A DNA stretch of 64,000 bases from contig CBDCSU010000006.1 in NCBI GenBank assembly GCA_965221775.1, forward strand, positions 1,856,001 through 1,920,000, read 5' to 3'. The position numbers were made by a program, and so were the translations under genes. This DNA comes from Candidatus Latescibacterota bacterium. GTDB lineage: Bacteria > Latescibacterota > UBA2968 > UBA8231. The first letter of the stretch is position 1. The number at the start of each line of letters is the position of its first letter. The notes beneath the pieces are model-generated. The model ran no database searches. It was not told the DNA's origin and saw only the letters and a program-made list of their open reading frames with translations. Shown here in pieces: positions 1-64,000 of this stretch.

Positions 1-2
1 CC

Positions 3-686
3 CGCTTCATGTGGGAGCACCGCGGGAGCATGCAGGCGGAGCTGATTTCCGTGGAGGAGGCCGTGGCCCTGGCCGCGCGGGAGCCCGGGCTGACCGTGTT
101 CTCCGACGCCGCGGATGCCACCTCCAGCGGCGCCTCGGGCGACAGCAACTGGATCCTGAGGGGCCTCATCGAGGCCGGGTACGGCAAGCGGGCCCTGCTG
201 CCCCTGGTGGATGCGCCGGCCGTGGAGGTCGCCTTTGCGCGGGGGGTCGGCAGCCGGTTCACCGTGCCCCTCGGGGGAACGGTCGACCGGGAACGGCACC
301 AGCCCGTGGAGTGCGAGGTCTACGTCCAGAGCCTCCACGACGGCCACTTCCGCACCGAATCGGGGGAGACCTCGCGGGCGGGCAGGACGGCGGTCCTGGT
401 GAGCGGCGGCACGGTGATCATGACGACGGAGTTTCCCGTCTCGATCATGGGGCGACGGGTCTTCGAGGCGAGAGGGCTGAACCCGGTTGATTTCGACCTT
501 GTGGTCTGCAAGAGCCCCAACGGGTTCCGCACCCACTACGAGGCGATCGCCGAGCGCATCGTGCCCGTGGACTGCCCCGGGTCGACGAGCGCCAACCTGA
601 GGTCCCTGCCCTACCGCAACGTGACCCGGCCGATCTATCCCCTGGACGAGGACGCGGAGGCGAAGATCACCGCCGCTCCCGGGTAG
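3..686 (+). CDS. MlrC/M81 family metallopeptidase, C-terminal part (5'-truncated by window edge)
   Basis: Frame open from window start; motifs D-x-A-D-A-T-S-S-G-A-S-G-D-S, VVCKS..GFR, PGSTSANL..LPY...RPIYPLD typical of MlrC C-terminal domain. Confidence 0.85.
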   Translation, partial: RFMWEHRGSMQAELISVEEAVALAAREPGLTVFSDAADATSSGASGDSNWILRGLIEAGYGKRALLPLVDAPAVEVAFARGVGSRFTVPLGGTVDRERHQPVECEVYVQSLHDGHFRTESGETSRAGRTAVLVSGGTVIMTTEFPVSIMGRRVFEARGLNPVDFDLVVCKSPNGFRTHYEAIAERIVPVDCPGSTSANLRSLPYRNVTRPIYPLDEDAEAKITAAPG

Positions 687-697
687 GCCGGGTCTCC

Positions 698-1723
698 CTA
701 TATCTGGTTGCCGTAGACGGCGTCCACCAGCTCCATCGTCTGCAGGGCGTCCTCGAAGTTCGTCTCCGGCGCAACCCCGCGGCGCACGCACTCCAGGAAG
801 TGGGCGTTGGTGTCCCAGGCGCCGTGGGCGCGGTGGGGCTCCTCGCTGCCGGTCAGCTCCACCGGGTCGAGCCGCTCGACCGGGTCGGACCGGTCGTCGG
901 CGAAGAGCCGGCCGCCCTCCTCGGGGTCCCCGTAGAAGCTGACGCCGGCGGAGTGGATCTCCACCGAGAAGCTGCGCCGCCCGGCCATGAAGTTGTTCAG
1001 CAGCAGGCCGGTGGCGCCGCTGGAGAACCGCACCAGGGCCAGGTGGATGTTCCAGTGGCCGGCGTCGAGACGGCGGTTGTCGGAGGCCACGCTGACCACC
1101 ACTCCCCCGCACAAGTAGCGCAGGGTGTCGACGGCGTGGATGCCGTCGCAGGTGAGCATGTCCATGGCGCCCCTGTAGTAGGGGGCGCCGCCGACCTGGT
1201 TCTTGTAGAACGAAGCATGGGCCGTGTGCACGGGTCCGCGCTGCTCGCAGCGCTCCTTGCCCTGGCGGATCACGGGCGAGAACCGGCGCTGGAAGGTGAC
1301 GCCGGTGAGCACCTTGCGCCGTCGGGCGATCGCGGCCAGTTGGCGCACCTGCTCGGTGGTTACGGCGGGGGGCTTCTCGACGAAGAGGTGGCACCCCATC
1401 TCCATCACCTCGGCGGCCACATCGTAGAGGTGGTGCGGCGGCATGATGGCGTACACGGCGTCGGGCCGCTCGGCGCCGATCATCTCCTGGTGGCTCTGGT
1501 ACCGTCCGGGGATGCCGAAGCGGCTGCAGACCTGCTCCAGCCGGGCCTCGTCGAGGTCGCAGGCGGCCACGAGATCGCAGCCGGGCAGTTCGGCCAGGCA
1601 TGGGTAGTGGGCGCTGGCGGCGCGGCCTCCGGCGCCGATGACGGCGACCCGGACCGGGCGCCGCCGGCTGGGTCGCTTCGGGGCCGCCGGGCGGGCCGGA
1701 GCCCTTCTCTTGGTCCTGGCCAA
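698..1723 (-). CDS. Gfo/Idh/MocA family oxidoreductase
   Basis: VAVIGAGGRA Rossmann motif, HLFVEKPP, DGIHAVD. Confidence 0.9.
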   Translation of the reverse strand: MARTKRRAPARPAAPKRPSRRRPVRVAVIGAGGRAASAHYPCLAELPGCDLVAACDLDEARLEQVCSRFGIPGRYQSHQEMIGAERPDAVYAIMPPHHLYDVAAEVMEMGCHLFVEKPPAVTTEQVRQLAAIARRRKVLTGVTFQRRFSPVIRQGKERCEQRGPVHTAHASFYKNQVGGAPYYRGAMDMLTCDGIHAVDTLRYLCGGVVVSVASDNRRLDAGHWNIHLALVRFSSGATGLLLNNFMAGRRSFSVEIHSAGVSFYGDPEEGGRLFADDRSDPVERLDPVELTGSEEPHRAHGAWDTNAHFLECVRRGVAPETNFEDALQTMELVDAVYGNQI

Positions 1724-1727
1724 GCTG

Positions 1728-2831
1728 TCAGCCGCGCTCGCGGAAGGTGCCGGCCTGGCGCAGGGCCACGACGCCGTTGTCGAGCCGGCTCAGTGGGAAG
1801 GTGACGGGCCGGCTCCCGGTGAGCTGCGACTGGTACACGGCGGTTACCAGTTCCATGGAGCGACGGCCCACTCGGCCGTCGGAGCGCAGGGTCCCCTCTC
1901 CCTCGAGGGCGGCCAGCAGCTCCAGGAGGGCGCCGACGTATGTGCTGGCCGGAGCCGGCCGCTCGACCTCGGCGGCCTCGAGGTCGCTCCACTGGAACCC
2001 GGAGTCGGGCTCGTACATGCCCTGCTGCGACTGCTGAAGATGGACCTGCTCCCCCACCATGCGGATCAAGCCGGTGGAGCCCCGCAGCTCAAATCCGTGG
2101 TCAGAATACGTGGTCAACTCAGCGCCGCGGATCGTGCCGGTCACGCCGCTGTCGAACTTGAGGAAGGCGGCGGCGTAGTCCTCCACCGCCCAGGGCCGGG
2201 TCCGCTGCTCGGCGGTGCCGCAGAGCCAGGCCACCGGCCCCCCGTAGAGGTCCATGAGGTCGAAGTAGTGGGTGTAGTCGTGGAGCAGGGGCCCCTCGTT
2301 CTCGGAGCGCCAGGAGGGTTGCGGCTTGCAGCCGTCCATGAAGCAGTCGATGTGGATCAGGTCGCCGATGGCGCCGTCGGCGAGCAGCCGGGCCGCCAGC
2401 TCCCACTCGGGATGCCAGCGCCGGTTGTGGTTGACCTGAAGGAGGACGGACTCGGCCTCGCAGGCGGCGATCATCCGGTCGCACTCCTCCAGGGAGAGGG
2501 CCATCGGCTTCTCGCAGATGATGGCGCGTACCGAGGGCGCCGCGGCGCACTCGAGGACCATCTCGCAGTGCAGCTCGGGGTGGGTGGCGACGATGACGAT
2601 CTCCGGCGACGCCTGCTCCAGCATCTGCCGGTAGTCGCGGAAGAGGGCGTCGATGCCGAAGCGCTGCCCGAAGGCCTCGAGCTTGTCCAGGCCGCGGTTG
2701 ACGCCGGCCACCAGGCGCACTCCCTCGCAGGCGGCCACGGCCTCCGCGTGATTGTCGGGCAGGTCTCCGAAGGAGAACTGGTAGCCGACGCGGCCGGTGC
2801 CGATGATGGCGACGCCGAGGGGGGCGGCCAT
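1728..2831 (-). CDS. Gfo/Idh/MocA family oxidoreductase
   Basis: VAIIGTGRVG, ICEKPMA, VNHNRRW, HDYTHYFD. Confidence 0.9.
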   Translation of the reverse strand: MAAPLGVAIIGTGRVGYQFSFGDLPDNHAEAVAACEGVRLVAGVNRGLDKLEAFGQRFGIDALFRDYRQMLEQASPEIVIVATHPELHCEMVLECAAAPSVRAIICEKPMALSLEECDRMIAACEAESVLLQVNHNRRWHPEWELAARLLADGAIGDLIHIDCFMDGCKPQPSWRSENEGPLLHDYTHYFDLMDLYGGPVAWLCGTAEQRTRPWAVEDYAAAFLKFDSGVTGTIRGAELTTYSDHGFELRGSTGLIRMVGEQVHLQQSQQGMYEPDSGFQWSDLEAAEVERPAPASTYVGALLELLAALEGEGTLRSDGRVGRRSMELVTAVYQSQLTGSRPVTFPLSRLDNGVVALRQAGTFRERG

Positions 2832-2934
2832 CAGGCAGGCTCCGACGGGTGGCGCGGGTGTCGGGAAGAGTGTCTCCGATCGATTCCCATGGTGGCGCGT
2901 AAGCTAACCGACGCCGCCCAAGGACAGCAACCGG

Positions 2935-4458
2935 TCAGCGGCCGGTCCCCGCGGCCAGCAGAGCGGCGTTCGTCCAGACCGTCGGCTCCAGGCCGGGGAT
3001 GTCCTCGTCGAGTGGGAAGTAGGGGCGGGGCATGCGCCGCAGAGGATGGTTGCGGATGGTAGCCGGCGTCGGTCCCGGGGTGTCGAGGACGTGGAAGGCG
3101 GCGGCCACCTCGTCGTAGACGTTGTGGAAGTTCATCGGATTCTTGGCGACGACGAACTTCGTCCGCCGGGGGTCGATGCCGACGGCCCGCCACTGCTCGT
3201 CGGCCCAGTCGTAGGTGGCGTGGCTGGTGATCAGCACCCGCACCGCTTCGATGGCGAGCACCGCCGTCGGCCCCATGTCACCGTCCACCCCGTCCCAGAT
3301 GCCTCCGGTGTACCGGAAGCGGCCGTCGTGCACGCTCTCGACCTGCCCGTGGACCTGCAGCGGCCGGCCCCAGGCCGGGTCGAGTCTGTGGCCGAGGGAG
3401 GTGGAAACCTCCGCTTCGGCGCCGGCTCGGTGACATGCTGCGGCCGCCCCCGGATCGACCACCGGCACGAGGGCCGGCGGCGGGTCGTCCAGGGCCAGCA
3501 GGGCGGCCAGGGCGGCGACGCTGTCACCCGACGCGCCCCCGCCGGCGCAGTCGGCGGCCTCGATGAGAACGACCGGCTGGCCGCTGGTCTCCAGGCCGGC
3601 GCGGATCGCCGCTTCCGGCTCCAGGGCCGCGGCCTCGAGCTCGTGGCGCCGGCTCCAGTAGTCCCGCGATGTGTCGAGGGCCAGCCGCCGGGCGCGGTCC
3701 ATGTCGCCATCGACGACGAAGAGGCCGCCACCGCCGAGATCCGGCTGGTCGAGGAAGGGATGGACCAGGAACAGGCTGGCCGACAGCACGCCCGCCTCCA
3801 CCTCCCGGCGGCGCAGGTCCCGCATCATGCGGGCGAAGGCTCCGCCGCCGTCGGTGGAGCCGTTGATGCCGCCGACGATGACGGGCACCTTGGCCAGGGC
3901 CATGGCCGGGCGGCAGCGCCCCGCGGCGGCTTCGAGGAGAAGGCGGGCGCCGCGCTCTCCGGTGGAGGCGGCGTCGCGGTGCGGATAGGTCGCCCAGGCC
4001 ACCAGGCCGTGGGCGTTCTCGACCATGGCGCGGGTCACGTGGGCATGGAGGTCGAGGGTGGCCACCACGGGGACGGCCGGGCCCACGAGGGCGCGGACCC
4101 CCGAGATCAGGTCTCCCTCGACATCATCGACGCCTTCGGCGACGGCGCTTCCGTGAAGGGCGAGGAGCACCCCGTCGACGGGCAGGGCCCGGGAGAGGCG
4201 GTCGAGCAGCTCGGCGCGCAGATACTGGTAGCAATCGGCGGTGATGCAGCCGCCGGGGCAGGTGCTGGCCGAGATCAGGGGAGCGATGTCGGCGCCGGCG
4301 CCGCGCAGGGCCTGCAGGGCTCCCCCGACGACGCCGGCCTCCAGGCCGAGGACCTCGTCGCCCCGGCACAGCTCGTAGCGGGCGAACCAGTCGAGGTCGA
4401 TCGGCGAGCCCCCGAACTGGTTGCACTCGGTCAGCACCGAGCCCAAGGCGATCTTCAC
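2935..4458 (-). CDS. MlrC/M81 family metallopeptidase
   Basis: N-terminal TECNQF, LALHGSAV, DVEGDL, TLDLHAHV, YPHRD, DCAGGGASGDS; GTGA overlap with upstream gene. Confidence 0.9.
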   Translation of the reverse strand: MKIALGSVLTECNQFGGSPIDLDWFARYELCRGDEVLGLEAGVVGGALQALRGAGADIAPLISASTCPGGCITADCYQYLRAELLDRLSRALPVDGVLLALHGSAVAEGVDDVEGDLISGVRALVGPAVPVVATLDLHAHVTRAMVENAHGLVAWATYPHRDAASTGERGARLLLEAAAGRCRPAMALAKVPVIVGGINGSTDGGGAFARMMRDLRRREVEAGVLSASLFLVHPFLDQPDLGGGGLFVVDGDMDRARRLALDTSRDYWSRRHELEAAALEPEAAIRAGLETSGQPVVLIEAADCAGGGASGDSVAALAALLALDDPPPALVPVVDPGAAAACHRAGAEAEVSTSLGHRLDPAWGRPLQVHGQVESVHDGRFRYTGGIWDGVDGDMGPTAVLAIEAVRVLITSHATYDWADEQWRAVGIDPRRTKFVVAKNPMNFHNVYDEVAAAFHVLDTPGPTPATIRNHPLRRMPRPYFPLDEDIPGLEPTVWTNAALLAAGTGR

Positions 4459-5441
4459 GGGTCCCGCAACCCTTCGAGAATCCCCTTGCTGTGGCCGACG
4501 CAGAAGGCGATGTAGGCCTTGCCGGACTCGTCTCCGACCAGGCGCATGATGTGGTCGTAATCGATGGCGCGGTCGTAGCCGACATCGCGCAGGGCCCGGG
4601 CAACCTCGAACATGGACAGATCGCCTTCGTCCGGGGCGCGCTCCTCGTACCAGCCGTCCACGGGGATGCGGCCGTGGACGTTGCGGAAGTGGACGTGGAA
4701 GATCCTGCCGCGGTCACCGAAGCGGCGGATGCCCTCGAAGACGTCCTGTCCCGACTCGTAGCGGGTCCCGACGCAGAAGGTCATGCCCATGTTCGGCGAG
4801 TCGATCTCCCGGAAGAGGCGGTCGAAGCAGTCGAAGTCGTAGAGGATCTGGGGCACGCCGTAGAGGGCGGGCACGGGGGGATCGTTGCCGTGCATGGCGA
4901 CGAGCACGCCGCCGCTCTCGGCGATCGGCACGACCCGCTCGAAGATGCGGATCGTGCGCTCCCAGAGCTGGTCCGCCGTGGGGGCGCCCTCCGGCGGGGG
5001 GCGGTCCCGCAGGGCTTCGGACAGATCGGAGCGCAGGTACTGGTAACCGCCCCGTCCCTCGACCCAGCTGTAGCCAGGCTCGGGAAAGTGGCCGAAGCTG
5101 CTGCCCTGGAAGCACTGCACCCCGAGGACGGGAAGGCCGAAGTCGCAGCAGACCCGGGTGTTGTGGGCCAGGTTGTCCAGCTCCTCCTCGGCGCCGGGCA
5201 GGCCGAGGAAGGTCTTGTGGGTCATGTCGCCGGTGCTGTTGATGCGCTCGATGCGCAGGTCGGCCGCGGCGAGGAGCTCCACGGCCCGCTCGACCCCTTC
5301 GCGGCCGAGGCGGCCCGTCTCGTCGTACCCCGGGATCAGGGACATGGTGATGTCGACGACATCGACGCCGATCTGCTTGAGGAAGCGCAGGTCGTCGGGG
5401 CGTTCGAGCCAGTCGGGGGAGATGCGGGTGCCGATCAGCAT
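4455..5441 (-). CDS. Mannonate dehydratase (UxuA)-like TIM-barrel protein
   Basis: LKQIGV, VVPIAE..GV.VAMHGNDPP, GMTFCVG, RIFHVHFRNV, DEGDLSM, YDH motifs of UxuA family. Confidence 0.8.
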   Translation of the reverse strand: MLIGTRISPDWLERPDDLRFLKQIGVDVVDITMSLIPGYDETGRLGREGVERAVELLAAADLRIERINSTGDMTHKTFLGLPGAEEELDNLAHNTRVCCDFGLPVLGVQCFQGSSFGHFPEPGYSWVEGRGGYQYLRSDLSEALRDRPPPEGAPTADQLWERTIRIFERVVPIAESGGVLVAMHGNDPPVPALYGVPQILYDFDCFDRLFREIDSPNMGMTFCVGTRYESGQDVFEGIRRFGDRGRIFHVHFRNVHGRIPVDGWYEERAPDEGDLSMFEVARALRDVGYDRAIDYDHIMRLVGDESGKAYIAFCVGHSKGILEGLRDP

Positions 5442-5462
5442 GGAGGGTGTTTCCCTGGGTGA

Positions 5463-6485
<1,023 letters not shown>

Positions 6486-6512
6486 CCGCTTCTTCGGCCG
6501 GGCCAGAACGAG

Positions 6513-6543
6513 AAAACGGGGCCGGTGGAGACCACCGACCCCG
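6513..6543 (-). terminator. Intrinsic terminator after cspA (convergent with hemF)
   Basis: GC hairpin CGGGGTCGGTGG-loop-CCACCGGCCCCG followed by TTTT on minus strand. Confidence 0.7.
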
Positions 6544-6575
6544 CTTCGCTCGGACTTCGCCGGGCGACGTGCCTC

Positions 6576-6791
6576 CTAGGCAGAGGCGGCCGTCACCCGC
6601 TCAGCGGCCGGGCCTTTCTGACCCTGCACCACGTCGAACTCCACCTGCTGACCTTCGGCCAGCGTCCGGAACCCATCCATCTGGATCGCGGAGTGGTGGA
6701 CGAAGACGTCGGTGCCGTTCGCCCGCTGAATGAAGCCGTAGCCCTTGGCGTCGTTGAACCACTTTACGGTTCCGACTTCGCGCTCGGCCAC
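6576..6791 (-). CDS. cspA: Cold-shock protein
   Basis: [15 protein letters not shown] (RNP1), DVFVHHSAI (RNP2), GQKGPAA; AAGGAG RBS. Confidence 0.96.
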
Positions 6792-7011
6792 TTACCAGCT
6801 CCTTCGCAAGAAGGGTGAAACAAAGCGTTGGACAGAGCGCGCAACGGACTCAAGCTGATGGAACTTCAGTTACCGCAATCTGCTGCTGCCAACTCGACAA
6901 AGCCGCCCGGTTTCCTCGCCACCGCCTTCGAGGGGAGAAGCTCGGGCCCGTGACGGCTTGAGCACGAATGTAAGGAATTCCCCCGGATTGGCAATCGCCC
7001 GCCCCCGCCTC

Positions 7012-8205
7012 CTAATCGTCGGAACGCGTCTTGCCGCGGGTCAGGCCGCGGTCGAAGCTGGGGCGGACCAGTTCCGTCAGGACAGGAGGAAGCTCCCCGC
7101 GCCGGGCCTTCAGCGCCCACACGGGCGGCACCTCCCAAGGGGGCTGGGCGCTCCCGTCGGTCCATGGCTTCCGGTAGCAGAACAAGGAGCACAGGCGGGT
7201 CTGCCTGCCGGCAGCCTTGGGCGCCACCCCGTGGGCGGCGTGGGACAGGCAGCAGACCACCGAGCCCTCCGGCAGGGCGAGATGCTCCATCTCGAGGGGT
7301 CGCCCGGTGACCGGGTGGGACCGGCCGTCGAGCCAGCCGCGGGCCATCTCCGCGTCCGTCGCCGCGCGGCATCCCTCCGGGTCGCGGAAAAGGTGGCTGC
7401 CGCGGATGATCTTGAGGCCGCCGTCGTCCCCGGCGTCGAAACCGTTCAGGTAGCAGAGGGTCAGGAGCAGGTTCGGCTGCCGGTCGTACTCGTCCGGGAG
7501 GATCGTGCCGCGGTCGCAGCCGGCGCCGAGCCGATGGCTGTGCCAGGCCCCGCCGGCGTAGCCGGGGGGACGCGATAGCAACTGGTTGTGGTCGAAGTAG
7601 ACGGTGGCGCTGCCGAGGCAGAGGCGCTGCAGGGCGAGCATGTCCGGGTGGGTGAGGACCTCGGCCAGGAAGGGCAGATGGCCGGCCGGGAAATACTCGG
7701 CGAAGACCGAGTGCAGCCTCAGGGTGAGGACCCCGGCGGCGTCGGTGCCCTGGGGCACTTTCTGGCTGCCTCCGAGGGCCTTTTCCAGGTGCGCGCCGGG
7801 AACCCTCTCCTCCGGCGGCCGGCGGCCGAGGCCGTGCCAGTCGATGGTCGACCAGTCGGCCCGGAGCAGCGTGTCGTTGAGGTGCTGTCCCCGTGCGAGC
7901 GCCGCCAGCCATCGCTGGCGGGCCCTCGGCCTGACGACCCCTTCGAAGACTGCGTAGCCGTCCTGGAGGAAGCCGCCGCGGTCGAACTGCTCCTCCACCG
8001 CCGCCAGGTCGAGCAGGTCGTCACGGGCGGCTTCCATGTCGTTCCAGTCGCCCGCCGACCACTCCACCGGAGAGCGGGGGTTAGCGAGGAAGTCCGGCCG
8101 GGTCGCCCGGGCGAGACGGGCGGACGGCCCTTCGAGCACCCGCGCCGCAGCCGGGTCGCTCACCCCGGCCAGGAGAGGGTTCCTCGGCATCGTCTCGGCG
8201 GCCAT
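7012..8205 (-). CDS. Phytanoyl-CoA dioxygenase (PhyH)-family Fe(II)/2OG-like oxygenase
   Basis: F..DGY.V, WHSH, LCYLNGF..GGLKIIRGSHL, HAAHGV; ATG 8205 after GGAGG. Confidence 0.8.
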   Translation of the reverse strand: MAAETMPRNPLLAGVSDPAAARVLEGPSARLARATRPDFLANPRSPVEWSAGDWNDMEAARDDLLDLAAVEEQFDRGGFLQDGYAVFEGVVRPRARQRWLAALARGQHLNDTLLRADWSTIDWHGLGRRPPEERVPGAHLEKALGGSQKVPQGTDAAGVLTLRLHSVFAEYFPAGHLPFLAEVLTHPDMLALQRLCLGSATVYFDHNQLLSRPPGYAGGAWHSHRLGAGCDRGTILPDEYDRQPNLLLTLCYLNGFDAGDDGGLKIIRGSHLFRDPEGCRAATDAEMARGWLDGRSHPVTGRPLEMEHLALPEGSVVCCLSHAAHGVAPKAAGRQTRLCSLFCYRKPWTDGSAQPPWEVPPVWALKARRGELPPVLTELVRPSFDRGLTRGKTRSDD

Positions 8206-8209
8206 GCTC

Positions 8210-9070
8210 TCAGCTCCTCCCACGGAAGAAGAAGCCCTCCGCCGTCCCCCAGAGGATCGCCTCCTTCTCGTCCTGGCCGAGGAAGCTCGCGTGGTCGCGG
8301 ATCAGGGCCACCGCCGCCGGATAGTCCGTCATGGGATCCTCCATGGTGATCGGTCCGCCGCTGTCGCTCTCCCACATGCAGCGATCGGCCCCGTAGGCCT
8401 CCACGACGCGCTGAATGAGGGGGAGCGTGTCGAGGTAGGGAGCACGCCGGGAGCAAAGGGCCTGAAGCGGTCCGATCTTGACCATCACCTTCGGGTGCCT
8501 GGCGAAGCGGAGCAGGGCCGCGAGATCCTCCTCGCTGTAGTCCGCTTCCCTGATGCCGACGTGGCAGACGTGGTCGAGAATCACCGGTGTCTCCGGATAG
8601 CGGGTGCAGAGGCGGTCGAGGGCGGGCAGCCGATCGACGCGCATGTTGAAGCTGATGGCCAGGTCGTGGTCCGCGCCGGTGGAGAACAGTTTCTCGAAGG
8701 CCGGGTGGTCGAGCTCCGACGGAGGCTCCCGGAAGGCGCGGCACCCCTTCCCCGCGAGCTCGAGCATGGTCCGGTCCGGGGCGGGGTCGTCGAGGCTGAC
8801 GATCCCGGTGCCGGAAAACGTCCCGGGGTCGCCGGCGATCAGGTCGAGGATGTAGCGGTGATCCGTCCCGTACCAGGTCATCTGCACGAGGTTGATGCGA
8901 ACGTCGCCGACGGCGCGGCTGTAGCGGAAGTACTCCTCGGGGGTGAAGGTGGGGAGCCAGAGGTCCTCCTTCTTGATCCCCGGGGCCAGCGGGTAGCGGG
9001 TGAAGTCATCGGTCCAGACGTGGATGTGGGCATCGATGATTCTGTGGGCTGACGGGGGCATGTTGTCCAT
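8210..9070 (-). CDS. Amidohydrolase_2 family protein (lactonase-like)
   Basis: IIDAHIHVW, ILDHVCH, YGADRCMWESD, GTAEGFF. Confidence 0.88.
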   Translation of the reverse strand: MDNMPPSAHRIIDAHIHVWTDDFTRYPLAPGIKKEDLWLPTFTPEEYFRYSRAVGDVRINLVQMTWYGTDHRYILDLIAGDPGTFSGTGIVSLDDPAPDRTMLELAGKGCRAFREPPSELDHPAFEKLFSTGADHDLAISFNMRVDRLPALDRLCTRYPETPVILDHVCHVGIREADYSEEDLAALLRFARHPKVMVKIGPLQALCSRRAPYLDTLPLIQRVVEAYGADRCMWESDSGGPITMEDPMTDYPAAVALIRDHASFLGQDEKEAILWGTAEGFFFRGRS

Positions 9071-9089
9071 CTCCGGCCGAGGGCGGCGG

Positions 9090-10241
9090 TCAAGGGTCGA
9101 GGGACGGGGCGAGGTGGCGGGTCAGGATCCGCGCCGACAGCTCGTGGCCGAGGGCGGTGAAGTGTCCGTAGCCGCCCCGGTAGATCTCCCGGCCCTCCTC
9201 GATGTGCTCGATGAACCGCTCCCGGGGATGGACGTGATCGATCCGCAGCTGCGCCAATGCGTCCAGAACCCGGGACTCGATGAACTCCTTGTCCCTGCGG
9301 AATACGGGCAGGGGCGCGCCCGGATCACGGCGGTGGCGGCGGATGTCGATGACGTCCCGCACCAGCAGGGGATCGGGGATCAGGTACACGAGGAGGCCGA
9401 TCCGCTGCTGCTGCAGGTGGGCGGCGATCCCGTCCAGCAGCCGCCGGGCCAGGGAGGTCATTCCCGCCAGGTGGCCATCGGTGGTCCGGGTTTCGGGTGA
9501 GGCGATCATGCCCGCCCCGCGGGCCAGGGCCGCGATCTCCGGGCGGGTCTTGACCCCGTACATCCAGACCAGCCGGGCGCTGGCGGAGCGCGCCAGGACG
9601 TTGTCGCGCAGCCAGAACCGCGGGGTGTACGGAGGCGCCGGGGAGTAGACCAGGGAGTCGCCCACCACCTCGAAGCGGGGGACCGAGGCCGAGGCCAGAG
9701 GAGCGTAGTTGTCCTGGAGGTCGTTGCCGAGGAACAGGACGAGGACCACCGCGTCCGGCCTCCAGTCCGCGGCGCGTTCGCAAACGCTGAGGAAGTGCGA
9801 CCCCAGGCCATAGCCGTGAACGCCCCAGTTCAGGGCCTCCACCCTTCCCCCGCCGCCTCGCGACAGGTTCCGCGCCAGTCGCTGGGAGAAGTTCTCGTCG
9901 ATCCCGGCCTGGTAGGCCTCGAGGAACGAGTCACCGAGAAAGAGGATGCGCCGGGTGCCCGGGGACGGGGCCATGGCGCGCTCGTGATCGTGGTATCCAA
10001 GGCGGTTGGTCCTCACCCGGCGCGCCTCCCCTTCCATCTCCCGGGTCCAGGCGATGTCGAGGTGAGGCCGGCCGCGGAAGCCGAGGAGCGCGTCGTACCG
10101 CAGCGTCGGCGGCTCGAGGGGGACGACCAGGGGCAGCAGAGCCTCCGCCAGGACCAGGACCACCGCGAAGGAGAGGAGGGCGGCGGCGGCCCTGGCGGCC
10201 CAGCGGCCCAGGGCGGGCCACCTCGAGGTTTCCCCGTCCAT
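9090..10241 (-). CDS. SGNH/GDSL hydrolase family membrane-anchored protein
   Basis: N-terminal TM helix, FLGDSF (block I), NWGVHGYG, GND, GHFTALGH. Confidence 0.82.
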   Translation of the reverse strand: MDGETSRWPALGRWAARAAAALLSFAVVLVLAEALLPLVVPLEPPTLRYDALLGFRGRPHLDIAWTREMEGEARRVRTNRLGYHDHERAMAPSPGTRRILFLGDSFLEAYQAGIDENFSQRLARNLSRGGGGRVEALNWGVHGYGLGSHFLSVCERAADWRPDAVVLVLFLGNDLQDNYAPLASASVPRFEVVGDSLVYSPAPPYTPRFWLRDNVLARSASARLVWMYGVKTRPEIAALARGAGMIASPETRTTDGHLAGMTSLARRLLDGIAAHLQQQRIGLLVYLIPDPLLVRDVIDIRRHRRDPGAPLPVFRRDKEFIESRVLDALAQLRIDHVHPRERFIEHIEEGREIYRGGYGHFTALGHELSARILTRHLAPSLDP

Positions 10242-10282
10242 CCGCCCTCGGCGTCACCCCGGCCCGGGCATCAGGGCGCGGA

Positions 10283-10918
10283 TCAGAGTCTCCATCGGAT
10301 CACCTCGAAGCTCTCCGCGAAGGCTTCGCCGATCTGTCCTCCCCGTGTCCGGGCCCAGCTGAGGATGAACTCGTCGTTGACGTAGTGCCGGCCCAACTGG
10401 GAGTAGTAGCACTTCAACGCCTGCAGCTTCGTCCGCATGTGGTCCTCCGTGACGACGCAGAAGGCGTTGGTGTTGAAGGTCAGGTTGTTCCACGGCACCT
10501 CGTAGCCGAGAAGGCTGGTCTTCTTGAAGGCGCGAAAGCCCTCCTGGGCCACTACCTGGTGGTCCTGGTGGGTATCGTTCGGCGAAGGGATGAAGACGAG
10601 GTCGGGATCGTACTCGTTGTTGAGGGCCACCATCCGTTCGAGAATCTCCTGCCGGTGGCTGGGGAAATGGCGTACCGGGAATCTCTCCACGACCAGGTCC
10701 TCCGGCCCGATGCCCAGGACGGAGGTCGCTTTCGATACCTCCGTCGCCAGGATGTCCCGGGGCAGGTCGTCGGAGACCGACTCCTCCGAGATGGAGAAGG
10801 CGACATACCTGACCCGGACTCCGTCGCTGATCAACCGCGCCATCGTGGCGCCGCAACCGAACTCACCGTCATCCGTATGGGGGGCGAGGACCAGTACCCT
10901 CCGGGCCTGCTCGATCAC
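10283..10918 (-). CDS. PIG-L/LmbE family deacetylase
   Basis: APHTDDGEFGCG and HQDH motifs. Confidence 0.92.
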   Translation of the reverse strand: MIEQARRVLVLAPHTDDGEFGCGATMARLISDGVRVRYVAFSISEESVSDDLPRDILATEVSKATSVLGIGPEDLVVERFPVRHFPSHRQEILERMVALNNEYDPDLVFIPSPNDTHQDHQVVAQEGFRAFKKTSLLGYEVPWNNLTFNTNAFCVVTEDHMRTKLQALKCYYSQLGRHYVNDEFILSWARTRGGQIGEAFAESFEVIRWRL

Positions 10919-11029
10919 GCGTCACTCTCCATGGCCAGTGGGCCTCCCGAACCGGCGGGAAGATCGGCGAAGAGGGGAGCGGGGGGCATGGGAGTACCGA
11001 AGGACGGATGGAACGCCGGGGGCGCCTCT

Positions 11030-11986
11030 TCAGGCGCCCGGTCGGCCGTTGAGGCCGTGCTCGCGGAACCAGGCCACGGTGCGCTCGAGTCCCTCGCGGG
11101 CGGCCACCGCCGGCTCGTAGCCCAGCAGCCGCTGCGCCTTCTCGGTGGAGGCCAGGGTCTTGGCCACGTCTCCTGGCCTTTCGGGCCCATAGCGGATGTC
11201 GCCGTCCACGTCGGTCAGGTCACGCAGCACCTCGATCACCTCGTTCAGCGTCCAGCAGGCGCCGCAGGCGACGTTGAAGGACTCGCCGGAGGCCCCCTCG
11301 GCCGTGGCGGCGCGCAGGTTGGCGTCGACCACGTTGTCGACGAAAGTCCAGTCCCGGGCGATGGAGCCGTCTCCGTACACCGTCAGGCGCCGGCCCTCGA
11401 GCAGCCCGGTGGTGAAGATGGCCACGAAGGCGGCGTAGTCCGACATGGGATCCATGCGGGGGCCGAAGACGTTGAAGTAGCGCAGGGAGACGGTCTCGAG
11501 ACCATGGAGACGGGTGAAGACCTTGCAGTACTTCTCCCCCGCCAGCTTCGAGACCGCGTACGGCGACATCGGGTCGGTGCCGGCTTCTTCCCGCAGCGGG
11601 AAGTCGTCGAGATCGCCGTACACCGAGGAGGACGACGCGTTCACCACCCGCCTTACCCCCGATTCCCGAGCCGCCTGGAGCACGTTGAGGGTGCCGCCCA
11701 CGTTGACTTCGTTCGTGGACAGCGGGTCGTCGACCGACCGGGGAACCGAGCTGAGGGCCGCCTGGTGGAGGACGTAGTGGGCGCCGTCAAAGGCGCGGCG
11801 GAGGTCGTCGAGCCGGCGCAGATCCCCTTCGATCAGCTCGATGCGGCCGAGGAGAGGCTCCAGGTTGTCGCGCCGGCCCGTGGAGAAATCGTCGAAGACG
11901 CGGACCTGCTCCCCGCCCTCGAGCAGTGCCTCCACGAGATGGGAACCGATGAAGCCGGCGCCTCCGGTGACTACGTACAAGGCCAT
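11030..11986 (-). CDS. NAD-dependent epimerase/dehydratase (UDP-sugar 4-epimerase, WbpP/TviC-like)
   Basis: VTGGAGFIGSH, ASSSSVYG, YAVSK, LRYFNVFGPR, RPGDV. Confidence 0.92.
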   Translation of the reverse strand: MALYVVTGGAGFIGSHLVEALLEGGEQVRVFDDFSTGRRDNLEPLLGRIELIEGDLRRLDDLRRAFDGAHYVLHQAALSSVPRSVDDPLSTNEVNVGGTLNVLQAARESGVRRVVNASSSSVYGDLDDFPLREEAGTDPMSPYAVSKLAGEKYCKVFTRLHGLETVSLRYFNVFGPRMDPMSDYAAFVAIFTTGLLEGRRLTVYGDGSIARDWTFVDNVVDANLRAATAEGASGESFNVACGACWTLNEVIEVLRDLTDVDGDIRYGPERPGDVAKTLASTEKAQRLLGYEPAVAAREGLERTVAWFREHGLNGRPGA

Positions 11987-12096
11987 GGGTCGATCGTCGT
12001 TTCGGGGATACCGCAAAGAACAACACGGCCGGCGAAAGGCAAGTCAAGCTCGAATCCCGATTGAGGAAGTCCACCCTATTGCTTATATCGAAAAGC

Positions 12097-13602
12097 ATGC
12101 GAGCCTGTCGCAACTTGGTGCGGCCCTTGGCCATGGGGGGCCTCCTGGGGTGCCTCCTCACAGTCCCCGCCCACGGGGACGAGCCCTCCGACGCTGTAGC
12201 CGCGGTCCCGGACACCCTGACGCTGCCGGAGTGCTTGGTCCTGGCCTATCGAAACAACCTCGACCACAGGATCGACCTGGCGACTCTGGCCGCCGGCCAG
12301 GAGCGCCTGCGCGCTGCCCGCGCCCCTTTCGAGGCCAACGTCAACGCCGACCTGACCCTGCCCAGCTACAGCGAGAGGCGGGACGTCATCGACAACGAGG
12401 CCCTGCTGGCCCGCATCCGCCAGGAGGACACGCGCCTCGACTACGAGGGCCGGGTCAGCCTGTCCCAGAGGTTCCGGAACATCGGCGAGTTCTCGCTCGT
12501 CGGCTCCGGGTTTCGCAACGACTTCAGCTCCAATCGGCGCCAGGACTTTCGCGAATACAGCGCCGACCTGAGCCTGGCCTACGAGCAGGAGATTCTGACC
12601 GATCCCGAGGAGGAGCTCCAACTGCGCACGGCCGAGCTGTCCTACGCCGCGGCTCTCTCCACCCTGCAACGGCAGCGGGTCCAGCTCGAGTCCCGGGTGG
12701 TCAACGCCTACTACGACCTGGTCCAGGGCGTCCGTCAGCTGGAGATCCAGAAACAGCGGCTCGATCAGTCCCAGGCTGCCCTCGAGCTGGCAAGGCGCAA
12801 GTTCGAGATCGGCCTCATCGCCGAGGTCGAGGCGCTGCGGCTCGAGGTCGACGAGTTGCGCGCCCAGGCGGAGTACGCCGAGGCGGCGACCCGGATCGAG
12901 TCCCGGCGCGACGCCCTCCGGCAGGTCTTGGCCATGGACGTCGAGACCCCGCTGGCGGTGAGCACCAGGGTCGACTTCACCATCCTGGCCGTCGCCGAGG
13001 AGACCGCCGTCGCCGTCGCCCTGGTGCGGCGCACCGACATGGAGCAGCAACGCCTGCGGCAGCGGATCGCCCGGCTGGACCTGAAGCGAACCGCCCAGAG
13101 CCTGGGTCCGTCCGCCTCGCTGAGCGCCCGGGTCAATCTGACCGGCCGCGGACCCGACCCCTACGACGTGGGCCGGACGCTGGAGCGCAGCCTCATCTCG
13201 GCCAACATCCGCGTGGGCCTGCCCCTCGTCGACGGCGGCCGGCGCCGGGGCCGGGTGCGTCAGGCGGAGATCGACCTGGAGCAGAGGGAGCTCACGGCGG
13301 AGCAGGTGCGCCAGCAGGTGGTGCTGGAAGTACGGGAGGCGGTGCGCTCGGTGCAGGAAGCGGAGCGCCAGATCCGGCTGTTGAACTCAGCCCTGGAGGT
13401 GGCGGAGCGGACCTTCGAGGTGGAGCAGAGCCGGTTCGAGCTCGGCCTGGCCAACAGCCAGGAGCTTCTCGACGCCCAGACCGACCTCACCCAGGCGCGC
13501 ACCTCGGCGCTCAACGCCGTGGTCTCCTACCAGAGGGCCCTGCAGGATCTGCGGCTGGCGACGATGGCGGAACCGCAGGAGCTGGTGGCCGGGGACGGTT
13601 AG
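12097..13602 (+). CDS. TolC family outer-membrane efflux protein
   Basis: Signal peptide, LTL.EC..LA..NN, VVNAYYDL, RFELGL...ELLDAQ two-repeat OEP pattern; start uncertain (12061-12133). Confidence 0.88.
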   Translation: MRACRNLVRPLAMGGLLGCLLTVPAHGDEPSDAVAAVPDTLTLPECLVLAYRNNLDHRIDLATLAAGQERLRAARAPFEANVNADLTLPSYSERRDVIDNEALLARIRQEDTRLDYEGRVSLSQRFRNIGEFSLVGSGFRNDFSSNRRQDFREYSADLSLAYEQEILTDPEEELQLRTAELSYAAALSTLQRQRVQLESRVVNAYYDLVQGVRQLEIQKQRLDQSQAALELARRKFEIGLIAEVEALRLEVDELRAQAEYAEAATRIESRRDALRQVLAMDVETPLAVSTRVDFTILAVAEETAVAVALVRRTDMEQQRLRQRIARLDLKRTAQSLGPSASLSARVNLTGRGPDPYDVGRTLERSLISANIRVGLPLVDGGRRRGRVRQAEIDLEQRELTAEQVRQQVVLEVREAVRSVQEAERQIRLLNSALEVAERTFEVEQSRFELGLANSQELLDAQTDLTQARTSALNAVVSYQRALQDLRLATMAEPQELVAGDG

Positions 13603-13618
13603 CCGTCCGTGCGGGGCC

Positions 13619-14107
13619 TCAGTCCTTGTCGTTGTTGTCCATCAGGGGGTGGGAGAACTCCTCGCCGTCCTGGAAGATGGCGCGCCGGGGCCGCAGCTTC
13701 GTGTAGGTGGGGATGCGGTTCTGTTCCTGCGCCTCCTGGCAGGCGACACAGAGGCGCGCCGTGGGCAATGCCTCGAGCCGCATCTTGGGGATGAAGGGGC
13801 ATCCCTCGCACAGGTTCAGGGGCGTTTCCAGGCAGGCCTCGCACTCGCCGTAGGTGCCGGTCTCCAGCTTCTCCAGGGCCAGCGTGATCTCCTCGAGCTC
13901 GCGGCGCTCGGTATCGCCGAGGGCGACGAGCAACTCCATGGCGCCAGCCTCCACGGCCCGGTCGAGGTCGTCGGCCTTGGGATCCTGCAGGGTGTCGATC
14001 TCCTGCTCGGTGCCGTCGAGGTCGTCCAGGATGTCGGACCGCCGCGCGAGGAGGTACTTCTTCATCTTCTCGCGGTCCCGCTTGTTCAGTGCTACCCGTT
14101 TCGCCAT
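13619..14107 (-). CDS. TraR/DksA family C4 zinc-finger transcription factor
   Basis: Coiled coil with DDLDRA tip, AL.KLE.GTYGECEAC ... RLEALPTARLCVACQ. Confidence 0.88.
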   Translation of the reverse strand: MAKRVALNKRDREKMKKYLLARRSDILDDLDGTEQEIDTLQDPKADDLDRAVEAGAMELLVALGDTERRELEEITLALEKLETGTYGECEACLETPLNLCEGCPFIPKMRLEALPTARLCVACQEAQEQNRIPTYTKLRPRRAIFQDGEEFSHPLMDNNDKD

Positions 14108-14123
14108 TCCCCCGCCTCTCCCC

Positions 14124-14894
14124 CTACCGTGGCCCGTGGGCCCGGCCGGTTTCCATCTCCTTGAGCCGGTCCCGCAGTGACGCGGCCAGCTCGAACTCCT
14201 CCTCCTCCACCGCGGCCTCCAGGTCGACCCGCAGCTGCTCGCTGCGCGACCGGGGCCGGTTGCTCTCGACCTCCTGCTCCCAGTCGCGCAGGAAGACCAG
14301 CTCGGTGCAGGTCTCCATGGCCTCCGGGTCGCCGAGGTTCCTCAGGATGCCTTCCACCTCGGTGATGCCCGTGCGGATGACGGCAAGGGCCTCGCCGTGG
14401 TCCTCCTTCTCCAGGTGCTTCAGGGCCCGCGCCTGGATGCGGTGGGCGGTGACGAAAACCCGGTACTGGTCCCGGATCTGCCGGTCTTCCTCGTGCTCGC
14501 CGAACTCCCCGCACAAATCGAGAATGCCAAGGTTGTGCACAGCGTCCTGCTCGGCCAGCTCGTACTGCTTCAGCTCGAAGAAGCTGATGCGGCGCCAGTA
14601 GTACTGCATCGCCTCCTGGCCGAGGGCCCAGCAGTCCTCCCGACCCAGCACGAAGGGTTCGGAGCTCCCGGAGGACCGGTGGCGCCGGCGCTCGGCCCGG
14701 TAGTGGTCGAGCAGCGACGGCTGGTCGTGCACGATGGCCCCGTCGGGGCGCCCCGACCACTCCAGTTGCATGATGCCCAGGTCCATGCGGATCTGGATCA
14801 GATCGCGCCCGTCCTCGGAGGTGATCTTGCGGACGCGCAACTCTCCGGGCTCGTAGGTCCAGGCCTTGAGGATGCGGCTGATGTCGTCGGTCAT
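14124..14894 (-). CDS. UvrB/UvrC (UVR) motif-containing protein
   Basis: C-terminal LEAAVEEEEFELAASLRDRL UVR coiled coil; N-terminal QIRMDLGIMQLE..GRPDG. Confidence 0.8.
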   Translation of the reverse strand: MTDDISRILKAWTYEPGELRVRKITSEDGRDLIQIRMDLGIMQLEWSGRPDGAIVHDQPSLLDHYRAERRRHRSSGSSEPFVLGREDCWALGQEAMQYYWRRISFFELKQYELAEQDAVHNLGILDLCGEFGEHEEDRQIRDQYRVFVTAHRIQARALKHLEKEDHGEALAVIRTGITEVEGILRNLGDPEAMETCTELVFLRDWEQEVESNRPRSRSEQLRVDLEAAVEEEEFELAASLRDRLKEMETGRAHGPR

Positions 14895-14960
14895 GAAGGT
14901 TGGAAGGGGCGGCTCGGCGCGCGGCGCGTGGAGGGAGAGCCGCCGGAAAAAAGGCGCGCT

Positions 14961-14989
14961 ATAATAGCCGGCGGCCCGGCCGAAGTCAA
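14961..14989 (-). promoter_or_regulatory. sigma70 promoter for the UVR-protein/dksA-like pair
   Basis: TTGACT-17 nt-TATTAT on minus strand. Confidence 0.7.
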
Positions 14990-15849
14990 CCGGTCTCACC
15001 GGGGGCGGAGGCCTGCCCCTGGCGGATCTGCTCGACGATCTCGACCAGCTCGTTGCGCAGGGTGACCGTGGTCTCGCGCTGCGCCATGTGCCGCTCGATG
15101 ACGGGCAGGGCAGGGTCGCCGACGCGAACCAGGGACTGGTGGGCCAGATCCCGCTCCTTGGGCGTCGTGTCCTCGGCCTTCATCCCGGGAGTGCCGCTGC
15201 CGGGACCGAAGAAGCCGCCGACGGGACCCTGCTGGCCGGGGAGGAGGCCCGGGCCCTGGCCGGTGAGGCCGAAGGGGCGGCGCAGGGAGTCCTGCAGGGC
15301 GCGGAGGCCCTGATCGTCGCCGGTGAACACGCCCCTCAGGCTGCGGCTTTCCTGCATGAGCATGGCGCGATCGTAATAGGACAGGGCGTTGAGCAGGATC
15401 TCCGCCGCCTCGGTCCCGCCGATCTGCCCGAGCACCTGCATGGCCACCATGCGCAACTCCTCGCCGGAACTGCTGAGGCTGCGGTCGAGGAGGCGCCCGA
15501 TCTCGGCGACGGCCGAGCTGTCGCCGATGCTGCCGAGGGCGATCATCGCCTCCTGCTGCAGAGTGGTGCGCTGGGACAGCTCGCGCAGGATGTTGATCAG
15601 AGTGGGCACGGCGCGGGGATCGCCGATCTCGCCGAGGATCTTGACCGCGCTCTTGCGGGTGGCGTACGGATAGTCCGGGCGGCCGGCCACCTCGAGGATC
15701 TTGTCGTACTGGCTTTCGTCTCCCGCTTCGTAGCGGCTCTTCATCTGGGAGACGCTGGTGCAGGCCGTCCACAGGAGGCCGATGGACACCAAGCCCATGG
15801 CGGCGAGGGCGGTCAGCGGCCGGAGCGTCTTGCCACTGCGCCGGCTCAA
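14986..15849 (-). CDS. HEAT-repeat lipoprotein
   Basis: Lipobox-like LWTAC; repeats A..LGEIGDPRAVP.L, ALGSIGDSSAV, LGQIGGTEA. Confidence 0.8.
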   Translation of the reverse strand: MSRRSGKTLRPLTALAAMGLVSIGLLWTACTSVSQMKSRYEAGDESQYDKILEVAGRPDYPYATRKSAVKILGEIGDPRAVPTLINILRELSQRTTLQQEAMIALGSIGDSSAVAEIGRLLDRSLSSSGEELRMVAMQVLGQIGGTEAAEILLNALSYYDRAMLMQESRSLRGVFTGDDQGLRALQDSLRRPFGLTGQGPGLLPGQQGPVGGFFGPGSGTPGMKAEDTTPKERDLAHQSLVRVGDPALPVIERHMAQRETTVTLRNELVEIVEQIRQGQASAPGETG

Positions 15850-15875
15850 AGGGATATTCCCCGGCGGTACAAGGG

Positions 15876-16670
15876 ATGGCTCAAATTCAGACCCATAATC
15901 GCCAAGTCGTTGAAGGCGTGAAAGATATGCTCGCCGTATCGAGCGGCAAGGGCGGCGTGGGCAAGTCCACCGTGAGCGCCAACCTGGCGGTGGCCATGGC
16001 CGCGGAGGGCCGCCGCGTCGGGCTGATGGACACCGACATCTACGGGCCGAACATACCCGGCATGCTCGGAGTATCCGGCCGCGCCGAGGCGGTTCCCGGC
16101 ACCCAGCGCATACGCCCGGCCGAGGCCGCCGGCGTGCGCGTCATCTCCATGGGACTGCTTGTCGATGCCGGGGTTCCGGTCATCTGGCGGGGCCCCATGC
16201 TGGCCAAGATGGTCACCCAGTTTCTGTTCTGGGTGGAGTGGGGGGAGCTCGACGTCCTTCTGCTCGACCTGCCTCCCGGCACCGGGGACGTGCAGCTCAC
16301 CCTGACGCAGACCGCGCCTCTCACCGGCGCCGTCATCGTCACCACGCCGTCGACCCTGGCCCTGGAGGACGTGGCCCGGGGCGTCCAGATGTTCCGCCAG
16401 ACCGATGTCCCCATCCTCGGTCTGCTCGAGAACATGGCCACCTTCTCGTGCCCTTCCTGCGGCGGCGCCAGCCACCCCTACGGACACGGCGGCGGGGCGG
16501 CGGCCGCGGCCGAACGGGGCATCCCCTTCCTCGGGGAGATCCCCCTCGACCCGAGTCTGCGGGACGATGCGGACGAGGGCACGCCTACCGTGTTCTCCCA
16601 TCCCGAGGCCGCTGCGGCGATCGCCCTTCGAGGCGTCGCCCGCGAGCTGCTCGACAGGCTGGAACCCTAG
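15876..16670 (+). CDS. mrp: Mrp/NBP35 (ApbC) Fe-S cluster carrier ATPase
   Basis: SGKGGVGKST, DTDIYGP, WRGPM, DLPPGTGD, ENM..FSCPSC. Confidence 0.95.
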   Translation: MAQIQTHNRQVVEGVKDMLAVSSGKGGVGKSTVSANLAVAMAAEGRRVGLMDTDIYGPNIPGMLGVSGRAEAVPGTQRIRPAEAAGVRVISMGLLVDAGVPVIWRGPMLAKMVTQFLFWVEWGELDVLLLDLPPGTGDVQLTLTQTAPLTGAVIVTTPSTLALEDVARGVQMFRQTDVPILGLLENMATFSCPSCGGASHPYGHGGGAAAAAERGIPFLGEIPLDPSLRDDADEGTPTVFSHPEAAAAIALRGVARELLDRLEP

Positions 16671-16682
16671 CCGCGGAGCACC

Positions 16683-18962
16683 CTACCGCGAGGTGAAGGT
16701 CACCTGGCGCCGGGTCTCGTTGCCCGCCCGGTCGCGCACCGTGACCACGAACGCATGGGGTCCGGCGGCGAGGGGGGCGTCGGGTACGGCCGTCACCCGG
16801 GCCGCCTCGGGATCGTACTCCGAGATGAGCCGTTTCCCGTCGAGCTCGAGGACCACATCCTTCTCGCGGCCGATACCGGAGCCCTGGTCGAGGACCCGCG
16901 CCGAGAACCGGGGGGCCGTCACGCTGGCGCCCTCTGTCGGCCGTACGCCGCTCACCTCCGGCGGCGTCTCGTCGATCATCACGGCGAAGTGCCCGAGAGC
17001 GCGAACCTTCGCCGCCAGGTAGCGTCCTCCCTCCTGCCGGTCGCTGCCCCGGAATCCCCAGCGGCCCCGGCCGCTGCCGGAGTAGACTCCGGCCTTCTCC
17101 ACCGGCACGCCCGCCGGAACCCGCAGCCACAGGTGGACGGGCTCGTCGAAGGCGGCGTCGGCGGGGCCGAGCCGGCAGCCGAGAGCGGTGGCGCGCAGGC
17201 CCTTGGACGCCTTCGGGTTGAAGCGCCGGGCCTGGGGGGCGAGGGGCTCATAGGCAGAGCCGGCGGAGGCCTGGAGGCGCACGTGGTCATCCAGGTAGCT
17301 CAGGGTCGCCCGCGCCCCGGGGCGCATACGCTGGCCGGAAAGGGCCAGGTCCTGCCGCGACCGGTTGCCGCCGGCGCCGCCGGCGGTGACACTCACCAGG
17401 ACCGGGTGCACTTCCGGCCCCGGCAGGGGGACGACCGCCCGATAGGTCCACCCGCCGACCTGCCGGACGGGTACCGGCGCCGGTGAACCCGCGATCTGGA
17501 CGAGGGGAAGGCCGGAGAGGGGCCCGCTGGATTCGATGTCGATCAGGGCGTGCAGGGGCCTCGCCTCGGCCGTGACCTGCAGGGCCGGGGGCCGGGGGGC
17601 GGCGGTATCGCCCGGCGAGGCCAGGATCACGGACTCCGAAGGGGCATCGCCGGCCCGCAGCGACAGCCTCCAGAACGGCGACCGCCCGGGAAGCTCCCAG
17701 GTGAAGGGGCCGTCGCTGGCCGGCACCTGTCCCTCGAGAACCTCCTTCCAGCCCTCGCCGTCGGGCGAGCTCGACAGGGTGACGGCGAGCCGGCCGCCAC
17801 CGTCCAGGGCCAGGTCGGCGTCCAGGAAGCGTCCCTCCGACGACTCCGTCAGCCGCGCCCAGCGGACCCGCGGCGGCGGGGTGCAGTGCAGGCTCAAGGC
17901 CGCGCGGCTCTCGTTGCCGGCGGCGTCGCTGGCCCGCACCTCGATCCGGTGTGTACCGGCCTCCAGGCCGCCGGGGCCGCAGGTGAGGGTACCGTCGCGG
18001 CCAGGGTCGGTCTCGTAGAAGGAGAGCCGGTTGCCGGGCCGGCGGTAGAGCAGGCTGTAGACGCCGCCCTCGAGGCGCAGGCGGTCGAGGGCCATCTGGT
18101 GCCTGTCGGCGTAGGTGAAGCGGCGGTAGCGAGAGCGCAGGAGCCGCTGGCCGTCCACGTACAGCTCGTGGACCAGGACGGCGAGCTTGTTGGGGGCCTC
18201 GTCGGCCTGGTCGTGGGAGTTCACCCCGATTCCGATACGCCCCCAGGCCGACACTTCCCGTGCGGCGACGAAGCGGCCTCTGCCGGAGGCGCTCAGGGGA
18301 ACCTGCCGTCGGAGGTGGCCGCCGTCCACGGTGGACCCGGGCCCGATGGGCAGCAGCATCAGCCCGCGCAGCACGGGGGGGGTCGTGTCCGTCACGGGCC
18401 CGATCCCCTGGAGCAGGGGGTTCACCGGTGCGTTGGCGGAGTCGCGGATCTCCAGGTGCAGGTGCGGCGGGCCGGCTCCGCTCTGGCCGGTCCAGGCGAT
18501 CCCCTGGCCTCGGCGAATCCGGATCTCCCCTTTCTTCAGCCAGAGATCGACGGTGTACTGGCGGGTACGCTGCTGCTCGGCGCGGACCCGCGAGGCCGCA
18601 GGCGCGAAGAACCTCTCCAGGTGGGCGTAGACGACGAGGCGCCCGTCGTCCAGGCGCTGGTAGAGGGCGAGGCCGTATCCCCATGGGCTGGTGCGCAGCC
18701 GCTCCACCCATCCGTCGGCCACGGCGTGCACCTGGAACCCGGTCTTGCCCCAGGTCTTCAGGTCCACCCCGGCGTGGAAGGAGGAGCTGCGGGTCTCGCC
18801 GAAGGTGGAGGTGAGGGCCGCCGGCTTCAGGTCGAGGGGCCAGCGCAGCGGAGCGGGCTGCGCCGAGGCGGAGGCGGCGCAGATCAGCGACAGGAGGAAG
18901 AGCCCCCGGCGGACCCGGCGGAGTCGTGGGATGGTGCCGCACCCGCGCCGGTCAGGCGCCAT
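16683..18962 (-). CDS. M23 family metallopeptidase with C-terminal Ig-like domains
   Basis: Signal peptide, FGETR..FHAGVDL, YAHL, PHLHLEIR. Confidence 0.88.
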   Translation of the reverse strand: MAPDRRGCGTIPRLRRVRRGLFLLSLICAASASAQPAPLRWPLDLKPAALTSTFGETRSSSFHAGVDLKTWGKTGFQVHAVADGWVERLRTSPWGYGLALYQRLDDGRLVVYAHLERFFAPAASRVRAEQQRTRQYTVDLWLKKGEIRIRRGQGIAWTGQSGAGPPHLHLEIRDSANAPVNPLLQGIGPVTDTTPPVLRGLMLLPIGPGSTVDGGHLRRQVPLSASGRGRFVAAREVSAWGRIGIGVNSHDQADEAPNKLAVLVHELYVDGQRLLRSRYRRFTYADRHQMALDRLRLEGGVYSLLYRRPGNRLSFYETDPGRDGTLTCGPGGLEAGTHRIEVRASDAAGNESRAALSLHCTPPPRVRWARLTESSEGRFLDADLALDGGGRLAVTLSSSPDGEGWKEVLEGQVPASDGPFTWELPGRSPFWRLSLRAGDAPSESVILASPGDTAAPRPPALQVTAEARPLHALIDIESSGPLSGLPLVQIAGSPAPVPVRQVGGWTYRAVVPLPGPEVHPVLVSVTAGGAGGNRSRQDLALSGQRMRPGARATLSYLDDHVRLQASAGSAYEPLAPQARRFNPKASKGLRATALGCRLGPADAAFDEPVHLWLRVPAGVPVEKAGVYSGSGRGRWGFRGSDRQEGGRYLAAKVRALGHFAVMIDETPPEVSGVRPTEGASVTAPRFSARVLDQGSGIGREKDVVLELDGKRLISEYDPEAARVTAVPDAPLAAGPHAFVVTVRDRAGNETRRQVTFTSR

Positions 18963-19623
18963 TCGGATATACCCTCAAATCGATCCGGCCGCCGGACACC
19001 GCGACGTAGTGGTGGGGCTCTTCGGTCCAGGCCCCGGTGTTGAGGTAGCGCCTCCCGTCGCGCTCCAGCTCCATCGGAGCGTGGGTGTGGCCGCAGGTGA
19101 TCGCCTGCAGACCCTGGGCCCGGGCGGTGTCGAGGGCGCGGTGGGCGACATGCTCGTTGAGCACCCGGTAGAGCAAGCCCCAGTTCTTGGCGTAATGGGC
19201 GACGTGGACATCCTCCAGCCCGAGACGGACGCGCAGCCGGTGGAAGCGCCTGAAGGCCGCGATGAACCAGGGATGGCGCGGCATCACTCCGTCGAGCTTG
19301 TCGCCGTGTACGACCAGGAGCCGCCCGTCCACCGTAAGCCGGTGCACGAACTCGATGCCGCCAGGGTCGGCGAGGCCGAAGTCCTCGTCGTGGTTCCCGA
19401 AGACGAAGACCACCGGGCGGTGGGCCGACTCCTCCACCAGCCGGCGCAGCACCTGCTCGTGCTCGGGCGGCAGGGGATCGGCCGGGTCGTCGATGGTGTC
19501 GCCATTGAGGACGAGCCGCACCCCCTCCGGCAACTCCCTGAGGAAGCGCAGGAAGTTCTCGTGGCGGAAGTAGGCGCTGCCCAGGTGGAGGTCGCTGACG
19601 ATGTACGTATCGCCGGCTGCCAA
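18952..19623 (-). CDS. Calcineurin-like metallophosphoesterase (LpxH/UDP-2,3-diacylglucosamine diphosphatase-like)
   Basis: SDLHLG, LNGDTID, GNHD, HGD, CGHTH, YLNTGAW; TTG start 19623 after AAGGA. Confidence 0.85.
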   Translation of the reverse strand: MAAGDTYIVSDLHLGSAYFRHENFLRFLRELPEGVRLVLNGDTIDDPADPLPPEHEQVLRRLVEESAHRPVVFVFGNHDEDFGLADPGGIEFVHRLTVDGRLLVVHGDKLDGVMPRHPWFIAAFRRFHRLRVRLGLEDVHVAHYAKNWGLLYRVLNEHVAHRALDTARAQGLQAITCGHTHAPMELERDGRRYLNTGAWTEEPHHYVAVSGGRIDLRVYPNGA

Positions 19624-19714
19624 CGGGGTCCTTGCCGAATCTGGGAGAGGGCGGTTATTAACATCCCGCGCGTGGGGCGCGCGGCACCGGATGAATAACG
19701 CGACAAGGCAGGGC

Positions 19715-21190
19715 ATGTGCAAAGAAGACTCGGGCCGGCGGGGTCTGGAGCGCCGGGAGGAGGAACGCCAGGAGGCGCTTCTGGCCCACCTGGAGCGACT
19801 CCTGCCCGACCGGGGGCGGTCACAAGCCTTCCGCGCCGCCATGGTGGCCGAGCCTTCCACATGCGTGCGGCTCAACTCCCTGCTGCCGGTGGCGGAGAGT
19901 CTGCGCGGCCTGCTGGCGGAAGAGGCCGAACCGGTGCCCTGGTCCCCCGACGCCTTCACGCTGCGGACGGACAGCTCCGCCGCCGTCGGCCACAGTCTGG
20001 AGTACCGTCTTGGGGCGCTGTACGTCCAGGCCAAGGCCACCACTCTCGCCTCCGTCGTCCTCGATCCCCGCCCGGGCCAGCTCGTCCTCGACTTGGCCGC
20101 CGCCCCGGGCGGCAAGGCGACGCAGATCGCCGCGGCCCTGGGAAACACCGGGATCCTGGTCGCCAACGAGCCCGGCGCCCGGCGCCGGCCGGCGCTGGTG
20201 GGCCATCTCGAGCGCTGCGGCGCCCACAACACCCTGATCACCGGCGCCCCGGGGTCGATGATGGCGCGCTGGTTCCACAATGTCTTCGACCGGGTCCTGC
20301 TGGACGCCCCCTGCTCGGGTGACGGCATCTTGTGCAAGGACCGCCACATGCTCGCCTGGTGGTCGCCCGAAGATGCCCGCCGCAAGAGCGTGCAGCAGGT
20401 CGGCCTCCTGAGGGCCGCCTTCCACATGCTGCGGCCGGGGGGCCGCCTGGTCTACTCGACCTGTTCTCTGTCGACGGAGGAGAACGAGGATGTCCTCCTC
20501 GGGCTGGTGAAGAGGTACGGGGATCTGGCCGCCATCGAGACGGTGGCAGGGGTGAAGGCATCCGGTCTGGCGCCGGAGGCCGCCGCCCGGTATCCCGCCG
20601 CCTTCGGCGGGTGCGTCCGCGTGTGGCCCCACGAGCATGCTACAGAGGGGGCCTTCGTGGCGGCCGTGGGCAAGCAGGGGGCCACCGGATGGGACCCGGT
20701 CGAAGGCGACGCGGGTCGACTGCTGGCCGGGCCTCCCCCTGAGCCGGACCCCGCCGGCATGGCGGAGAGGATCCGCCAGCGCTGGGGCTTCTCGCCGGAA
20801 ATCGCCCCCGGCCAGGAGCTGATCGCCGGCCGGCGGCACCTGCAACTGCGGCCGGCGGGGGCCGCCCGGCTCCAGGGGGAGTTCCCGTGGTTCGTGCGCA
20901 CCGGGATGCGCGTGGCCGGTCTCCACAAGGGAGCCCTGCACCTGTCGCAGCAGGCCGTGGCTCTCTGGGGGCACCAGGTTCGCGAACGGCGCTTCGACCT
21001 ATCCTGGCCCCAGGTGGCGGCCCTCTTCCGCGGGGAAGAGGTGGACCTGCCCTCGCCGCCCGCGGGCGAGGGCATCTGCTTCCACGACGGCCACCCTGTC
21101 TGCCGGGGCCTGCCGACCGGCGAGGGCCGTCTGCGGGGCTACCTGCCCAAGGTCTCTCGGACCGACCGCCTCCAGGGGCTGTTTCGGTGA
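19715..21190 (+). CDS. RsmB/NOP family RNA m5C methyltransferase (RsmF-like)
   Basis: LDLAAAPGGKATQ, DRVLLDAPCSG, LVYSTCS..EENE; start uncertain (19691/19715). Confidence 0.9.
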   Translation: MCKEDSGRRGLERREEERQEALLAHLERLLPDRGRSQAFRAAMVAEPSTCVRLNSLLPVAESLRGLLAEEAEPVPWSPDAFTLRTDSSAAVGHSLEYRLGALYVQAKATTLASVVLDPRPGQLVLDLAAAPGGKATQIAAALGNTGILVANEPGARRRPALVGHLERCGAHNTLITGAPGSMMARWFHNVFDRVLLDAPCSGDGILCKDRHMLAWWSPEDARRKSVQQVGLLRAAFHMLRPGGRLVYSTCSLSTEENEDVLLGLVKRYGDLAAIETVAGVKASGLAPEAAARYPAAFGGCVRVWPHEHATEGAFVAAVGKQGATGWDPVEGDAGRLLAGPPPEPDPAGMAERIRQRWGFSPEIAPGQELIAGRRHLQLRPAGAARLQGEFPWFVRTGMRVAGLHKGALHLSQQAVALWGHQVRERRFDLSWPQVAALFRGEEVDLPSPPAGEGICFHDGHPVCRGLPTGEGRLRGYLPKVSRTDRLQGLFR

Positions 21191-22296
21191 GCCGCTCCGG
21201 CCCGACCGGGTTGGCCGGGCTGCTGGCTTGGGCCTGCCTCGTCAGCGCCCTGCCCCTTTGGGCTCAGCCCTCGGCGCACCGGCCTGTCTTCCAGAAGGGT
21301 ATGACCTTCACCCATGGCTACGGCAGCGACGACAACCTGATGTCCGGGACCTCGACGGCCGCCTTGGAGCATCTCCGCCGGGTCAACGTCGAGTGGATCG
21401 CCCTCAATCCCTTCGCCTACCAGCGCAGCGTGGACGACGCGGCCCTGCGATTCGGGAGAGACCCGCCCGACGAACATCTCCGCCACGGCATCCGCGAGGC
21501 CCGCCGGCTCGGCTTCAAGGTCATGCTCAAGCCCCACGTCTGGGTGCGCCGGCAGAGCAGCGAGCACTGGCGGGGCACCATCGGCATGGCCACGGAGGAG
21601 GCCTGGCAGCAGTGGTGGAGCCACTACGAGAGCTTCGTCCTCCACTACGCCCGCATCGCGGCGGCGGAGGGGGTGGAGATCTACTGCGTCGGCGTCGAGC
21701 TCACCCGTGTCGCCAGGGAACGGCCGGAGGACTGGCGGCGGCTGATCGCGCGAGTGCGCGAGGCCTACCCCGGGCCGCTGACGTACGCGGCCAACTGGTG
21801 GGAGGAGTACGACCGGGTCGAGTTCTGGGACGTCCTCGACTACATCGGCATCAACGCCTTCTTCCCCCTCGCCGAGCAACCGGACCCCGGCCTCGGGCCA
21901 CAGGATCCCAACCTGGAGCAGCTGCGCGCCGGCGCCGTGAGGATCGCGGACGGGATCGAGGCGCTCCAAGAGCTCACCGGACGCCCGGTGCTGCTCACGG
22001 AGATCGGCTACAAGTCGGTTCGCGGCGCCAGCCTGCGGCCCTGGGAGTGGACGCGCAGGCCGGAGCCGGACCTGTCGATGGAGGAGCAGGCCCTGTGCTA
22101 CCAGGCGGTGCTGGAGGCGTTCTGGCCGCGCCCATGGTTCCACGGCATGTACTGGTGGAAGTGGCACTCCGACCTGCGTGGCGGTGAGGAGCATGGCGGA
22201 TTCACGCCCCTCGGCAAGCCCGCCGAGAAGGTCCTCACCGAGTGGTACCAGCGTCTCCGGCCCGTGCCCTCCACCCCGGTTCGTCCCCCCCGCTAG
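21187..22296 (+). CDS. Secreted glycoside hydrolase family 113-like protein
   Basis: Signal peptide, GFKVMLKPH, WRG.I, GVEL, TYAANW, YIGINAFFPL, TEIGY; GTGA overlap with upstream gene. Confidence 0.85.
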   Translation: MSRSGPTGLAGLLAWACLVSALPLWAQPSAHRPVFQKGMTFTHGYGSDDNLMSGTSTAALEHLRRVNVEWIALNPFAYQRSVDDAALRFGRDPPDEHLRHGIREARRLGFKVMLKPHVWVRRQSSEHWRGTIGMATEEAWQQWWSHYESFVLHYARIAAAEGVEIYCVGVELTRVARERPEDWRRLIARVREAYPGPLTYAANWWEEYDRVEFWDVLDYIGINAFFPLAEQPDPGLGPQDPNLEQLRAGAVRIADGIEALQELTGRPVLLTEIGYKSVRGASLRPWEWTRRPEPDLSMEEQALCYQAVLEAFWPRPWFHGMYWWKWHSDLRGGEEHGGFTPLGKPAEKVLTEWYQRLRPVPSTPVRPPR

Positions 22297-22364
22297 AAAC
22301 GGGAAACCCCTTCCCTCCGGCGGCAGCCTTTTCCCGGACAGGTGTGCGGATGGGGAGACGGGAA

Positions 22365-22412
22365 CCACCATATCTGGTGGAGCGTATTCCCCTACGATAC
22401 CATATCATGCTT
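22365..22412. promoter_or_regulatory. Tandem NrdR-box-like operators
   Basis: Palindrome CCACCA-TATC-TGGTGG (22365-22380) and degenerate copy ATACCATATCATGCTT (22397-22412), exactly 32 bp apart. Confidence 0.55.
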
Positions 22413-22428
22413 TGGCACAGGGGTTGCA
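22413..22428 (+). promoter_or_regulatory. sigma54 (-24/-12) promoter, orphan
   Basis: TGGCAC-AGGGG-TTGCA, full match to TGGCAC-N5-TTGCW. Confidence 0.6.
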
Positions 22429-22560
22429 AGGAGACGGCCAACACCTCGTGACCGGGCGTTGCGTCCTCCCCGCCGCCCGGGAACGATCCCGGCGGCCGTC
22501 CCCCGGCCCCGGGTCCCGCGCCGGGCGGTCCGCTCCCCGAGACCGTCCGGCGCACCTGTT

Positions 22561-23172
22561 CTACCCCCCCGTCCAGCGCGGGAACAGGTCGTGCTCCAGC
22601 CCCAGGAGGGAGAGGATGCGGCCGGCCATGAAGTCCCCCAGATCTTCGAAGGTCCGCGGCTTCTGGTAGAAGGCCGGCATGGCCGGCACCACCGACGCTC
22701 CGGCCTCGGCGGCGGCCACGAGGTTGCGCAGCTGGATCAGGTTCAGCGGGGTTTCACGCACCACCAGCACGAGGGGCCGCTTCTCCTTCAGAGTCACGTC
22801 CGCGGAGCGCTCGATGAGGTTCGACGAGGCGCCGCGGGCGATGCCGGAAAGGGTCTTCACCGAGCACGGCACGACGACCATGCCGTCCATCGGCGCCGAC
22901 CCGGAGGAGATCTCACGGGTCAGGTCGTTGACACCGTGTACATCGAGACTCCCCTCGCGGACCTCTTCCCCCGTGGTGCGCGCCAGGAAGTCGAAGATCG
23001 GCTCGCGGTCGGGTTCCCAGCCGAGCTCCTCGTGCATCACGTAGCGGCCGTACCGCGACATCACCAGGTGCACGTGGTGCCCGGAGGCCAGCAGCGCCCG
23101 CAGGGCGCGCGCTCCGTAGAGGGCGCCGCTGGCCCCCGTGACACCGACGACGAAAGACCTCGGCTGCCTCAC
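22561..23172 (-). CDS. ubiX: Flavin prenyltransferase UbiX
   Basis: [55 protein letters not shown]. Confidence 0.94.
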
Positions 23173-25160
23173 GGGGAATCGTCCCCGTTCAGCGCCCGCC
23201 GGCCGGCGTCGAGCAGCTTCACGATCTCGTCGGGGTCGTAGACGCAGCCGCCCCAGGTGCCGCCGCCGGCCTGCTGCAAGGCCGCCCACAGGCGGGTGTC
23301 GTCGGGCAGCTCCTCCTCGGGCGCCAGGTCGGGTCGGGGAGGCCGGCCGGCGAGCACCCGCGCTCCCTCCTGCGCCCCGAAGACCTCCTCTCCGTGCCCC
23401 ACCAGGTCGATGCTCCCCCTCAGGTTGCGCGTGTCGATCCGGACCTCCACCACGTCGCCCTCGATCAACCGGCCGACCGGGCCGCCGGCGAGGGCCTCGG
23501 GCCCAACGTGGCCGATGCAGGGGCCGCTGGAGAACCCGGAGAACCGGGCGTCGGTCAGCAGGGCCACCTGGCCGCCGGACTCCCAGTACTTCAGCGCGAT
23601 CGTCACCTGGGCGATCTCCTCCATGCCGCTGCCCATGGGGCCGCAGGAGAGCAGCACCATCACCTCCCCGGCGGAGATCCGGCCTTCCTTGATCGCCGCC
23701 ATGGCGGCGCGCTCGGTGGTGAACATCCTGGCCGGTCCGCGCAGGCGGTAGACGCCGTCCTCGTCCAGCAGGGCCGGGTCGATGGCCGTGCTCTTCACCA
23801 CCGAGCCCTCGGGCGCCAGGTTGCCGGTGGGGAAGCAGACGGTGCTGGTCATGCCCTTGGCGCGGGCGCCGTCCGGGTCGTGGATCACGTCCCCGGGGTC
23901 GACCCCGTCGAGCGCCTGCAGCCGGTCCCGCACCCGCCGCCGGCGTTCGCTGTCCTCCCACCAGTCCAGGTTCTCGCCGAGGCTGCGGCCGGTGGCGGTG
24001 GTCGCGCCGAGGTCGAGGAGCCCCATGGCGCGCAGGTGCAGCATCACCTCGGGCACGCCGCCGGCCAGGAAGACGCGCACCGTCGGGTGGTGCGTGGGCC
24101 CGTTGGGCAGCACGTCCACCAGCCGGGGCACCTGCCGGTTCACGCGGTCCCAGTCCTCGACGGTCGGCCGCCGCAGTCCCGCGGCGTGAGCGATGGCCGG
24201 CACGTGCAGGAGCAGGTTGGTGGAGCCGCCGAAGGCGGCGTGGACGATCATGGCGTTCTCGACGGCGGCGTCGGTCAGCACGTCCGCCGAGGTGAGGCCC
24301 AGCGACTCCAGGGCGACGATGGCGCGTCCGGAGCGCAGGGCCATGTCGCGCCACACCGGCTCGCCCGAGGGAGCCAGGGCCGCGTGAGGCAGGGTGAGGC
24401 CCATGGCCTCGGCCACGACCTGGGCGGTAGCCGCCGTGCCGAGGAACTGGCAGCCGCCCCCGGGGGTGGCGCAGGCGCGGCAGCCGAGGTCGTTGACCTC
24501 GTCGATGGTGATCTCGCCGCGGGCCAGGCGCGAGCCCACCGACTGGATCTTGCCGGCGTCCTCGCCGTGCTCCGGGGGCAGGGTCACCCCTCCGGGCACC
24601 GCGACCACCGGCAGGCCGCGGGCGCCGGCGAGGGCGATCAGGATCGCCGGCAGCCCCTTGTCGCAGGTGCCCACGCCGATCACCCCGCGCCGCCGCGGCA
24701 GGGAGCGGATCAGCCGCCTCATGACGATGGCCGCGTCGTTGCGGTAGGGCAGGCTGTCGAACATCCCCGTGGTGCCCTGGGAGCGGCCGTCGCACGGGTC
24801 GGAGCAGTAGGCGGCGTAGGGGATGCTGCCGAGCCGGGTGATCTCCCGGGCGGCCTCCTCCATGAGCAGACCCACCTCCCAGTGTCCGGTGTGGTAGCCG
24901 AGGGCCACCGGCGTGCCGTCCGGAGCGCGGATACCGCCGAGGGTGCTGACGATGAGGAACTCCTTGCGCCCGAGATGGGCGGGGTTCCAGCCCATGCCGG
25001 CGTTCTGGCTGTAGGCGAAGATGTCGCCGCTCGGCGAGCCGATCACCGTCTCCTCGTCGAGGTTCAGGCGGCCTGCCGGCCCCGCGGCGCGGGTGCGGAT
25101 CTCGTAGACCTCGTCGCCGCCGCCTTCGAGGAGGTCGTCGAGGTTCACGGTCCCGGTCAC
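23169..25160 (-). CDS. YjhG/YagF family D-xylonate dehydratase (IlvD/Edd superfamily)
   Basis: [64 protein letters not shown]. Confidence 0.92.
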
Positions 25161-26044
25161 GGCAGGATCCGCGGAGGCTCGCCCAGCATCAGCAGGTCGG
25201 CCAGGGTGAAGGCGAGGTAGGCGACGCTCACGAGGCTGTTCATGGTCATGAAGGCGGTGTTCACCTTGGTCAGGTCGTCGGGTTTCACCAGGCGGTGCTC
25301 CCAGGCGAGCAGGGCGGCGATGGCGGCGACGCCGGCGAAGTAGACCAGGTGCAGGCCGGCGGCCAGGCCGACCCAGATCATGAACAGCACCGCGAGCAGG
25401 TGGAAAAGCCGCGCCAGGCGCAGGGCCCCGGCGAGGCCGAAGCGCGCGGGGATCGAATGCAGGCCGGCCCCGATGTCGAAGTCGTGATCCTGGCAGGCGT
25501 AGAGCACGTCGAACCCGGCGACCCAGGAAAGCACCGCCAGGCCGAGGAGGACCGGGGGCAGGTCGAAGCCGCCGGCCACAGCGATCCAGGCGCCCAGCGG
25601 GGCCAGGCCGAGGCTGGCCCCGAGGAAGAGGTGAGAGCCCCAGGTGAAACGCTTGGTGTAGGAGTAGCCGAGGATCACGGCGAGGGCCACCGGCGACAGG
25701 GCCAGGCAGAGCGGGTTCAACTGCCAGGCGGCGGCCACGAACACCGCCGAGGACAGGACGACGAAGGCGGCGGCGGCTCCCGTCGACAGGGCCCCGGTGA
25801 CCAGCTCGCGCTGCGCCGTGCGCGGGTTGTCCGCGTCGATGCGGCGGTCGACGATGCGGTTGAAGCCCATGGCCGCCGAGCGAGCCGCAACCATGGCGAC
25901 CACGATCCACAGCACCTGACGGGGGTGAATGCCGGTGACGGCGGCGGCCAGGGCGGCGCCGCTGAGGGCGAAGGGCAGGGCGAAGATGCTGTGGGAGAAC
26001 TTGATCAACCGGCCGTAGAGGAGGACCGGGGACAGGACGTTCAT
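25157..26044 (-). CDS. mqnP: UbiA-like polyprenyltransferase of futalosine pathway
   Basis: [51 protein letters not shown]. Confidence 0.9.
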
Positions 26045-26850
26045 GTGTAGAAGCGCAGCTCCGGGACGGACCCGATCAGCCCGTGACCGTGGGCGAGGCG
26101 GTAGAACTCGGTGAGGCCGGCCACCTGGGCCGGCCCCAGGTCGTAGCAGATGTGATCGCGGAGATAGCTTTCGTAGAGCTCGGCGGAGCCGGTGCGCTCG
26201 CGCTGGAAGCCGGCGGCGATCTCGGCCATGTGCGCAACTCCTTCGCGGCGGGCCCTCTGCAGGCGGGCCACGTGCTCGGCGGCGACCGCCTCTTTCTGTC
26301 CCGCCCAGAAGGCGAAGACGCCGGGCCGGCGGGTAAGCTCGTGCCATTCCCGGCCCAGGTCCAGACTGGAGCGGCCAGCGGCGCCATCGGGGCCGACCAG
26401 GGGAAGCACCGGGTCCCCGATCAGCAGGGCGGCGTCGGCGCCGTGGAGCATGGCATCGAGGTCCGGGGGAGCCGCGGCGATCTCGGGATCGATGCCGTAG
26501 CGCTCTCGAAGCAGGATCTGCAGCAGCACCACCGAGGTGCGGGAGCTGGTGTCGGCGGCGACCCGGCGCACGCGGTCCAGTCGCCCCCGGTAGAACAGGC
26601 GCACGGTCAGGACCTCGCCCTCGGAGCCGATGGCCAGGCCGGGGACGATCCGGAGGGCGGCGCCCCGCCGCGCGTACTCCACCGTGGGGATCAGGCCGAC
26701 ATCGAGGCGGCCGGAGGCGAGACGATCGGCGCAGGCCGAGGGCACGCCGTAATCCACCTCGAAGAGGTCGTCCTGATCGAGACCGTAGGTGAGAGGCCGG
26801 GAGTTGAGATAGCTCACCGCGCCGAGGCGGACGCGGCGATGGGCGCTCAT
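26041..26850 (-). CDS. mqnA: Chorismate dehydratase
   Basis: [38 protein letters not shown]. Confidence 0.92.
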
Positions 26851-28004
26851 GAAGCGGCGGCGTGCTGCAGGGCCTGCAGGCGGGGCCGGGTGGCCACCCT
26901 CTCGTAGCGCGTATTGCGCCGCACCGGGTCGAACCCGGCGTCGCGGATCAGCCGTTCCATGTTCGCCAGGTCCATCTCGTTGGTGTGGCTCGTGCCGGCG
27001 GCGCTGACCACGTTCTCCTCGAGCATGGTGCTGCCGAAATCGTCGATCCCGCAGCGCAGGCTGACCTGGGCGATCCGCGGCCCCTGGGTAACCCAGGAGG
27101 CCTGGAAGTGGTCGAAGTTGTCGAGGAAGAGGCGGCTCACGGCCACAGTCCGCAGGTGGTCGAAGCCGCTCGCTTTGACGCCGTTCCAGCGCGCCGAATC
27201 GGCGCCGAGGTCGGTCTCGTCGGGCTGGAAGTTCCAGGCTATGAAGGCGGTGAAGCCGCCGGTCTCGTCCTGCAGCTCGCGCAGCAGGCGCAGGTGCTCG
27301 AGACGGTCTTCGACGCTCTCCACGTGGCCGTACATCATCGTCGCCGTGGTGCGCATGCCGAGGCCGTGGGCGGCGCGGTGCACGTCGAGCCACTCGTCGG
27401 TACGGTCCTTGCGGAAGCCGATGACGTCGCGCACCTCGTCCACCAGGATCTCGGCGCCGGCGCCGGGGATCGAGTCGAGGCCGGCGTCGCGCAGCCGGCG
27501 GATCGTCTCCTCCAGGGAGAGCTTCGACAGGTGGGCGATGTAGATGATCTCGGTGGCCGACAGGCAGTGGAGCTGCACCGAGGGGTAGCGGCCCCGGATA
27601 CTGCTGAGCAGGTCCTCGTAGTAGTCGAGGCGGAGTTTGGGGTTGAGCCCCCCCTGCATGAGGATCTCGTTGGACTTGGGCTCGTGGCCCCCGAAGGCTA
27701 CGAGCTCGTCGATCTTGGCGAAGATCTCGTCGTGGGGAAGGGTGTAGCCCTCGTCGGACCCCGGGGGCCGGTAGAAGGCGCAGAAGTCGCACCTCACCCA
27801 GCAGACGTTGGTGTAGTTGATGTTGCGGCCCACGTTGTAGGTGACCACCGGCTCGGGGTGCTTCCGCATCCGCACCTCGTGGGCCAGCATGCTCAGCTCC
27901 GCCACGTTGGGATGGGCGAAGAGCCGGCGGGCGTCGTCGACGGTCAGCCGCTGGTCGCGGACGACCTTCCTGCCGAGGTCCTCGATGCCCCGGGACCCGT
28001 TCAT
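26847..28004 (-). CDS. mqnC: Cyclic dehypoxanthinyl futalosine synthase (radical SAM)
   Basis: RNINYTNVCWVRCDFCAF, LMQGGLNP, SIPGAGAEIL, QASWVTQG, DFGSTMLEENVV.AAG. Confidence 0.93.
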   Translation of the reverse strand: MNGSRGIEDLGRKVVRDQRLTVDDARRLFAHPNVAELSMLAHEVRMRKHPEPVVTYNVGRNINYTNVCWVRCDFCAFYRPPGSDEGYTLPHDEIFAKIDELVAFGGHEPKSNEILMQGGLNPKLRLDYYEDLLSSIRGRYPSVQLHCLSATEIIYIAHLSKLSLEETIRRLRDAGLDSIPGAGAEILVDEVRDVIGFRKDRTDEWLDVHRAAHGLGMRTTATMMYGHVESVEDRLEHLRLLRELQDETGGFTAFIAWNFQPDETDLGADSARWNGVKASGFDHLRTVAVSRLFLDNFDHFQASWVTQGPRIAQVSLRCGIDDFGSTMLEENVVSAAGTSHTNEMDLANMERLIRDAGFDPVRRNTRYERVATRPRLQALQHAAAS

Positions 28005-29128
28005 CCCGCCGCCTCGCCCAGCAGCTCCTCGGTGCCGGCCACCACGTTGTAGAGGCTGTCGCGCTCCACCGGTTTCCTCCCGGCTTCCACGATGCGGCCC
28101 AGCAGCTCCCGCTGCGTCAGCCGCTGGCGGGTCGCCTCGAAGCTCTCGCGGGTGATCTCGTAGTCCATCACCGTGCCGTCGAGATCGTTGGCGCCGTACC
28201 AGAGAGCGACCTGGGAGATCTCGATGGTGTTCATGATCCAGAAGGTCTTGATGTGGGGGAAGTTGTCGAGCATCAGGCGTCCCACGGCGATCTCGCGCAG
28301 ATCGAGCTGTCCGGTGGGGCCGGGGAGGTGGTCGATCTCGGTGCGCTCGGGATGGAAGGAGAGAGGGATATAGCACAGGAAGCCGCCGGTCTCGTCCTGC
28401 ACCTCCCGCAGCCGCGTCAGGTGGTAGACCTTCTCCTCCGTGTTCTCCACGTGGCCGTAGAGCATGGTGGCGTTGGTGGGCAGGCCGCTGCGGTGAGCGG
28501 CGGCGGCGATCTCCAGCCAGTCCTCGGAGTCGGCCTTGGTCCAGAACAGGTCCTCCTGGACGCGGTCGGAGAACACCTCGGCGCCGCCCCCGGGAAGCGA
28601 CTCCAGGCCGGCCTCGCGCAGATCCGCGAAGACCTCCTCCATGGGCATGCGGGCCACCCTCTGGATCTGGGCCATCTCGATCATGGTGAAGGCCTTGAGG
28701 TGGGCCTCCGGCCGGGCCGCCTTCATGGCCCGCATCAGGTCGAGGTAGTACTGATACGGCAGCTTGGGGTTGACGCCTCCCACCATGTGGATCTCGGTGA
28801 TCGGCGCATCGCCGTAGTCGTGGATGCGGCGCGCCACCTGCTCCGGATCGAGGACATAGCCCCGGTCGTCCTTCGGCTTGACGTAGAAGGAGCAGAACTT
28901 GCACAGCTTGTTGCAGATGTTGGTGTAGTTGATGTGCTGGTTGCGCACGTAGTAGGTGAGATCCCCATGCCGAGCCTCGCGCACCAAGTTGGCCAGGTAC
29001 CCGAGGGCGGGAAGGTCGGGGCACTCGTACAGGCGCAAGCCGTCGTCGGCCGACAGGCGCTGGCCGTCGAGGACCTTGGCGTGCACGTCGGCCAGACCGG
29101 CGCGCTCGATTTGTCGTTCGAGGATCAA
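28001..29128 (-). CDS. mqnE: Aminofutalosine synthase (radical SAM)
   Basis: HINYTNICNKLCKFC, EIHMVGG, HLKAFT, PGGGAEVF, NATMLYGH, HIKTFW, GANDLDGTV; start uncertain (29128-29200). Confidence 0.92.
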   Translation of the reverse strand: MILERQIERAGLADVHAKVLDGQRLSADDGLRLYECPDLPALGYLANLVREARHGDLTYYVRNQHINYTNICNKLCKFCSFYVKPKDDRGYVLDPEQVARRIHDYGDAPITEIHMVGGVNPKLPYQYYLDLMRAMKAARPEAHLKAFTMIEMAQIQRVARMPMEEVFADLREAGLESLPGGGAEVFSDRVQEDLFWTKADSEDWLEIAAAAHRSGLPTNATMLYGHVENTEEKVYHLTRLREVQDETGGFLCYIPLSFHPERTEIDHLPGPTGQLDLREIAVGRLMLDNFPHIKTFWIMNTIEISQVALWYGANDLDGTVMDYEITRESFEATRQRLTQRELLGRIVEAGRKPVERDSLYNVVAGTEELLGEAAG

Positions 29129-29174
29129 GGGGAGGATTCCGCGGCAGCGTGGTCTCGGGGTGACGCTACCCAAC

Positions 29175-29918
29175 TTACCCAGGCCCCCCCGGTGCGACAA
29201 CCCCGGAGCGGGGCACCCGGCCCTGGTACACGGCGCTGATCCCGAGGGTCAGGGGCACGTGGCGGTTGTCCTCGAACCCGGCTTCCTCCATGAGCTCGAG
29301 GAAGGCCCGGCCCTGGGGAAAGACCCCCACCGACTGCGGCAGGTAGGAGTAGGCCCGGCGGTTGCCGGAGATCAGCCCCCCGACGACGGGAAGCACGCGG
29401 CGGAAGTAGAACCGGTAGAGTTGGCGGAAGCCGAAAACGGTGGGCTCGGTGAAGTCGAGGACCAACAGCTCGCCGCCGGGCCGCAGGACGCGGCGGGCCT
29501 CGGCGAGACCGGCGGGGATGTCGCCGAAGTTGCGCACGCCGAAGGCCGCCGTAACCAGGTCGAAGCTGCCGCTGGCGAAGGGCAGGCTCTCGGCATCGCC
29601 GCCGAGCCAGTCGATCGGTGCGCCCCCGCCCTCGGCGGCCTTGGGCACTCCCCGGCGGACCATCTCGAGGGCGACGTCGGCGGCGATGATGCGCTCGGCG
29701 CCCAGCCGCCGCGCGGCGATGGCGAGATCGCCGGTTCCGGCGGCCACGTCGAGCAGGCGCCGGGGGGCCTCGTGGCGCACGAGGGACAGGGCCCGCCGCC
29801 TCCAGTAGATGTCGATGCCGGCGCTCAGCAGGTGGTTGAGCAGGTCGTAGCGGTGGGCGATGGCGTTGAACATCTCCCGGACGGCCCGCTTGCGCTGATT
29901 CACCTCTATGCCGGTCAT
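29175..29918 (-). CDS. menG: Demethylmenaquinone methyltransferase (UbiE/MenG)
   Basis: MFNAIAHRYDLLNHLLS.G.D..WR, LDVAAGTGD, FGVRN, RVLRPGG, YSYLPQSV. Confidence 0.93.
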   Translation of the reverse strand: MTGIEVNQRKRAVREMFNAIAHRYDLLNHLLSAGIDIYWRRRALSLVRHEAPRRLLDVAAGTGDLAIAARRLGAERIIAADVALEMVRRGVPKAAEGGGAPIDWLGGDAESLPFASGSFDLVTAAFGVRNFGDIPAGLAEARRVLRPGGELLVLDFTEPTVFGFRQLYRFYFRRVLPVVGGLISGNRRAYSYLPQSVGVFPQGRAFLELMEEAGFEDNRHVPLTLGISAVYQGRVPRSGVVAPGGPG

Positions 29919-29958
29919 CTAGGGGCGGTCCTTCGCGGCCCTTTCGGTGGACGTATCC

Positions 29959-31047
29959 ATGAGTGAGCGCGAGCCTACCGGTTCCGGGAACCGGTGTCAA
30001 TCGGACGAGACGCCGGCCTTCCTGGCTTGGGAGGCCCTGCGGGCCATGCCCGACGCGGTGGTGCTCTTCGACGACGGGGGTGCCGTCAGCTTCGCCAATA
30101 GGGCGGCTTCCGAGCTGCTGGGGGAGGCCGCGCAGGCCGGGGCGAGCCGGAGCGCCGCCCTCGAGCGCTCGGCCCCCCTGGCGGACCTGGTGAGCCAGGC
30201 CTGGCGCAGCCGAGACCCGCGCACGGCGGTGGACGTGCCCTGCGACGGCCGCCGCCTGCGGGCCTGGGTGACCCCCTTCGACGGGGGCTGCCTGCTCATT
30301 CTGCGCGAGTCCACGGGGGATCCCCCCGACCGGCACCTGTGGCAGGCGGAGCGGATGGCGGCCCTCGGGCGGCTGGCCGGATCGGTGGCCCACGAGGTGC
30401 GCAATCCCCTCGGCGCCGTGGACATCCAGCTTCAACTGCTGGCCCGGGACGCCGAGTCCCTCGGGGAAGAGACCGCCGACCGCGTGCGCGAGCGCGTCGG
30501 CCGGGCGCGGGCGGAGGTCCGCCGACTCGACGGCATCGTGCAGAACTTCCTCCGGTTCTCGCGCCCGCCCGAGGTGCGCCTGGCGCCGACGGACCCGGCC
30601 CTGGTGGTGCAGCGCATGCACGAGCTGGTTGCACCCGAGGCCCGGGAGCGGGGCATCCGTCTCGAGCTGGTCCTGCCGCCGCAGGTCCCGCCGGTGCACG
30701 CCGACGAGAACATGCTCAGCCAGGCGCTGCTGAACGTGCTGATCAACGCCTTCCAGGCGGTGGAGGAGGCCGGCGAGGATGCCCTCGTGGAGCTGACTCT
30801 CGAGGAGGCGCAGCCGGCGGAGGTGCGGATCCAGGTGAACGACAACGGTTGCGGAGTGGCCCCCGAGGATCTGGAGAGGGTTTTCGAGTACTACTATACT
30901 ACCAAGGACAGCGGCACCGGCCTGGGACTCTCCATCGCCCAGGGCATCCTGCGGCAGCACGGCGGCAGCCTGCATCTGACCAGCCGCCCCCAGGGCGGAA
31001 CCACTGTCTCCCTTCTCCTGCCCACCGGTTCCCCCAACCCCTCCTGA
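29959..31047 (+). CDS. Cytoplasmic PAS-domain sensor histidine kinase (NtrB-like)
   Basis: PAS-like N-terminus, AHEVRNPL (H box), NVLINAFQA (N box), DNGCG, TTKDSGTGLGL; no TM helix. Confidence 0.93.
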   Translation: MSEREPTGSGNRCQSDETPAFLAWEALRAMPDAVVLFDDGGAVSFANRAASELLGEAAQAGASRSAALERSAPLADLVSQAWRSRDPRTAVDVPCDGRRLRAWVTPFDGGCLLILRESTGDPPDRHLWQAERMAALGRLAGSVAHEVRNPLGAVDIQLQLLARDAESLGEETADRVRERVGRARAEVRRLDGIVQNFLRFSRPPEVRLAPTDPALVVQRMHELVAPEARERGIRLELVLPPQVPPVHADENMLSQALLNVLINAFQAVEEAGEDALVELTLEEAQPAEVRIQVNDNGCGVAPEDLERVFEYYYTTKDSGTGLGLSIAQGILRQHGGSLHLTSRPQGGTTVSLLLPTGSPNPS

Positions 31048-31069
31048 GCCCTCGCCGCCTCACCCTCGC

Positions 31070-32458
<1,389 letters not shown>

Positions 32459-32463
32459 TCTGC

Positions 32464-32476
32464 TGCAGGAATTGCA
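32464..32476. promoter_or_regulatory. Candidate enhancer-binding-protein site (UAS)
   Basis: TGCAGGAATTGCA about 100 bp upstream of the sigma54 site; near-copy CGCAAGAATTGCA at 32707-32719. Confidence 0.4.
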
Positions 32477-32576
32477 CGCCGGCCCCGGAACGCCCGCCGG
32501 CAAGTGCCGTCAGCGCTCCGGCCTTCCTTCCATAACTCCAGCAATAACCATCATATACGTGTGTTCCCGGTGTCTT

Positions 32577-32592
32577 TGGCACCGAGTTTGCA
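32577..32592 (+). promoter_or_regulatory. sigma54 (-24/-12) promoter upstream of PTS IIA and sigma factor genes
   Basis: TGGCAC-CGAGT-TTGCA consensus, preceded by an AT-rich tract, directly downstream of a bEBP gene. Confidence 0.8.
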
Positions 32593-32784
32593 TGTGACAC
32601 CACGGGCGGGAACCCGAACGCCCCGAGGCACCTCCCGACGCCGGACCGCTACCGGGGTCGGGATCATCGATGTGACACGTTCCGCGGTTTCCACCCGTTC
32701 CCGGAGCGCAAGAATTGCAGCCCTTTGGCCCGGCACCCTCGAGTTGTCCTGCGGATGTACGGCACTTTGACCAGTGATCGGGGG

Positions 32785-33291
32785 GTGGGTGCAGAATATG
32801 CGCCCGCCGCTGCCGGTGAGTTGGCGGACATCGTCTCTCACCCCGCCCTGATGATTCCGGAGTTGGCCGCAGACAGCAAGATCGCGGCCATCAAGGAGCT
32901 CGCCGACCGCCTCCGAGGGCAGGAGGTGGTCGAGGACAGCCTCGCCTTCATGCAGGCGGTACTCGAGCGCGAGAACCTGAGCAGCACGGTCCTGGCCGAC
33001 GGACGCATCGCTCTGCCCCATGCCCGGGGCCGCATGGTGCGCCGCCTGGGCCTGGCCATGGCCCGCACGAAGGCGCCGATCGAGTTCCCCTCGGGCGACG
33101 ATCGCCAGGAGGTCGGCATGATCTGCCTGATCGCCGTGCCCTTCGATGCCCCCGGCCTTTACCTGAGGCTGCTGGGGGCGCTGGCCCGGGTCTTCGGAGA
33201 CGCGGATTTCGTCTCGGCCATGGAGCACGCCGAGACGGCCGAGGAGATGCAGTTCCTGCTGGTGGACCGGGCGCGATGGATCGAGTCGTGA
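32785..33291 (+). CDS. PTS IIA domain protein (PtsN/IIA-Ntr-like)
   Basis: VLERENLSST, IALPHAR (phospho-His), YLRLLGALAR; start uncertain (32725-32851). Confidence 0.88.
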   Translation: MGAEYAPAAAGELADIVSHPALMIPELAADSKIAAIKELADRLRGQEVVEDSLAFMQAVLERENLSSTVLADGRIALPHARGRMVRRLGLAMARTKAPIEFPSGDDRQEVGMICLIAVPFDAPGLYLRLLGALARVFGDADFVSAMEHAETAEEMQFLLVDRARWIES

Positions 33292-33340
33292 GCGCGCCCC
33301 CGAACCGGAAGAGATATCCCTAACCGATCAAGGAGTTGTG

Positions 33341-34213
33341 ATGGCTTACCCTCTGCATGAGGTCCTCAACAAGGAAGAGAGCACTCTCAGGCTCTACTTC
33401 GACGACATCGCCGATTCCACCCCCCTGTCGCGGGAAGAGGAGGTGGCGCTGTCGGCTCGCATTCACGCCGGCGACATGGGGGCTCGCGACGAGCTGGTGC
33501 AGGCCAACCTGCGCTTCGTCATCGACGTGGCCAAGAACTACCAGAACCGCGGCCTGTCGCTGGCCGACCTGATCAGCGCCGGCAACGTCGGCCTGATGAC
33601 GGCCGCCGAGCGGTTCGACGGCACCAAGGGCTTCAAGTTCATCTCCTATGCCGTGTGGTGGATCAAACAGTCGATCCTGCAGACGATCGCCGACCACGCC
33701 CGCACCGTGCGCCTGCCGCTGAACAAGCTGAGCCTGCTCAAGGACATCTCGCGGGCGTCCCACAAGCTCGGCCAGGGCCGCGACACCGAGCCCGAGATCG
33801 AGGAGATCGCCGCCGAGCTGCAGGTCTCTCCGCAGGAGGTGCAGGACACGATCCTGAGCGCCCGCTCGGTCCGCTCCCTCGACGAGAGCTTCGAGGAGGA
33901 CGACGAGCGCAGCCTGATGAACGTGCTGCGCGACGACGACCAGGCACCGCCCGACGGCGACGTGATGGAGGAGACGGCGCGGCGCCAGCTGGAGAACGTG
34001 CTGGAGGCCCTGGACGAGCGCGAGTTCAAGATCATCCGCCTCTACTTCGGTCTCGAGGGCGCCGAGGCGATGACCCTGGAGCAGATCGGCGGCCTGATGA
34101 ACCTGACCCGCGAGCGCGTCCGGCAGCTGAAGGAGCGCGCCCTGGGCAAGCTGCGGCACCCCCAGCGCTACCATGCGCTGATGGCGATCTGCGACGAGAC
34201 GGAGGTGTTCTGA
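33341..34213 (+). CDS. RNA polymerase sigma70 factor, RpoD/SigA family lacking region 1.1
   Basis: ANLRFVIDVAK.YQNRGL.L.DLI..GN.GL, KFISYAVWWIKQSI, MTLEQIG..MNLTRERVRQ; AAGGAG RBS. Confidence 0.94.
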   Translation: MAYPLHEVLNKEESTLRLYFDDIADSTPLSREEEVALSARIHAGDMGARDELVQANLRFVIDVAKNYQNRGLSLADLISAGNVGLMTAAERFDGTKGFKFISYAVWWIKQSILQTIADHARTVRLPLNKLSLLKDISRASHKLGQGRDTEPEIEEIAAELQVSPQEVQDTILSARSVRSLDESFEEDDERSLMNVLRDDDQAPPDGDVMEETARRQLENVLEALDEREFKIIRLYFGLEGAEAMTLEQIGGLMNLTRERVRQLKERALGKLRHPQRYHALMAICDETEVF

Positions 34214-34247
34214 GCGGCGCCTGAACGCTTGCAGCAAGGCCTTTCGC

Positions 34248-34285
34248 GAGAGCCGGTCCCCCCTCGGGGGGCCGGCTCTCTTTGT
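34248..34285 (+). terminator. Intrinsic terminator after sigma factor
   Basis: GAGAGCCGGTCCCCC-loop-GGGGGGCCGGCTCTC followed by TTTGT. Confidence 0.8.
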
Positions 34286-34355
34286 AGGATGGCGTGATTC
34301 TTGTAACCTGGAAATTTCGGTTGAGAACACCGAATTTTCACTGTAAATTCCCGGC

Positions 34356-35507
34356 GTGAACAGGCGAGAGAGAGAACGGGACAGAATCCTTGCACTGCTG
34401 CGGGACCATCCGGTGGCCGCCATCATCGGGGCCCGCCAGGTGGGCAAGAGCACCCTGGCAGGGCTCGTCGCTTCCGCCTGGGAGGGGCCGGTCGAGCGAT
34501 TCGATCTCGAGGACGAGGCCGATCTGGCGCGATTGGCCGATCCGTTGCGGGCCCTGCGGCCACTGCCGGGACTGGTCGTGCTCGACGAGATCCAGCGCGT
34601 GCCGCAGCTCTTCCCCGCCCTGCGCGTGCTCGCGGACCGGGCCGGCGCGCCGGCCCGGTTCCTGATTCTGGGCAGCGCTTCGCCGGAGCTGCTTCAGCAG
34701 TCTTCCGAAACCCTCGCGGGGCGCATCGCCTACCGCGAGCTGGGCGGGTTCGCCCTCGACGAGACCGGTGACACCCCGGCGAGGCTCTGGCGGCGAGGCG
34801 GCTTCCCGCGCTCCTACCTGGCGCGGGGCGAGGGCCAGAGCTTCGAGTGGCGACGGGAGTTCGTGCGCACCTTCCTGGAGCGCGACCTGCCCCAGCTCGG
34901 CGTCAACGTGAGTGCCCGCACCATGCGCCGGTTCTGGACCATGCTCGCCCACTACCACGGCCAGGTGTGGAACGCCTCCGAGTTCGCCCGCTCCTTCGGC
35001 GTCGCCGATACCACGGTCCGGTCCTACCTCGAGCACCTGGAGTCGGCCTTGGTGGTGCGGCAGCTGCAGCCCTGGCACGAGAACATCTCCAAGCGGCAGG
35101 TCAAGGCGCCGCGCGTCTACCTGCGGGACAGCGGCCTGCTGCACGCGCTGCTCAACCTGCCCTCGCAGCGGGACCTGGAGGGCCACCCGAAGGTAGGCGC
35201 GTCCTGGGAGGGCTTCGTCATCGATCAGGTGATCCGCCTTGCGGACGCCGCGCCCGAGGAGTGCTTCTTCTGGGCCACCCATGCCGGGGCGGAGCTGGAT
35301 CTGCTCGTTCACAAGGGCGGCCGGCGGCTCGGCTTCGAGGTCAAGCTCACCTCGGCCCCGCGCACGACCCGGAGCATGCACATCGCGCGCGAAGACCTGC
35401 GCCTCGACCGCCTCGACGTGATCCACGCCGGAACGCTGACCTTCGACATGGCCGAGGGAATCCGGGCGCTGGCGCTGCGGGATCTGGAAGGGTCGCTTCG
35501 AGGTTGA
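34356..35507 (+). CDS. AAA_14 ATPase with DUF4143 and C-terminal PD-(D/E)xK-like motif
   Basis: GARQVGKSTL, LDEIQR, LGSAS, SETLAGR, GGFP, K.P.VYLRDSGL, ELDLL...GFEVK. Confidence 0.9.
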   Translation: MNRRERERDRILALLRDHPVAAIIGARQVGKSTLAGLVASAWEGPVERFDLEDEADLARLADPLRALRPLPGLVVLDEIQRVPQLFPALRVLADRAGAPARFLILGSASPELLQQSSETLAGRIAYRELGGFALDETGDTPARLWRRGGFPRSYLARGEGQSFEWRREFVRTFLERDLPQLGVNVSARTMRRFWTMLAHYHGQVWNASEFARSFGVADTTVRSYLEHLESALVVRQLQPWHENISKRQVKAPRVYLRDSGLLHALLNLPSQRDLEGHPKVGASWEGFVIDQVIRLADAAPEECFFWATHAGAELDLLVHKGGRRLGFEVKLTSAPRTTRSMHIAREDLRLDRLDVIHAGTLTFDMAEGIRALALRDLEGSLRG

Positions 35508-35514
35508 AGACAGC

Positions 35515-37734
35515 ATGCTGCTGACCAGCGGCTTCCCCGACGGCCCGCACATCCATCACTTCCCCGGCGTCGCCCTTGACGAGCGCCGCCGTCGGCACGG
35601 GACCGGCCGCATCGACCGCTCGGCGCCCGTGTGGGCGGGCGAGCGCCTGGGGCTGAACCTGCGGTTCGAGCTCGGCGAGACGGCGGTTCCGGCGGGGGGA
35701 CGACTGCGCGTGGTCTGGCTGTGGCCCTTCGACTGGGCCACCCCGCAGACGGCCGATCCCGCGGCGCCGGACTACGTGCACGCGTCCTGCTCGAAGGCCG
35801 GTGTCGAGCTGCGGGTGACCTGCGATTTCCGGGGCGATCTCGTGCCGTGGAACCACCAGATCGACGTGGAGGTGGTTTCCGGCGAGCTGACCCGGGGCGA
35901 CCGGGTGGAGCTGCACTGCCGGGAGTGGCGGGCCCCGACCTTCGTGGCGCCGGAGGCGGAGCTGCTCTTCCTGATCAACCCCGAGGGAGGCCGCCGCTGG
36001 ATCCAGCTGCCGCCGGTGCAGGGATTCCCCGTGGTGGCCGGACCTCCGGCGCGGCTGGTCGCCCTGGCTCCCGCGGACGGGCTGGTCGACGAAGAGCTGG
36101 AGCTGACCCTGCGCGTCGAGGACGAATGGGGTAATCCCCTGCTCGTCGATGGTTCCGGCCCGGAGGTGGTGCCCGCCAACGGGGTGAGTGTCGTGTCCGT
36201 CCAGCCCGCCGGGGAGATGCCCGCCTACCGCGCCCGGGTGCAGGTCGACAGCCCCGGCGTCCACCGCATCGAGGCGGTCCTCCCCGGCTCCGGCCTGAAG
36301 GCGGTGACGAACCCGGTGCGGATCGCCCGCGAGCACCCCGCCCTTCGCGTCTTCTGGGGCGACCTGCACGCCGGCCAGGGCTGGATCGGCTGCGGGTACG
36401 GCTCGGTCCGTCACCACTTCGACTACGCCCGCCACGTGGCGGGACTGCAGGTCTGCTCGCACCAGGGGAACGACCACCACGTCAGTCTGGACCTGTGGGA
36501 GCGGACCCGCCGCGAGTCGTCCGCCGCCGACGAGGAGGGGCGGTTCGTCGCTTTTCTCGGCTGCGAGTGGAGCGCCGCCACGCCGGAGGGCGGCGACCGC
36601 AACGTCATCTACCGTCTGGACGAGCTGCGCCTGCGGCGGTCGGGCCGGTTCTTCACCGAGGACGAGCCCGACCCGGAGCCCGACCTGGAGACGGCGGCCG
36701 AGTTCCTCGAGGCCATGAAGGACGAGGACGTGCTCATCAACATGCACGCCGGCGGCCGGCCCACGAATCTGGATTTCCACGAGCCGGCCATCGAGACCCT
36801 GGCCGAGGTCCACTCCACCCACGGCACGTCGGACTGGTTCGTACTCGACGCCCTGCGCCGCGGCTATCGCGTGGGCGTCACCGCAGGAACCGACGGCGTC
36901 ACCGGCCGGCCCGGGTGCGATCATCCCGGCAGCGGGCTGATCCGCAACGTGCGCGGCGGGATCACCGCCTTCCTGGCCTCGGAGTTGACCCGGGAGGCGC
37001 TGTGGGAGGCGATGGCGGCGAGGCGGTGCTACGCCACCGACGGGCCCCGGATGAGGCTGGCGGTCACGGCCGACGGCCATCCCATGGGCAGCGAGTACGC
37101 CACCGACGGCTTTCCCCTGGTGGCCATCGACGTGGAGGGCACGACGGGGATCGAGCAGGTCGACTTGCTGTGCGGGACCAAGCCACTGTGGACGTGGCGG
37201 CCGGCCGCGGCCCCCGGCGACGGCGCCGTGCGCGTCCTCTGGGGCGGGACCGAGGCCCACGGAGGGGCGCCCCAGCAGCGCGCTCTCTGGAAGGGCCGGT
37301 TCACCGTCGACGGCGGTCGGATCGCCTGCATGGAGCCCGTCGCTCTGGTCACCCCCGTCGACCGCGTGCAACAAGTCGACGACCGCACGGTCCGCTTCGA
37401 CACGGTCACCGCCGGCAACCGCATGGGGATGCGCCTGGAGATCGAGGGCGGACCGGAGACGTGCTGCCGGTTCGACTCCGGGCCGGCCAGCTTCGGCTTC
37501 TCACTCTCCCAGGTGGGCGAGCAGCCGATGACGGTGGAAGCCGGCGGCGCCAGCCGCCACGTCATCGCCGGGCCGGCGCCGGACCCGGAACTGCCCTCGC
37601 GCGTCGAGCTCTCCTTCCGGGACACGCGCGCCGTCAGCGGCCCGTGCCCCTACTGGGTGCGGGTGACCCAGGTCGACCAGCACCGGGCCTGGAGCAGCCC
37701 CATCTACGTGGAGCGCCGGGCGGGGAGTAGCTGA
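35515..37734 (+). CDS. DUF3604/PHP-like metal-dependent hydrolase domain protein
   Basis: FWGDLHAG, GCEWS..T..GGDRNV, EVHSTHG, GTDG, RRCYATDG, YWVRVTQ.D...AWSSPI. Confidence 0.78.
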   Translation: MLLTSGFPDGPHIHHFPGVALDERRRRHGTGRIDRSAPVWAGERLGLNLRFELGETAVPAGGRLRVVWLWPFDWATPQTADPAAPDYVHASCSKAGVELRVTCDFRGDLVPWNHQIDVEVVSGELTRGDRVELHCREWRAPTFVAPEAELLFLINPEGGRRWIQLPPVQGFPVVAGPPARLVALAPADGLVDEELELTLRVEDEWGNPLLVDGSGPEVVPANGVSVVSVQPAGEMPAYRARVQVDSPGVHRIEAVLPGSGLKAVTNPVRIAREHPALRVFWGDLHAGQGWIGCGYGSVRHHFDYARHVAGLQVCSHQGNDHHVSLDLWERTRRESSAADEEGRFVAFLGCEWSAATPEGGDRNVIYRLDELRLRRSGRFFTEDEPDPEPDLETAAEFLEAMKDEDVLINMHAGGRPTNLDFHEPAIETLAEVHSTHGTSDWFVLDALRRGYRVGVTAGTDGVTGRPGCDHPGSGLIRNVRGGITAFLASELTREALWEAMAARRCYATDGPRMRLAVTADGHPMGSEYATDGFPLVAIDVEGTTGIEQVDLLCGTKPLWTWRPAAAPGDGAVRVLWGGTEAHGGAPQQRALWKGRFTVDGGRIACMEPVALVTPVDRVQQVDDRTVRFDTVTAGNRMGMRLEIEGGPETCCRFDSGPASFGFSLSQVGEQPMTVEAGGASRHVIAGPAPDPELPSRVELSFRDTRAVSGPCPYWVRVTQVDQHRAWSSPIYVERRAGSS

Positions 37735-37790
37735 GGAACCTGGGCACACTGGCGGGGTCCTACGGGAATACCCACAGGGAGGGACTCGCT

Positions 37791-39041
37791 ATGCAACGAC
37801 AAGCAACCGGATCGATCCGCCTCCCAGGTGTCACCAGGCTCCCGGCCATACTGGCCGCTTCATTTCTGCTGGCGAAGAGTGAAACGGCTGAAGCGACTCC
37901 GCAAAGCGGGGCAACAACGCCGTTCCTGCTGATCTCTCCCTCCGTGCGCGTCAACGGGATGGGCCAGGCGGGAGTCGCGCTGCCCGACGAGCCGGCGGGC
38001 TATTACAACCCCGGCGCGGCGGCCCTCTCCTCTCCGGAGTACACGGTCCAGAGCCGCCTATACCTCAGCAAGGTGCCGTGGCTTCCAGGGTTGGCGGATG
38101 ACCTGGGATACGGCTACCACGCCGTGCAGGCCACGGCCGGAGGCGAGCTGCCCGCCCTCTCCTGGAAGGGCCCGGCGAGCCTTGCAGCCGCGGTGTACGG
38201 ATACCGCACCAAGATGGACTTCGGGCCGCTGGACCGCATCGGTGACGTGGGAGGTGGGGCAGGTATTCCAGATGTCTCCGACGCCTGCAATAGTCTCGGC
38301 GTCAGCCTGGCCTTGCGATCCTTCCTGGAGGTGGGCGTCGGTGCGACCACCAAGTGGGTCTCGTTCGGTCTTGGTGAGACCAGAGAGTCAACCAGGGCTC
38401 ATGACTTCGGTCTCATGGCGGTGGCACCGGTGGACGGCATGCTGGAACGGTTCACCGGACGGGCACTCGCCCTGGGTCCGCATCTCCGGCCGCGGCTGGA
38501 CATCGGGTACGGCGTCGCCTGGCACAATCACGGTGCAGGATTCGTCCGTATCGGCGCGTGGCCGGCAGATCCTCTGCCGGCGAACAGACGGCACGGTTGG
38601 TCGGGCAGCCTGGCAATGGACTGGCGCTCGGATGCCCTCCGGCTCACGATCGGGAAAGTGACCTTTGCCCGGGAGACCTACCAGCCCCTGACAGAAGGCG
38701 TCCAGGTCAGGAGCCTTGAGGACCAGAAGAGGGGAATCGAGTTCTCGATTCTGGAGACGATCACCTTCAGGCGAGGCGAATACGACGACTTGGATGGTGA
38801 CATCCACTTCAGAACCAGGGGAGGGACCATCGGGTCAGACGGCTTCTTCAAGTACGTGGCGCATCACCTGGAGAGCGCACCCCCCGGTTCCTCGCTGGAC
38901 GCGTTTCTCTTCGTCGTCAGGCACTTGTCGATCAGCTGGTCCTGGTTCGAGAACGACCAGGCATGGCCGTGGGAGGGCCACTCCCATCTCGGGCTTTCCT
39001 TCCGATCACGGCAGCCCATCCAGATGCCACCGCCGCGCTGA
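37791..39041 (+). CDS. PorV/PorQ-like outer-membrane beta-barrel protein
   Basis: Signal peptide followed by PFLLISPSVR..GMG.AGVA......YYNPG, W LPGLADDL; C-terminal aromatic beta strand. Confidence 0.72.
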   Translation: MQRQATGSIRLPGVTRLPAILAASFLLAKSETAEATPQSGATTPFLLISPSVRVNGMGQAGVALPDEPAGYYNPGAAALSSPEYTVQSRLYLSKVPWLPGLADDLGYGYHAVQATAGGELPALSWKGPASLAAAVYGYRTKMDFGPLDRIGDVGGGAGIPDVSDACNSLGVSLALRSFLEVGVGATTKWVSFGLGETRESTRAHDFGLMAVAPVDGMLERFTGRALALGPHLRPRLDIGYGVAWHNHGAGFVRIGAWPADPLPANRRHGWSGSLAMDWRSDALRLTIGKVTFARETYQPLTEGVQVRSLEDQKRGIEFSILETITFRRGEYDDLDGDIHFRTRGGTIGSDGFFKYVAHHLESAPPGSSLDAFLFVVRHLSISWSWFENDQAWPWEGHSHLGLSFRSRQPIQMPPPR

Positions 39042-39047
39042 CCGCGG

Positions 39048-40187
39048 TCAGTCCAGGCTGACCAGCCGCAGGATCCGCCCCGGTCTCTCCACCGCCAGGT
39101 AGACGGCCCCGTCGGGGCCGGTCTGCACGTCGCGCACGCGGGACTCTCCCCGGTAGACGATCTCCTCGTGGATCACCTCCCGGCCCTCCAGCCGCAGGCG
39201 GTGCAGCCGGTTGAAGCGCAGGGAGGTCACCAGCAGGTCGTTCCGCCACTTGCCGAAGCCGTCGCCCGTGTAGAAGTCGATGCCGCAGACGGCGATGGAG
39301 GGCACCCACCAGGTCTCGGGCTGTTCCATGCCCTCGGCGTGGGTCGCGTCGGTGATGGGGGTGCCGTCGTAGTTGATGCCGTAGGTGATCGCCGGCCAGC
39401 CGTAGTTGAGGCCGCGGCGGATGTGGTTGAGCTCGTCACCGCCCTTGGGACCGTGCTCGGCGGACCACAGCTCCCCGGTGACGGGGTGCAGGGCCAGCCC
39501 CTGGGGATTGCGGTGCCCGTAGGACCAGATCGATTCGACGGCGCCCTGCAGTCCGGCGAAGGGGTTGTCCGCCGGCAGGGCGCCGTCGTCGAGGAGGCGG
39601 TGGATCTTGCCGCTCGGCCACTCCACGCTCTGGGCGAGGTCGCGCTGGCCGCGGTCGCCGATGGCGAAGTAGAGGAAGCCGGCGCGGTCGAAGAGGATGC
39701 GCGAGCCGTAGTGGTGGGCGCGCCGGGTGTAGAGCTGCTCCGGAACCCGGTAGACGATCTCCAGGTCGGCCAGTCCGCCCTCCCGAAGGCGGGCCCGGGC
39801 GATGACGGTGTGCCCCAAGGTTGAACCCTCCGGGCCCTGCAGGGGCTCCGAATAGCTCAGGTAGATCCATCCCTGCTCCGCGTACCGCGGGTGCAGGGCC
39901 ACGTCCATCAGGCCGCCCTGACCCCGGGCGAGGACGGCGGGCACTCCGTCGATCGGCTCCGAGACCGCTCCGTCCTTCCCGACGATGCGCAGCAGGCCCT
40001 CCTGCTCGGTCACCAGCAACCGGCCGTCAGGCAGGAAGGCGAGGCCCCAGGGCACCCCGAAACCCTCGGCGAAGGTCTCGACGCGAAAGCGGTGTTCCTC
40101 CGACTCGACGACGAGATCGGTGAGATCGGCCGTGGAGCAGCCCGCGGCGATGAGGGCGCAGAATGACAGCCGCGCCGGGAAGCTCAT
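39048..40187 (-). CDS. PQQ-dependent sugar (glucose/sorbosone) dehydrogenase lipoprotein
   Basis: Lipobox AAGC; PWGLAFLPDG, GQGGLMDVALHP, HYGSRI, SYGHRNPQG, EHGPKGGDELN, NYGWP. Confidence 0.93.
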   Translation of the reverse strand: MSFPARLSFCALIAAGCSTADLTDLVVESEEHRFRVETFAEGFGVPWGLAFLPDGRLLVTEQEGLLRIVGKDGAVSEPIDGVPAVLARGQGGLMDVALHPRYAEQGWIYLSYSEPLQGPEGSTLGHTVIARARLREGGLADLEIVYRVPEQLYTRRAHHYGSRILFDRAGFLYFAIGDRGQRDLAQSVEWPSGKIHRLLDDGALPADNPFAGLQGAVESIWSYGHRNPQGLALHPVTGELWSAEHGPKGGDELNHIRRGLNYGWPAITYGINYDGTPITDATHAEGMEQPETWWVPSIAVCGIDFYTGDGFGKWRNDLLVTSLRFNRLHRLRLEGREVIHEEIVYRGESRVRDVQTGPDGAVYLAVERPGRILRLVSLD

Positions 40188-40200
40188 GACGGATCCTTGT

Positions 40201-40641
40201 CTATGGAGCGGGTTCACCCTCGGCCGCCCGCATCAGGGCGACCAGGGCGTTGATCTCGGAGGCGGTGAGGACCACGCCGAAGGCGGGCATGCCGTCGGCT
40301 TCGAGGCCGTCGGCGACGGCCCGGAAGATGGCGGCGGTGCTGTCGCCGCAGGCCCAGCGGCCGTCGATCAGGCTGCTGGCCATGCCGCCGTCCATGCCGG
40401 CGCCGTGGCAGTCGGCGCAGTAGAAGGCGTAGTGGCCTCGGGCGGCCCCCGGCGCCGGCACGTCATCGGCCGGGGAAGGCAGGCTTCGGTAGCCGAGATA
40501 GCCCGCTCCCGCCAGCAGCAGGCTCCACAGAAGCACTCGCCGCATGGACAAGGCGCTCAGCGGGACCCGCGGCCCGGCCTCGGCCGTGCCGTGGGCCGAG
40601 GCTCTGGGCCCAGGCCCGGGGCGCGGCTCACGGGCCGTCAA
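40201..40641 (-). CDS. Monoheme c-type cytochrome
   Basis: TM/signal segment, CADCHG, distal GMPAF; start may be 40545. Confidence 0.88.
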   Translation of the reverse strand: MTAREPRPGPGPRASAHGTAEAGPRVPLSALSMRRVLLWSLLLAGAGYLGYRSLPSPADDVPAPGAARGHYAFYCADCHGAGMDGGMASSLIDGRWACGDSTAAIFRAVADGLEADGMPAFGVVLTASEINALVALMRAAEGEPAP

Positions 40642-41962
40642 CCACGTCGAAGCGCAGGAGGACGTCGTGTATGCAACGAGTGCCGAACTCGAGGCAGCGC
40701 GCCGGGACGCGCTCGTCGGCGGCGTGGATGAGCCGGAAGACCTCGATCTCTTCGGGCAGGTCCAGGGGGAGGAACCCGTAGGTCTGGATTCCCAGGCGGC
40801 GGAACTCGCGCCCGTCGGTGGCGCCCACCATGAGCATGGGCATGGGCCGCGCTTCCGGGTCGCGGTCCTTCAGTACCGCCTCGAGAAGAGGCAGCAGCCG
40901 CAGGTCGGGATCTCCCATGGGCTCGCCCAGGGCCCGGGGCGGGTCGAACTCGACGTCGTCGCCCACCAGCGCCTCCAGGTCGGAGACCAGTTTCTCCGGG
41001 CTGGAGTCGGGGAGGATGCGGGCGTCGAAGCCCAGTTCCACCGTGCTCGGGACGACGTTGAACTTCTCACCGGCGTCGATCACCGTCACGTTCACGGTGT
41101 CGTGAAGGATGCAGTCGAAGGCGTCGCCCTCGGATCCCATGCCGTCGAGGGTGGCATCCGTCCGCGCGGGGTCGAGGAGGGCGAGGACGGTGGCCGCTTG
41201 CGGCTCCGGCAGGCCCGCGGCCACGGCCTCGATCATCGCCGCCGCCGCGGGGGTCACGTTCACCGGCAGCCGGCGCCGGTCCAGGGTCGTGAGCACCCGG
41301 CCGAGGCGGGCCATGATCCCGCCCCGGTGGACCATGGCCCCGTGACCGCCGGGACCGCGCAGGCGGCCGGTGAGCCGGACCACCGTCTTCTCCGAAACCT
41401 GGATCGGATAGAAGGATCTGCCGAGGACCCGCTCCCGGTAGCCGCCGAACTCCCCGAGGGCAAAGCGGACCCCCGCGAATTCCCCGGGGTGCTGCTCGAC
41501 CATGAAGCGGGCGCCGTGCTCGGCCCCGGCTTCCTCGTCGGAGAGCAGGCAGAGGATGACGTCCCCGGGCAGGGGAGCGCGCTCGTGGGCGGCGCGCAGG
41601 AAGGCGGCGATCATCATCGCGTCGCCGCCCTTCATGTCGAGGGAACCGCGGCCCCAGATCACGCCCTCGGCGCGTTCGCCTGCGAAGGGGTCGCGGCTCC
41701 AGGGCTGGCCGCCGGTGGTGACGACATCGACGTGTCCGTAGAGGAGCAGCGGCGGCTCGGAGCCGCCGCCGATCCGGGCCACCAGGTTCGGGCGCTCGGG
41801 GTCGAGGGCGAAGAGCCGGGACTCGATGCCGTAGGCGGCGAGCAGGCCGGCCACCCACTCGATGCAGGGACGCTCGCGCCCCGGGGGGTTGGTGGTGTCG
41901 AAGCGAAGGAGGTGCTGCAGCAGCGCTCCGGGATCGGCGTGGAGGCCGCGCAGATCCTCCAT
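40628..41962 (-). CDS. M20/M25/M40 family metallopeptidase
   Basis: DTTNPPG.E, LYGHVDVV, WGRGSLDMKG, DEEAG, GHG, GATD, IHAADER. Confidence 0.93.
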   Translation of the reverse strand: MEDLRGLHADPGALLQHLLRFDTTNPPGRERPCIEWVAGLLAAYGIESRLFALDPERPNLVARIGGGSEPPLLLYGHVDVVTTGGQPWSRDPFAGERAEGVIWGRGSLDMKGGDAMMIAAFLRAAHERAPLPGDVILCLLSDEEAGAEHGARFMVEQHPGEFAGVRFALGEFGGYRERVLGRSFYPIQVSEKTVVRLTGRLRGPGGHGAMVHRGGIMARLGRVLTTLDRRRLPVNVTPAAAAMIEAVAAGLPEPQAATVLALLDPARTDATLDGMGSEGDAFDCILHDTVNVTVIDAGEKFNVVPSTVELGFDARILPDSSPEKLVSDLEALVGDDVEFDPPRALGEPMGDPDLRLLPLLEAVLKDRDPEARPMPMLMVGATDGREFRRLGIQTYGFLPLDLPEEIEVFRLIHAADERVPARCLEFGTRCIHDVLLRFDVVDGP

Positions 41963-41964
41963 GC

Positions 41965-42972
41965 TCAGGCGCAGAGTGGGTGCTCGGTCTGGGGCCGCCG
42001 GAAGGGGATGTCGATCTTGCCGCCCTGGTTGATCATCGACATGTTGGCGCGCGCCTCGAGCCAGGAGCGGTGCCAGGCCTCGGGATCGCGCAGCTCCGTC
42101 TCGGGGTTGGCGCGGCTGCGGGCGACGAAGCCGGGGAAGGCGGTGCGGCCGGTGGGCTCGTGGGTGGGGTTGTAGCGCAGGTCGAAGCTGAAGCGGACCT
42201 CGTCGCTGGTGTTGGAGAGCGAGCCGTGGACGGTCTGCTTGTGCATGAAGATGACCGCGCCCGGAGCCACGGGCAGAGCCCGCGAGTGCTCGGCGTCGAA
42301 GAGCTTCTCGGGGATCTGGGTGCTGCCGGCGGACTTGGGGCCGTTGCCCATGTAGTTGGGGCAGTGGGGCAGCAGGCCACTGCGGTGCGAGCCCGGCACG
42401 ACGTGGAGGGGCCCCTTCTCCATGGGAGTGTCCTCCAGCGAGAACCAGACGGTGAGCATGCGGGTCTCGTCGGCCTCCTCGGTGACCACGCCGTGGTCCT
42501 GGTGCCACTGGGTGGCCCCGAGGACGGGGTTGCCGTGGGCGTTGGTGGGCAGATGCTGCTCGGGCGGCTTGATGCGCACGTGCTGCACCGGGTTGGAGTA
42601 GATCTCGGAACCGATGAGAGACTCCACCGCGTCGAGGAGGTCCGCGTCGGTGAGGGCCCGGAAGACGGCGGGGCCGGCCCAGAAGGGAGTGTCGGGCTTG
42701 ACGTTCTGAAAGGGCAGGGAAAAGTCGAAGTACTGGCTGTGGACGGTACCGGTCTCGATGCAGATCCGGATGTAGCGGTCGCCGAAGTCGAGGTGCTCGT
42801 AGCGCGAGGGGATCTCGCCGCGTTCGTAGAGCTCGTCGGCGAGCCGGTCGAGGACCTCGGCGTACTCCTCGATCACCGGATCGAGGGTCTTCTCCGGGTC
42901 GATGACGTCATCGACGACGACGTAGCCCTGGTCTTCGAAGTGCTCGATCTGCTCGCGGGTGAGGGCGGGCAT
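41965..42972 (-). CDS. Phytanoyl-CoA dioxygenase (PhyH) family protein
   Basis: LTREQIEHFEDQGY, WHQD, VVPGSH, TVHGS..N, RFSFDLRY. Confidence 0.92.
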   Translation of the reverse strand: MPALTREQIEHFEDQGYVVVDDVIDPEKTLDPVIEEYAEVLDRLADELYERGEIPSRYEHLDFGDRYIRICIETGTVHSQYFDFSLPFQNVKPDTPFWAGPAVFRALTDADLLDAVESLIGSEIYSNPVQHVRIKPPEQHLPTNAHGNPVLGATQWHQDHGVVTEEADETRMLTVWFSLEDTPMEKGPLHVVPGSHRSGLLPHCPNYMGNGPKSAGSTQIPEKLFDAEHSRALPVAPGAVIFMHKQTVHGSLSNTSDEVRFSFDLRYNPTHEPTGRTAFPGFVARSRANPETELRDPEAWHRSWLEARANMSMINQGGKIDIPFRRPQTEHPLCA

Positions 42973-43036
42973 GGAATCCTCCGGGTGGTGACGTTCAAGG
43001 GGCGGTCTTCGGCAGCTAATGTACGCCCCCCGTGCT

Positions 43037-43249
43037 TCAGAAGAACATTTTGTAGAGCAGGCGCAGGTTGCGCAGGACGTGGACGCCGGGGGGCACGTTG
43101 GCGAAGAAGAAGTACCCCCCGGCGTCGCTGGTCCGGGCCCGGTCGAGGCCCTCGATGACCACGGTGGTCCAGCCCACGGCCTGGCCGCTCTCGTTGTCGA
43201 CTACGTGACCGGCCAGACCCAGCAGGAGCAGGAGAGTGGGGCGAGAGCC
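43037..43249 (-). pseudogene. Internally deleted TonB-dependent receptor remnant
   Basis: Start-less 70-codon frame: LLLLLGLAGHVVDNESGQAVGWTTVVIEGLDRARTSDAGGYFFFANVPPGVHVL (carboxypeptidase-regulatory-like N-domain) joined directly to RNLRLLYKMFF-stop (OM barrel last strand). Confidence 0.7.
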
Positions 43250-43783
43250 CTAGCCGTCGTCGTCGTGGTCGTCGTCCTCGTGGTCCTCGTCGTCATGGTC
43301 GTGTTCCTCGCCCGGACCGCCCTCCTCGACGTGGATCTCGATCTCCTTGGAGACGAAGTCGGCGTGCCCGCTGTGAAGGATCTTGAGGACGAGGGTGGTC
43401 TCCCCCTCTTCGAGGCCGACGATGTGGAAGGCCCAGGCGCCGTCCTCATCGTGCTGCTCCACATCGGCGATCGTGTCGTCGCCGATCTCCCAGCCGAGGG
43501 AGAAGCCTTCGTCGGCGTGGGGTTCGAAGAGGTCGCCGTCCTCGGCGATGAAGCGCACCGAGAGCAGGGGCGTCTCCCGGTCGTGGCCCACCTCGATGAC
43601 GCCCTCGACCTCGCCGTTCTCCTGGCGCACGATCTCCTCGCCGCTGCTGCGGATGACCAGACCGAACGCTTCGGCGTGTTCTTCGTCGTGGGGCTCGGGG
43701 TCGACGGGGTTGGCGTCGTCGCCGCACCCCGTCAGGAGGGGGAAGAGGAGAGCGACACTTAGAGCGGTGATGTTCCTGAGCAT
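43250..43783 (-). CDS. Lipoprotein with His/Asp/Glu-rich tail, likely metal-binding
   Basis: Lipobox LTGC; HDEEHAE, LHSGHADF, C-terminus EEHDHDDEDHEDDDHDDDG; GGAG RBS. Confidence 0.85.
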   Translation of the reverse strand: MLRNITALSVALLFPLLTGCGDDANPVDPEPHDEEHAEAFGLVIRSSGEEIVRQENGEVEGVIEVGHDRETPLLSVRFIAEDGDLFEPHADEGFSLGWEIGDDTIADVEQHDEDGAWAFHIVGLEEGETTLVLKILHSGHADFVSKEIEIHVEEGGPGEEHDHDDEDHEDDDHDDDG

Positions 43784-43911
43784 TGCGGGTTCTCCATTGG
43801 GTTGAGGAAGGGGACCGGCCCTTTGCCGTCTGGTCCCGGAGGTACGACAAGAGAGCGCATCCGCACCCGGCGGCAAACCGCCGGACGGATCACTGAATCA
43901 GGTGCGGATGC

Positions 43912-44223
43912 TCAGGAACGGGGAGGTGCGCGGGGGCCCTGCGTCGCCAGGTGGATGGCGCAGGGCGCGGAGACTTCGGGATGGCGGAGCGGGGTCTCCC
44001 GGAGCGGCGGCGCCAGGAGCAGCAGACCGAAGACGGCGAGGACGGCGAGGGCGAGGGCCGCCGAAAGGGCCGATACCGGGCACTGCTCGATCTCGAGCCG
44101 CCCGTCGTGGTGCAGGTGGTGCAGCAGGGGAAGGGACAGGGACAAGGACAGCACCAGCGCGGCCAGGGCCAGGATGCCGGCGCCGGGACCGTTGCGCTTC
44201 TGTCCGAAGAGGGAGGGTGCCAT
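43912..44223 (-). CDS. DUF2946-like small membrane protein ending in RAPP (putative regulatory uORF)
   Basis: TM helix - HHLHHD...CPVS - TM helix - ...QGPRAPPRS-stop; upstream of a lipoprotein and TBDR remnant. Confidence 0.72.
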   Translation of the reverse strand: MAPSLFGQKRNGPGAGILALAALVLSLSLSLPLLHHLHHDGRLEIEQCPVSALSAALALAVLAVFGLLLLAPPLRETPLRHPEVSAPCAIHLATQGPRAPPRS

Positions 44224-44363
44224 CGTGGTAGGAGTCACACCTGGTCCGTGTGAGCGTTCAGAACGCCCCTCCGGGAGGCTTCGCCTCGGACCGGAAGGCA
44301 GACCCGGAAAAATAGTGATTGCGGGTCCGGCCCGTCATCCCTCGGGCAGGTTCGACATGCGGA

Positions 44364-45515
44364 TCAGCCGGTGCACCGCCTCAGCCACCCGAGGTTGGGC
44401 CGGGGCATGATCCCGTAGTTGTAGTAGGAGAACTGCTCCACCCCTTGGCGCCGGGCCGCCTCCACCTGGGCCAGCAGCCCGTCGGCGTCGACGGCGCAGG
44501 GGTAGTAGGCCTGCAGGCCCACCACCAGACGCCGGAGATCGGGCACGGTCTCGCCCATGGCGGCCAGCCGCTGGGTGATCTTCTCCGGGGCGTCGACGTA
44601 GGCCAGGATCTCCACCAGGTCGGCGGTGGCGGCCATGCGCGCCGCGTCGATGCCGGCACCCCAGCGGTCGCCCATGAGCAGGAAGGAGACCTCGACGCCG
44701 GTGGCCCGCTGGACTTCTTCCACCAGCGAGACGACCAGGTCCTCGCGCAGGGCCTGGTAGGCCTGCAGCTCTGGATGGCCGGCGACGAGTTCCTCGGGGC
44801 TGCTCTCCAGGGGGCCGCCGCCGGCGAAGACCCCGTCGAGCTGGCCGCGCACCCAGCGCTGCAGACCCTCGCCGTCGATCCCCCGCTCGCGCGCCCGGTC
44901 CAGGCAGCCGGGGGAGAAGCTCAGGCTGAAGAGGTAGCGCCCGGCGGCGCCCAGGTTCACCCCGTCCTTGACGTGGTAGTGGGCGTGGCCGTACCCGCCG
45001 AAGGCGCAGGACTCGAGCTCCAGGCGGCGGACCTGGTAGTTGAGGACGAGGTCGCGGCACAGGGCGATCAGGTAGGCGCGCACATCCGGCTCGCCCGGGC
45101 ACAGGGACCAGCCGGGATTGTCTCCGTAGGCGGTCCGTTCGGCGCACCGGGGGTAGTTCACGGCCAGATCGGTGTTGTGCAGGCCCACGGTCCACGAGAT
45201 CAGGTCGAGCCCCTCGCGCTGGCAGGCCCCGGCCAGGCGGGCGAGGGGATTGGCTTGGCGCGCCAGGGGGGCCACCTGCGGGCGCAGCACGGTATCGTGG
45301 TAGAGGGCGGGATCGGGCTGGAAGTAGAGGGCGGCGGTGTTAGCGGTCAGCAGCTTGGCGCCGGGGCGCTGCGGGCGCAGCTGCTGGAAGGTGTGATACG
45401 CCGTGGCGACGCTGATGGCGTCGAGGCCCAGTTCCTGGCGGAGGTAGCGGACGGAGTCCTCGATGCCGTCGTCGACCAGGTCCCACAAGTAGGACCAGAG
45501 GGTGTGGCAGGCCAT
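44364..45515 (-). CDS. Putative glycoside hydrolase-like TIM-barrel protein
   Basis: SYLWDL.D.G, A..YH, W.V.LHN, LCP..P.VRAYL, LELES, YYNYG; function inferred only. Confidence 0.6.
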   Translation of the reverse strand: MACHTLWSYLWDLVDDGIEDSVRYLRQELGLDAISVATAYHTFQQLRPQRPGAKLLTANTAALYFQPDPALYHDTVLRPQVAPLARQANPLARLAGACQREGLDLISWTVGLHNTDLAVNYPRCAERTAYGDNPGWSLCPGEPDVRAYLIALCRDLVLNYQVRRLELESCAFGGYGHAHYHVKDGVNLGAAGRYLFSLSFSPGCLDRARERGIDGEGLQRWVRGQLDGVFAGGGPLESSPEELVAGHPELQAYQALREDLVVSLVEEVQRATGVEVSFLLMGDRWGAGIDAARMAATADLVEILAYVDAPEKITQRLAAMGETVPDLRRLVVGLQAYYPCAVDADGLLAQVEAARRQGVEQFSYYNYGIMPRPNLGWLRRCTG

Positions 45516-46660
45516 CAGAAGGCCCGGCTGAAGCGGGCGAAGTAGCGCCAGCCGCTCCGCGGGCCGTCCAGGGGCCGCGCCAGGCCGATGCGGAACTCCT
45601 CGTCGAGACGAGCGGCGAAGCCCAGGCTTCTCCGGAAGCGCGCCTCTTGCTCCGGCTCGGGGCCTCCCCGCTCCAGGGCCCGGCGGGCGCCCTCGGGGGA
45701 ATACCAGGCGGCCCCCGTGTCCAGCAGGACCCCCACGCCCTCGACCCAGTACTCGATGTTGAGCAGGACCATCCGGTCGCCGGAGAACGCCTTGTGCGGG
45801 TAGCCGCGCAGGGTGGCGAAACCCCCGAGGTGGTAGAGGTACTGGCGGGGCAGTTCGCCGGAGCCGCGGCCCAGGCGCAGGCGCAGGTCCAGCTCGTTGT
45901 CGCCGTGGTGCAGGTAGCGCCGGGCGTCGAGCAGGTAGCGGCGAAAGGCGAAGTCGCCGCCGAGACGGCCCCCGCCGCGCTCGACCATGCCGTCGACCCG
46001 CCACTTCCGGCCCGACCACCACGGGAACTCCGGGCCCTTCGCCTGCACGTCGAGACGCAGGCTGTAGGCCCGGCCTTCGTCGGCGGCGGGGTTGTCGTTG
46101 AAGGTCTCGCGCGCCAGCCGCGTGCGCAGCGGGTGCCAGCGCCCCAGGTGCCAGTCCACGGGGCTCCAGTTCGACCGGGACTCGAGGGAGAAGAACTCGT
46201 CCCGCTTCCAGCGGCCCGTCACCTGCACCTGGCCGTCGAGGTGGTAGCGGGAGTAGAGGCTCCATCCCCGGCGCTGGTAGTAGTCGAAGTAGTCGCGGCG
46301 GAAGAGGGCGGCGTAGACCGAGTTCTCCTCGGGAGTCAGCAGCCAGGAGTCCTGGGACTCGATCCGGTCGTGCAGCTCGGCGCCGAGACTTTCTCGTCTT
46401 TGGGGCGAGTCCCGCAGGAAGAACTCCTCGAGGCCCACCTGGTACTGCCATTGGCGGGCGCCGAAGGCATAGCCCAGATGGCCGTAGCCGGCCGAGCCGC
46501 GGCCGGTGGCGGCGGGGTAGGCGAGGTCCTTGCGGGCGCCCAGGTAGATCCCCTCGACCCGGTTGAAGCGCAGCTCCCCCTCCTCCGCGGCGTGCACTTC
46601 GGGTGCGGCGGCCAGGCCGGCCACCAGCATGATTCGCCAGCAGGCGTTGATTCTGCTCAT
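45515..46660 (-). CDS. BamA/TamA-like outer-membrane beta-barrel protein
   Basis: Signal peptide, RFNRVEG, LGGFATLRGY...FSGDR, C-terminal RFSRAF; GGAGGT RBS. Confidence 0.75.
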   Translation of the reverse strand: MSRINACWRIMLVAGLAAAPEVHAAEEGELRFNRVEGIYLGARKDLAYPAATGRGSAGYGHLGYAFGARQWQYQVGLEEFFLRDSPQRRESLGAELHDRIESQDSWLLTPEENSVYAALFRRDYFDYYQRRGWSLYSRYHLDGQVQVTGRWKRDEFFSLESRSNWSPVDWHLGRWHPLRTRLARETFNDNPAADEGRAYSLRLDVQAKGPEFPWWSGRKWRVDGMVERGGGRLGGDFAFRRYLLDARRYLHHGDNELDLRLRLGRGSGELPRQYLYHLGGFATLRGYPHKAFSGDRMVLLNIEYWVEGVGVLLDTGAAWYSPEGARRALERGGPEPEQEARFRRSLGFAARLDEEFRIGLARPLDGPRSGWRYFARFSRAF

Positions 46661-46679
46661 CGGATACCTCCCGGGCGGG

Positions 46680-46708
46680 ACCCTACCGAGCAGCCGAAAA
46701 CCTGTCAA
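46680..46708 (-). promoter_or_regulatory. sigma70 promoter of barrel gene
   Basis: TTGACA-17 nt-TAGGGT then GGAGG RBS. Confidence 0.65.
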
Positions 46709-46741
46709 GGACAGGGCGCGGGGCAGCCAGGCTCCCGGGGC

Positions 46742-48516
46742 TCACCTCGCCAGCACCAGCCGCCGCGTGCGGGTCTCGCCGCCGGCGCGCAGCCGGTAGA
46801 GGTAGACGCCGGAGGCCACCTCGCCGCCGGTGTCGTCGGTGCCGTCCCAGGCGACCCGGTGCCGGCCCGGAGGCAGGGCCTGACGGGGGAGCAGGTATCG
46901 CACCCGGCGGCCCTGCAGATCCAGGATGGACAGGCGGCAGGCGGTCGGGGCCGGCAGGCTGAAGGCGATGGTCGTCCAGGCGTTGAAGGGGTTGGGAGAG
47001 TTCTGGGCCAGGGCGAAGGCCTCGGGCGAGGCGGAGCCCAGTCCCACGGCCGTGACGGCCTCCACCGGGAAGACCTGCGAATCGACGCCGAGGTGGCTGC
47101 GCAGCTGGAAGTGGGCGGGGGGTCCCGCGGGGTCCGGCTGCATGACCTGCTCGAAGGCCGCCAGTGCCCCCAGTCACCGGACCGGCCGCGGAAGCGCACC
47201 GCCTGAGGGTTCCCCCGCACCTCGTGGAAGCGCAGGGACCGGCCTCCGTCGGCGCCTCTCTCGATCTCCAGGCGGGCGCGGGACAGGCCGCCTTGGATGC
47301 GGAAGAAGTGGACCTGGGAGACATCGCGTCCATCCGCCAGCCGGAAGTCGGTGAAGGTGCCGACGATGGCGCCGTCGGCGGTCAGCTCGCGGGCGCCGCC
47401 GATGGAGTAGGGGTTCCAGCTCTGGTCGGAGACGGCGTAGTCGTACCAGGTCTCGCCGTTGTCGTCGCTGGCCAGGCAGCCGAGGCGGCCGCCGGCGCTC
47501 GACACGTAGTAGAGGGGGGCCTCCGGCAGACCGGCGCGGCTGGCGAAGAACCCGTCCAGGCTGGCGAGGCGGATCTCCTCGCCCTCGAAGGTGGGGTACA
47601 GGTCGACGTCCCGCGCCGCCGTCGCCAGGTCGTAGCGCACGTAGTGCTGGCGCCACGACTCGGCCTGGGCGGCGTAGACGAAGTGGGCCTTGCCGTCCTT
47701 GACGATCAGATTGGACAGCCAGGAGTGGATCTCGAACTCGTCGTCGAGGGTGACGCGGTCCGTGGGGCCGGTATCGTCCACCCGGACCGGGATCTGCAGC
47801 GGCGTGCCGTCCATGCGGCGCCAGCTCCGGGCGCCGTCGTCGGAGGCCATGTAGTGGATGTCCCAGTACATGTAGACGCCGTGCTGGAGCGTCGTCCAGG
47901 CGGCGTGCAGCACGCCGGAAGGGTCGAGGAAGGAGAGGGGGTACTGGGCCCCCGCGTTGTCGCCGTCCACGGTCAGCTGATGCCGTTCGAGGACGGTGCC
48001 GTCGAGGCCGAGGACGAAGAGGGAGCGGCCCCAGGTGAAGTAGTAGAGCCGGCCCCGGGCCTCGTCGAGGTTCATGCAGTACTTGCCGGCGCTGCCGCCC
48101 GGGATGCGCGACACCGACGGTTGCGAGAAATCCTCGCCGGCCGGGAAGCGGTAGAGGCTGGCGCTGCCGTCGACGAAGTCGGAGCGCACCAGGTAGAGGT
48201 TGCCGGCGGCGTCGGTCTCGATCGCCGGCGGGTTGGTGGCGTCCACCGACTCGTACACGGTCTCGAAGGTGGCTCCGCCGTCGACGCTGCGGGAGAGGCG
48301 CCACTGCTGGGCGGTGAAGGCCTCGTTGCGCGACCGGAGGTGGGTGGTGAAGATGCCCCGGGGGTTGGAGGCCACCTTCTGGTTGTGGGACTGGAAGGTG
48401 GCGTACCCGGCGGCCTCGGCGTCGAGCACGGTGAGGCGCACCTCCGTCAGCCCGGCGGCATGGGCGGTCACGGCAGCGGCGAGGCCGCCGGCGAGGAGAA
48501 GGGGAATCCGCTGCAT
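46742..48516 (-). pseudogene. Secreted BNR/Asp-box beta-propeller protein with FlgD-Ig C-terminal domain, frameshifted near 47156
   Basis: Asp boxes SVDGGATF, SDDGARSW, SDDNGETW in one frame; AQNSPNPFN...WDGTDD.G..VASGVY.YRL in another; one missing base in W-R-P-F-E-Q-V-M-Q. Confidence 0.78.
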
Positions 48517-48538
48517 CGCTGATCTCCCATGGGAGGCG

Positions 48539-49903
48539 TCAGTCCTCCCCCGCCGGCGCCCAGCGGTAGGAGTAGAGACTGGCGTTGCGCAGGTTGAACC
48601 GCAGGTGCACGCGCCCCCCGGCCTGGGGCGGGACCACGTCTCCGCGCCAGCCCGGGGTCAGGTCGATCCCGTCCCGTCCGGAGAGCCGGCTGTCTACGGC
48701 GCCGTGTCCCTCGATCACCTCGCCGTCGGGGCGCAGGACCTCGACGCTGGCGTCCCCGGAGCCGGCGTTGAGGTTCACGGTGAGCCGCCGCGGCACGGTG
48801 GCGTCGAGGGCCGCCGTGAGCAGGAAGCCGGGGTCCATCCGGCCCTCGATGGAGACGAATCCGTCGCGCCGGATCGAGGCCAGGCCCATGGCCCGGCGGT
48901 GCTCGCCCTTCGAGCCGTGGTGGGTGCCGCCGCCCGAGTACCAGAAGCGCAGACGGTCGCCCGCGGCCTCCGGGGCGTTGTTGGTGGGGACCACCCAGTG
49001 GGAGTCCCAGCTGCCCTCGCCGCCCCTCGCCAGGACGGGGTCGCGGTGGCCCACGCGCTGCCAGTGACGGCCGTCGCGGCTCCAGCACAGCTGCGTGTCC
49101 AGGCGCTCCACGGCGCGGTGGTAGACCTCCAGGAAGCCGATCATCCCGGCGCCGTAGCGCAGGGGGAACATGCTGTAGAACTCGGTGCCGGGGCGGTCGT
49201 GCTCGTCGGCCCTCAGCAGGTGCCCCCGAAAGGACCACTCCCACAGATCCTCGCTCTCCCAGAGGGAGACCTCCCGCTGGCGCAGGACCCCGGCGGCGGT
49301 GGCCCTGCGGGTGGTCAGCATCCACATGTCGCGCACGGGATCGCGGGAGACGGAGTAGCGGTCGCCGGCGCGGATCACCGGCTCCTGCCCGACGGTCCAG
49401 TGGATGCCGTCCGGGGAGGCGGCCCGGTAGATGCCCCGCTGCCGCCGGCTCCCGCTCTGGTAGAGGGTGGCGACGAAGCGCTCGCCGGGCGCCGCGCCCG
49501 GCGGGTCGAGCCAGGGGAAGAGCAGACGCGCGTTCGAGTCCCGGGGCAGGGCGACGATGTTGGTGGGCGCTCCGTCGCCGTCGCGCATCACGTCGAGGGC
49601 CGGCTTCTCCCAGTGGATGCCGTCGGGGGAGGTGGCGTACCCGGTCCCGTAGCGGCACGGCGAGGGCTCGTTGGAGGTCGCCCCCAGGTACCAGCACTTG
49701 TAGAGCCCGTCCGCCGGGTCGAGGAGGACGCGCCGCGGCACCACCTGCCCCGTCTCCCAGGGCCGGTCGGGGGGCAGCACCGGCTCCAGGGACTCGCGGC
49801 GCATCGGGTTGATCAGCCGCGTCACCCCGGCGAGGGAGTCGATCTCCTCGTCGGACAGGAACAGGTGCAGGTGGGGGTCGGGCCAGCCCGCTGGAATGCT
49901 CAT
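48539..49903 (-). CDS. Five-bladed beta-propeller glycosidase-like protein (GH32/43/130 clan-like)
   Basis: PWE, YKCWY, YATSPDGIHWEKP, SPDGIHW, WSRDGRHW, R.DGFVS; AAGGAG RBS. Confidence 0.75.
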   Translation of the reverse strand: MSIPAGWPDPHLHLFLSDEEIDSLAGVTRLINPMRRESLEPVLPPDRPWETGQVVPRRVLLDPADGLYKCWYLGATSNEPSPCRYGTGYATSPDGIHWEKPALDVMRDGDGAPTNIVALPRDSNARLLFPWLDPPGAAPGERFVATLYQSGSRRQRGIYRAASPDGIHWTVGQEPVIRAGDRYSVSRDPVRDMWMLTTRRATAAGVLRQREVSLWESEDLWEWSFRGHLLRADEHDRPGTEFYSMFPLRYGAGMIGFLEVYHRAVERLDTQLCWSRDGRHWQRVGHRDPVLARGGEGSWDSHWVVPTNNAPEAAGDRLRFWYSGGGTHHGSKGEHRRAMGLASIRRDGFVSIEGRMDPGFLLTAALDATVPRRLTVNLNAGSGDASVEVLRPDGEVIEGHGAVDSRLSGRDGIDLTPGWRGDVVPPQAGGRVHLRFNLRNASLYSYRWAPAGED

Positions 49904-50044
49904 GGCGACGGTTCTCCTTGCCGCCAATCTATCGGCAGCAGAGGGGAGGGCAACCTGCCGGCCCTGCTCTCGCCGCCGGCGGGGCAATCGCCTTTGTTAC
50001 CCCGGCTCGCGGCAGGGACGCCGCCGGTCGAAGAGGAGGACCGA

Positions 50045-51547
50045 GTGACACGAGTGGTTCACGAGCCGGCACGGGAGGTGCCGGTCCTTCACGACACCGA
50101 GGTGCTGGTGGCGGGAGCCGGGATCGCCGGCCTATACGCGGCTCTCGAAGCCGCCGCCCACGGGGCGCGCACGACCCTGGTCGACGAGTACTCCACCGTG
50201 GGCGGCAACTACGGCCCCGGCCTGGGGTCGCGCCACGACCTCTGGCAGAGCCCGCGGCTTCACGAGCGCGGGCTGGGCGGGCAGGTGGGTGACTTCCTGG
50301 CCGAGCTGGACCGCCGCGGCGGCATCCGCACCTTCGACTTCATCAGCGGCGGCGACAACGTGCCGTGGCGGTGGAACGGCATGGCGCCGATCCCGGTGAT
50401 CGACCGCAACGAGTTCCAACGCCTCGCCCTGCAGCGCCTGCGGGAACTGGATGTGTCGCTGCTGCTGTCGACCACGGTGGCAGGGGCGATCGTCGAGGAC
50501 GGCGCTGTCCGCGGCGTCTTCGTGGAGACCCCCGACGGCCGCCGCGCGGTGCTGGCCCGGGTGGTGGTCGACACCACGGGGGAGGCCGACGTGGCCGCCG
50601 CCGCCGGCGCCGAGATCGATGAGCGCCACGCCAGCGACGAGTCCGGCATGGGCCTGTTCTTCCGCGTCGAGGGGGTGGACTGGGAGGAGTACGAGGCGTT
50701 CCGGGCCCGCGAGCGGGACAAGCCCCTGTCCGCTGGCGAGCAGCGCTGGGTCGACGAGGTGCTGGTCGAGGCGATGCAGATGGTCTGGAAGAACTACCCC
50801 CGGGAGCTGCTGCCCTTCATCATGGCGGACTGGGAGTCCGGCGCCTTCCGCTACGTGGCGCCGGTGCCGGGCGGGGCCTACGCCTACAAGATCCCCTTCG
50901 GGACCCACGACCAGGACGTGACCACCGTCGAGGTGCGCTGGCCGGCGGGCCGGCTGTCGGTCCTCAACGCCCTGGACCGCTCCACCATCGAGGCGGCGGC
51001 GCGCCAGCAGGCCTACGACACGATCGACTTCTACAGCCGCCACGTCCCCGGCTTCGGCGAGGCGCGGGTGAGCCAGACGGCCCCCTACATGGGCAACCGC
51101 TGGAGCCGCACCATCGTCCCCGACTACACCCTCACCGAGAAGGACATCGTCGACGAACGCAGGTTCGACGACGTGGTCCACGTGCTCACCACCCTCTACA
51201 AGTACGACGAGGAGGCCCGGCGCGGGGGCCGCACGCGGCGGCTCATCGATCTGAAGAACCGCGAGGAGGGCCACTTCTTCGACATGCCGCTGCGGCAGTT
51301 CATGCCCCGGGGGGTGGAGGGCCTGCTCGCCGCCGGCCGGTCGATCGGCCGGGAGCGCACCGCCAGCCTGCGCTGGCGCTGGATCGCCAAGGTCACCGGG
51401 GGCGTGGCCGGCATGGCGGCGGCGGAGGCCGCCGCCGCCGGGGTCTCGCCGCGGGAGGTGGACATCCGCTCCCTGCAGCGGGCCCTGGTGAAGGCCGGCT
51501 ACTACCTGGGCGAGCCGGATCGCCTGGGGGAGCTCGGGATCGCGTGA
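50045..51547 (+). CDS. FAD-dependent oxidoreductase (FAD_oxidored family)
   Basis: VLVAGAGIAG, VVDTTGEADVA, VPGF..A, LLAAGRSI; GTG after GAGGAGG. Confidence 0.88.
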   Translation: MTRVVHEPAREVPVLHDTEVLVAGAGIAGLYAALEAAAHGARTTLVDEYSTVGGNYGPGLGSRHDLWQSPRLHERGLGGQVGDFLAELDRRGGIRTFDFISGGDNVPWRWNGMAPIPVIDRNEFQRLALQRLRELDVSLLLSTTVAGAIVEDGAVRGVFVETPDGRRAVLARVVVDTTGEADVAAAAGAEIDERHASDESGMGLFFRVEGVDWEEYEAFRARERDKPLSAGEQRWVDEVLVEAMQMVWKNYPRELLPFIMADWESGAFRYVAPVPGGAYAYKIPFGTHDQDVTTVEVRWPAGRLSVLNALDRSTIEAAARQQAYDTIDFYSRHVPGFGEARVSQTAPYMGNRWSRTIVPDYTLTEKDIVDERRFDDVVHVLTTLYKYDEEARRGGRTRRLIDLKNREEGHFFDMPLRQFMPRGVEGLLAAGRSIGRERTASLRWRWIAKVTGGVAGMAAAEAAAAGVSPREVDIRSLQRALVKAGYYLGEPDRLGELGIA

Positions 51548-51622
51548 GATAGCCCCGGGCCGGAACGGCTCCCCCGGGGCGGCCGCCTCGCCCGGCCCCG
51601 CCGGCCGTTCTATTATGACGAC

Positions 51623-52654
51623 ATGAACTCACCGGACGGCGGCCCCGTGAACGTCACCCTGCGCCGCCGGCTCATCTACTTCTTCCCGCTGCCCGTCCTC
51701 TTCGGGTCCCTGCTCCTCGGGCCCTCGGCGAGCGCCGAGGCGGGTAAGATCCTCGCCTGGCTCTGGGGTCTGGCCTTCGGCGAGGGGGCCGCCGCCGGCG
51801 AGGAGTCGCTGGTGGGCATGATCGTCCTGGACGTGCGGCTGCCGCGCATCCTCCTCACCTTCCTCGTGGGCGGGTCCCTGGCGGCGGCCGGCAACGCCCT
51901 GCAGGCGCTGTTCCGCAACCCCCTCGTGGCCCCCTACATCCTCGGCCTCTCCTCGGGGGCCGCCTTCGGCGCCGCCCTGGCCCTGACCCTGCCGCTGCTG
52001 CCGGTGCAGCCGACGGCCTTCGCCTTCGCCCTTCTCGCCGTCGGCCTCGCCTACTTCCTGGCCCGCACCCGCAAGACCGTGTCGGTGGTCTCCCTGATCC
52101 TGTCGGGGGTGATCGTCACCGGCATCTTCACCGCCCTGCTGACGATCGTGCAGTTCCTCACCGACCCCTACAAGCTGCAGACGATCGTCCACTGGACCAT
52201 GGGCAACCTGCACAACTCGAGCTGGGCCAAGCTGCGCTCGGCGGCCCCCGGTGTGACCGTCGGCGTGGTCTGGCTCTTCCTGTTCCGCTGGCGCATGAAC
52301 GTGCTGGCCCAGGGCGACGAGGAGGCCCGGGCCGTGGGTCTCAACCCCGAACGCGAGCGGGTGCTGATCCTGGTGCCGGCCACCCTGGCCGCGTCGGCGG
52401 CGATCGCCGTGGCCGGGGTCATCGGCATGATCGGCCTGGCGGTCCCGCACATGGTGCGCATGCTGCTGGGGCCGGACAACCGCCACACCCTGCCGGCCTC
52501 CTTCGCCTTCGGCGGGGCTTTCCTGCTGCTGGTCGACACCGTTTCGCGGACGCTGGCCGCCTTCGAGATCCCGGTGGGGGTCTTCACCACCCTTCTCGGC
52601 GGGCCGTTCTTCATCTTCCTCCTCAAGAAGGCGCGGATCGGATGGGAGAGCTAG
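51623..52654 (+). CDS. FecCD/BtuC family ABC transporter permease
   Basis: RLPRILL, LQALFRNPL..P..LG.SSGA, G.EEA.AVG, IG.IGL.VPH..R, EIPVG..T.LLGGPFF. Confidence 0.94.
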   Translation: MNSPDGGPVNVTLRRRLIYFFPLPVLFGSLLLGPSASAEAGKILAWLWGLAFGEGAAAGEESLVGMIVLDVRLPRILLTFLVGGSLAAAGNALQALFRNPLVAPYILGLSSGAAFGAALALTLPLLPVQPTAFAFALLAVGLAYFLARTRKTVSVVSLILSGVIVTGIFTALLTIVQFLTDPYKLQTIVHWTMGNLHNSSWAKLRSAAPGVTVGVVWLFLFRWRMNVLAQGDEEARAVGLNPERERVLILVPATLAASAAIAVAGVIGMIGLAVPHMVRMLLGPDNRHTLPASFAFGGAFLLLVDTVSRTLAAFEIPVGVFTTLLGGPFFIFLLKKARIGWES

Positions 52655-53415
52655 CGCCGGCGATCCAGATCGAGGGGCTCTCCTTCGCCTACGAGGGACG
52701 GCCGATCCTCAACGGCGTCTCCGTGGAGGTCCCCGAGGGCGAGTTCACCGTTCTCCTCGGCAAGAACGGCAGCGGCAAGTCGACGCTCATGCGCATCGTC
52801 GGCGGCATGCTCGAGTTCGAGAGCGGCGAGGTGCGGATCATGGGGGAGGAGCTGCTCTCCTTCTCGAGCCGGGGGCGGGCCAAGGTCCTCGGCTACCTGC
52901 CCCAGCACCACCGGCCGGTCTTCCCCTTCGCCGTGGAGGACGTGGTGCTCACCGGGCGCGCCAGCTACGTGAGCTACGCGCCCAAGAAGGAGGACCTGGA
53001 GATCGCCGTCGACGCCCTGGCGCGAGTCGGCATCCTGCACCTCAGGGAGCGCCCCTACACCGAGCTGTCGGGGGGCGAGCAGCAGATGGTGCGCATCGCC
53101 CGCGTCCTGGCCCAGCAGCCGAGGGTCATCCTCCTCGACGAGCCGACCTCCCATCTCGACTTCCTCAACTCGGCCCACCTCCTGCGCCTGATCCGCGAGC
53201 TGGTGGACACGGGCCTCACGGTCCTCGCCGTCCTCCACGACCCGAACAGCGCCTTCCTCTACGGCGACCACTTCATCTTTCTGAAGGACGGCGTGGTGGA
53301 GCGACTGCCGGCGGCCGAGCGCCCCTGGGACCGGGAGTTCCTCGAGCGCATCTACGACACCGGCATGGACTCGATCCCCTACGGCGACCGCGCCCTGGTG
53401 GTGCCCAAGGGCTGA
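52642..53415 (+). CDS. Iron-siderophore/cobalamin ABC transporter ATP-binding protein
   Basis: GKNGSGKST, LSGGEQQ, LLDEPTSHLD, VLHD. Confidence 0.94.
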   Translation: MGELAPAIQIEGLSFAYEGRPILNGVSVEVPEGEFTVLLGKNGSGKSTLMRIVGGMLEFESGEVRIMGEELLSFSSRGRAKVLGYLPQHHRPVFPFAVEDVVLTGRASYVSYAPKKEDLEIAVDALARVGILHLRERPYTELSGGEQQMVRIARVLAQQPRVILLDEPTSHLDFLNSAHLLRLIRELVDTGLTVLAVLHDPNSAFLYGDHFIFLKDGVVERLPAAERPWDREFLERIYDTGMDSIPYGDRALVVPKG

Positions 53416-53417
53416 GC

Positions 53418-56165
53418 CTAGCGCAGCAGCAGCATCCGCCGTGTGCGCTCGCGGTCGCCGGCCTGCAGCCGCACGAGGTAGACCCCCGTAGCCGCCGGCT
53501 GTCCGTCCTCGTCCCGCCCGTCCCAGCGGACGCGGTGAGCGCCGGCCCGCCGGTTGTCCCGAACCAGCCGGCGCACCTCCTGGCCCACCAGGTTCACCAC
53601 CGCCAGACGCACCGGGCCCGCCTCCGCCAGCTCGAAGGGGATCACCGTGCCGCCGTTGAAGGGGTTCGGGTGGTTGGCGTGCAGGGCGAACCTGGTGGGC
53701 AGAGACGGGCCCGGAGGGGCCGCCGCCAGCCGCGCCGGGATGCGGCCGTCGTTGAAGAGGATGCGGGACACCGAGGCCCCGCCGCCCAGGCCCGCTCCTC
53801 CCAGCGGGCGGAGGCGGAAGAGCTCTCCGGGGCCTCGGGCCGACCTTGCGCCGGCCAGGACGACGCGCAGGCCATGGGGGTCTCCAACCCCGGGGGCCGC
53901 CTCCGAGGCGAGCAGGAACCCCGGAAGGTCAGGGGCCGGCTCGAGTCGGGCCTCCACCTCTTCCTGCCATTGCACCAGAACGTCTCCCGAGACGATCCCG
54001 GAGCGCTCGTCCAGCCACAGGGCCAGGTGGTCGCCGCGGTGACGCAGCTCCAGCTGGCGTTCCACCGCCAGGGGGCGCCCGGCCGCGGAACTCGACTCCG
54101 CAGGGGGATCCGGCGTGGGCGGGGGGTGGTTGACGGCCACCGGCTCCTGCACCGGAAAGCGGCTCAGCAGGCCGACCCGTTGCTGCAGGACGAGGGCGGC
54201 GTCGAAGGGAGTGATGGCGCCGAATGGAGCGAGGGAGTCGACGTTGGCGGCGAGGGAGTCGCGCTCCGTCAGCAGGGGACCGAGCACGTGGTTGAGGATG
54301 CGGGAGGCGTCATAGGCTTGCAGCCGGGCGTTGGCGTCGGCGTCGCCGAAGAGGCCGAGGACGTAGGTGGTGTCGGCGACGACGGTCTCCCCGCCCGCGG
54401 TGGTATGGAGGTCCTGGTAGGTCTGCCGGAGGGTGTCGCCCCCGGCGACCGGGAGGTGGGGGCCGCCGCTCTCGGCAGCGGTCACCAGGTGGCCGAAGAA
54501 CACGCTGTCGCTCAGATCGGTCTCCACGAGGGGTACGGACCGGGTCTCGGTGCCGATGGCGGTGGTGACGGAGGCGGTGTCCACGGCGCCGGGCCGCTGG
54601 TTGACGTCGGCGTCGATCAGCCTCATCCACAGGGTGTCCCCCGGCTCGGCGACGACGGTGGCGTCCAGCCGGCCGTCGTGGGCGGGCACGGTCAGCAGCG
54701 AGCAGCGGCGGGTGGTGGCGCCGGCCGCGTCGAGGGAGTCGTCGAAGCAGAGCTGCAGCAGGTGGCCGGGCAGGGTCTTGATGGAGTCGCCGCCGAAGAG
54801 GGTCTCCTCCGTCGCGTCGGGGTCCCTGTAGAGGATGGCCACGCGGCTGGCGAAGGTCCCCGAGGAGGGGGCGGTCTCGACCGCCTTCAGGGTATCGGCC
54901 TTCCCGATCTCCTTGGCGGCGGGACCCTGTCCGAGGGTGACGGCGAGGGTGTCCGGCGTCTCCGGATCGCGGTCCACGTCGGGGTCGGTGATGGCGATGT
55001 GCAGGGAGTCGTGCATGACGATCCGGGAGGGGGTGGTGACCAGCCGGGCATCGGAACCGACGAGAGTGACGGCGCCGTCCTCCGTGCCGGCGGGCAGTCC
55101 GCCGTCGTTGAGGGCGAGGTGCTCGATGGTCATGTCCGTGGTGGCGGGGCGGCGCAGGTCGGCGACCACGAAGAGCGCCCGTACGAGGGTGCCGTCCTCG
55201 TCGACGGCGTCCGTATCGGTGGCCATGGCGATCCGCAGGGTGTCGACATCGGCGCCGTTGCCCTCCAGGGAGTTGCTGGCCAGTTGCCAGTGGCGGGAGT
55301 CGACGAGATCCGCGGGCTCCACGTCCACCGGAGACAGCAGACCGCCGTCGTAGGAGAGGAACACCTCGGTGGCCAGTACGCCGCCTTCGCCGGCATCGGT
55401 GAAGCGCACGGGGACCGCGAGGGTGTCTCCCCCGAAGGCGGTGGTGTCGGGCAGGGAGACGGTGAAGCCGGCCTCGCCTCCGGTTCCGACTCCCGTGGAA
55501 GGTCCGCTGCCGGGGGTGGGCACCTCGAGGAGGGAGAAGTCGGCGGCGTTGTCGCCGGTGTCGGTGCCGGCGGCGTCCCTGGACAGGCTCTGGCCGGCCG
55601 GCGTCGTGGGCGCCGGCGTTCCCTCCCCCGCGTTGTGTTCGCCGGCATCGCCGTACTGCAGGGCGTCGACGATTCTGTCGTTCTCGTCGAGGAGCTGCAC
55701 CGCGTCCGGGCCGTTCTGCCAGTCCACCGAGCCCTCCACGTCGCGCACCGCCGCCAGTTCGGCGTTGGCGCTGGCGGTGGCGACCACGAGGATCCCGTCC
55801 GCCGGGATGGCGGCGCCGCTGAGATCGACGCTGCGGTAGGAGGCCCCCGAGCCGCCGTTGATGCCGACGAGGGACCAGCCTTCCAGGGAAGTGCCCGCGG
55901 GGCCGGCGAGCTCGGTGAAGACGCCTGCGGCGTCGGTGCCGGCGGCGTCGTAGAGAAGCTCCTGGATCCGCACCTGGCCTTGTGCGGGGGAAGCGGAGAG
56001 GGCCGCCACGGCGGCCACCGCGGCGCCGACGACGAGACCCGCGGCCCCCGGAGGGCGGCGTGTCGGGCGATGGGCCGGCCGCCGGCGGAGGGGGGGCCGC
56101 GGGCGGCGGGGTCGGCGGCGGCTCCACATGCTGAAGTCGATGAGGGGGAGATGGGCGCGCGTCAT
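53418..56165 (-). CDS. Large secreted protein: lamin-tail domain, cohesin-like, repeated Ig-like, dockerin-like and FlgD-Ig domains
   Basis: IQELLYD..G.D...F.EL ... QNGPDAVQL ... PTPG (LTD); VSLPD....GDT..VPV; GDADAN...AYDASRIL / ANVD....ITPFDAALVLQ; NHPNPFN...WDGRD..G...ATGVYL; AAGGAGG RBS. Confidence 0.82.
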   Translation of the reverse strand: MTRAHLPLIDFSMWSRRRPRRPRPPLRRRPAHRPTRRPPGAAGLVVGAAVAAVAALSASPAQGQVRIQELLYDAAGTDAAGVFTELAGPAGTSLEGWSLVGINGGSGASYRSVDLSGAAIPADGILVVATASANAELAAVRDVEGSVDWQNGPDAVQLLDENDRIVDALQYGDAGEHNAGEGTPAPTTPAGQSLSRDAAGTDTGDNAADFSLLEVPTPGSGPSTGVGTGGEAGFTVSLPDTTAFGGDTLAVPVRFTDAGEGGVLATEVFLSYDGGLLSPVDVEPADLVDSRHWQLASNSLEGNGADVDTLRIAMATDTDAVDEDGTLVRALFVVADLRRPATTDMTIEHLALNDGGLPAGTEDGAVTLVGSDARLVTTPSRIVMHDSLHIAITDPDVDRDPETPDTLAVTLGQGPAAKEIGKADTLKAVETAPSSGTFASRVAILYRDPDATEETLFGGDSIKTLPGHLLQLCFDDSLDAAGATTRRCSLLTVPAHDGRLDATVVAEPGDTLWMRLIDADVNQRPGAVDTASVTTAIGTETRSVPLVETDLSDSVFFGHLVTAAESGGPHLPVAGGDTLRQTYQDLHTTAGGETVVADTTYVLGLFGDADANARLQAYDASRILNHVLGPLLTERDSLAANVDSLAPFGAITPFDAALVLQQRVGLLSRFPVQEPVAVNHPPPTPDPPAESSSAAGRPLAVERQLELRHRGDHLALWLDERSGIVSGDVLVQWQEEVEARLEPAPDLPGFLLASEAAPGVGDPHGLRVVLAGARSARGPGELFRLRPLGGAGLGGGASVSRILFNDGRIPARLAAAPPGPSLPTRFALHANHPNPFNGGTVIPFELAEAGPVRLAVVNLVGQEVRRLVRDNRRAGAHRVRWDGRDEDGQPAATGVYLVRLQAGDRERTRRMLLLR

Positions 56166-56209
56166 TGGCACGGTCCTCCTTGGCCGCGAAGGTGTGGAGT
56201 ATGTGCCGA

Positions 56210-56225
56210 AGCAGCGGGCGTGCCA
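56210..56225 (-). promoter_or_regulatory. sigma54 promoter of the LTD-cohesin-dockerin gene
   Basis: TGGCAC-GCCCG-CTGCT about 45 nt upstream of ATG, correct GG-N10-GC spacing. Confidence 0.6.
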
Positions 56226-56431
56226 GGCCGCCGCCGTGTCGCCTGGCTGGCGCCAACCTCCTGCGGCGGCAGCAGATCGGCAGCCGAGGGGGCTGGCCCG
56301 GGCCGTGCCCGCGGAGGCCGGGTTGGGTGCCCTGGGTGACGGCCTTGTGACCTCCGGGCGACACGGCGGCGCTGCAAGTGCGCCTCCCCGGGGGCCGGGC
56401 GAGAGGCCACCGGCCATCGTCTTGCCTCCCG

Positions 56432-56460
56432 TTGCCGGCGGCCGGACGGGCTTCTATCCT
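56432..56460 (+). promoter_or_regulatory. sigma70 promoter of PhyH gene
   Basis: TTGCCG-17 nt-TATCCT. Confidence 0.55.
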
Positions 56461-56502
56461 GTCAGGCCGCCCAGCCGCGGCATTCAGCCCCCGGAGATCT
56501 CC

Positions 56503-57300
56503 ATGCCAGAAATCGAACCCTACCTGGACCGTCTCGCCGAGGACGGGTTCTGCGTGCTCGAAGAGGTGATCCCCGCCGGCGCCGTCGGCGAGGTCTGCGC
56601 CAGCCTGCAGGCCTCGGTGGAGGAGCACAAGCTCGACGACCCGCGCAGCTACGTGGACAAGGTCTCGGGCACGATCAACGTCGATCAGTCCTTCGCCCCC
56701 TACCTGGTCGAGCCCCGTCTGATGGGGGTGTGCAAGGCGCTCCTGGGCGAGCACGTGCGCGTGTCGTACACCACCTGCATGGTCACCTGGCCGGGAAATC
56801 CGCGCGGCGGCTGGCACGCCGACTGGCCCTTCAATCAGAACAACGCCGGCCACGTGCCGTCCCCCTACCCCGACGCCGTGATGCACCTGACGACGATCTG
56901 GATGCTAACGCCCTTCACCGCCGAGACCGGCACCCGGGTGGTGCCCGGGTCGCACCGGCGCGACGACAACCCCACGGGGGGCGTCGATGTCGATGCGGAC
57001 CGGCCCCATCCGGAGGAGATCTCGGTGGAGGGTGCGGCGGGATCGGTGCTGGTCATGGACAGCCGCCTGTGGCACGCCATCAGCCCCAACGAAACCGGCG
57101 AGCCGCGGGTGGCCATGCCGATCCGCTTCGCCCCCTGGTGGCTGAACCTGGACTCCCTCCGGCCCGAGTCCGACGAGCGTGACCGGCTCACGGCCGGGGG
57201 CCTGTCGGAAAACCGGGTGCCCTTGGTGCCGGCCGGGGTCTTCGCGGGGCTGCCGGAGGAGGTGAAGCCCCTCTTCCGGCACTGGGTGGACGGCTCGTAG
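56503..57300 (+). CDS. Phytanoyl-CoA dioxygenase (PhyH) family protein
   Basis: L.EDGFCVLEEVI, GWHADWPF, TRVVPGSH, DSRLWH...N; GGAG RBS. Confidence 0.9.
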   Translation: MPEIEPYLDRLAEDGFCVLEEVIPAGAVGEVCASLQASVEEHKLDDPRSYVDKVSGTINVDQSFAPYLVEPRLMGVCKALLGEHVRVSYTTCMVTWPGNPRGGWHADWPFNQNNAGHVPSPYPDAVMHLTTIWMLTPFTAETGTRVVPGSHRRDDNPTGGVDVDADRPHPEEISVEGAAGSVLVMDSRLWHAISPNETGEPRVAMPIRFAPWWLNLDSLRPESDERDRLTAGGLSENRVPLVPAGVFAGLPEEVKPLFRHWVDGS

Positions 57301-57321
57301 AGGCCGGGCGGCCTCAGCCCT

Positions 57322-58461
57322 TCAGTCCCACCAGGTCTCGCCTTCGGCGAGGTGGGCCCGCAGCAGCTCCTCGTTCAGTTCCACCCCGATCCCCGGACGG
57401 TCCGGCAGGGTGATGTGACCCCCCTCGACGACGGGGCCGCCCCAGTCGGCGGCGATGTCGTCCCACCAGGGGCAGTCGAGGCCGTGGTGCTCGAGGGCGA
57501 GGAAGTTGGGGGCGTTGGCGCAGACGTGGGCGGAGGCGACCGTGCCCACGGGGGTGCAGATGTTGTGGGGGGCGAAGCCGAGGTGGTGCTGCTCGCACAG
57601 CTCGGCCACCTTGCGGGCCTCCTGGATGCCGCCGAAGCGGGGGATGTCGGGGGTGATGATGTCGGCGGCCCGGCGCTCGATCATCGGCCGCAGTCCGTGG
57701 CTCATCCAGTGGTTCTCGCCGCAGGCGATCGGCACCGACGTGTGGTCGGTGACGTACTTCAGGGCGTCCAGGTCCTCGGGCGGCGTCGGGTCCTCGAGCC
57801 AGAGGATGTCGATGTCCTCCAGCCGGCGGGCCACCCTCAGGGCGTCGGCGGTCTGGTAGCACCAGTGCAGGTCGAGGCACAGCTCGGCGTGGTCGGGCAG
57901 GGCCTCGAACGCGGCGTGGCTCACGGCGCTCATGTAGTCGACCTCGCGCCGCGAGAGGGCGCGGTTGTAGGCGTCGGTGCGGTACTCCGGCGGCGCGCTG
58001 TTGTCGATGTCGACCTTGACCACCGAGTAGCCCGCCTCCACCCGCTCGAGGACGGCGTCCCCGTAGGCCTCGGGCGACCGGTCGCCGGGGCGGCCGGTGT
58101 CGGCGTAGATCCGCACCCGGTCGCGGTACTTGCCCCCGAGCAGCTGCCACAGGGGCAGCCCCGTGATCTTGCCGAGCAGGTCCCACAGGGCCAGCTCCAC
58201 CCCCGACAGGGCGAGGACGATGCTGCCGCCGGTGGACCCGGCGCCGGAGAGGGACCGGTAGATCCCCTGCGCCAGCGGGACCACCTGGCGCGGGTCCTGC
58301 CCGGCGATGATCGGCTCGATGCGCCGCAGGACGTCTTCCACGCCGATGGGCAGCTGCGCCTCGCCGATGCCGCAGACCCCCTCGTCGGTCTCCACCTTGA
58401 CCAGGGTCCAGGTCCAGGGCACCCCCTGGATCCGCATCGACTTGATTCCCGTGATCTTCAT
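57322..58461 (-). CDS. Mandelate racemase/muconate lactonizing enzyme family (acid-sugar dehydratase-like)
   Basis: VKVETDEG..G.GE, ALWDL.GK, KVD, DLH, WLEDP, GEN, PHN, P.RPGIG.E. Confidence 0.92.
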   Translation of the reverse strand: MKITGIKSMRIQGVPWTWTLVKVETDEGVCGIGEAQLPIGVEDVLRRIEPIIAGQDPRQVVPLAQGIYRSLSGAGSTGGSIVLALSGVELALWDLLGKITGLPLWQLLGGKYRDRVRIYADTGRPGDRSPEAYGDAVLERVEAGYSVVKVDIDNSAPPEYRTDAYNRALSRREVDYMSAVSHAAFEALPDHAELCLDLHWCYQTADALRVARRLEDIDILWLEDPTPPEDLDALKYVTDHTSVPIACGENHWMSHGLRPMIERRAADIITPDIPRFGGIQEARKVAELCEQHHLGFAPHNICTPVGTVASAHVCANAPNFLALEHHGLDCPWWDDIAADWGGPVVEGGHITLPDRPGIGVELNEELLRAHLAEGETWWD

Positions 58462-58471
58462 GGCATAGCTC

Positions 58472-60010
58472 TCAGAAGGGGGTCCAGTTCGGGTCGCTGT
58501 CCCAGCCCGGGTGATCGGTGATCCGCTCCTCGGCGCCGCCCTCTACCGGGACGATGTAGATGTCGTATCCCACGTCGGCATCCCGGTCCTCGAGTCCGAA
58601 AGCGATGCGGGTGCCGTCGGGGGACCAGGTTGGGCTCCAGACCCGGGCCTCGGCGAAGGTCACCTGCCGGGCGCCGCTGCCGTCGGCGGCCATCACCCAA
58701 ACGTGGCTGGTGCGATTGAAGTTCTGCACGAAGGCGATCGAGGCGCCGTCGGGGGACCAGGAAGGGTCCGACACCCAATGGTCGCCGGAGAGGCGCCGGT
58801 CGGCGCCGCTGGCCAGGTCGATGCGGTAGATCGCCGGGGGCCGGGGGGCATCCCGCCAGCTGGTGTAGACGATGGAGAGGCCGTCGGGGGACCAGGCCGG
58901 ATCCCAGGCATCCACGGGATCGAAGGTCAGTTGCCGCACACCCGAGCCGTCGGCATTCATGATGAAGACATCGCTGTTGTAGTGGCCACTTCCCGGGGGC
59001 CTCTCCCGTTCACCGTGGCGATCCGAGGTGAAGGCGATTCGGCGCCCGTCGGGGGACCAGCAGGGGGCCCCGTCCGACGCCTCGTGGCGAGTGAGGTTCT
59101 CGGGCCGGCTGCCGTCGGCTCGCATGACGTAGATCTCGTTGTTGCCATCTCTGTAGGAAGAAAAGGCCACCCTCGACCCGTCGGGGGACCGGGCCGGTTG
59201 CCGGCCGTCGATCAGCCGCACCGTCACGGTTTCCGGCAGCGAGCCGTCCGCAAGCGGCGCCAGGGCCAGCTCGGCGGACAGATTCACCACTTCTCCCGTC
59301 TCCAGGTCCAGGGAGAACAGCTCGGGGTGGGCCTCGAACCCCGTGCCCCGCGTCGAGGAGAACAGCAACTGCGTCTCCTTCAAGGGTGGGACACTATCGT
59401 CATCGCTCGCGCCGGGCTCTCCCGGGGCCTCGAAGTCCACGGTCACGCCCCGCTCGCGCAACCCGTCCAGGAGCCCCGTCGTCTCCGCGCCGCTCAGAGG
59501 ATTCCCGGTCAGGCCCAGGCTCTGCAGGCTGTCCAGCCCCGCGAGGGCGGACACGTCCCGCACCGCGTTGTCCGCCAGCAGCAGCACCTGCAGCCGCTTG
59601 AGGGAGGCCAGCGGCGACACGTCCTCGATGCGGTTGCTCTCCAGATCGAGGAAGCGCAGCCGCTGGAGGCCGGCCAGGGAGGAGATGTCGGTGATCTCGT
59701 TGTGGGACAGGTCCAGGGCCTCGAGCCGGGTGAGCTGCTCGATGCCGCCGAGGTCGGCGATGCCCCGGTCCTCGGCGCTCAGGGAGACCACCTCGACGCC
59801 GGCCCCGGACTCGTCCACGGCCGCCTGCAACGCCGAATCGGCAAAGGCCAGGGTGACGGGACCTCCGGTCCGATCGGAGTCAGGGCCGCTGGGCCGGTCC
59901 GGCTCCGAGCCGCAGCCGGCAAGGGCCAGGGCGATCAGTGCCCCGGCGGCCGCCTTGCCGCGGACCCGGTCCCCGGGGTGATCCCCCGGCCTCTGTGCAC
60001 GCAGGGTCAT
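58472..60010 (-). CDS. Lipoprotein with internalin-like LRRs and TolB-like PD40 propeller
   Basis: Lipobox LAGC; 22-aa repeats L.ALDLSHNEITDISSLAGL; multiple P.WSPDG..IAF repeats. Confidence 0.88.
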   Translation of the reverse strand: MTLRAQRPGDHPGDRVRGKAAAGALIALALAGCGSEPDRPSGPDSDRTGGPVTLAFADSALQAAVDESGAGVEVVSLSAEDRGIADLGGIEQLTRLEALDLSHNEITDISSLAGLQRLRFLDLESNRIEDVSPLASLKRLQVLLLADNAVRDVSALAGLDSLQSLGLTGNPLSGAETTGLLDGLRERGVTVDFEAPGEPGASDDDSVPPLKETQLLFSSTRGTGFEAHPELFSLDLETGEVVNLSAELALAPLADGSLPETVTVRLIDGRQPARSPDGSRVAFSSYRDGNNEIYVMRADGSRPENLTRHEASDGAPCWSPDGRRIAFTSDRHGERERPPGSGHYNSDVFIMNADGSGVRQLTFDPVDAWDPAWSPDGLSIVYTSWRDAPRPPAIYRIDLASGADRRLSGDHWVSDPSWSPDGASIAFVQNFNRTSHVWVMAADGSGARQVTFAEARVWSPTWSPDGTRIAFGLEDRDADVGYDIYIVPVEGGAEERITDHPGWDSDPNWTPF

Positions 60011-60037
60011 GGGCTCAGACAGCAATGGGCCCCAACG

Positions 60038-60075
60038 CGACAAGCCCCCGGCGGTCGATCGTCGGGGGCTTGTCG
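60038..60075 (-). terminator. Hairpin downstream of tRNA-Met
   Basis: Perfect 13-bp inverted repeat CGACAAGCCCCCG / CGGGGGCTTGTCG; weak U tail. Confidence 0.6.
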
Positions 60076-60087
60076 GCACTGGGCATC

Positions 60088-60164
60088 TGGTAGCGGCGCA
60101 GGGACTCGAACCCCGGACACTCGGATTATGATTCCGATGCTCTAACCAGCTGAGCTACGCCGCC
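60088..60164 (-). tRNA. tRNA-Met (CAT), elongator type
   Basis: GGCGGCGTAGCTCAGCTGGTTAGAGCA-TCGGA-ATCATAA-TCCGA-GTGTCCGGGGTTCGAGTCCCTG-CGCCGCTACCA; 77 nt, encoded CCA. Confidence 0.95.
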
Positions 60165-60222
60165 ATCCGTTGGTGGCAGGAACAGATCGAATAAGCGGAC
60201 GGGGCTGAATCGCGGCAAGGGC

Positions 60223-60684
60223 TCACGGGAAGTAGCGCTCGAAGAGCTTGTAGGGCGCCTCGTCCATGCCCATGGAGGCGTAGGTCGCCTGGGCGCGGCC
60301 GTTCCCGCGCTCGACATAGAGCCGCAGGCCGCGCACGTCGCCGTCGGCCTCCGCCTTCTCGCGGACGTGCTCGAAGAGCCGCCGGAAGACGCCCCGCCGC
60401 CGGGCCGCCGCCTCGACGTAGACGCTCTGGATCCACCACAGCCAGCCGTCGCGCCAGTCCGACCACTCGAAGGTGATCAGCAGGCAGCCGACGACGCGGC
60501 CCTCCTGCTCGGCGACGGTGTAGAACCCGGCGGCCGGGTTGGCGAAGAGCCTGCCGAGGCCGCGGCGCACCGTCGCCGGGTCCAGCTCGTGATCCTCGGT
60601 CTCCCGGGCCAGACGGCAGTTGAAGTCGACCAGGGACTCCAGGTCTTCGGGGCGGGCGGCCCGCACGCGCAGGGATCCGTCCAC
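60223..60684 (-). CDS. GNAT family N-acetyltransferase
   Basis: EWSDWR.G..WWIQSVYV...RRRGVF..L, LRLYVE..N..AQ..Y..GM. Confidence 0.92.
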   Translation of the reverse strand: MDGSLRVRAARPEDLESLVDFNCRLARETEDHELDPATVRRGLGRLFANPAAGFYTVAEQEGRVVGCLLITFEWSDWRDGWLWWIQSVYVEAAARRRGVFRRLFEHVREKAEADGDVRGLRLYVERGNGRAQATYASMGMDEAPYKLFERYFP

Positions 60685-60698
60685 GGCTGGGGGCGAGC

Positions 60699-61604
60699 TC
60701 AGGGGGCCTCCTGCAGGATGGCATCGATGCGGGCGAGCTCGCCGGCGTCGAAGGTGACCTCCGCGGCGCCGAGATGCTCCTGCACCTGCTCAAGGCTCTT
60801 GGCGCCCACGAGGACGCAGCTGACCGCCGGCTGCCGCAGGCACCAGGCGATGGCCATCTGCACCAGGGTGAGGCCCTTGCCGGCGGCGATCTCGCCCAGG
60901 CGCCCGGCCACGGCGCAGCAGCGGGCGAAGCTCTCCCCCTGAAAGCGGGAGGAGGTGGAGCGCTCGTCGTCGTCGGGGAAGACGTGGCCGGGGGCGTAAC
61001 GGCCGGTGAGCAGGCCCTTGGCCAGCGGACTGTGGGCGAGATTGCCGACGCCGTTGGCCTCGCACCACGGCAGGTCGTCCGCCTCGATCTGCCGGTGGAG
61101 CATGTTGTAGCAGGGCTGACTGGAGACGAAGGGGGCGGCGGAAGCCGCGGCTTCCATCTGCGCGGCGTTGAAGTTGGAGACGCCGAGGTAGCGGGTCTTG
61201 CCCTCCTCCTGGAGGCGGGCCATGGCGGCCATCGTCGCCTCGATGGGGTCGCGCTCGCCGCGCCAGGAGTGCACCTGGTAGAGGTCGACGTGGTCGACGC
61301 CGAGGGCGCGCAGGGAGTTCTCCATGGCGGCGCGAACCGCGGCCGGGGAGTAGTCGCCGCTGACCTTGGTGGCCAGGAAGCAGCGCTCGCGGTAGCCGTC
61401 GCGCAGGGCCCTGCCGACGATCGACTCGCTCGGGCCGTAGGCCTGGGCCGTGTCCACCAGGGTGACGCCGGCGTCGATGGCGCCGCGCACGGTGCGGACC
61501 GCCTCGGCCTCTTCCATTCGCCCCATGCCGCCCCCGATCGGCCAGGCGCCGAGGCCGATCACCGGGACCCGGGGACCGTCTCTACCGAGACTCCGATACC
61601 GCAT
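60699..61604 (-). CDS. Aldo/keto reductase
   Basis: IGLGAW, DTAQAYG, LATK, SLRALGVDHVDLYQVH, GVSNF, SPLAKGLLTG. Confidence 0.94.
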   Translation of the reverse strand: MRYRSLGRDGPRVPVIGLGAWPIGGGMGRMEEAEAVRTVRGAIDAGVTLVDTAQAYGPSESIVGRALRDGYRERCFLATKVSGDYSPAAVRAAMENSLRALGVDHVDLYQVHSWRGERDPIEATMAAMARLQEEGKTRYLGVSNFNAAQMEAAASAAPFVSSQPCYNMLHRQIEADDLPWCEANGVGNLAHSPLAKGLLTGRYAPGHVFPDDDERSTSSRFQGESFARCCAVAGRLGEIAAGKGLTLVQMAIAWCLRQPAVSCVLVGAKSLEQVQEHLGAAEVTFDAGELARIDAILQEAP

Positions 61605-62820
61605 GCCGCGCCTCCTCTCCGTTCTGCCGCCGCTCGCGCCACGCCAGCCCCGCAAGGGTTGCCGCCACCAAGGCGGTCGCCACCACGGCGGCCAGGTTCA
61701 ACTGGTACCAGCCGATGCGCGCCTCCAGGGCCCCGGACGAGAACGAGGACAGGATCATGGTGGCAAAGATCAGGAAATCGTTGGCCGACTGCACCCGCGT
61801 TTTCTCGCCCTCGCCGGAGTAGGTGCCGGTGAGCAGGCTCGTGCACGAGACGAAGAGGAAGTTCCAGCCCACGCCGAGCAGGGTCAGGCCGGCCATGTAC
61901 CAGGCCACCTCGGTGCCGCCGAGGTTGACGAGGGCGGAGGCCCCGATCAACAGGATGCCGGCGAACATGACGGGGCGCTCGCCGACGCGCTGCACGATGC
62001 TGCCGGTGAAGAAGGAGGGCACGTACATGCCGAGGACGTGCCACTGGATCACCCGCGCCGTGTCGTGGAAGGCGTGGTGGTGGCGCTCCATCGACAGGGG
62101 TGTGGCGTTCATCAGCAGGGACATGAGCCCCCAGCTGGCCACGGCGCCGAGGAGGGCCATGCGGAAGGTGGGATGGGCGGCGATGCGGGTCAGGGGCCGG
62201 CCGCCGGTCGACTCGGAGCGCGGCGTCGGCGGCGGCAGGCGGGTGCAGGACATGACGAGCAGGATCAGCGCCTGCAGGATGACGATGCAGCCGAAGGAGC
62301 CGGCGAACTCGCGGCCCTCCCAGAGGAACCGGGTCTCGGCGGCCATCGTGGAACCTGCCACCGCGGCGATCACCCCGCCGGCCATGACCAGCGAGATGGC
62401 GCGGCTGCGGAACGCCGGCGGCGAGACCTCCGCCGCGGCGAACCGGTAGTAGGTGGCGAAGCCGTTGACCGTGCCGATGAGCAGGGCGCCGGCGCAGAGC
62501 AGGAGGAACTCCCCGCGCCAGGCCGCCGCCGCGGCCACCAGGGCCCCGGCCACGCCGAGGGCGCCACCGGTGAGGAAGCCGATGCGGCGTCCGTGGCGGC
62601 GCATCCAGTGGGCGGCCGGGATCGTGGTCAGGGTTGTGGCCACCGGCACCAAGGCCAGGGGCAGCGTCGTCAGCGAGGGGTCGGGCGTCAGGCGGCTGCC
62701 CGCCAGCCCCATGGTGGTCAGCAGGATGACGGCGGAGGTGCGGGTCAGGGCCTCGCAGACGAAGAGGAGCCCCACCTGCAGGTAGGGGCTGGACGGCGCT
62801 TCGGCCGGGGGGCCGGTCAC
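61582..62820 (-). CDS. MFS transporter
   Basis: About 12 hydrophobic segments, YRFAAAE, R.RAISLVMAGG, IQWHVLGMYVPSFFTG, LLGVGWNFLF; GTGA overlap with aroG. Confidence 0.9.
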   Translation of the reverse strand: MTGPPAEAPSSPYLQVGLLFVCEALTRTSAVILLTTMGLAGSRLTPDPSLTTLPLALVPVATTLTTIPAAHWMRRHGRRIGFLTGGALGVAGALVAAAAAWRGEFLLLCAGALLIGTVNGFATYYRFAAAEVSPPAFRSRAISLVMAGGVIAAVAGSTMAAETRFLWEGREFAGSFGCIVILQALILLVMSCTRLPPPTPRSESTGGRPLTRIAAHPTFRMALLGAVASWGLMSLLMNATPLSMERHHHAFHDTARVIQWHVLGMYVPSFFTGSIVQRVGERPVMFAGILLIGASALVNLGGTEVAWYMAGLTLLGVGWNFLFVSCTSLLTGTYSGEGEKTRVQSANDFLIFATMILSSFSSGALEARIGWYQLNLAAVVATALVAATLAGLAWRERRQNGEEARHAVSESR

Positions 62821-63884
62821 CCGGACCGGCCGGCGCGGCGCTGGCGTACCGCCCCGGCCAGCAACTCCAGGATCTGCGCCGTCTGCTCCCAGGAGATGCA
62901 GGCATCGGTGATGCTCTGACCGAAGACCGGGGCCTGCCCCGGCACCAGGTCCTGGCGGCCCTCCACCAGGTGGCTCTCCATCATGACGCCGAAGAGGTGG
63001 TCCGATCCGCCGGAGATCTGGGCCGCCACTTCCTCGGCGACGGCTGCCTGCCGCAGGTGGTCCTTGTCGCTGTTGCCGTGGCTGCAGTCGATCATCACCC
63101 GGTGGGGCAGATCTTCCTCGTCGAGGCGCGCGGCCAGGGCGTCGACGGTGGCGCGGTCGTAGTTGGGGCCGGAGCCGGCGCCGCGCAGGATCACGTGGCA
63201 GGCGTCGTTGCCGGAGGTGGCCACGATCGCCGAGATCCCCTGCTTGGTGACGGAGAGGAAGTGGTGGGCCCCCCGGGCGGCCTTGATGGCGTCGATGGCC
63301 AGCTGGGTGCTGCCGCCGGTGCCGTTCTTGAAGCCCACCGGCATGGACAGGCCCGAGGCCAGCTCGCGGTGGACCTGGCTCTCGGTGGTGCGGGCGCCGA
63401 TGGCCCCCCAGGAGACGAGGTCGGCGATGAACTGGGGCGTGATGGTGTCGAGGAACTCGGTGCCGGCCCCCAGGCCGCGGTCGGCCAGGTCGAGGAGCAG
63501 CTTGCGGGCGGTGCGCAGGCCCTCGTTGATGCGGAAGGTGTCGTCGAGACCGGGATCGTTGATCAGGCCCTTCCAGCCCACGGTGGTGCGCGGTTTCTCG
63601 AAGTAGACGCGCATGAGGACGAGCAGGTCGCCGGCGAGGGGGCCGGCGGCCTCGATGAGGCGGTCGGCGTACTCGTGGGCGGATTCGGGCTCGTGGATCG
63701 AGCACGGACCGGCGACCACCACCAGGCGGTCGTCCCGGCCCTCGAGAGCGGCGCGGACCTCCTCGCGGCAGCGGCTCACCGTGGCCGAGGCCGGCTCCGA
63801 GACCGGCAGCTCCTCCATGAGGATCGCCGGCGGGATCAGGGGCTTGATCCCGGCGATCCGCAGATCGTCCGTCGGGTGCAGCAT
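62817..63884 (-). CDS. aroG: 3-deoxy-7-phosphoheptulonate (DAHP) synthase, class I-alpha
   Basis: DDRL.V..GPCSIH, RVYFEKPRTTVGWKGLINDP, GAIGARTTESQVHRELASG, DCSHGNS, SITDAC. Confidence 0.93.
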   Translation of the reverse strand: MLHPTDDLRIAGIKPLIPPAILMEELPVSEPASATVSRCREEVRAALEGRDDRLVVVAGPCSIHEPESAHEYADRLIEAAGPLAGDLLVLMRVYFEKPRTTVGWKGLINDPGLDDTFRINEGLRTARKLLLDLADRGLGAGTEFLDTITPQFIADLVSWGAIGARTTESQVHRELASGLSMPVGFKNGTGGSTQLAIDAIKAARGAHHFLSVTKQGISAIVATSGNDACHVILRGAGSGPNYDRATVDALAARLDEEDLPHRVMIDCSHGNSDKDHLRQAAVAEEVAAQISGGSDHLFGVMMESHLVEGRQDLVPGQAPVFGQSITDACISWEQTAQILELLAGAVRQRRAGRSG

Positions 63885-64000
63885 CAACTCTCCTCCGGGG
63901 TGGCGGGTGGTGGCGCGGAGCTGACGGGCGGGCCTTATTCAGCCGCTCGATTCTCGCGATCAAATATAGGAGCGACCATCCATGGGCAGGCCCCGGGCCG

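Follow-up and report, generated by a model that had tools for sequence, protein, structure and literature searches.

A leader gene (uORF) of 103 codons plus a TGA stop, located at 43912..44223 on the minus strand of the window (the whole stretch of 64,000 nucleotides of DNA that was analysed), probably encodes a regulatory peptide of the CruR/CutF (DUF2946) kind, whose nascent chain would be inserted into the membrane co-translationally and would stall its own ribosome at R98-A99-P100|P101. The ORF runs from the ATG at 44223-44221 to the TGA at 43914-43912, with a GTG at 44238 as a second possible start. The peptide, MAPSLFGQKRNGPGAGILALAALVLSLSLSLPLLHHLHHDGRLEIEQCPVSALSAALALAVLAVFGLLLLAPPLRETPLRHPEVSAPCAIHLATQGPRAPPRS, has two hydrophobic helices on either side of HHLHH...CPVS, and its C-terminus is QGPRAPPRS-stop. 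An earlier note on this DNA had described a 103-aa ORF with two hydrophobic helices and an RAPP end, and these features and its coordinates were confirmed, the strand being minus; its gap of about 130 nt to the downstream lipoprotein gene is exactly 128 nt, with the lipoprotein ATG at 43783.

Kyte-Doolittle hydropathy, calculated in 19-residue windows, exceeded 1.6 at window starts 11-19 and 45-59 of the peptide, and AlphaFold2 (AF2) modelling, with a mean pLDDT of 68.5, gave helices at residues 13-39 and 49-70 followed by an unstructured tail. All features given here and below are on the minus strand. Helix 1 (residues 13-39, 44107..44187, hydropathy peak 2.31) is hydrophobic, is preceded by K9 and R10, and is a putative N-in transmembrane (TM) segment with HHLHH at its end; within this sequence H35-x-x-x-H39 (44107..44121) are candidate metal ligands, based on conservation in 125 sequences. 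The motif C48-P49-V50-S51 (44071..44082) is the counterpart of the DUF2946 CXXC with Ser for the second Cys, and is followed by helix 2 (residues 49-70, 44014..44079, hydropathy peak 2.69), a putative second TM segment. The 33-residue tail (residues 71-103, 43915..44013) is constant in length and variable in sequence across the alignments, and contains the predicted arrest site R98-A99-P100-P101, encoded by CGC GCA CCT CCC (43921..43932). By analogy with the CruR toeprint (PMC12992588), Pro100 is predicted to occupy the P site of the arrested ribosome, with Pro101 in the A site.

A terminal RAPP alone has little significance in a genome of about 70 % GC. Among 42,245 stop-to-stop frames of at least 60 aa in this genome (69.8 % GC), 108 had RAPP and 97 had RGPP within the last 12 residues. 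The case for the leader rests on conservation, because RAPP at the end of an ORF is common by chance at this GC content. Relatives were obtained as 18 close homologues, 8 distant homologues from an exhaustive profile search, and 138 matches with a family profile. In a search of 1.84 billion representatives, the first profile (A1, close homologues only) found only 8 distant relatives that are genuine; of its two extra matches, P0029 is a repeat-protein false positive and P0028 is without the motif. The earlier note had held that loss of RAPP from orthologues would refute its reading, and R-[A/G/P/S]-P-P near the C-terminus is kept in 124 of 130 relatives (RGPP in 79, RAPP in 39, RPPP in 4 and RSPP in 2), with exactly two residues after the motif in 110 of the 118 that have R[AG]PP. 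H35, C48, R98, P100 and P101 are invariant in 125 leader sequences with a mean column identity of 32 %, H39 and A99 are at least 90 % conserved, P49 is nearly invariant, Met1 is invariant in alignment A5, and HxxxH was found in 122/124 relatives. The stretch from Cys48 to Arg98 is almost free of gaps in the alignments, and 46 residues lie between the Cys motif and the Arg in the window peptide and in 111/124 relatives. The RAPP codons differ synonymously between loci (CGC/CGA/AGG; GCA/GCC/GCG; CCU/CCG/CCA/CCC), and therefore selection acts on the peptide; conservation with synonymous change also speaks against a chance frame driven by GC content, a reading that was rejected. The relatives thus bear out the claim of a conserved gene in which the RAPP-type ending, the His pair and the one Cys are under selection. 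The family is present in 73 of the 168 genomes searched, where its members are annotated only as 'hypothetical'.

The DUF2946 (PF11162) prototype is CruR (Bp2923) of Bordetella pertussis, and the literature background given in the earlier note agrees with PMC9426467, in which DUF2946 proteins are described as having a CXXC motif and RAPP three residues from the end. The note's TM-CxxC-TM-RAPP architecture for CruR departs from that source, where the N-terminus is said to carry either a signal peptide or a single TM segment. In more than 2000 DUF2946 proteins the spacing between the Cys motif and RAPP is 45 residues, conserved within 1-2 residues, and the addition of 5 residues between the two breaks regulation (Roy et al., PMC9426467). 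The window leader has a spacing of 46, has RAPP (R98-A-P-P101, then R-S-stop) a few residues before its stop, and is the first gene of a metal-homeostasis type of operon with a long intergenic distance; CXXC is replaced by C48-P-V-S51, and is present in 33/124 relatives. In the HMM search suggested by the earlier note, the window peptide had no match to PF11162 even at E<=10, and 0/151 genomes of the phylum had a match above the gathering cut-off of 23.7 bits. No Pfam or NCBIfam family was assigned to the peptide, the sole match, to CbtB at E 3.8, being meaningless. At E<=1, DUF2946 was matched by 37 of 125 leader relatives, the window peptide not among them, and relatives bearing CxxC reach the cut-off: P0122 scored 25.7 bits and P0120 23.7 bits over model positions 3-117, the whole model, and the family profile had retrieved both, at E 1e-16 to 1e-17. 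An hhalign comparison of the window clade (A1) with the CxxC/RGPP clade (A7) gave a probability of 96.3 % and an E of 2e-9 over 49 columns. Judged by these comparisons, the window leader is homologous to DUF2946/CruR-type leaders, transitively through CxxC-bearing intermediates, and the relationship proposed in the earlier note is supported by this route. The leader is most likely a divergent relative of the copper-sensing leaders CruR and CutF.

The next gene (43250..43783, 177 codons plus stop) encodes a lipoprotein with a lipobox Cys20, an acidic/His C-terminal tail, and His36, His120, His137 and His140 invariant in alignment A4. Its GGAG Shine-Dalgarno (SD) sequence is at 43792..43795, 8 nt before the ATG, and GGAG(A) is found at an equal distance from the start in homologous loci. 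The AF2 model (pLDDT 82) is all-beta, an Ig-like beta-sandwich. Searches against Pfam and NCBIfam assigned no family, and the ESM Atlas returned unnamed clusters only, with Big_2 at 0.81 as a lead. Foldseek against the PDB returned generic Ig/Big_2-like matches only (nuclear pore 9hcj_10, E 2.8e-4; SbsC 4uid_B, E 7.7e-4; and likewise the lambda tail-tube Ig domain), and recovered no YcnI, PCuAC, ZinT or other metal-binding fold. In related loci the order uORF, lipoprotein, TonB-dependent receptor (TBDR) was found in L001-L003, L021, L022 and L056-L060, the uORF directly precedes the TBDR in L017 and L018, a 525-aa frame without assignment separates the two in L061, and L019 has leader and lipoprotein with no receptor adjoining. 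The complete order occurs in families f1, f2 and f10 of the phylum, and in family f4 (L061) the uORF is followed by a TonB receptor with no lipoprotein recognised, so that the check on downstream TBDR synteny proposed in the earlier note places the leader at the head of TBDR operons in four families. Gaps from the uORF to the next gene are 112-293 nt, with a median of 138.

The mRNA between leader and lipoprotein is predicted to join the end of the uORF to the start of the lipoprotein gene. The 5' arm of this helix, P1, is GUUCCUGAGCAU (43908..43919), which covers the final two bases of the Arg102 codon, all of Ser103 and the stop, and the 4 nt that follow, and its 3' arm is AUGCUCAGGAAC (43772..43783), comprising the lipoprotein start codon and the next three codons. 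The 12 bp are perfectly complementary, the pairing appears in both the RNAfold minimum free energy (MFE) structure and the centroid, and the duplex in the window (locus L005) has an energy of -22.2 kcal/mol, with 0/300 shuffles as good; the predicted mRNA structure has an MFE of -66 kcal/mol (z -2.67). Counted from the first base of the P-site codon, the 5' arm begins 7 nt downstream, and a ribosome stalled at RAPP is predicted to cover it, so that P1 has the form of the start-masking helix of SecM/MifM/CutF-type systems, with one arm in that ribosome's footprint. The control by ribosome arrest put forward in the earlier note is in keeping with this arrangement, in which a RAPP-held ribosome would uncover the next start site.

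Across loci, no more than 4/300 shuffles were as good as the P1-type duplex in 11/17 loci and no more than 2/200 in 30/41 non-redundant pairs (11/52 uORF instances, with no downstream start assigned automatically, were left out), the shuffles being mononucleotide and many loci close kin, so that these counts overstate independence. Equivalent pairing to the SD and/or AUG is formed by other sequences in L024, L025-type loci, L012, L010, L015, L048 and L054. At least six different sequence solutions exist, among them a two-sided change from GGUGC/GCACC to GGCGC/GCGCC in L048. The pairing is weak or absent in L017, the paralogue in the same genome (68/300 and 55/200 shuffles as good), and in L016 (157/300), L014 (234/300, with an ambiguous start), L012 (28/300), L048 (25/200) and L052 (21/200). 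A second hairpin, P2 (GCAUCCGCACC ... GGUGCGGAUGC, 43857..43911), directly follows the stop and has the inner stem CCGGCGG-UUUG-CCGCCGG; the sequence GCAUCCGC after the stop is conserved in L011, L013 and L019 though the peptides are only about 30-35 % identical, and P2 covaries in L025 (GCAUCCACGC/GCGUGGGUGC).

Some RNA-library contigs reach from the lipoprotein start across the spacer into the uORF (X20 record 13, 43550-44052; X17 record 10, 43754-44256), a finding that neither proves transcription or a single transcript nor shows transcript ends. The X17 contig ends at 44256 and DNA contigs continue, both RNA runs belong to one study, and this position was not taken as a transcription start; the absence of RNA cover over 42800-42998 was not interpreted. 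A 13-nt palindrome lies upstream of the uORF at 44254-44266 and is not kept in L001. Inspection by eye of the 170 nt preceding the uORF at 17 loci revealed no shared operator (Zur or Fur box), and a promoter and terminator scan of the gene's strand found no sigma-70-like promoter.

The proposed mechanism would begin with helix 1 taking the nascent chain to the membrane in an N-in orientation, which would place the HxxxH...C-P loop on the periplasmic side, followed by helix 2, as suggested by the sequence and the AF2 model. By analogy with RAPP peptides that have been shown to stall, formation of the Pro100-Pro101 bond would then fail and the ribosome would pause three codons before the stop; such arrest has been demonstrated in vitro for the RAPP of CruR, and an enrichment of RAPP/RGPP uORFs ahead of TonB receptors is reported (PMC12992588). 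The paused ribosome would occupy the P1 5' arm, which otherwise would pair the uORF end with the lipoprotein AUG. While the ribosome is held, the start site would be free and the lipoprotein would be made, together with the abutting TBDR in intact operons; when it terminates and departs, P1 would re-form and the operon would be shut. The length of the pause may be governed by metal at His35/His39/Cys48. Given the fixed 46 residues, a tail of 33 residues filling the exit tunnel would leave Cys48 at the outer end of helix 2, with this helix spanning the membrane. If the helical hairpin closes in response to metal, the resulting pull on the nascent chain could lift the arrest. As the operon serves uptake, the switch would be expected to be ON under metal scarcity.

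It is unlikely, and less so than for the other alternatives below, that this arrest peptide controls transcription in the manner of CruR, with the stalled ribosome blocking Rho or a terminator-like hairpin after the stop and its release ending transcription before the lipoprotein gene; such control could be combined with P1. CruR, the characterised homologue ahead of a TonB receptor, uses Rho and has a 162-nt spacer (PMC9426467), and the leader family likewise has long spacers (112-293 nt) with C exceeding G in most loci (C/G of at least 1.18 in 12/17), a conserved G-poor stretch, UCCCCUUCCUCAACCCAAU, ahead of the SD, and a stable hairpin beginning right after the stop. Against this, much of the spacer is paired in the predicted fold, in contrast to typical rut sites, and no intrinsic terminator was detected on the gene's strand by the scan. 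What is conserved and covaries is the pairing between the uORF end and the SD/AUG, for which a transcriptional model has no use.

The ORF could also encode a stable two-helix inner-membrane protein of the uptake system, such as a metal-binding partner or an assembly factor, with R-x-P-P as a structural or interaction motif. The conservation of both helices and of the His2Cys site, the travelling of the leader gene with the lipoprotein and receptor genes, and the frequency of terminal RAPP by chance in a GC-rich genome are all compatible with such a protein, which is nevertheless improbable: the tail between helix 2 and RAPP is fixed in length and free in sequence, which better fits a tunnel-spanning spacer than a folded domain, the motif is followed by exactly two residues in nearly all relatives (110/118), pairing between the uORF end and the start of the next gene recurs in several sequence versions, and RAPP and RGPP are reported to stall ribosomes strongly and to be avoided in proteomes (PMC12992588).

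Downstream of the lipoprotein gene lies a TonB-dependent receptor remnant (43037..43249), identified by blastn against L001 and a weak CarboxypepD_reg match, in which an N-terminal CarboxypepD_reg piece is joined in frame to the last 10 codons. Compared by blastn with the intact L001 orthologue (734 aa, Plug plus barrel), the gene has an in-frame deletion of 1,953 nt and a further 36 nt, and the junction at 43061-43069 is a 9 nt microhomology. Contigs of runs X1, X4 and X17, from three studies (X1 may be the source sample), bridge the junction, and an assembly artefact of one genome was rejected on this ground. The remnant reported in the earlier note is real. In this strain the operon is without its receptor, but the lipoprotein gene behind the predicted switch is intact, and elsewhere in the same genome (L017) another, paralogous leader is accompanied by two intact receptors. 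That the module is a functionless relic, with leader and lipoprotein decaying after the 1,953-nt and 36-nt losses from the receptor gene, is very improbable, even though the deletion junction is present in contigs of three runs and three studies. Both the uORF and the lipoprotein gene retain open frames that share 84-99 % identity with their counterparts in relatives whose operons are whole, P1 is perfect, the stretch is present in RNA-library contigs, and L019 also lacks an adjoining receptor, so that the pair may work with a receptor elsewhere, e.g. at L017.

The reading of the leader as an arrest peptide acting through P1 places it close to several known systems. It resembles CruR in being a small first gene of a TonB-receptor operon, in having a putative N-terminal export/TM segment and a long spacer to the next gene, and in a Cys metal motif 45 (CruR) or 46 (window) residues from R-A-P-P, which lies 2-3 residues before the stop (PMC9426467). 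It differs in having C-P-V-S rather than CXXC, an invariant HxxxH, a second hydrophobic helix after the Cys, and a score below the Pfam threshold; the next gene is an unclassified lipoprotein, the peptide has 103 residues compared with 145 in CruR, the host is of a Latescibacterota-like phylum rather than the Proteobacteria, and a conserved RNA feature is predicted to mask the start site, whereas CruR works via Rho-dependent termination (PMC9426467). CutF of Rhodobacter capsulatus, also DUF2946, is similar in that stalling of a nascent chain during its co-translational export is proposed to melt mRNA hiding the next ribosome binding site, and in metal sensing on the periplasmic side (PMC9973294; preprint 10.1101/2025.02.05.636593). 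CutF has a cleavable signal peptide, CxxxC and an EF-P-dependent PPP, whereas the window leader has RAPP and a putative two-helix hairpin sensor, and CutF turns ON a detoxifying oxidase at high Cu, whereas the target in the window is an uptake operon. In SecM/secA, MifM/yidC2 and VemP/secDF, a C-terminal arrest motif (RAGP in SecM) likewise holds a ribosome that opens a helix over the downstream initiation region, and arrest is released by pulling force in membrane insertion or export (PMC9973294, PMC10987492). Those peptides monitor the secretion or insertion machinery that they regulate, whereas the window leader would regulate an Ig-like lipoprotein and an outer-membrane receptor, and its conserved His and Cys point to a ligand. 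The RAPP/RGPP uORFs ahead of TonB receptor, YcnI, PCuAC and PepSY genes (EMBO J 2025, PMC12992588) are of the same class as the window leader, sharing the C-terminal RAPP/RGPP, a localisation signal and a metal-related downstream gene, and the TonB-related class is described there as universal in Gram-negative bacteria. Nearly all TonB-class uORFs of that study have signal peptides, whereas the window family is two-TM-hairpin-like with a lipoprotein first downstream, and the words Gemmatimonad, Latescibacter, lipoprotein and zinc are absent from its main text.

The earlier note had argued from one Cys plus a His cluster to a different metal. The pattern in the family does not back that step, as the fourth position of C-x-x-X is Y, C, H or S before the same operon (Y 42, C 33, H 21, S 18, R 4, G 3 and others 3 in 124 relatives); because the position varies so freely, the alignments suggest that the second Cys is dispensable in the leader clade rather than a specificity switch. 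In CruR the second Cys is needed for the Cu response, as judged from its mutation together with the first (Roy et al., PMC9426467). The nearest relatives of the receptor weakly favour Zn over Cu as the sensed metal. The best solved relatives of the intact orthologue are ZnuD (Neisseria, PDB 4RDR; E 3.4e-31) and OprC (Pseudomonas, PDB 6FOM; E 1.3e-14), both TonB receptors for ionic metals, and its top NCBIfam match is ZnuD at 150 bits, below the ZnuD cut-off of 950, which means that it is no equivalog. Receptors of intact operons contain 0-1 Cys, that of L001 lying in the signal peptide and L003 having one; the Cys-free receptors (L002, L017) therefore cannot form the CxxxM-HxM site of OprC (PMC11836926). 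It is possible, and proposed here only tentatively, that the family is a distinct and so far unannotated branch of the DUF2946 superfamily, in which a two-helix hairpin with a periplasmic His2-Cys site for a non-copper metal, likeliest zinc, gates a lipoprotein plus ZnuD-like 'piracy' module by closure or insertion through a taut 33-residue tether to RAPP/RGPP. If so, the paralogues in one genome (C-x-x-S, C-x-x-C and C-x-x-Y/H) would differ in the metal or threshold to which they are tuned.

Gene regulation by metal-sensing arrest peptides has been recognised only recently. To our knowledge only two, CruR and CutF, have been studied at the bench, and both are proteobacterial and respond to copper. 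The leader family would carry this principle to an uncultured, sponge- and marine-associated phylum, and would connect such leaders with a His-rich lipoprotein, a new partner of a ZnuD-like receptor. In this family the second Cys of the 'hallmark' CXXC appears dispensable and the HxxxH pair does not. For annotation, the family argues for a wider DUF2946 model and for the calling of such genes of about 100 codons. The 46-residue ruler, the two-helix hairpin and the 12-bp helix over the start codon offer a testable geometry, which could help show how ligand binding outside the ribosome becomes release of arrest.

The leader gene (uORF) occupies 43912-44223 on the minus strand, with an ATG at 44223 and a TGA at 43914-43912, and comprises 103 codons. 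The peptide has two hydrophobic blocks (Kyte-Doolittle above 1.6 in windows that begin at residues 11-19 and 45-59), and AlphaFold2, run with the 125-sequence alignment, predicted helices at residues 13-39 and 49-70 (mean pLDDT 68.5) and no structure for residues 71-103. The inter-helix stretch reads H35-H-L-H-H39-D-G-R-L-E-I-E-Q-C48-P-V-S and the final nine residues are QGPRAPPRS; translation, hydropathy and structure prediction thus bear out the earlier note's description of a 103-residue ORF with two hydrophobic helices around a His cluster and CPVS, ending in RAPP. The gene 5' of the leader (44364-45422, minus strand; 352 aa from MACHTLW..., no Pfam family, syntenic in homologous locus L002) stops about 140 nt ahead of the leader ATG. 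Long overlapping ORFs on the other strand or in other frames within 40500-49000 (e.g. 43019-43762 and 44319-45545, plus strand) were rejected as genes, being an ordinary product of about 70 % G+C.

The genome has a G+C content of 69.8 %, and RAPP falls within the last 12 residues of 108 of its 42,245 stop-to-stop frames of at least 60 aa; RGPP does so in 97 frames of the same set and scrambled control motifs in 84-206. Terminal RAPP by itself is therefore no more than chance in this genome, and the uORF stands above chance because it is conserved among relatives, not because of the motif alone. Eighteen close homologues, at 57-99 % identity, came from a word-indexed search, and RAPP followed by 2-7 residues forms the C-terminal end in 18 of 19 aligned close sequences, the exception, P0019, ending out of frame. 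When 1.84 billion representatives were searched exhaustively with a profile, 10 matched at E<=0.001; eight of these are about 100 residues long and share the plan, a RAPP end and roughly 30-55 % identity with the window peptide. A second profile built from 20 diverse members gave 138 matches. Among the 130 relatives that these searches yielded together, both peptide elements whose conservation the earlier note proposed to check are kept: R-[A/G/P/S]-P-P lies close to the C-terminus in 124 (RGPP 79, RAPP 39, RPPP 4, RSPP 2; truncated or shifted tails in the other 6), and HxxxH is present in 122/124. H35, C48, R98, P100 and P101 are invariant in the 125-sequence alignment, and L31, P32, H39, P49 and A99 are at least 90 % conserved, with identity averaging only 32 % per column. 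The distance from C-x-x-X to the Arg is 46 residues in 111 of 124 relatives, free in sequence and fixed in number. The arrest codons vary synonymously from locus to locus, so it is the peptide and not the RNA that is under selection.

Passages of Roy et al. (PMC9426467) give as criteria for DUF2946 (PF11162, the Pfam family of CruR) a CXXC, RAPP three residues from the end, and 45 intervening residues conserved within 1-2. The window peptide shares the RAPP position and the spacing but lacks the CXXC, and it did not match PF11162 even at E<=10; no match above the cut-off was found in 151 genomes of the phylum. A DUF2946 match at E<=1 was obtained for 37 of 125 uORF-family members, and two CxxC-bearing RGPP relatives, P0122 and P0120, aligned along the full model at 25.7 and 23.7 bits, the cut-off being 23.7. 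Alignment of the window clade with the clade of these two by hhalign gave 96.3 % probability (E 2e-9). The suggested DUF2946 kinship is thus supported through the CxxC relatives and not by a direct HMM search with the window peptide, and on sequence comparison the uORF family grades into DUF2946.

The lipoprotein gene (43250-43783, minus strand; ATG 43783) begins after a gap of 128 nt and encodes 177 residues with a lipobox Cys20 and an acidic, His-rich tail. Its predicted fold is an Ig-like beta-sandwich (pLDDT 82), His36, His120, His137 and His140 are invariant, and no named relatives were found in Pfam, NCBIfam, the ESM Atlas or by Foldseek. The TonB-dependent receptor remnant that the earlier note had placed behind it was confirmed at 43037-43249 (minus strand), directly adjoining the lipoprotein gene. 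Compared with the orthologous L001, in which lipoprotein stop and receptor gene are 3 nt apart, the window receptor carries an in-frame deletion of 1,953 nt, flanked by 9 nt of microhomology (43061-43069), and is short of another 36 nt in its signal-peptide region. Contigs bridge the junction in three public runs, each from a different study (X1 record 1, X4 record 14, X17 record 9; one run is an RNA library, and X1 may be the source sample), so the deletion is real in the population. Runs containing the window stretch carry sponge or marine metagenome labels (8 studies), and the source organism appears to be sponge- or marine-associated.

The uORF family was found in 73 of 168 genomes of the phylum, in families f1 (49/75), f2 (19/31), f10 (3/13) and f4 (1/22), and was absent from the other ten families sampled. 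Relatives are publicly named as Candidatus Latescibacteria/Latescibacterota and Gemmatimonadota MAGs, all as 'hypothetical protein'. The anticipated receptor synteny was recovered, with the order uORF, lipoprotein, TonB receptor in L001-L003, L021, L022 and L056-L060; the receptor directly follows the uORF in L017 and L018, follows it with no lipoprotein recognised in L061, is displaced by about 5 kb in L020 and is missing after the leader in L019. L017 is a second, diverged leader copy in the window's own genome (C6:624018-624305; L017 1495-1794), reading HHLDDCG...CPIS...SSRAPPPS and followed by two intact TonB-dependent receptor genes of 741 and 799 aa (to L017 6629). The uORF-lipoprotein pair is repeated in tandem in L056 and L057 of genus g14 (511-4971 and 412-4778), where a CPAY leader and lipoprotein are followed by a CPAC leader and finally one receptor, L057 having a second lipoprotein between CPAC leader and receptor. 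L058 and L059 (f2) carry two full leader-lipoprotein-receptor modules in series, with CxVC and R[A/S]PP leaders. These arrays look as if modules had been duplicated and their sensor motifs had diverged. Downstream of the receptor lie a PhyH-type dioxygenase gene (41965-42972, minus strand; Pfam E 8.4e-21) and a gene that by eye looks peptidase-like (40628-42508, minus strand); both hold the same position in L001-L003 and may share a transcription unit or neighbourhood with the leader operon.

The RNA that begins with the final uORF codons and ends at the start of the lipoprotein gene folds at -66 kcal/mol (z -2.67). It is closed by a helix, P1, in which GUUCCUGAGCAU (43919-43908) forms twelve perfect pairs with AUGCUCAGGAAC (43783-43772), the 5' arm running from the end of the Arg102 codon through Ser103 and the stop codon into the next four bases; the P2 hairpin (43911-43857, minus strand) begins directly after the uORF stop. 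With Pro100 in the P site, the P1 5' arm starts 7 nt past the first base of the P-site codon, inside the roughly 12-15 nt that a ribosome covers, so that a stalled ribosome must hold P1 open. Tested against mononucleotide shuffles, with many of the loci close kin, the pairing was matched by at most 4 of 300 shuffled tails in 11 of 17 loci, by at most 2 of 200 in 30 and at most 10 of 200 in 37 of 41 non-redundant tail/initiation-region pairs (from 52 uORF instances, 11 being dropped with no start assigned automatically), and by 55/200 and 68/300 in the weakly pairing L017. The window-type pairing UCCUGAGCAU::AUGCUCAGGA recurs in L011, L013 and L019, at a peptide identity of about 30-35 %; the RGPP clade has GGUGCUAGU::ACUAGCACC between SD and AUG, altered on both sides in L048 to GGCGC::GCGCC; L024 has GUAGUCUUCUGAAUA::UAUUCAGGAGACUAU covering the SD, L012 has CUCCGUCU::AGACGGAG, and other versions occur in L010, L015 and L054. 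Pairing of the uORF end with the initiation region is general in the family, through different sequences, with L017, L016, L014, L012, L048 and L052 as exceptions. Both RNA-library runs (one study) carry a one-base insertion at 43911/43912, just past the uORF stop and within the P1 5' arm, accompanied by several spacer substitutions; it is a strain variant and would bulge P1. Contigs from an RNA library span uORF, spacer and lipoprotein start without a break, which is compatible with co-transcription, not proof of it.

The uORF is best read, by analogy with SecM/secA and CutF/cutO, as an arrest leader of CruR/CutF type with translational output. CruR is described in passages of PMC12992588 as arresting at RAPP with Pro-tRNA in the P and A sites, and parts of a preprint (10.1101/2025.02.05.636593) describe CutF stalling as melting a stem-loop over the cutO SD. 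A ribosome stalled on the uORF would likewise expose the lipoprotein start, and receptor translation would follow that of the lipoprotein, the two genes being adjacent. When Pro100 occupies the P site, the tail of 33 residues would fill the tunnel and helix 2 (22 residues) would span the translocon or membrane, which would place Cys48 at the outer face. The most likely candidate sensor is the His35/His39/Cys48 trio at the hairpin turn, and the fixed 46-residue ruler would fit mechanical coupling of sensor to arrest site; metal-dependent closure of the hairpin would release the arrest and leave the operon off at plentiful metal. A Rho-dependent component, as in CruR, may also contribute, and spacers with more C than G in most loci would be compatible with it.

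Two metals are candidates for the ligand. Zn is suggested by the receptor (CarboxypepD_reg, Plug and barrel domains), whose top NCBIfam and PDB relative is ZnuD (150 bits, far under the 950 cut-off; 4RDR, E 3.4e-31), with haem receptors next among the NCBIfam models and, for solved structures, OprC (E 1.3e-14). Counts in the receptors examined are 0-1 Cys and 30-34 His; the receptors of L002 and L017 are Cys-free and therefore cannot form the CxxxM-HxM copper site of OprC. The absence of Cys and the His/Asp-rich lipoprotein also favour Zn. Cu is sensed by every characterised relative and would also be suited by the His2Cys set. The argument that the missing second Cys signals another metal is weakened, as the fourth position of C-x-x-X varies freely (Y 42, C 33, H 21, S 18, R 4, G 3, others 3; n=124). 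One genome (G007) contains CPVS, CPIS and CPVC paralogues together.

The arrest-leader principle and its enrichment upstream of TonB receptors are already in print, in passages of PMC9426467 and PMC12992588. Within literature searches and a term search of the main text of PMC12992588, what is new is an unannotated clade, mostly under the Pfam threshold, in a Latescibacterota-like phylum, together with its predicted two-helix hairpin with HxxxH...C-P, its lipoprotein partner and a predicted helix masking the start codon.
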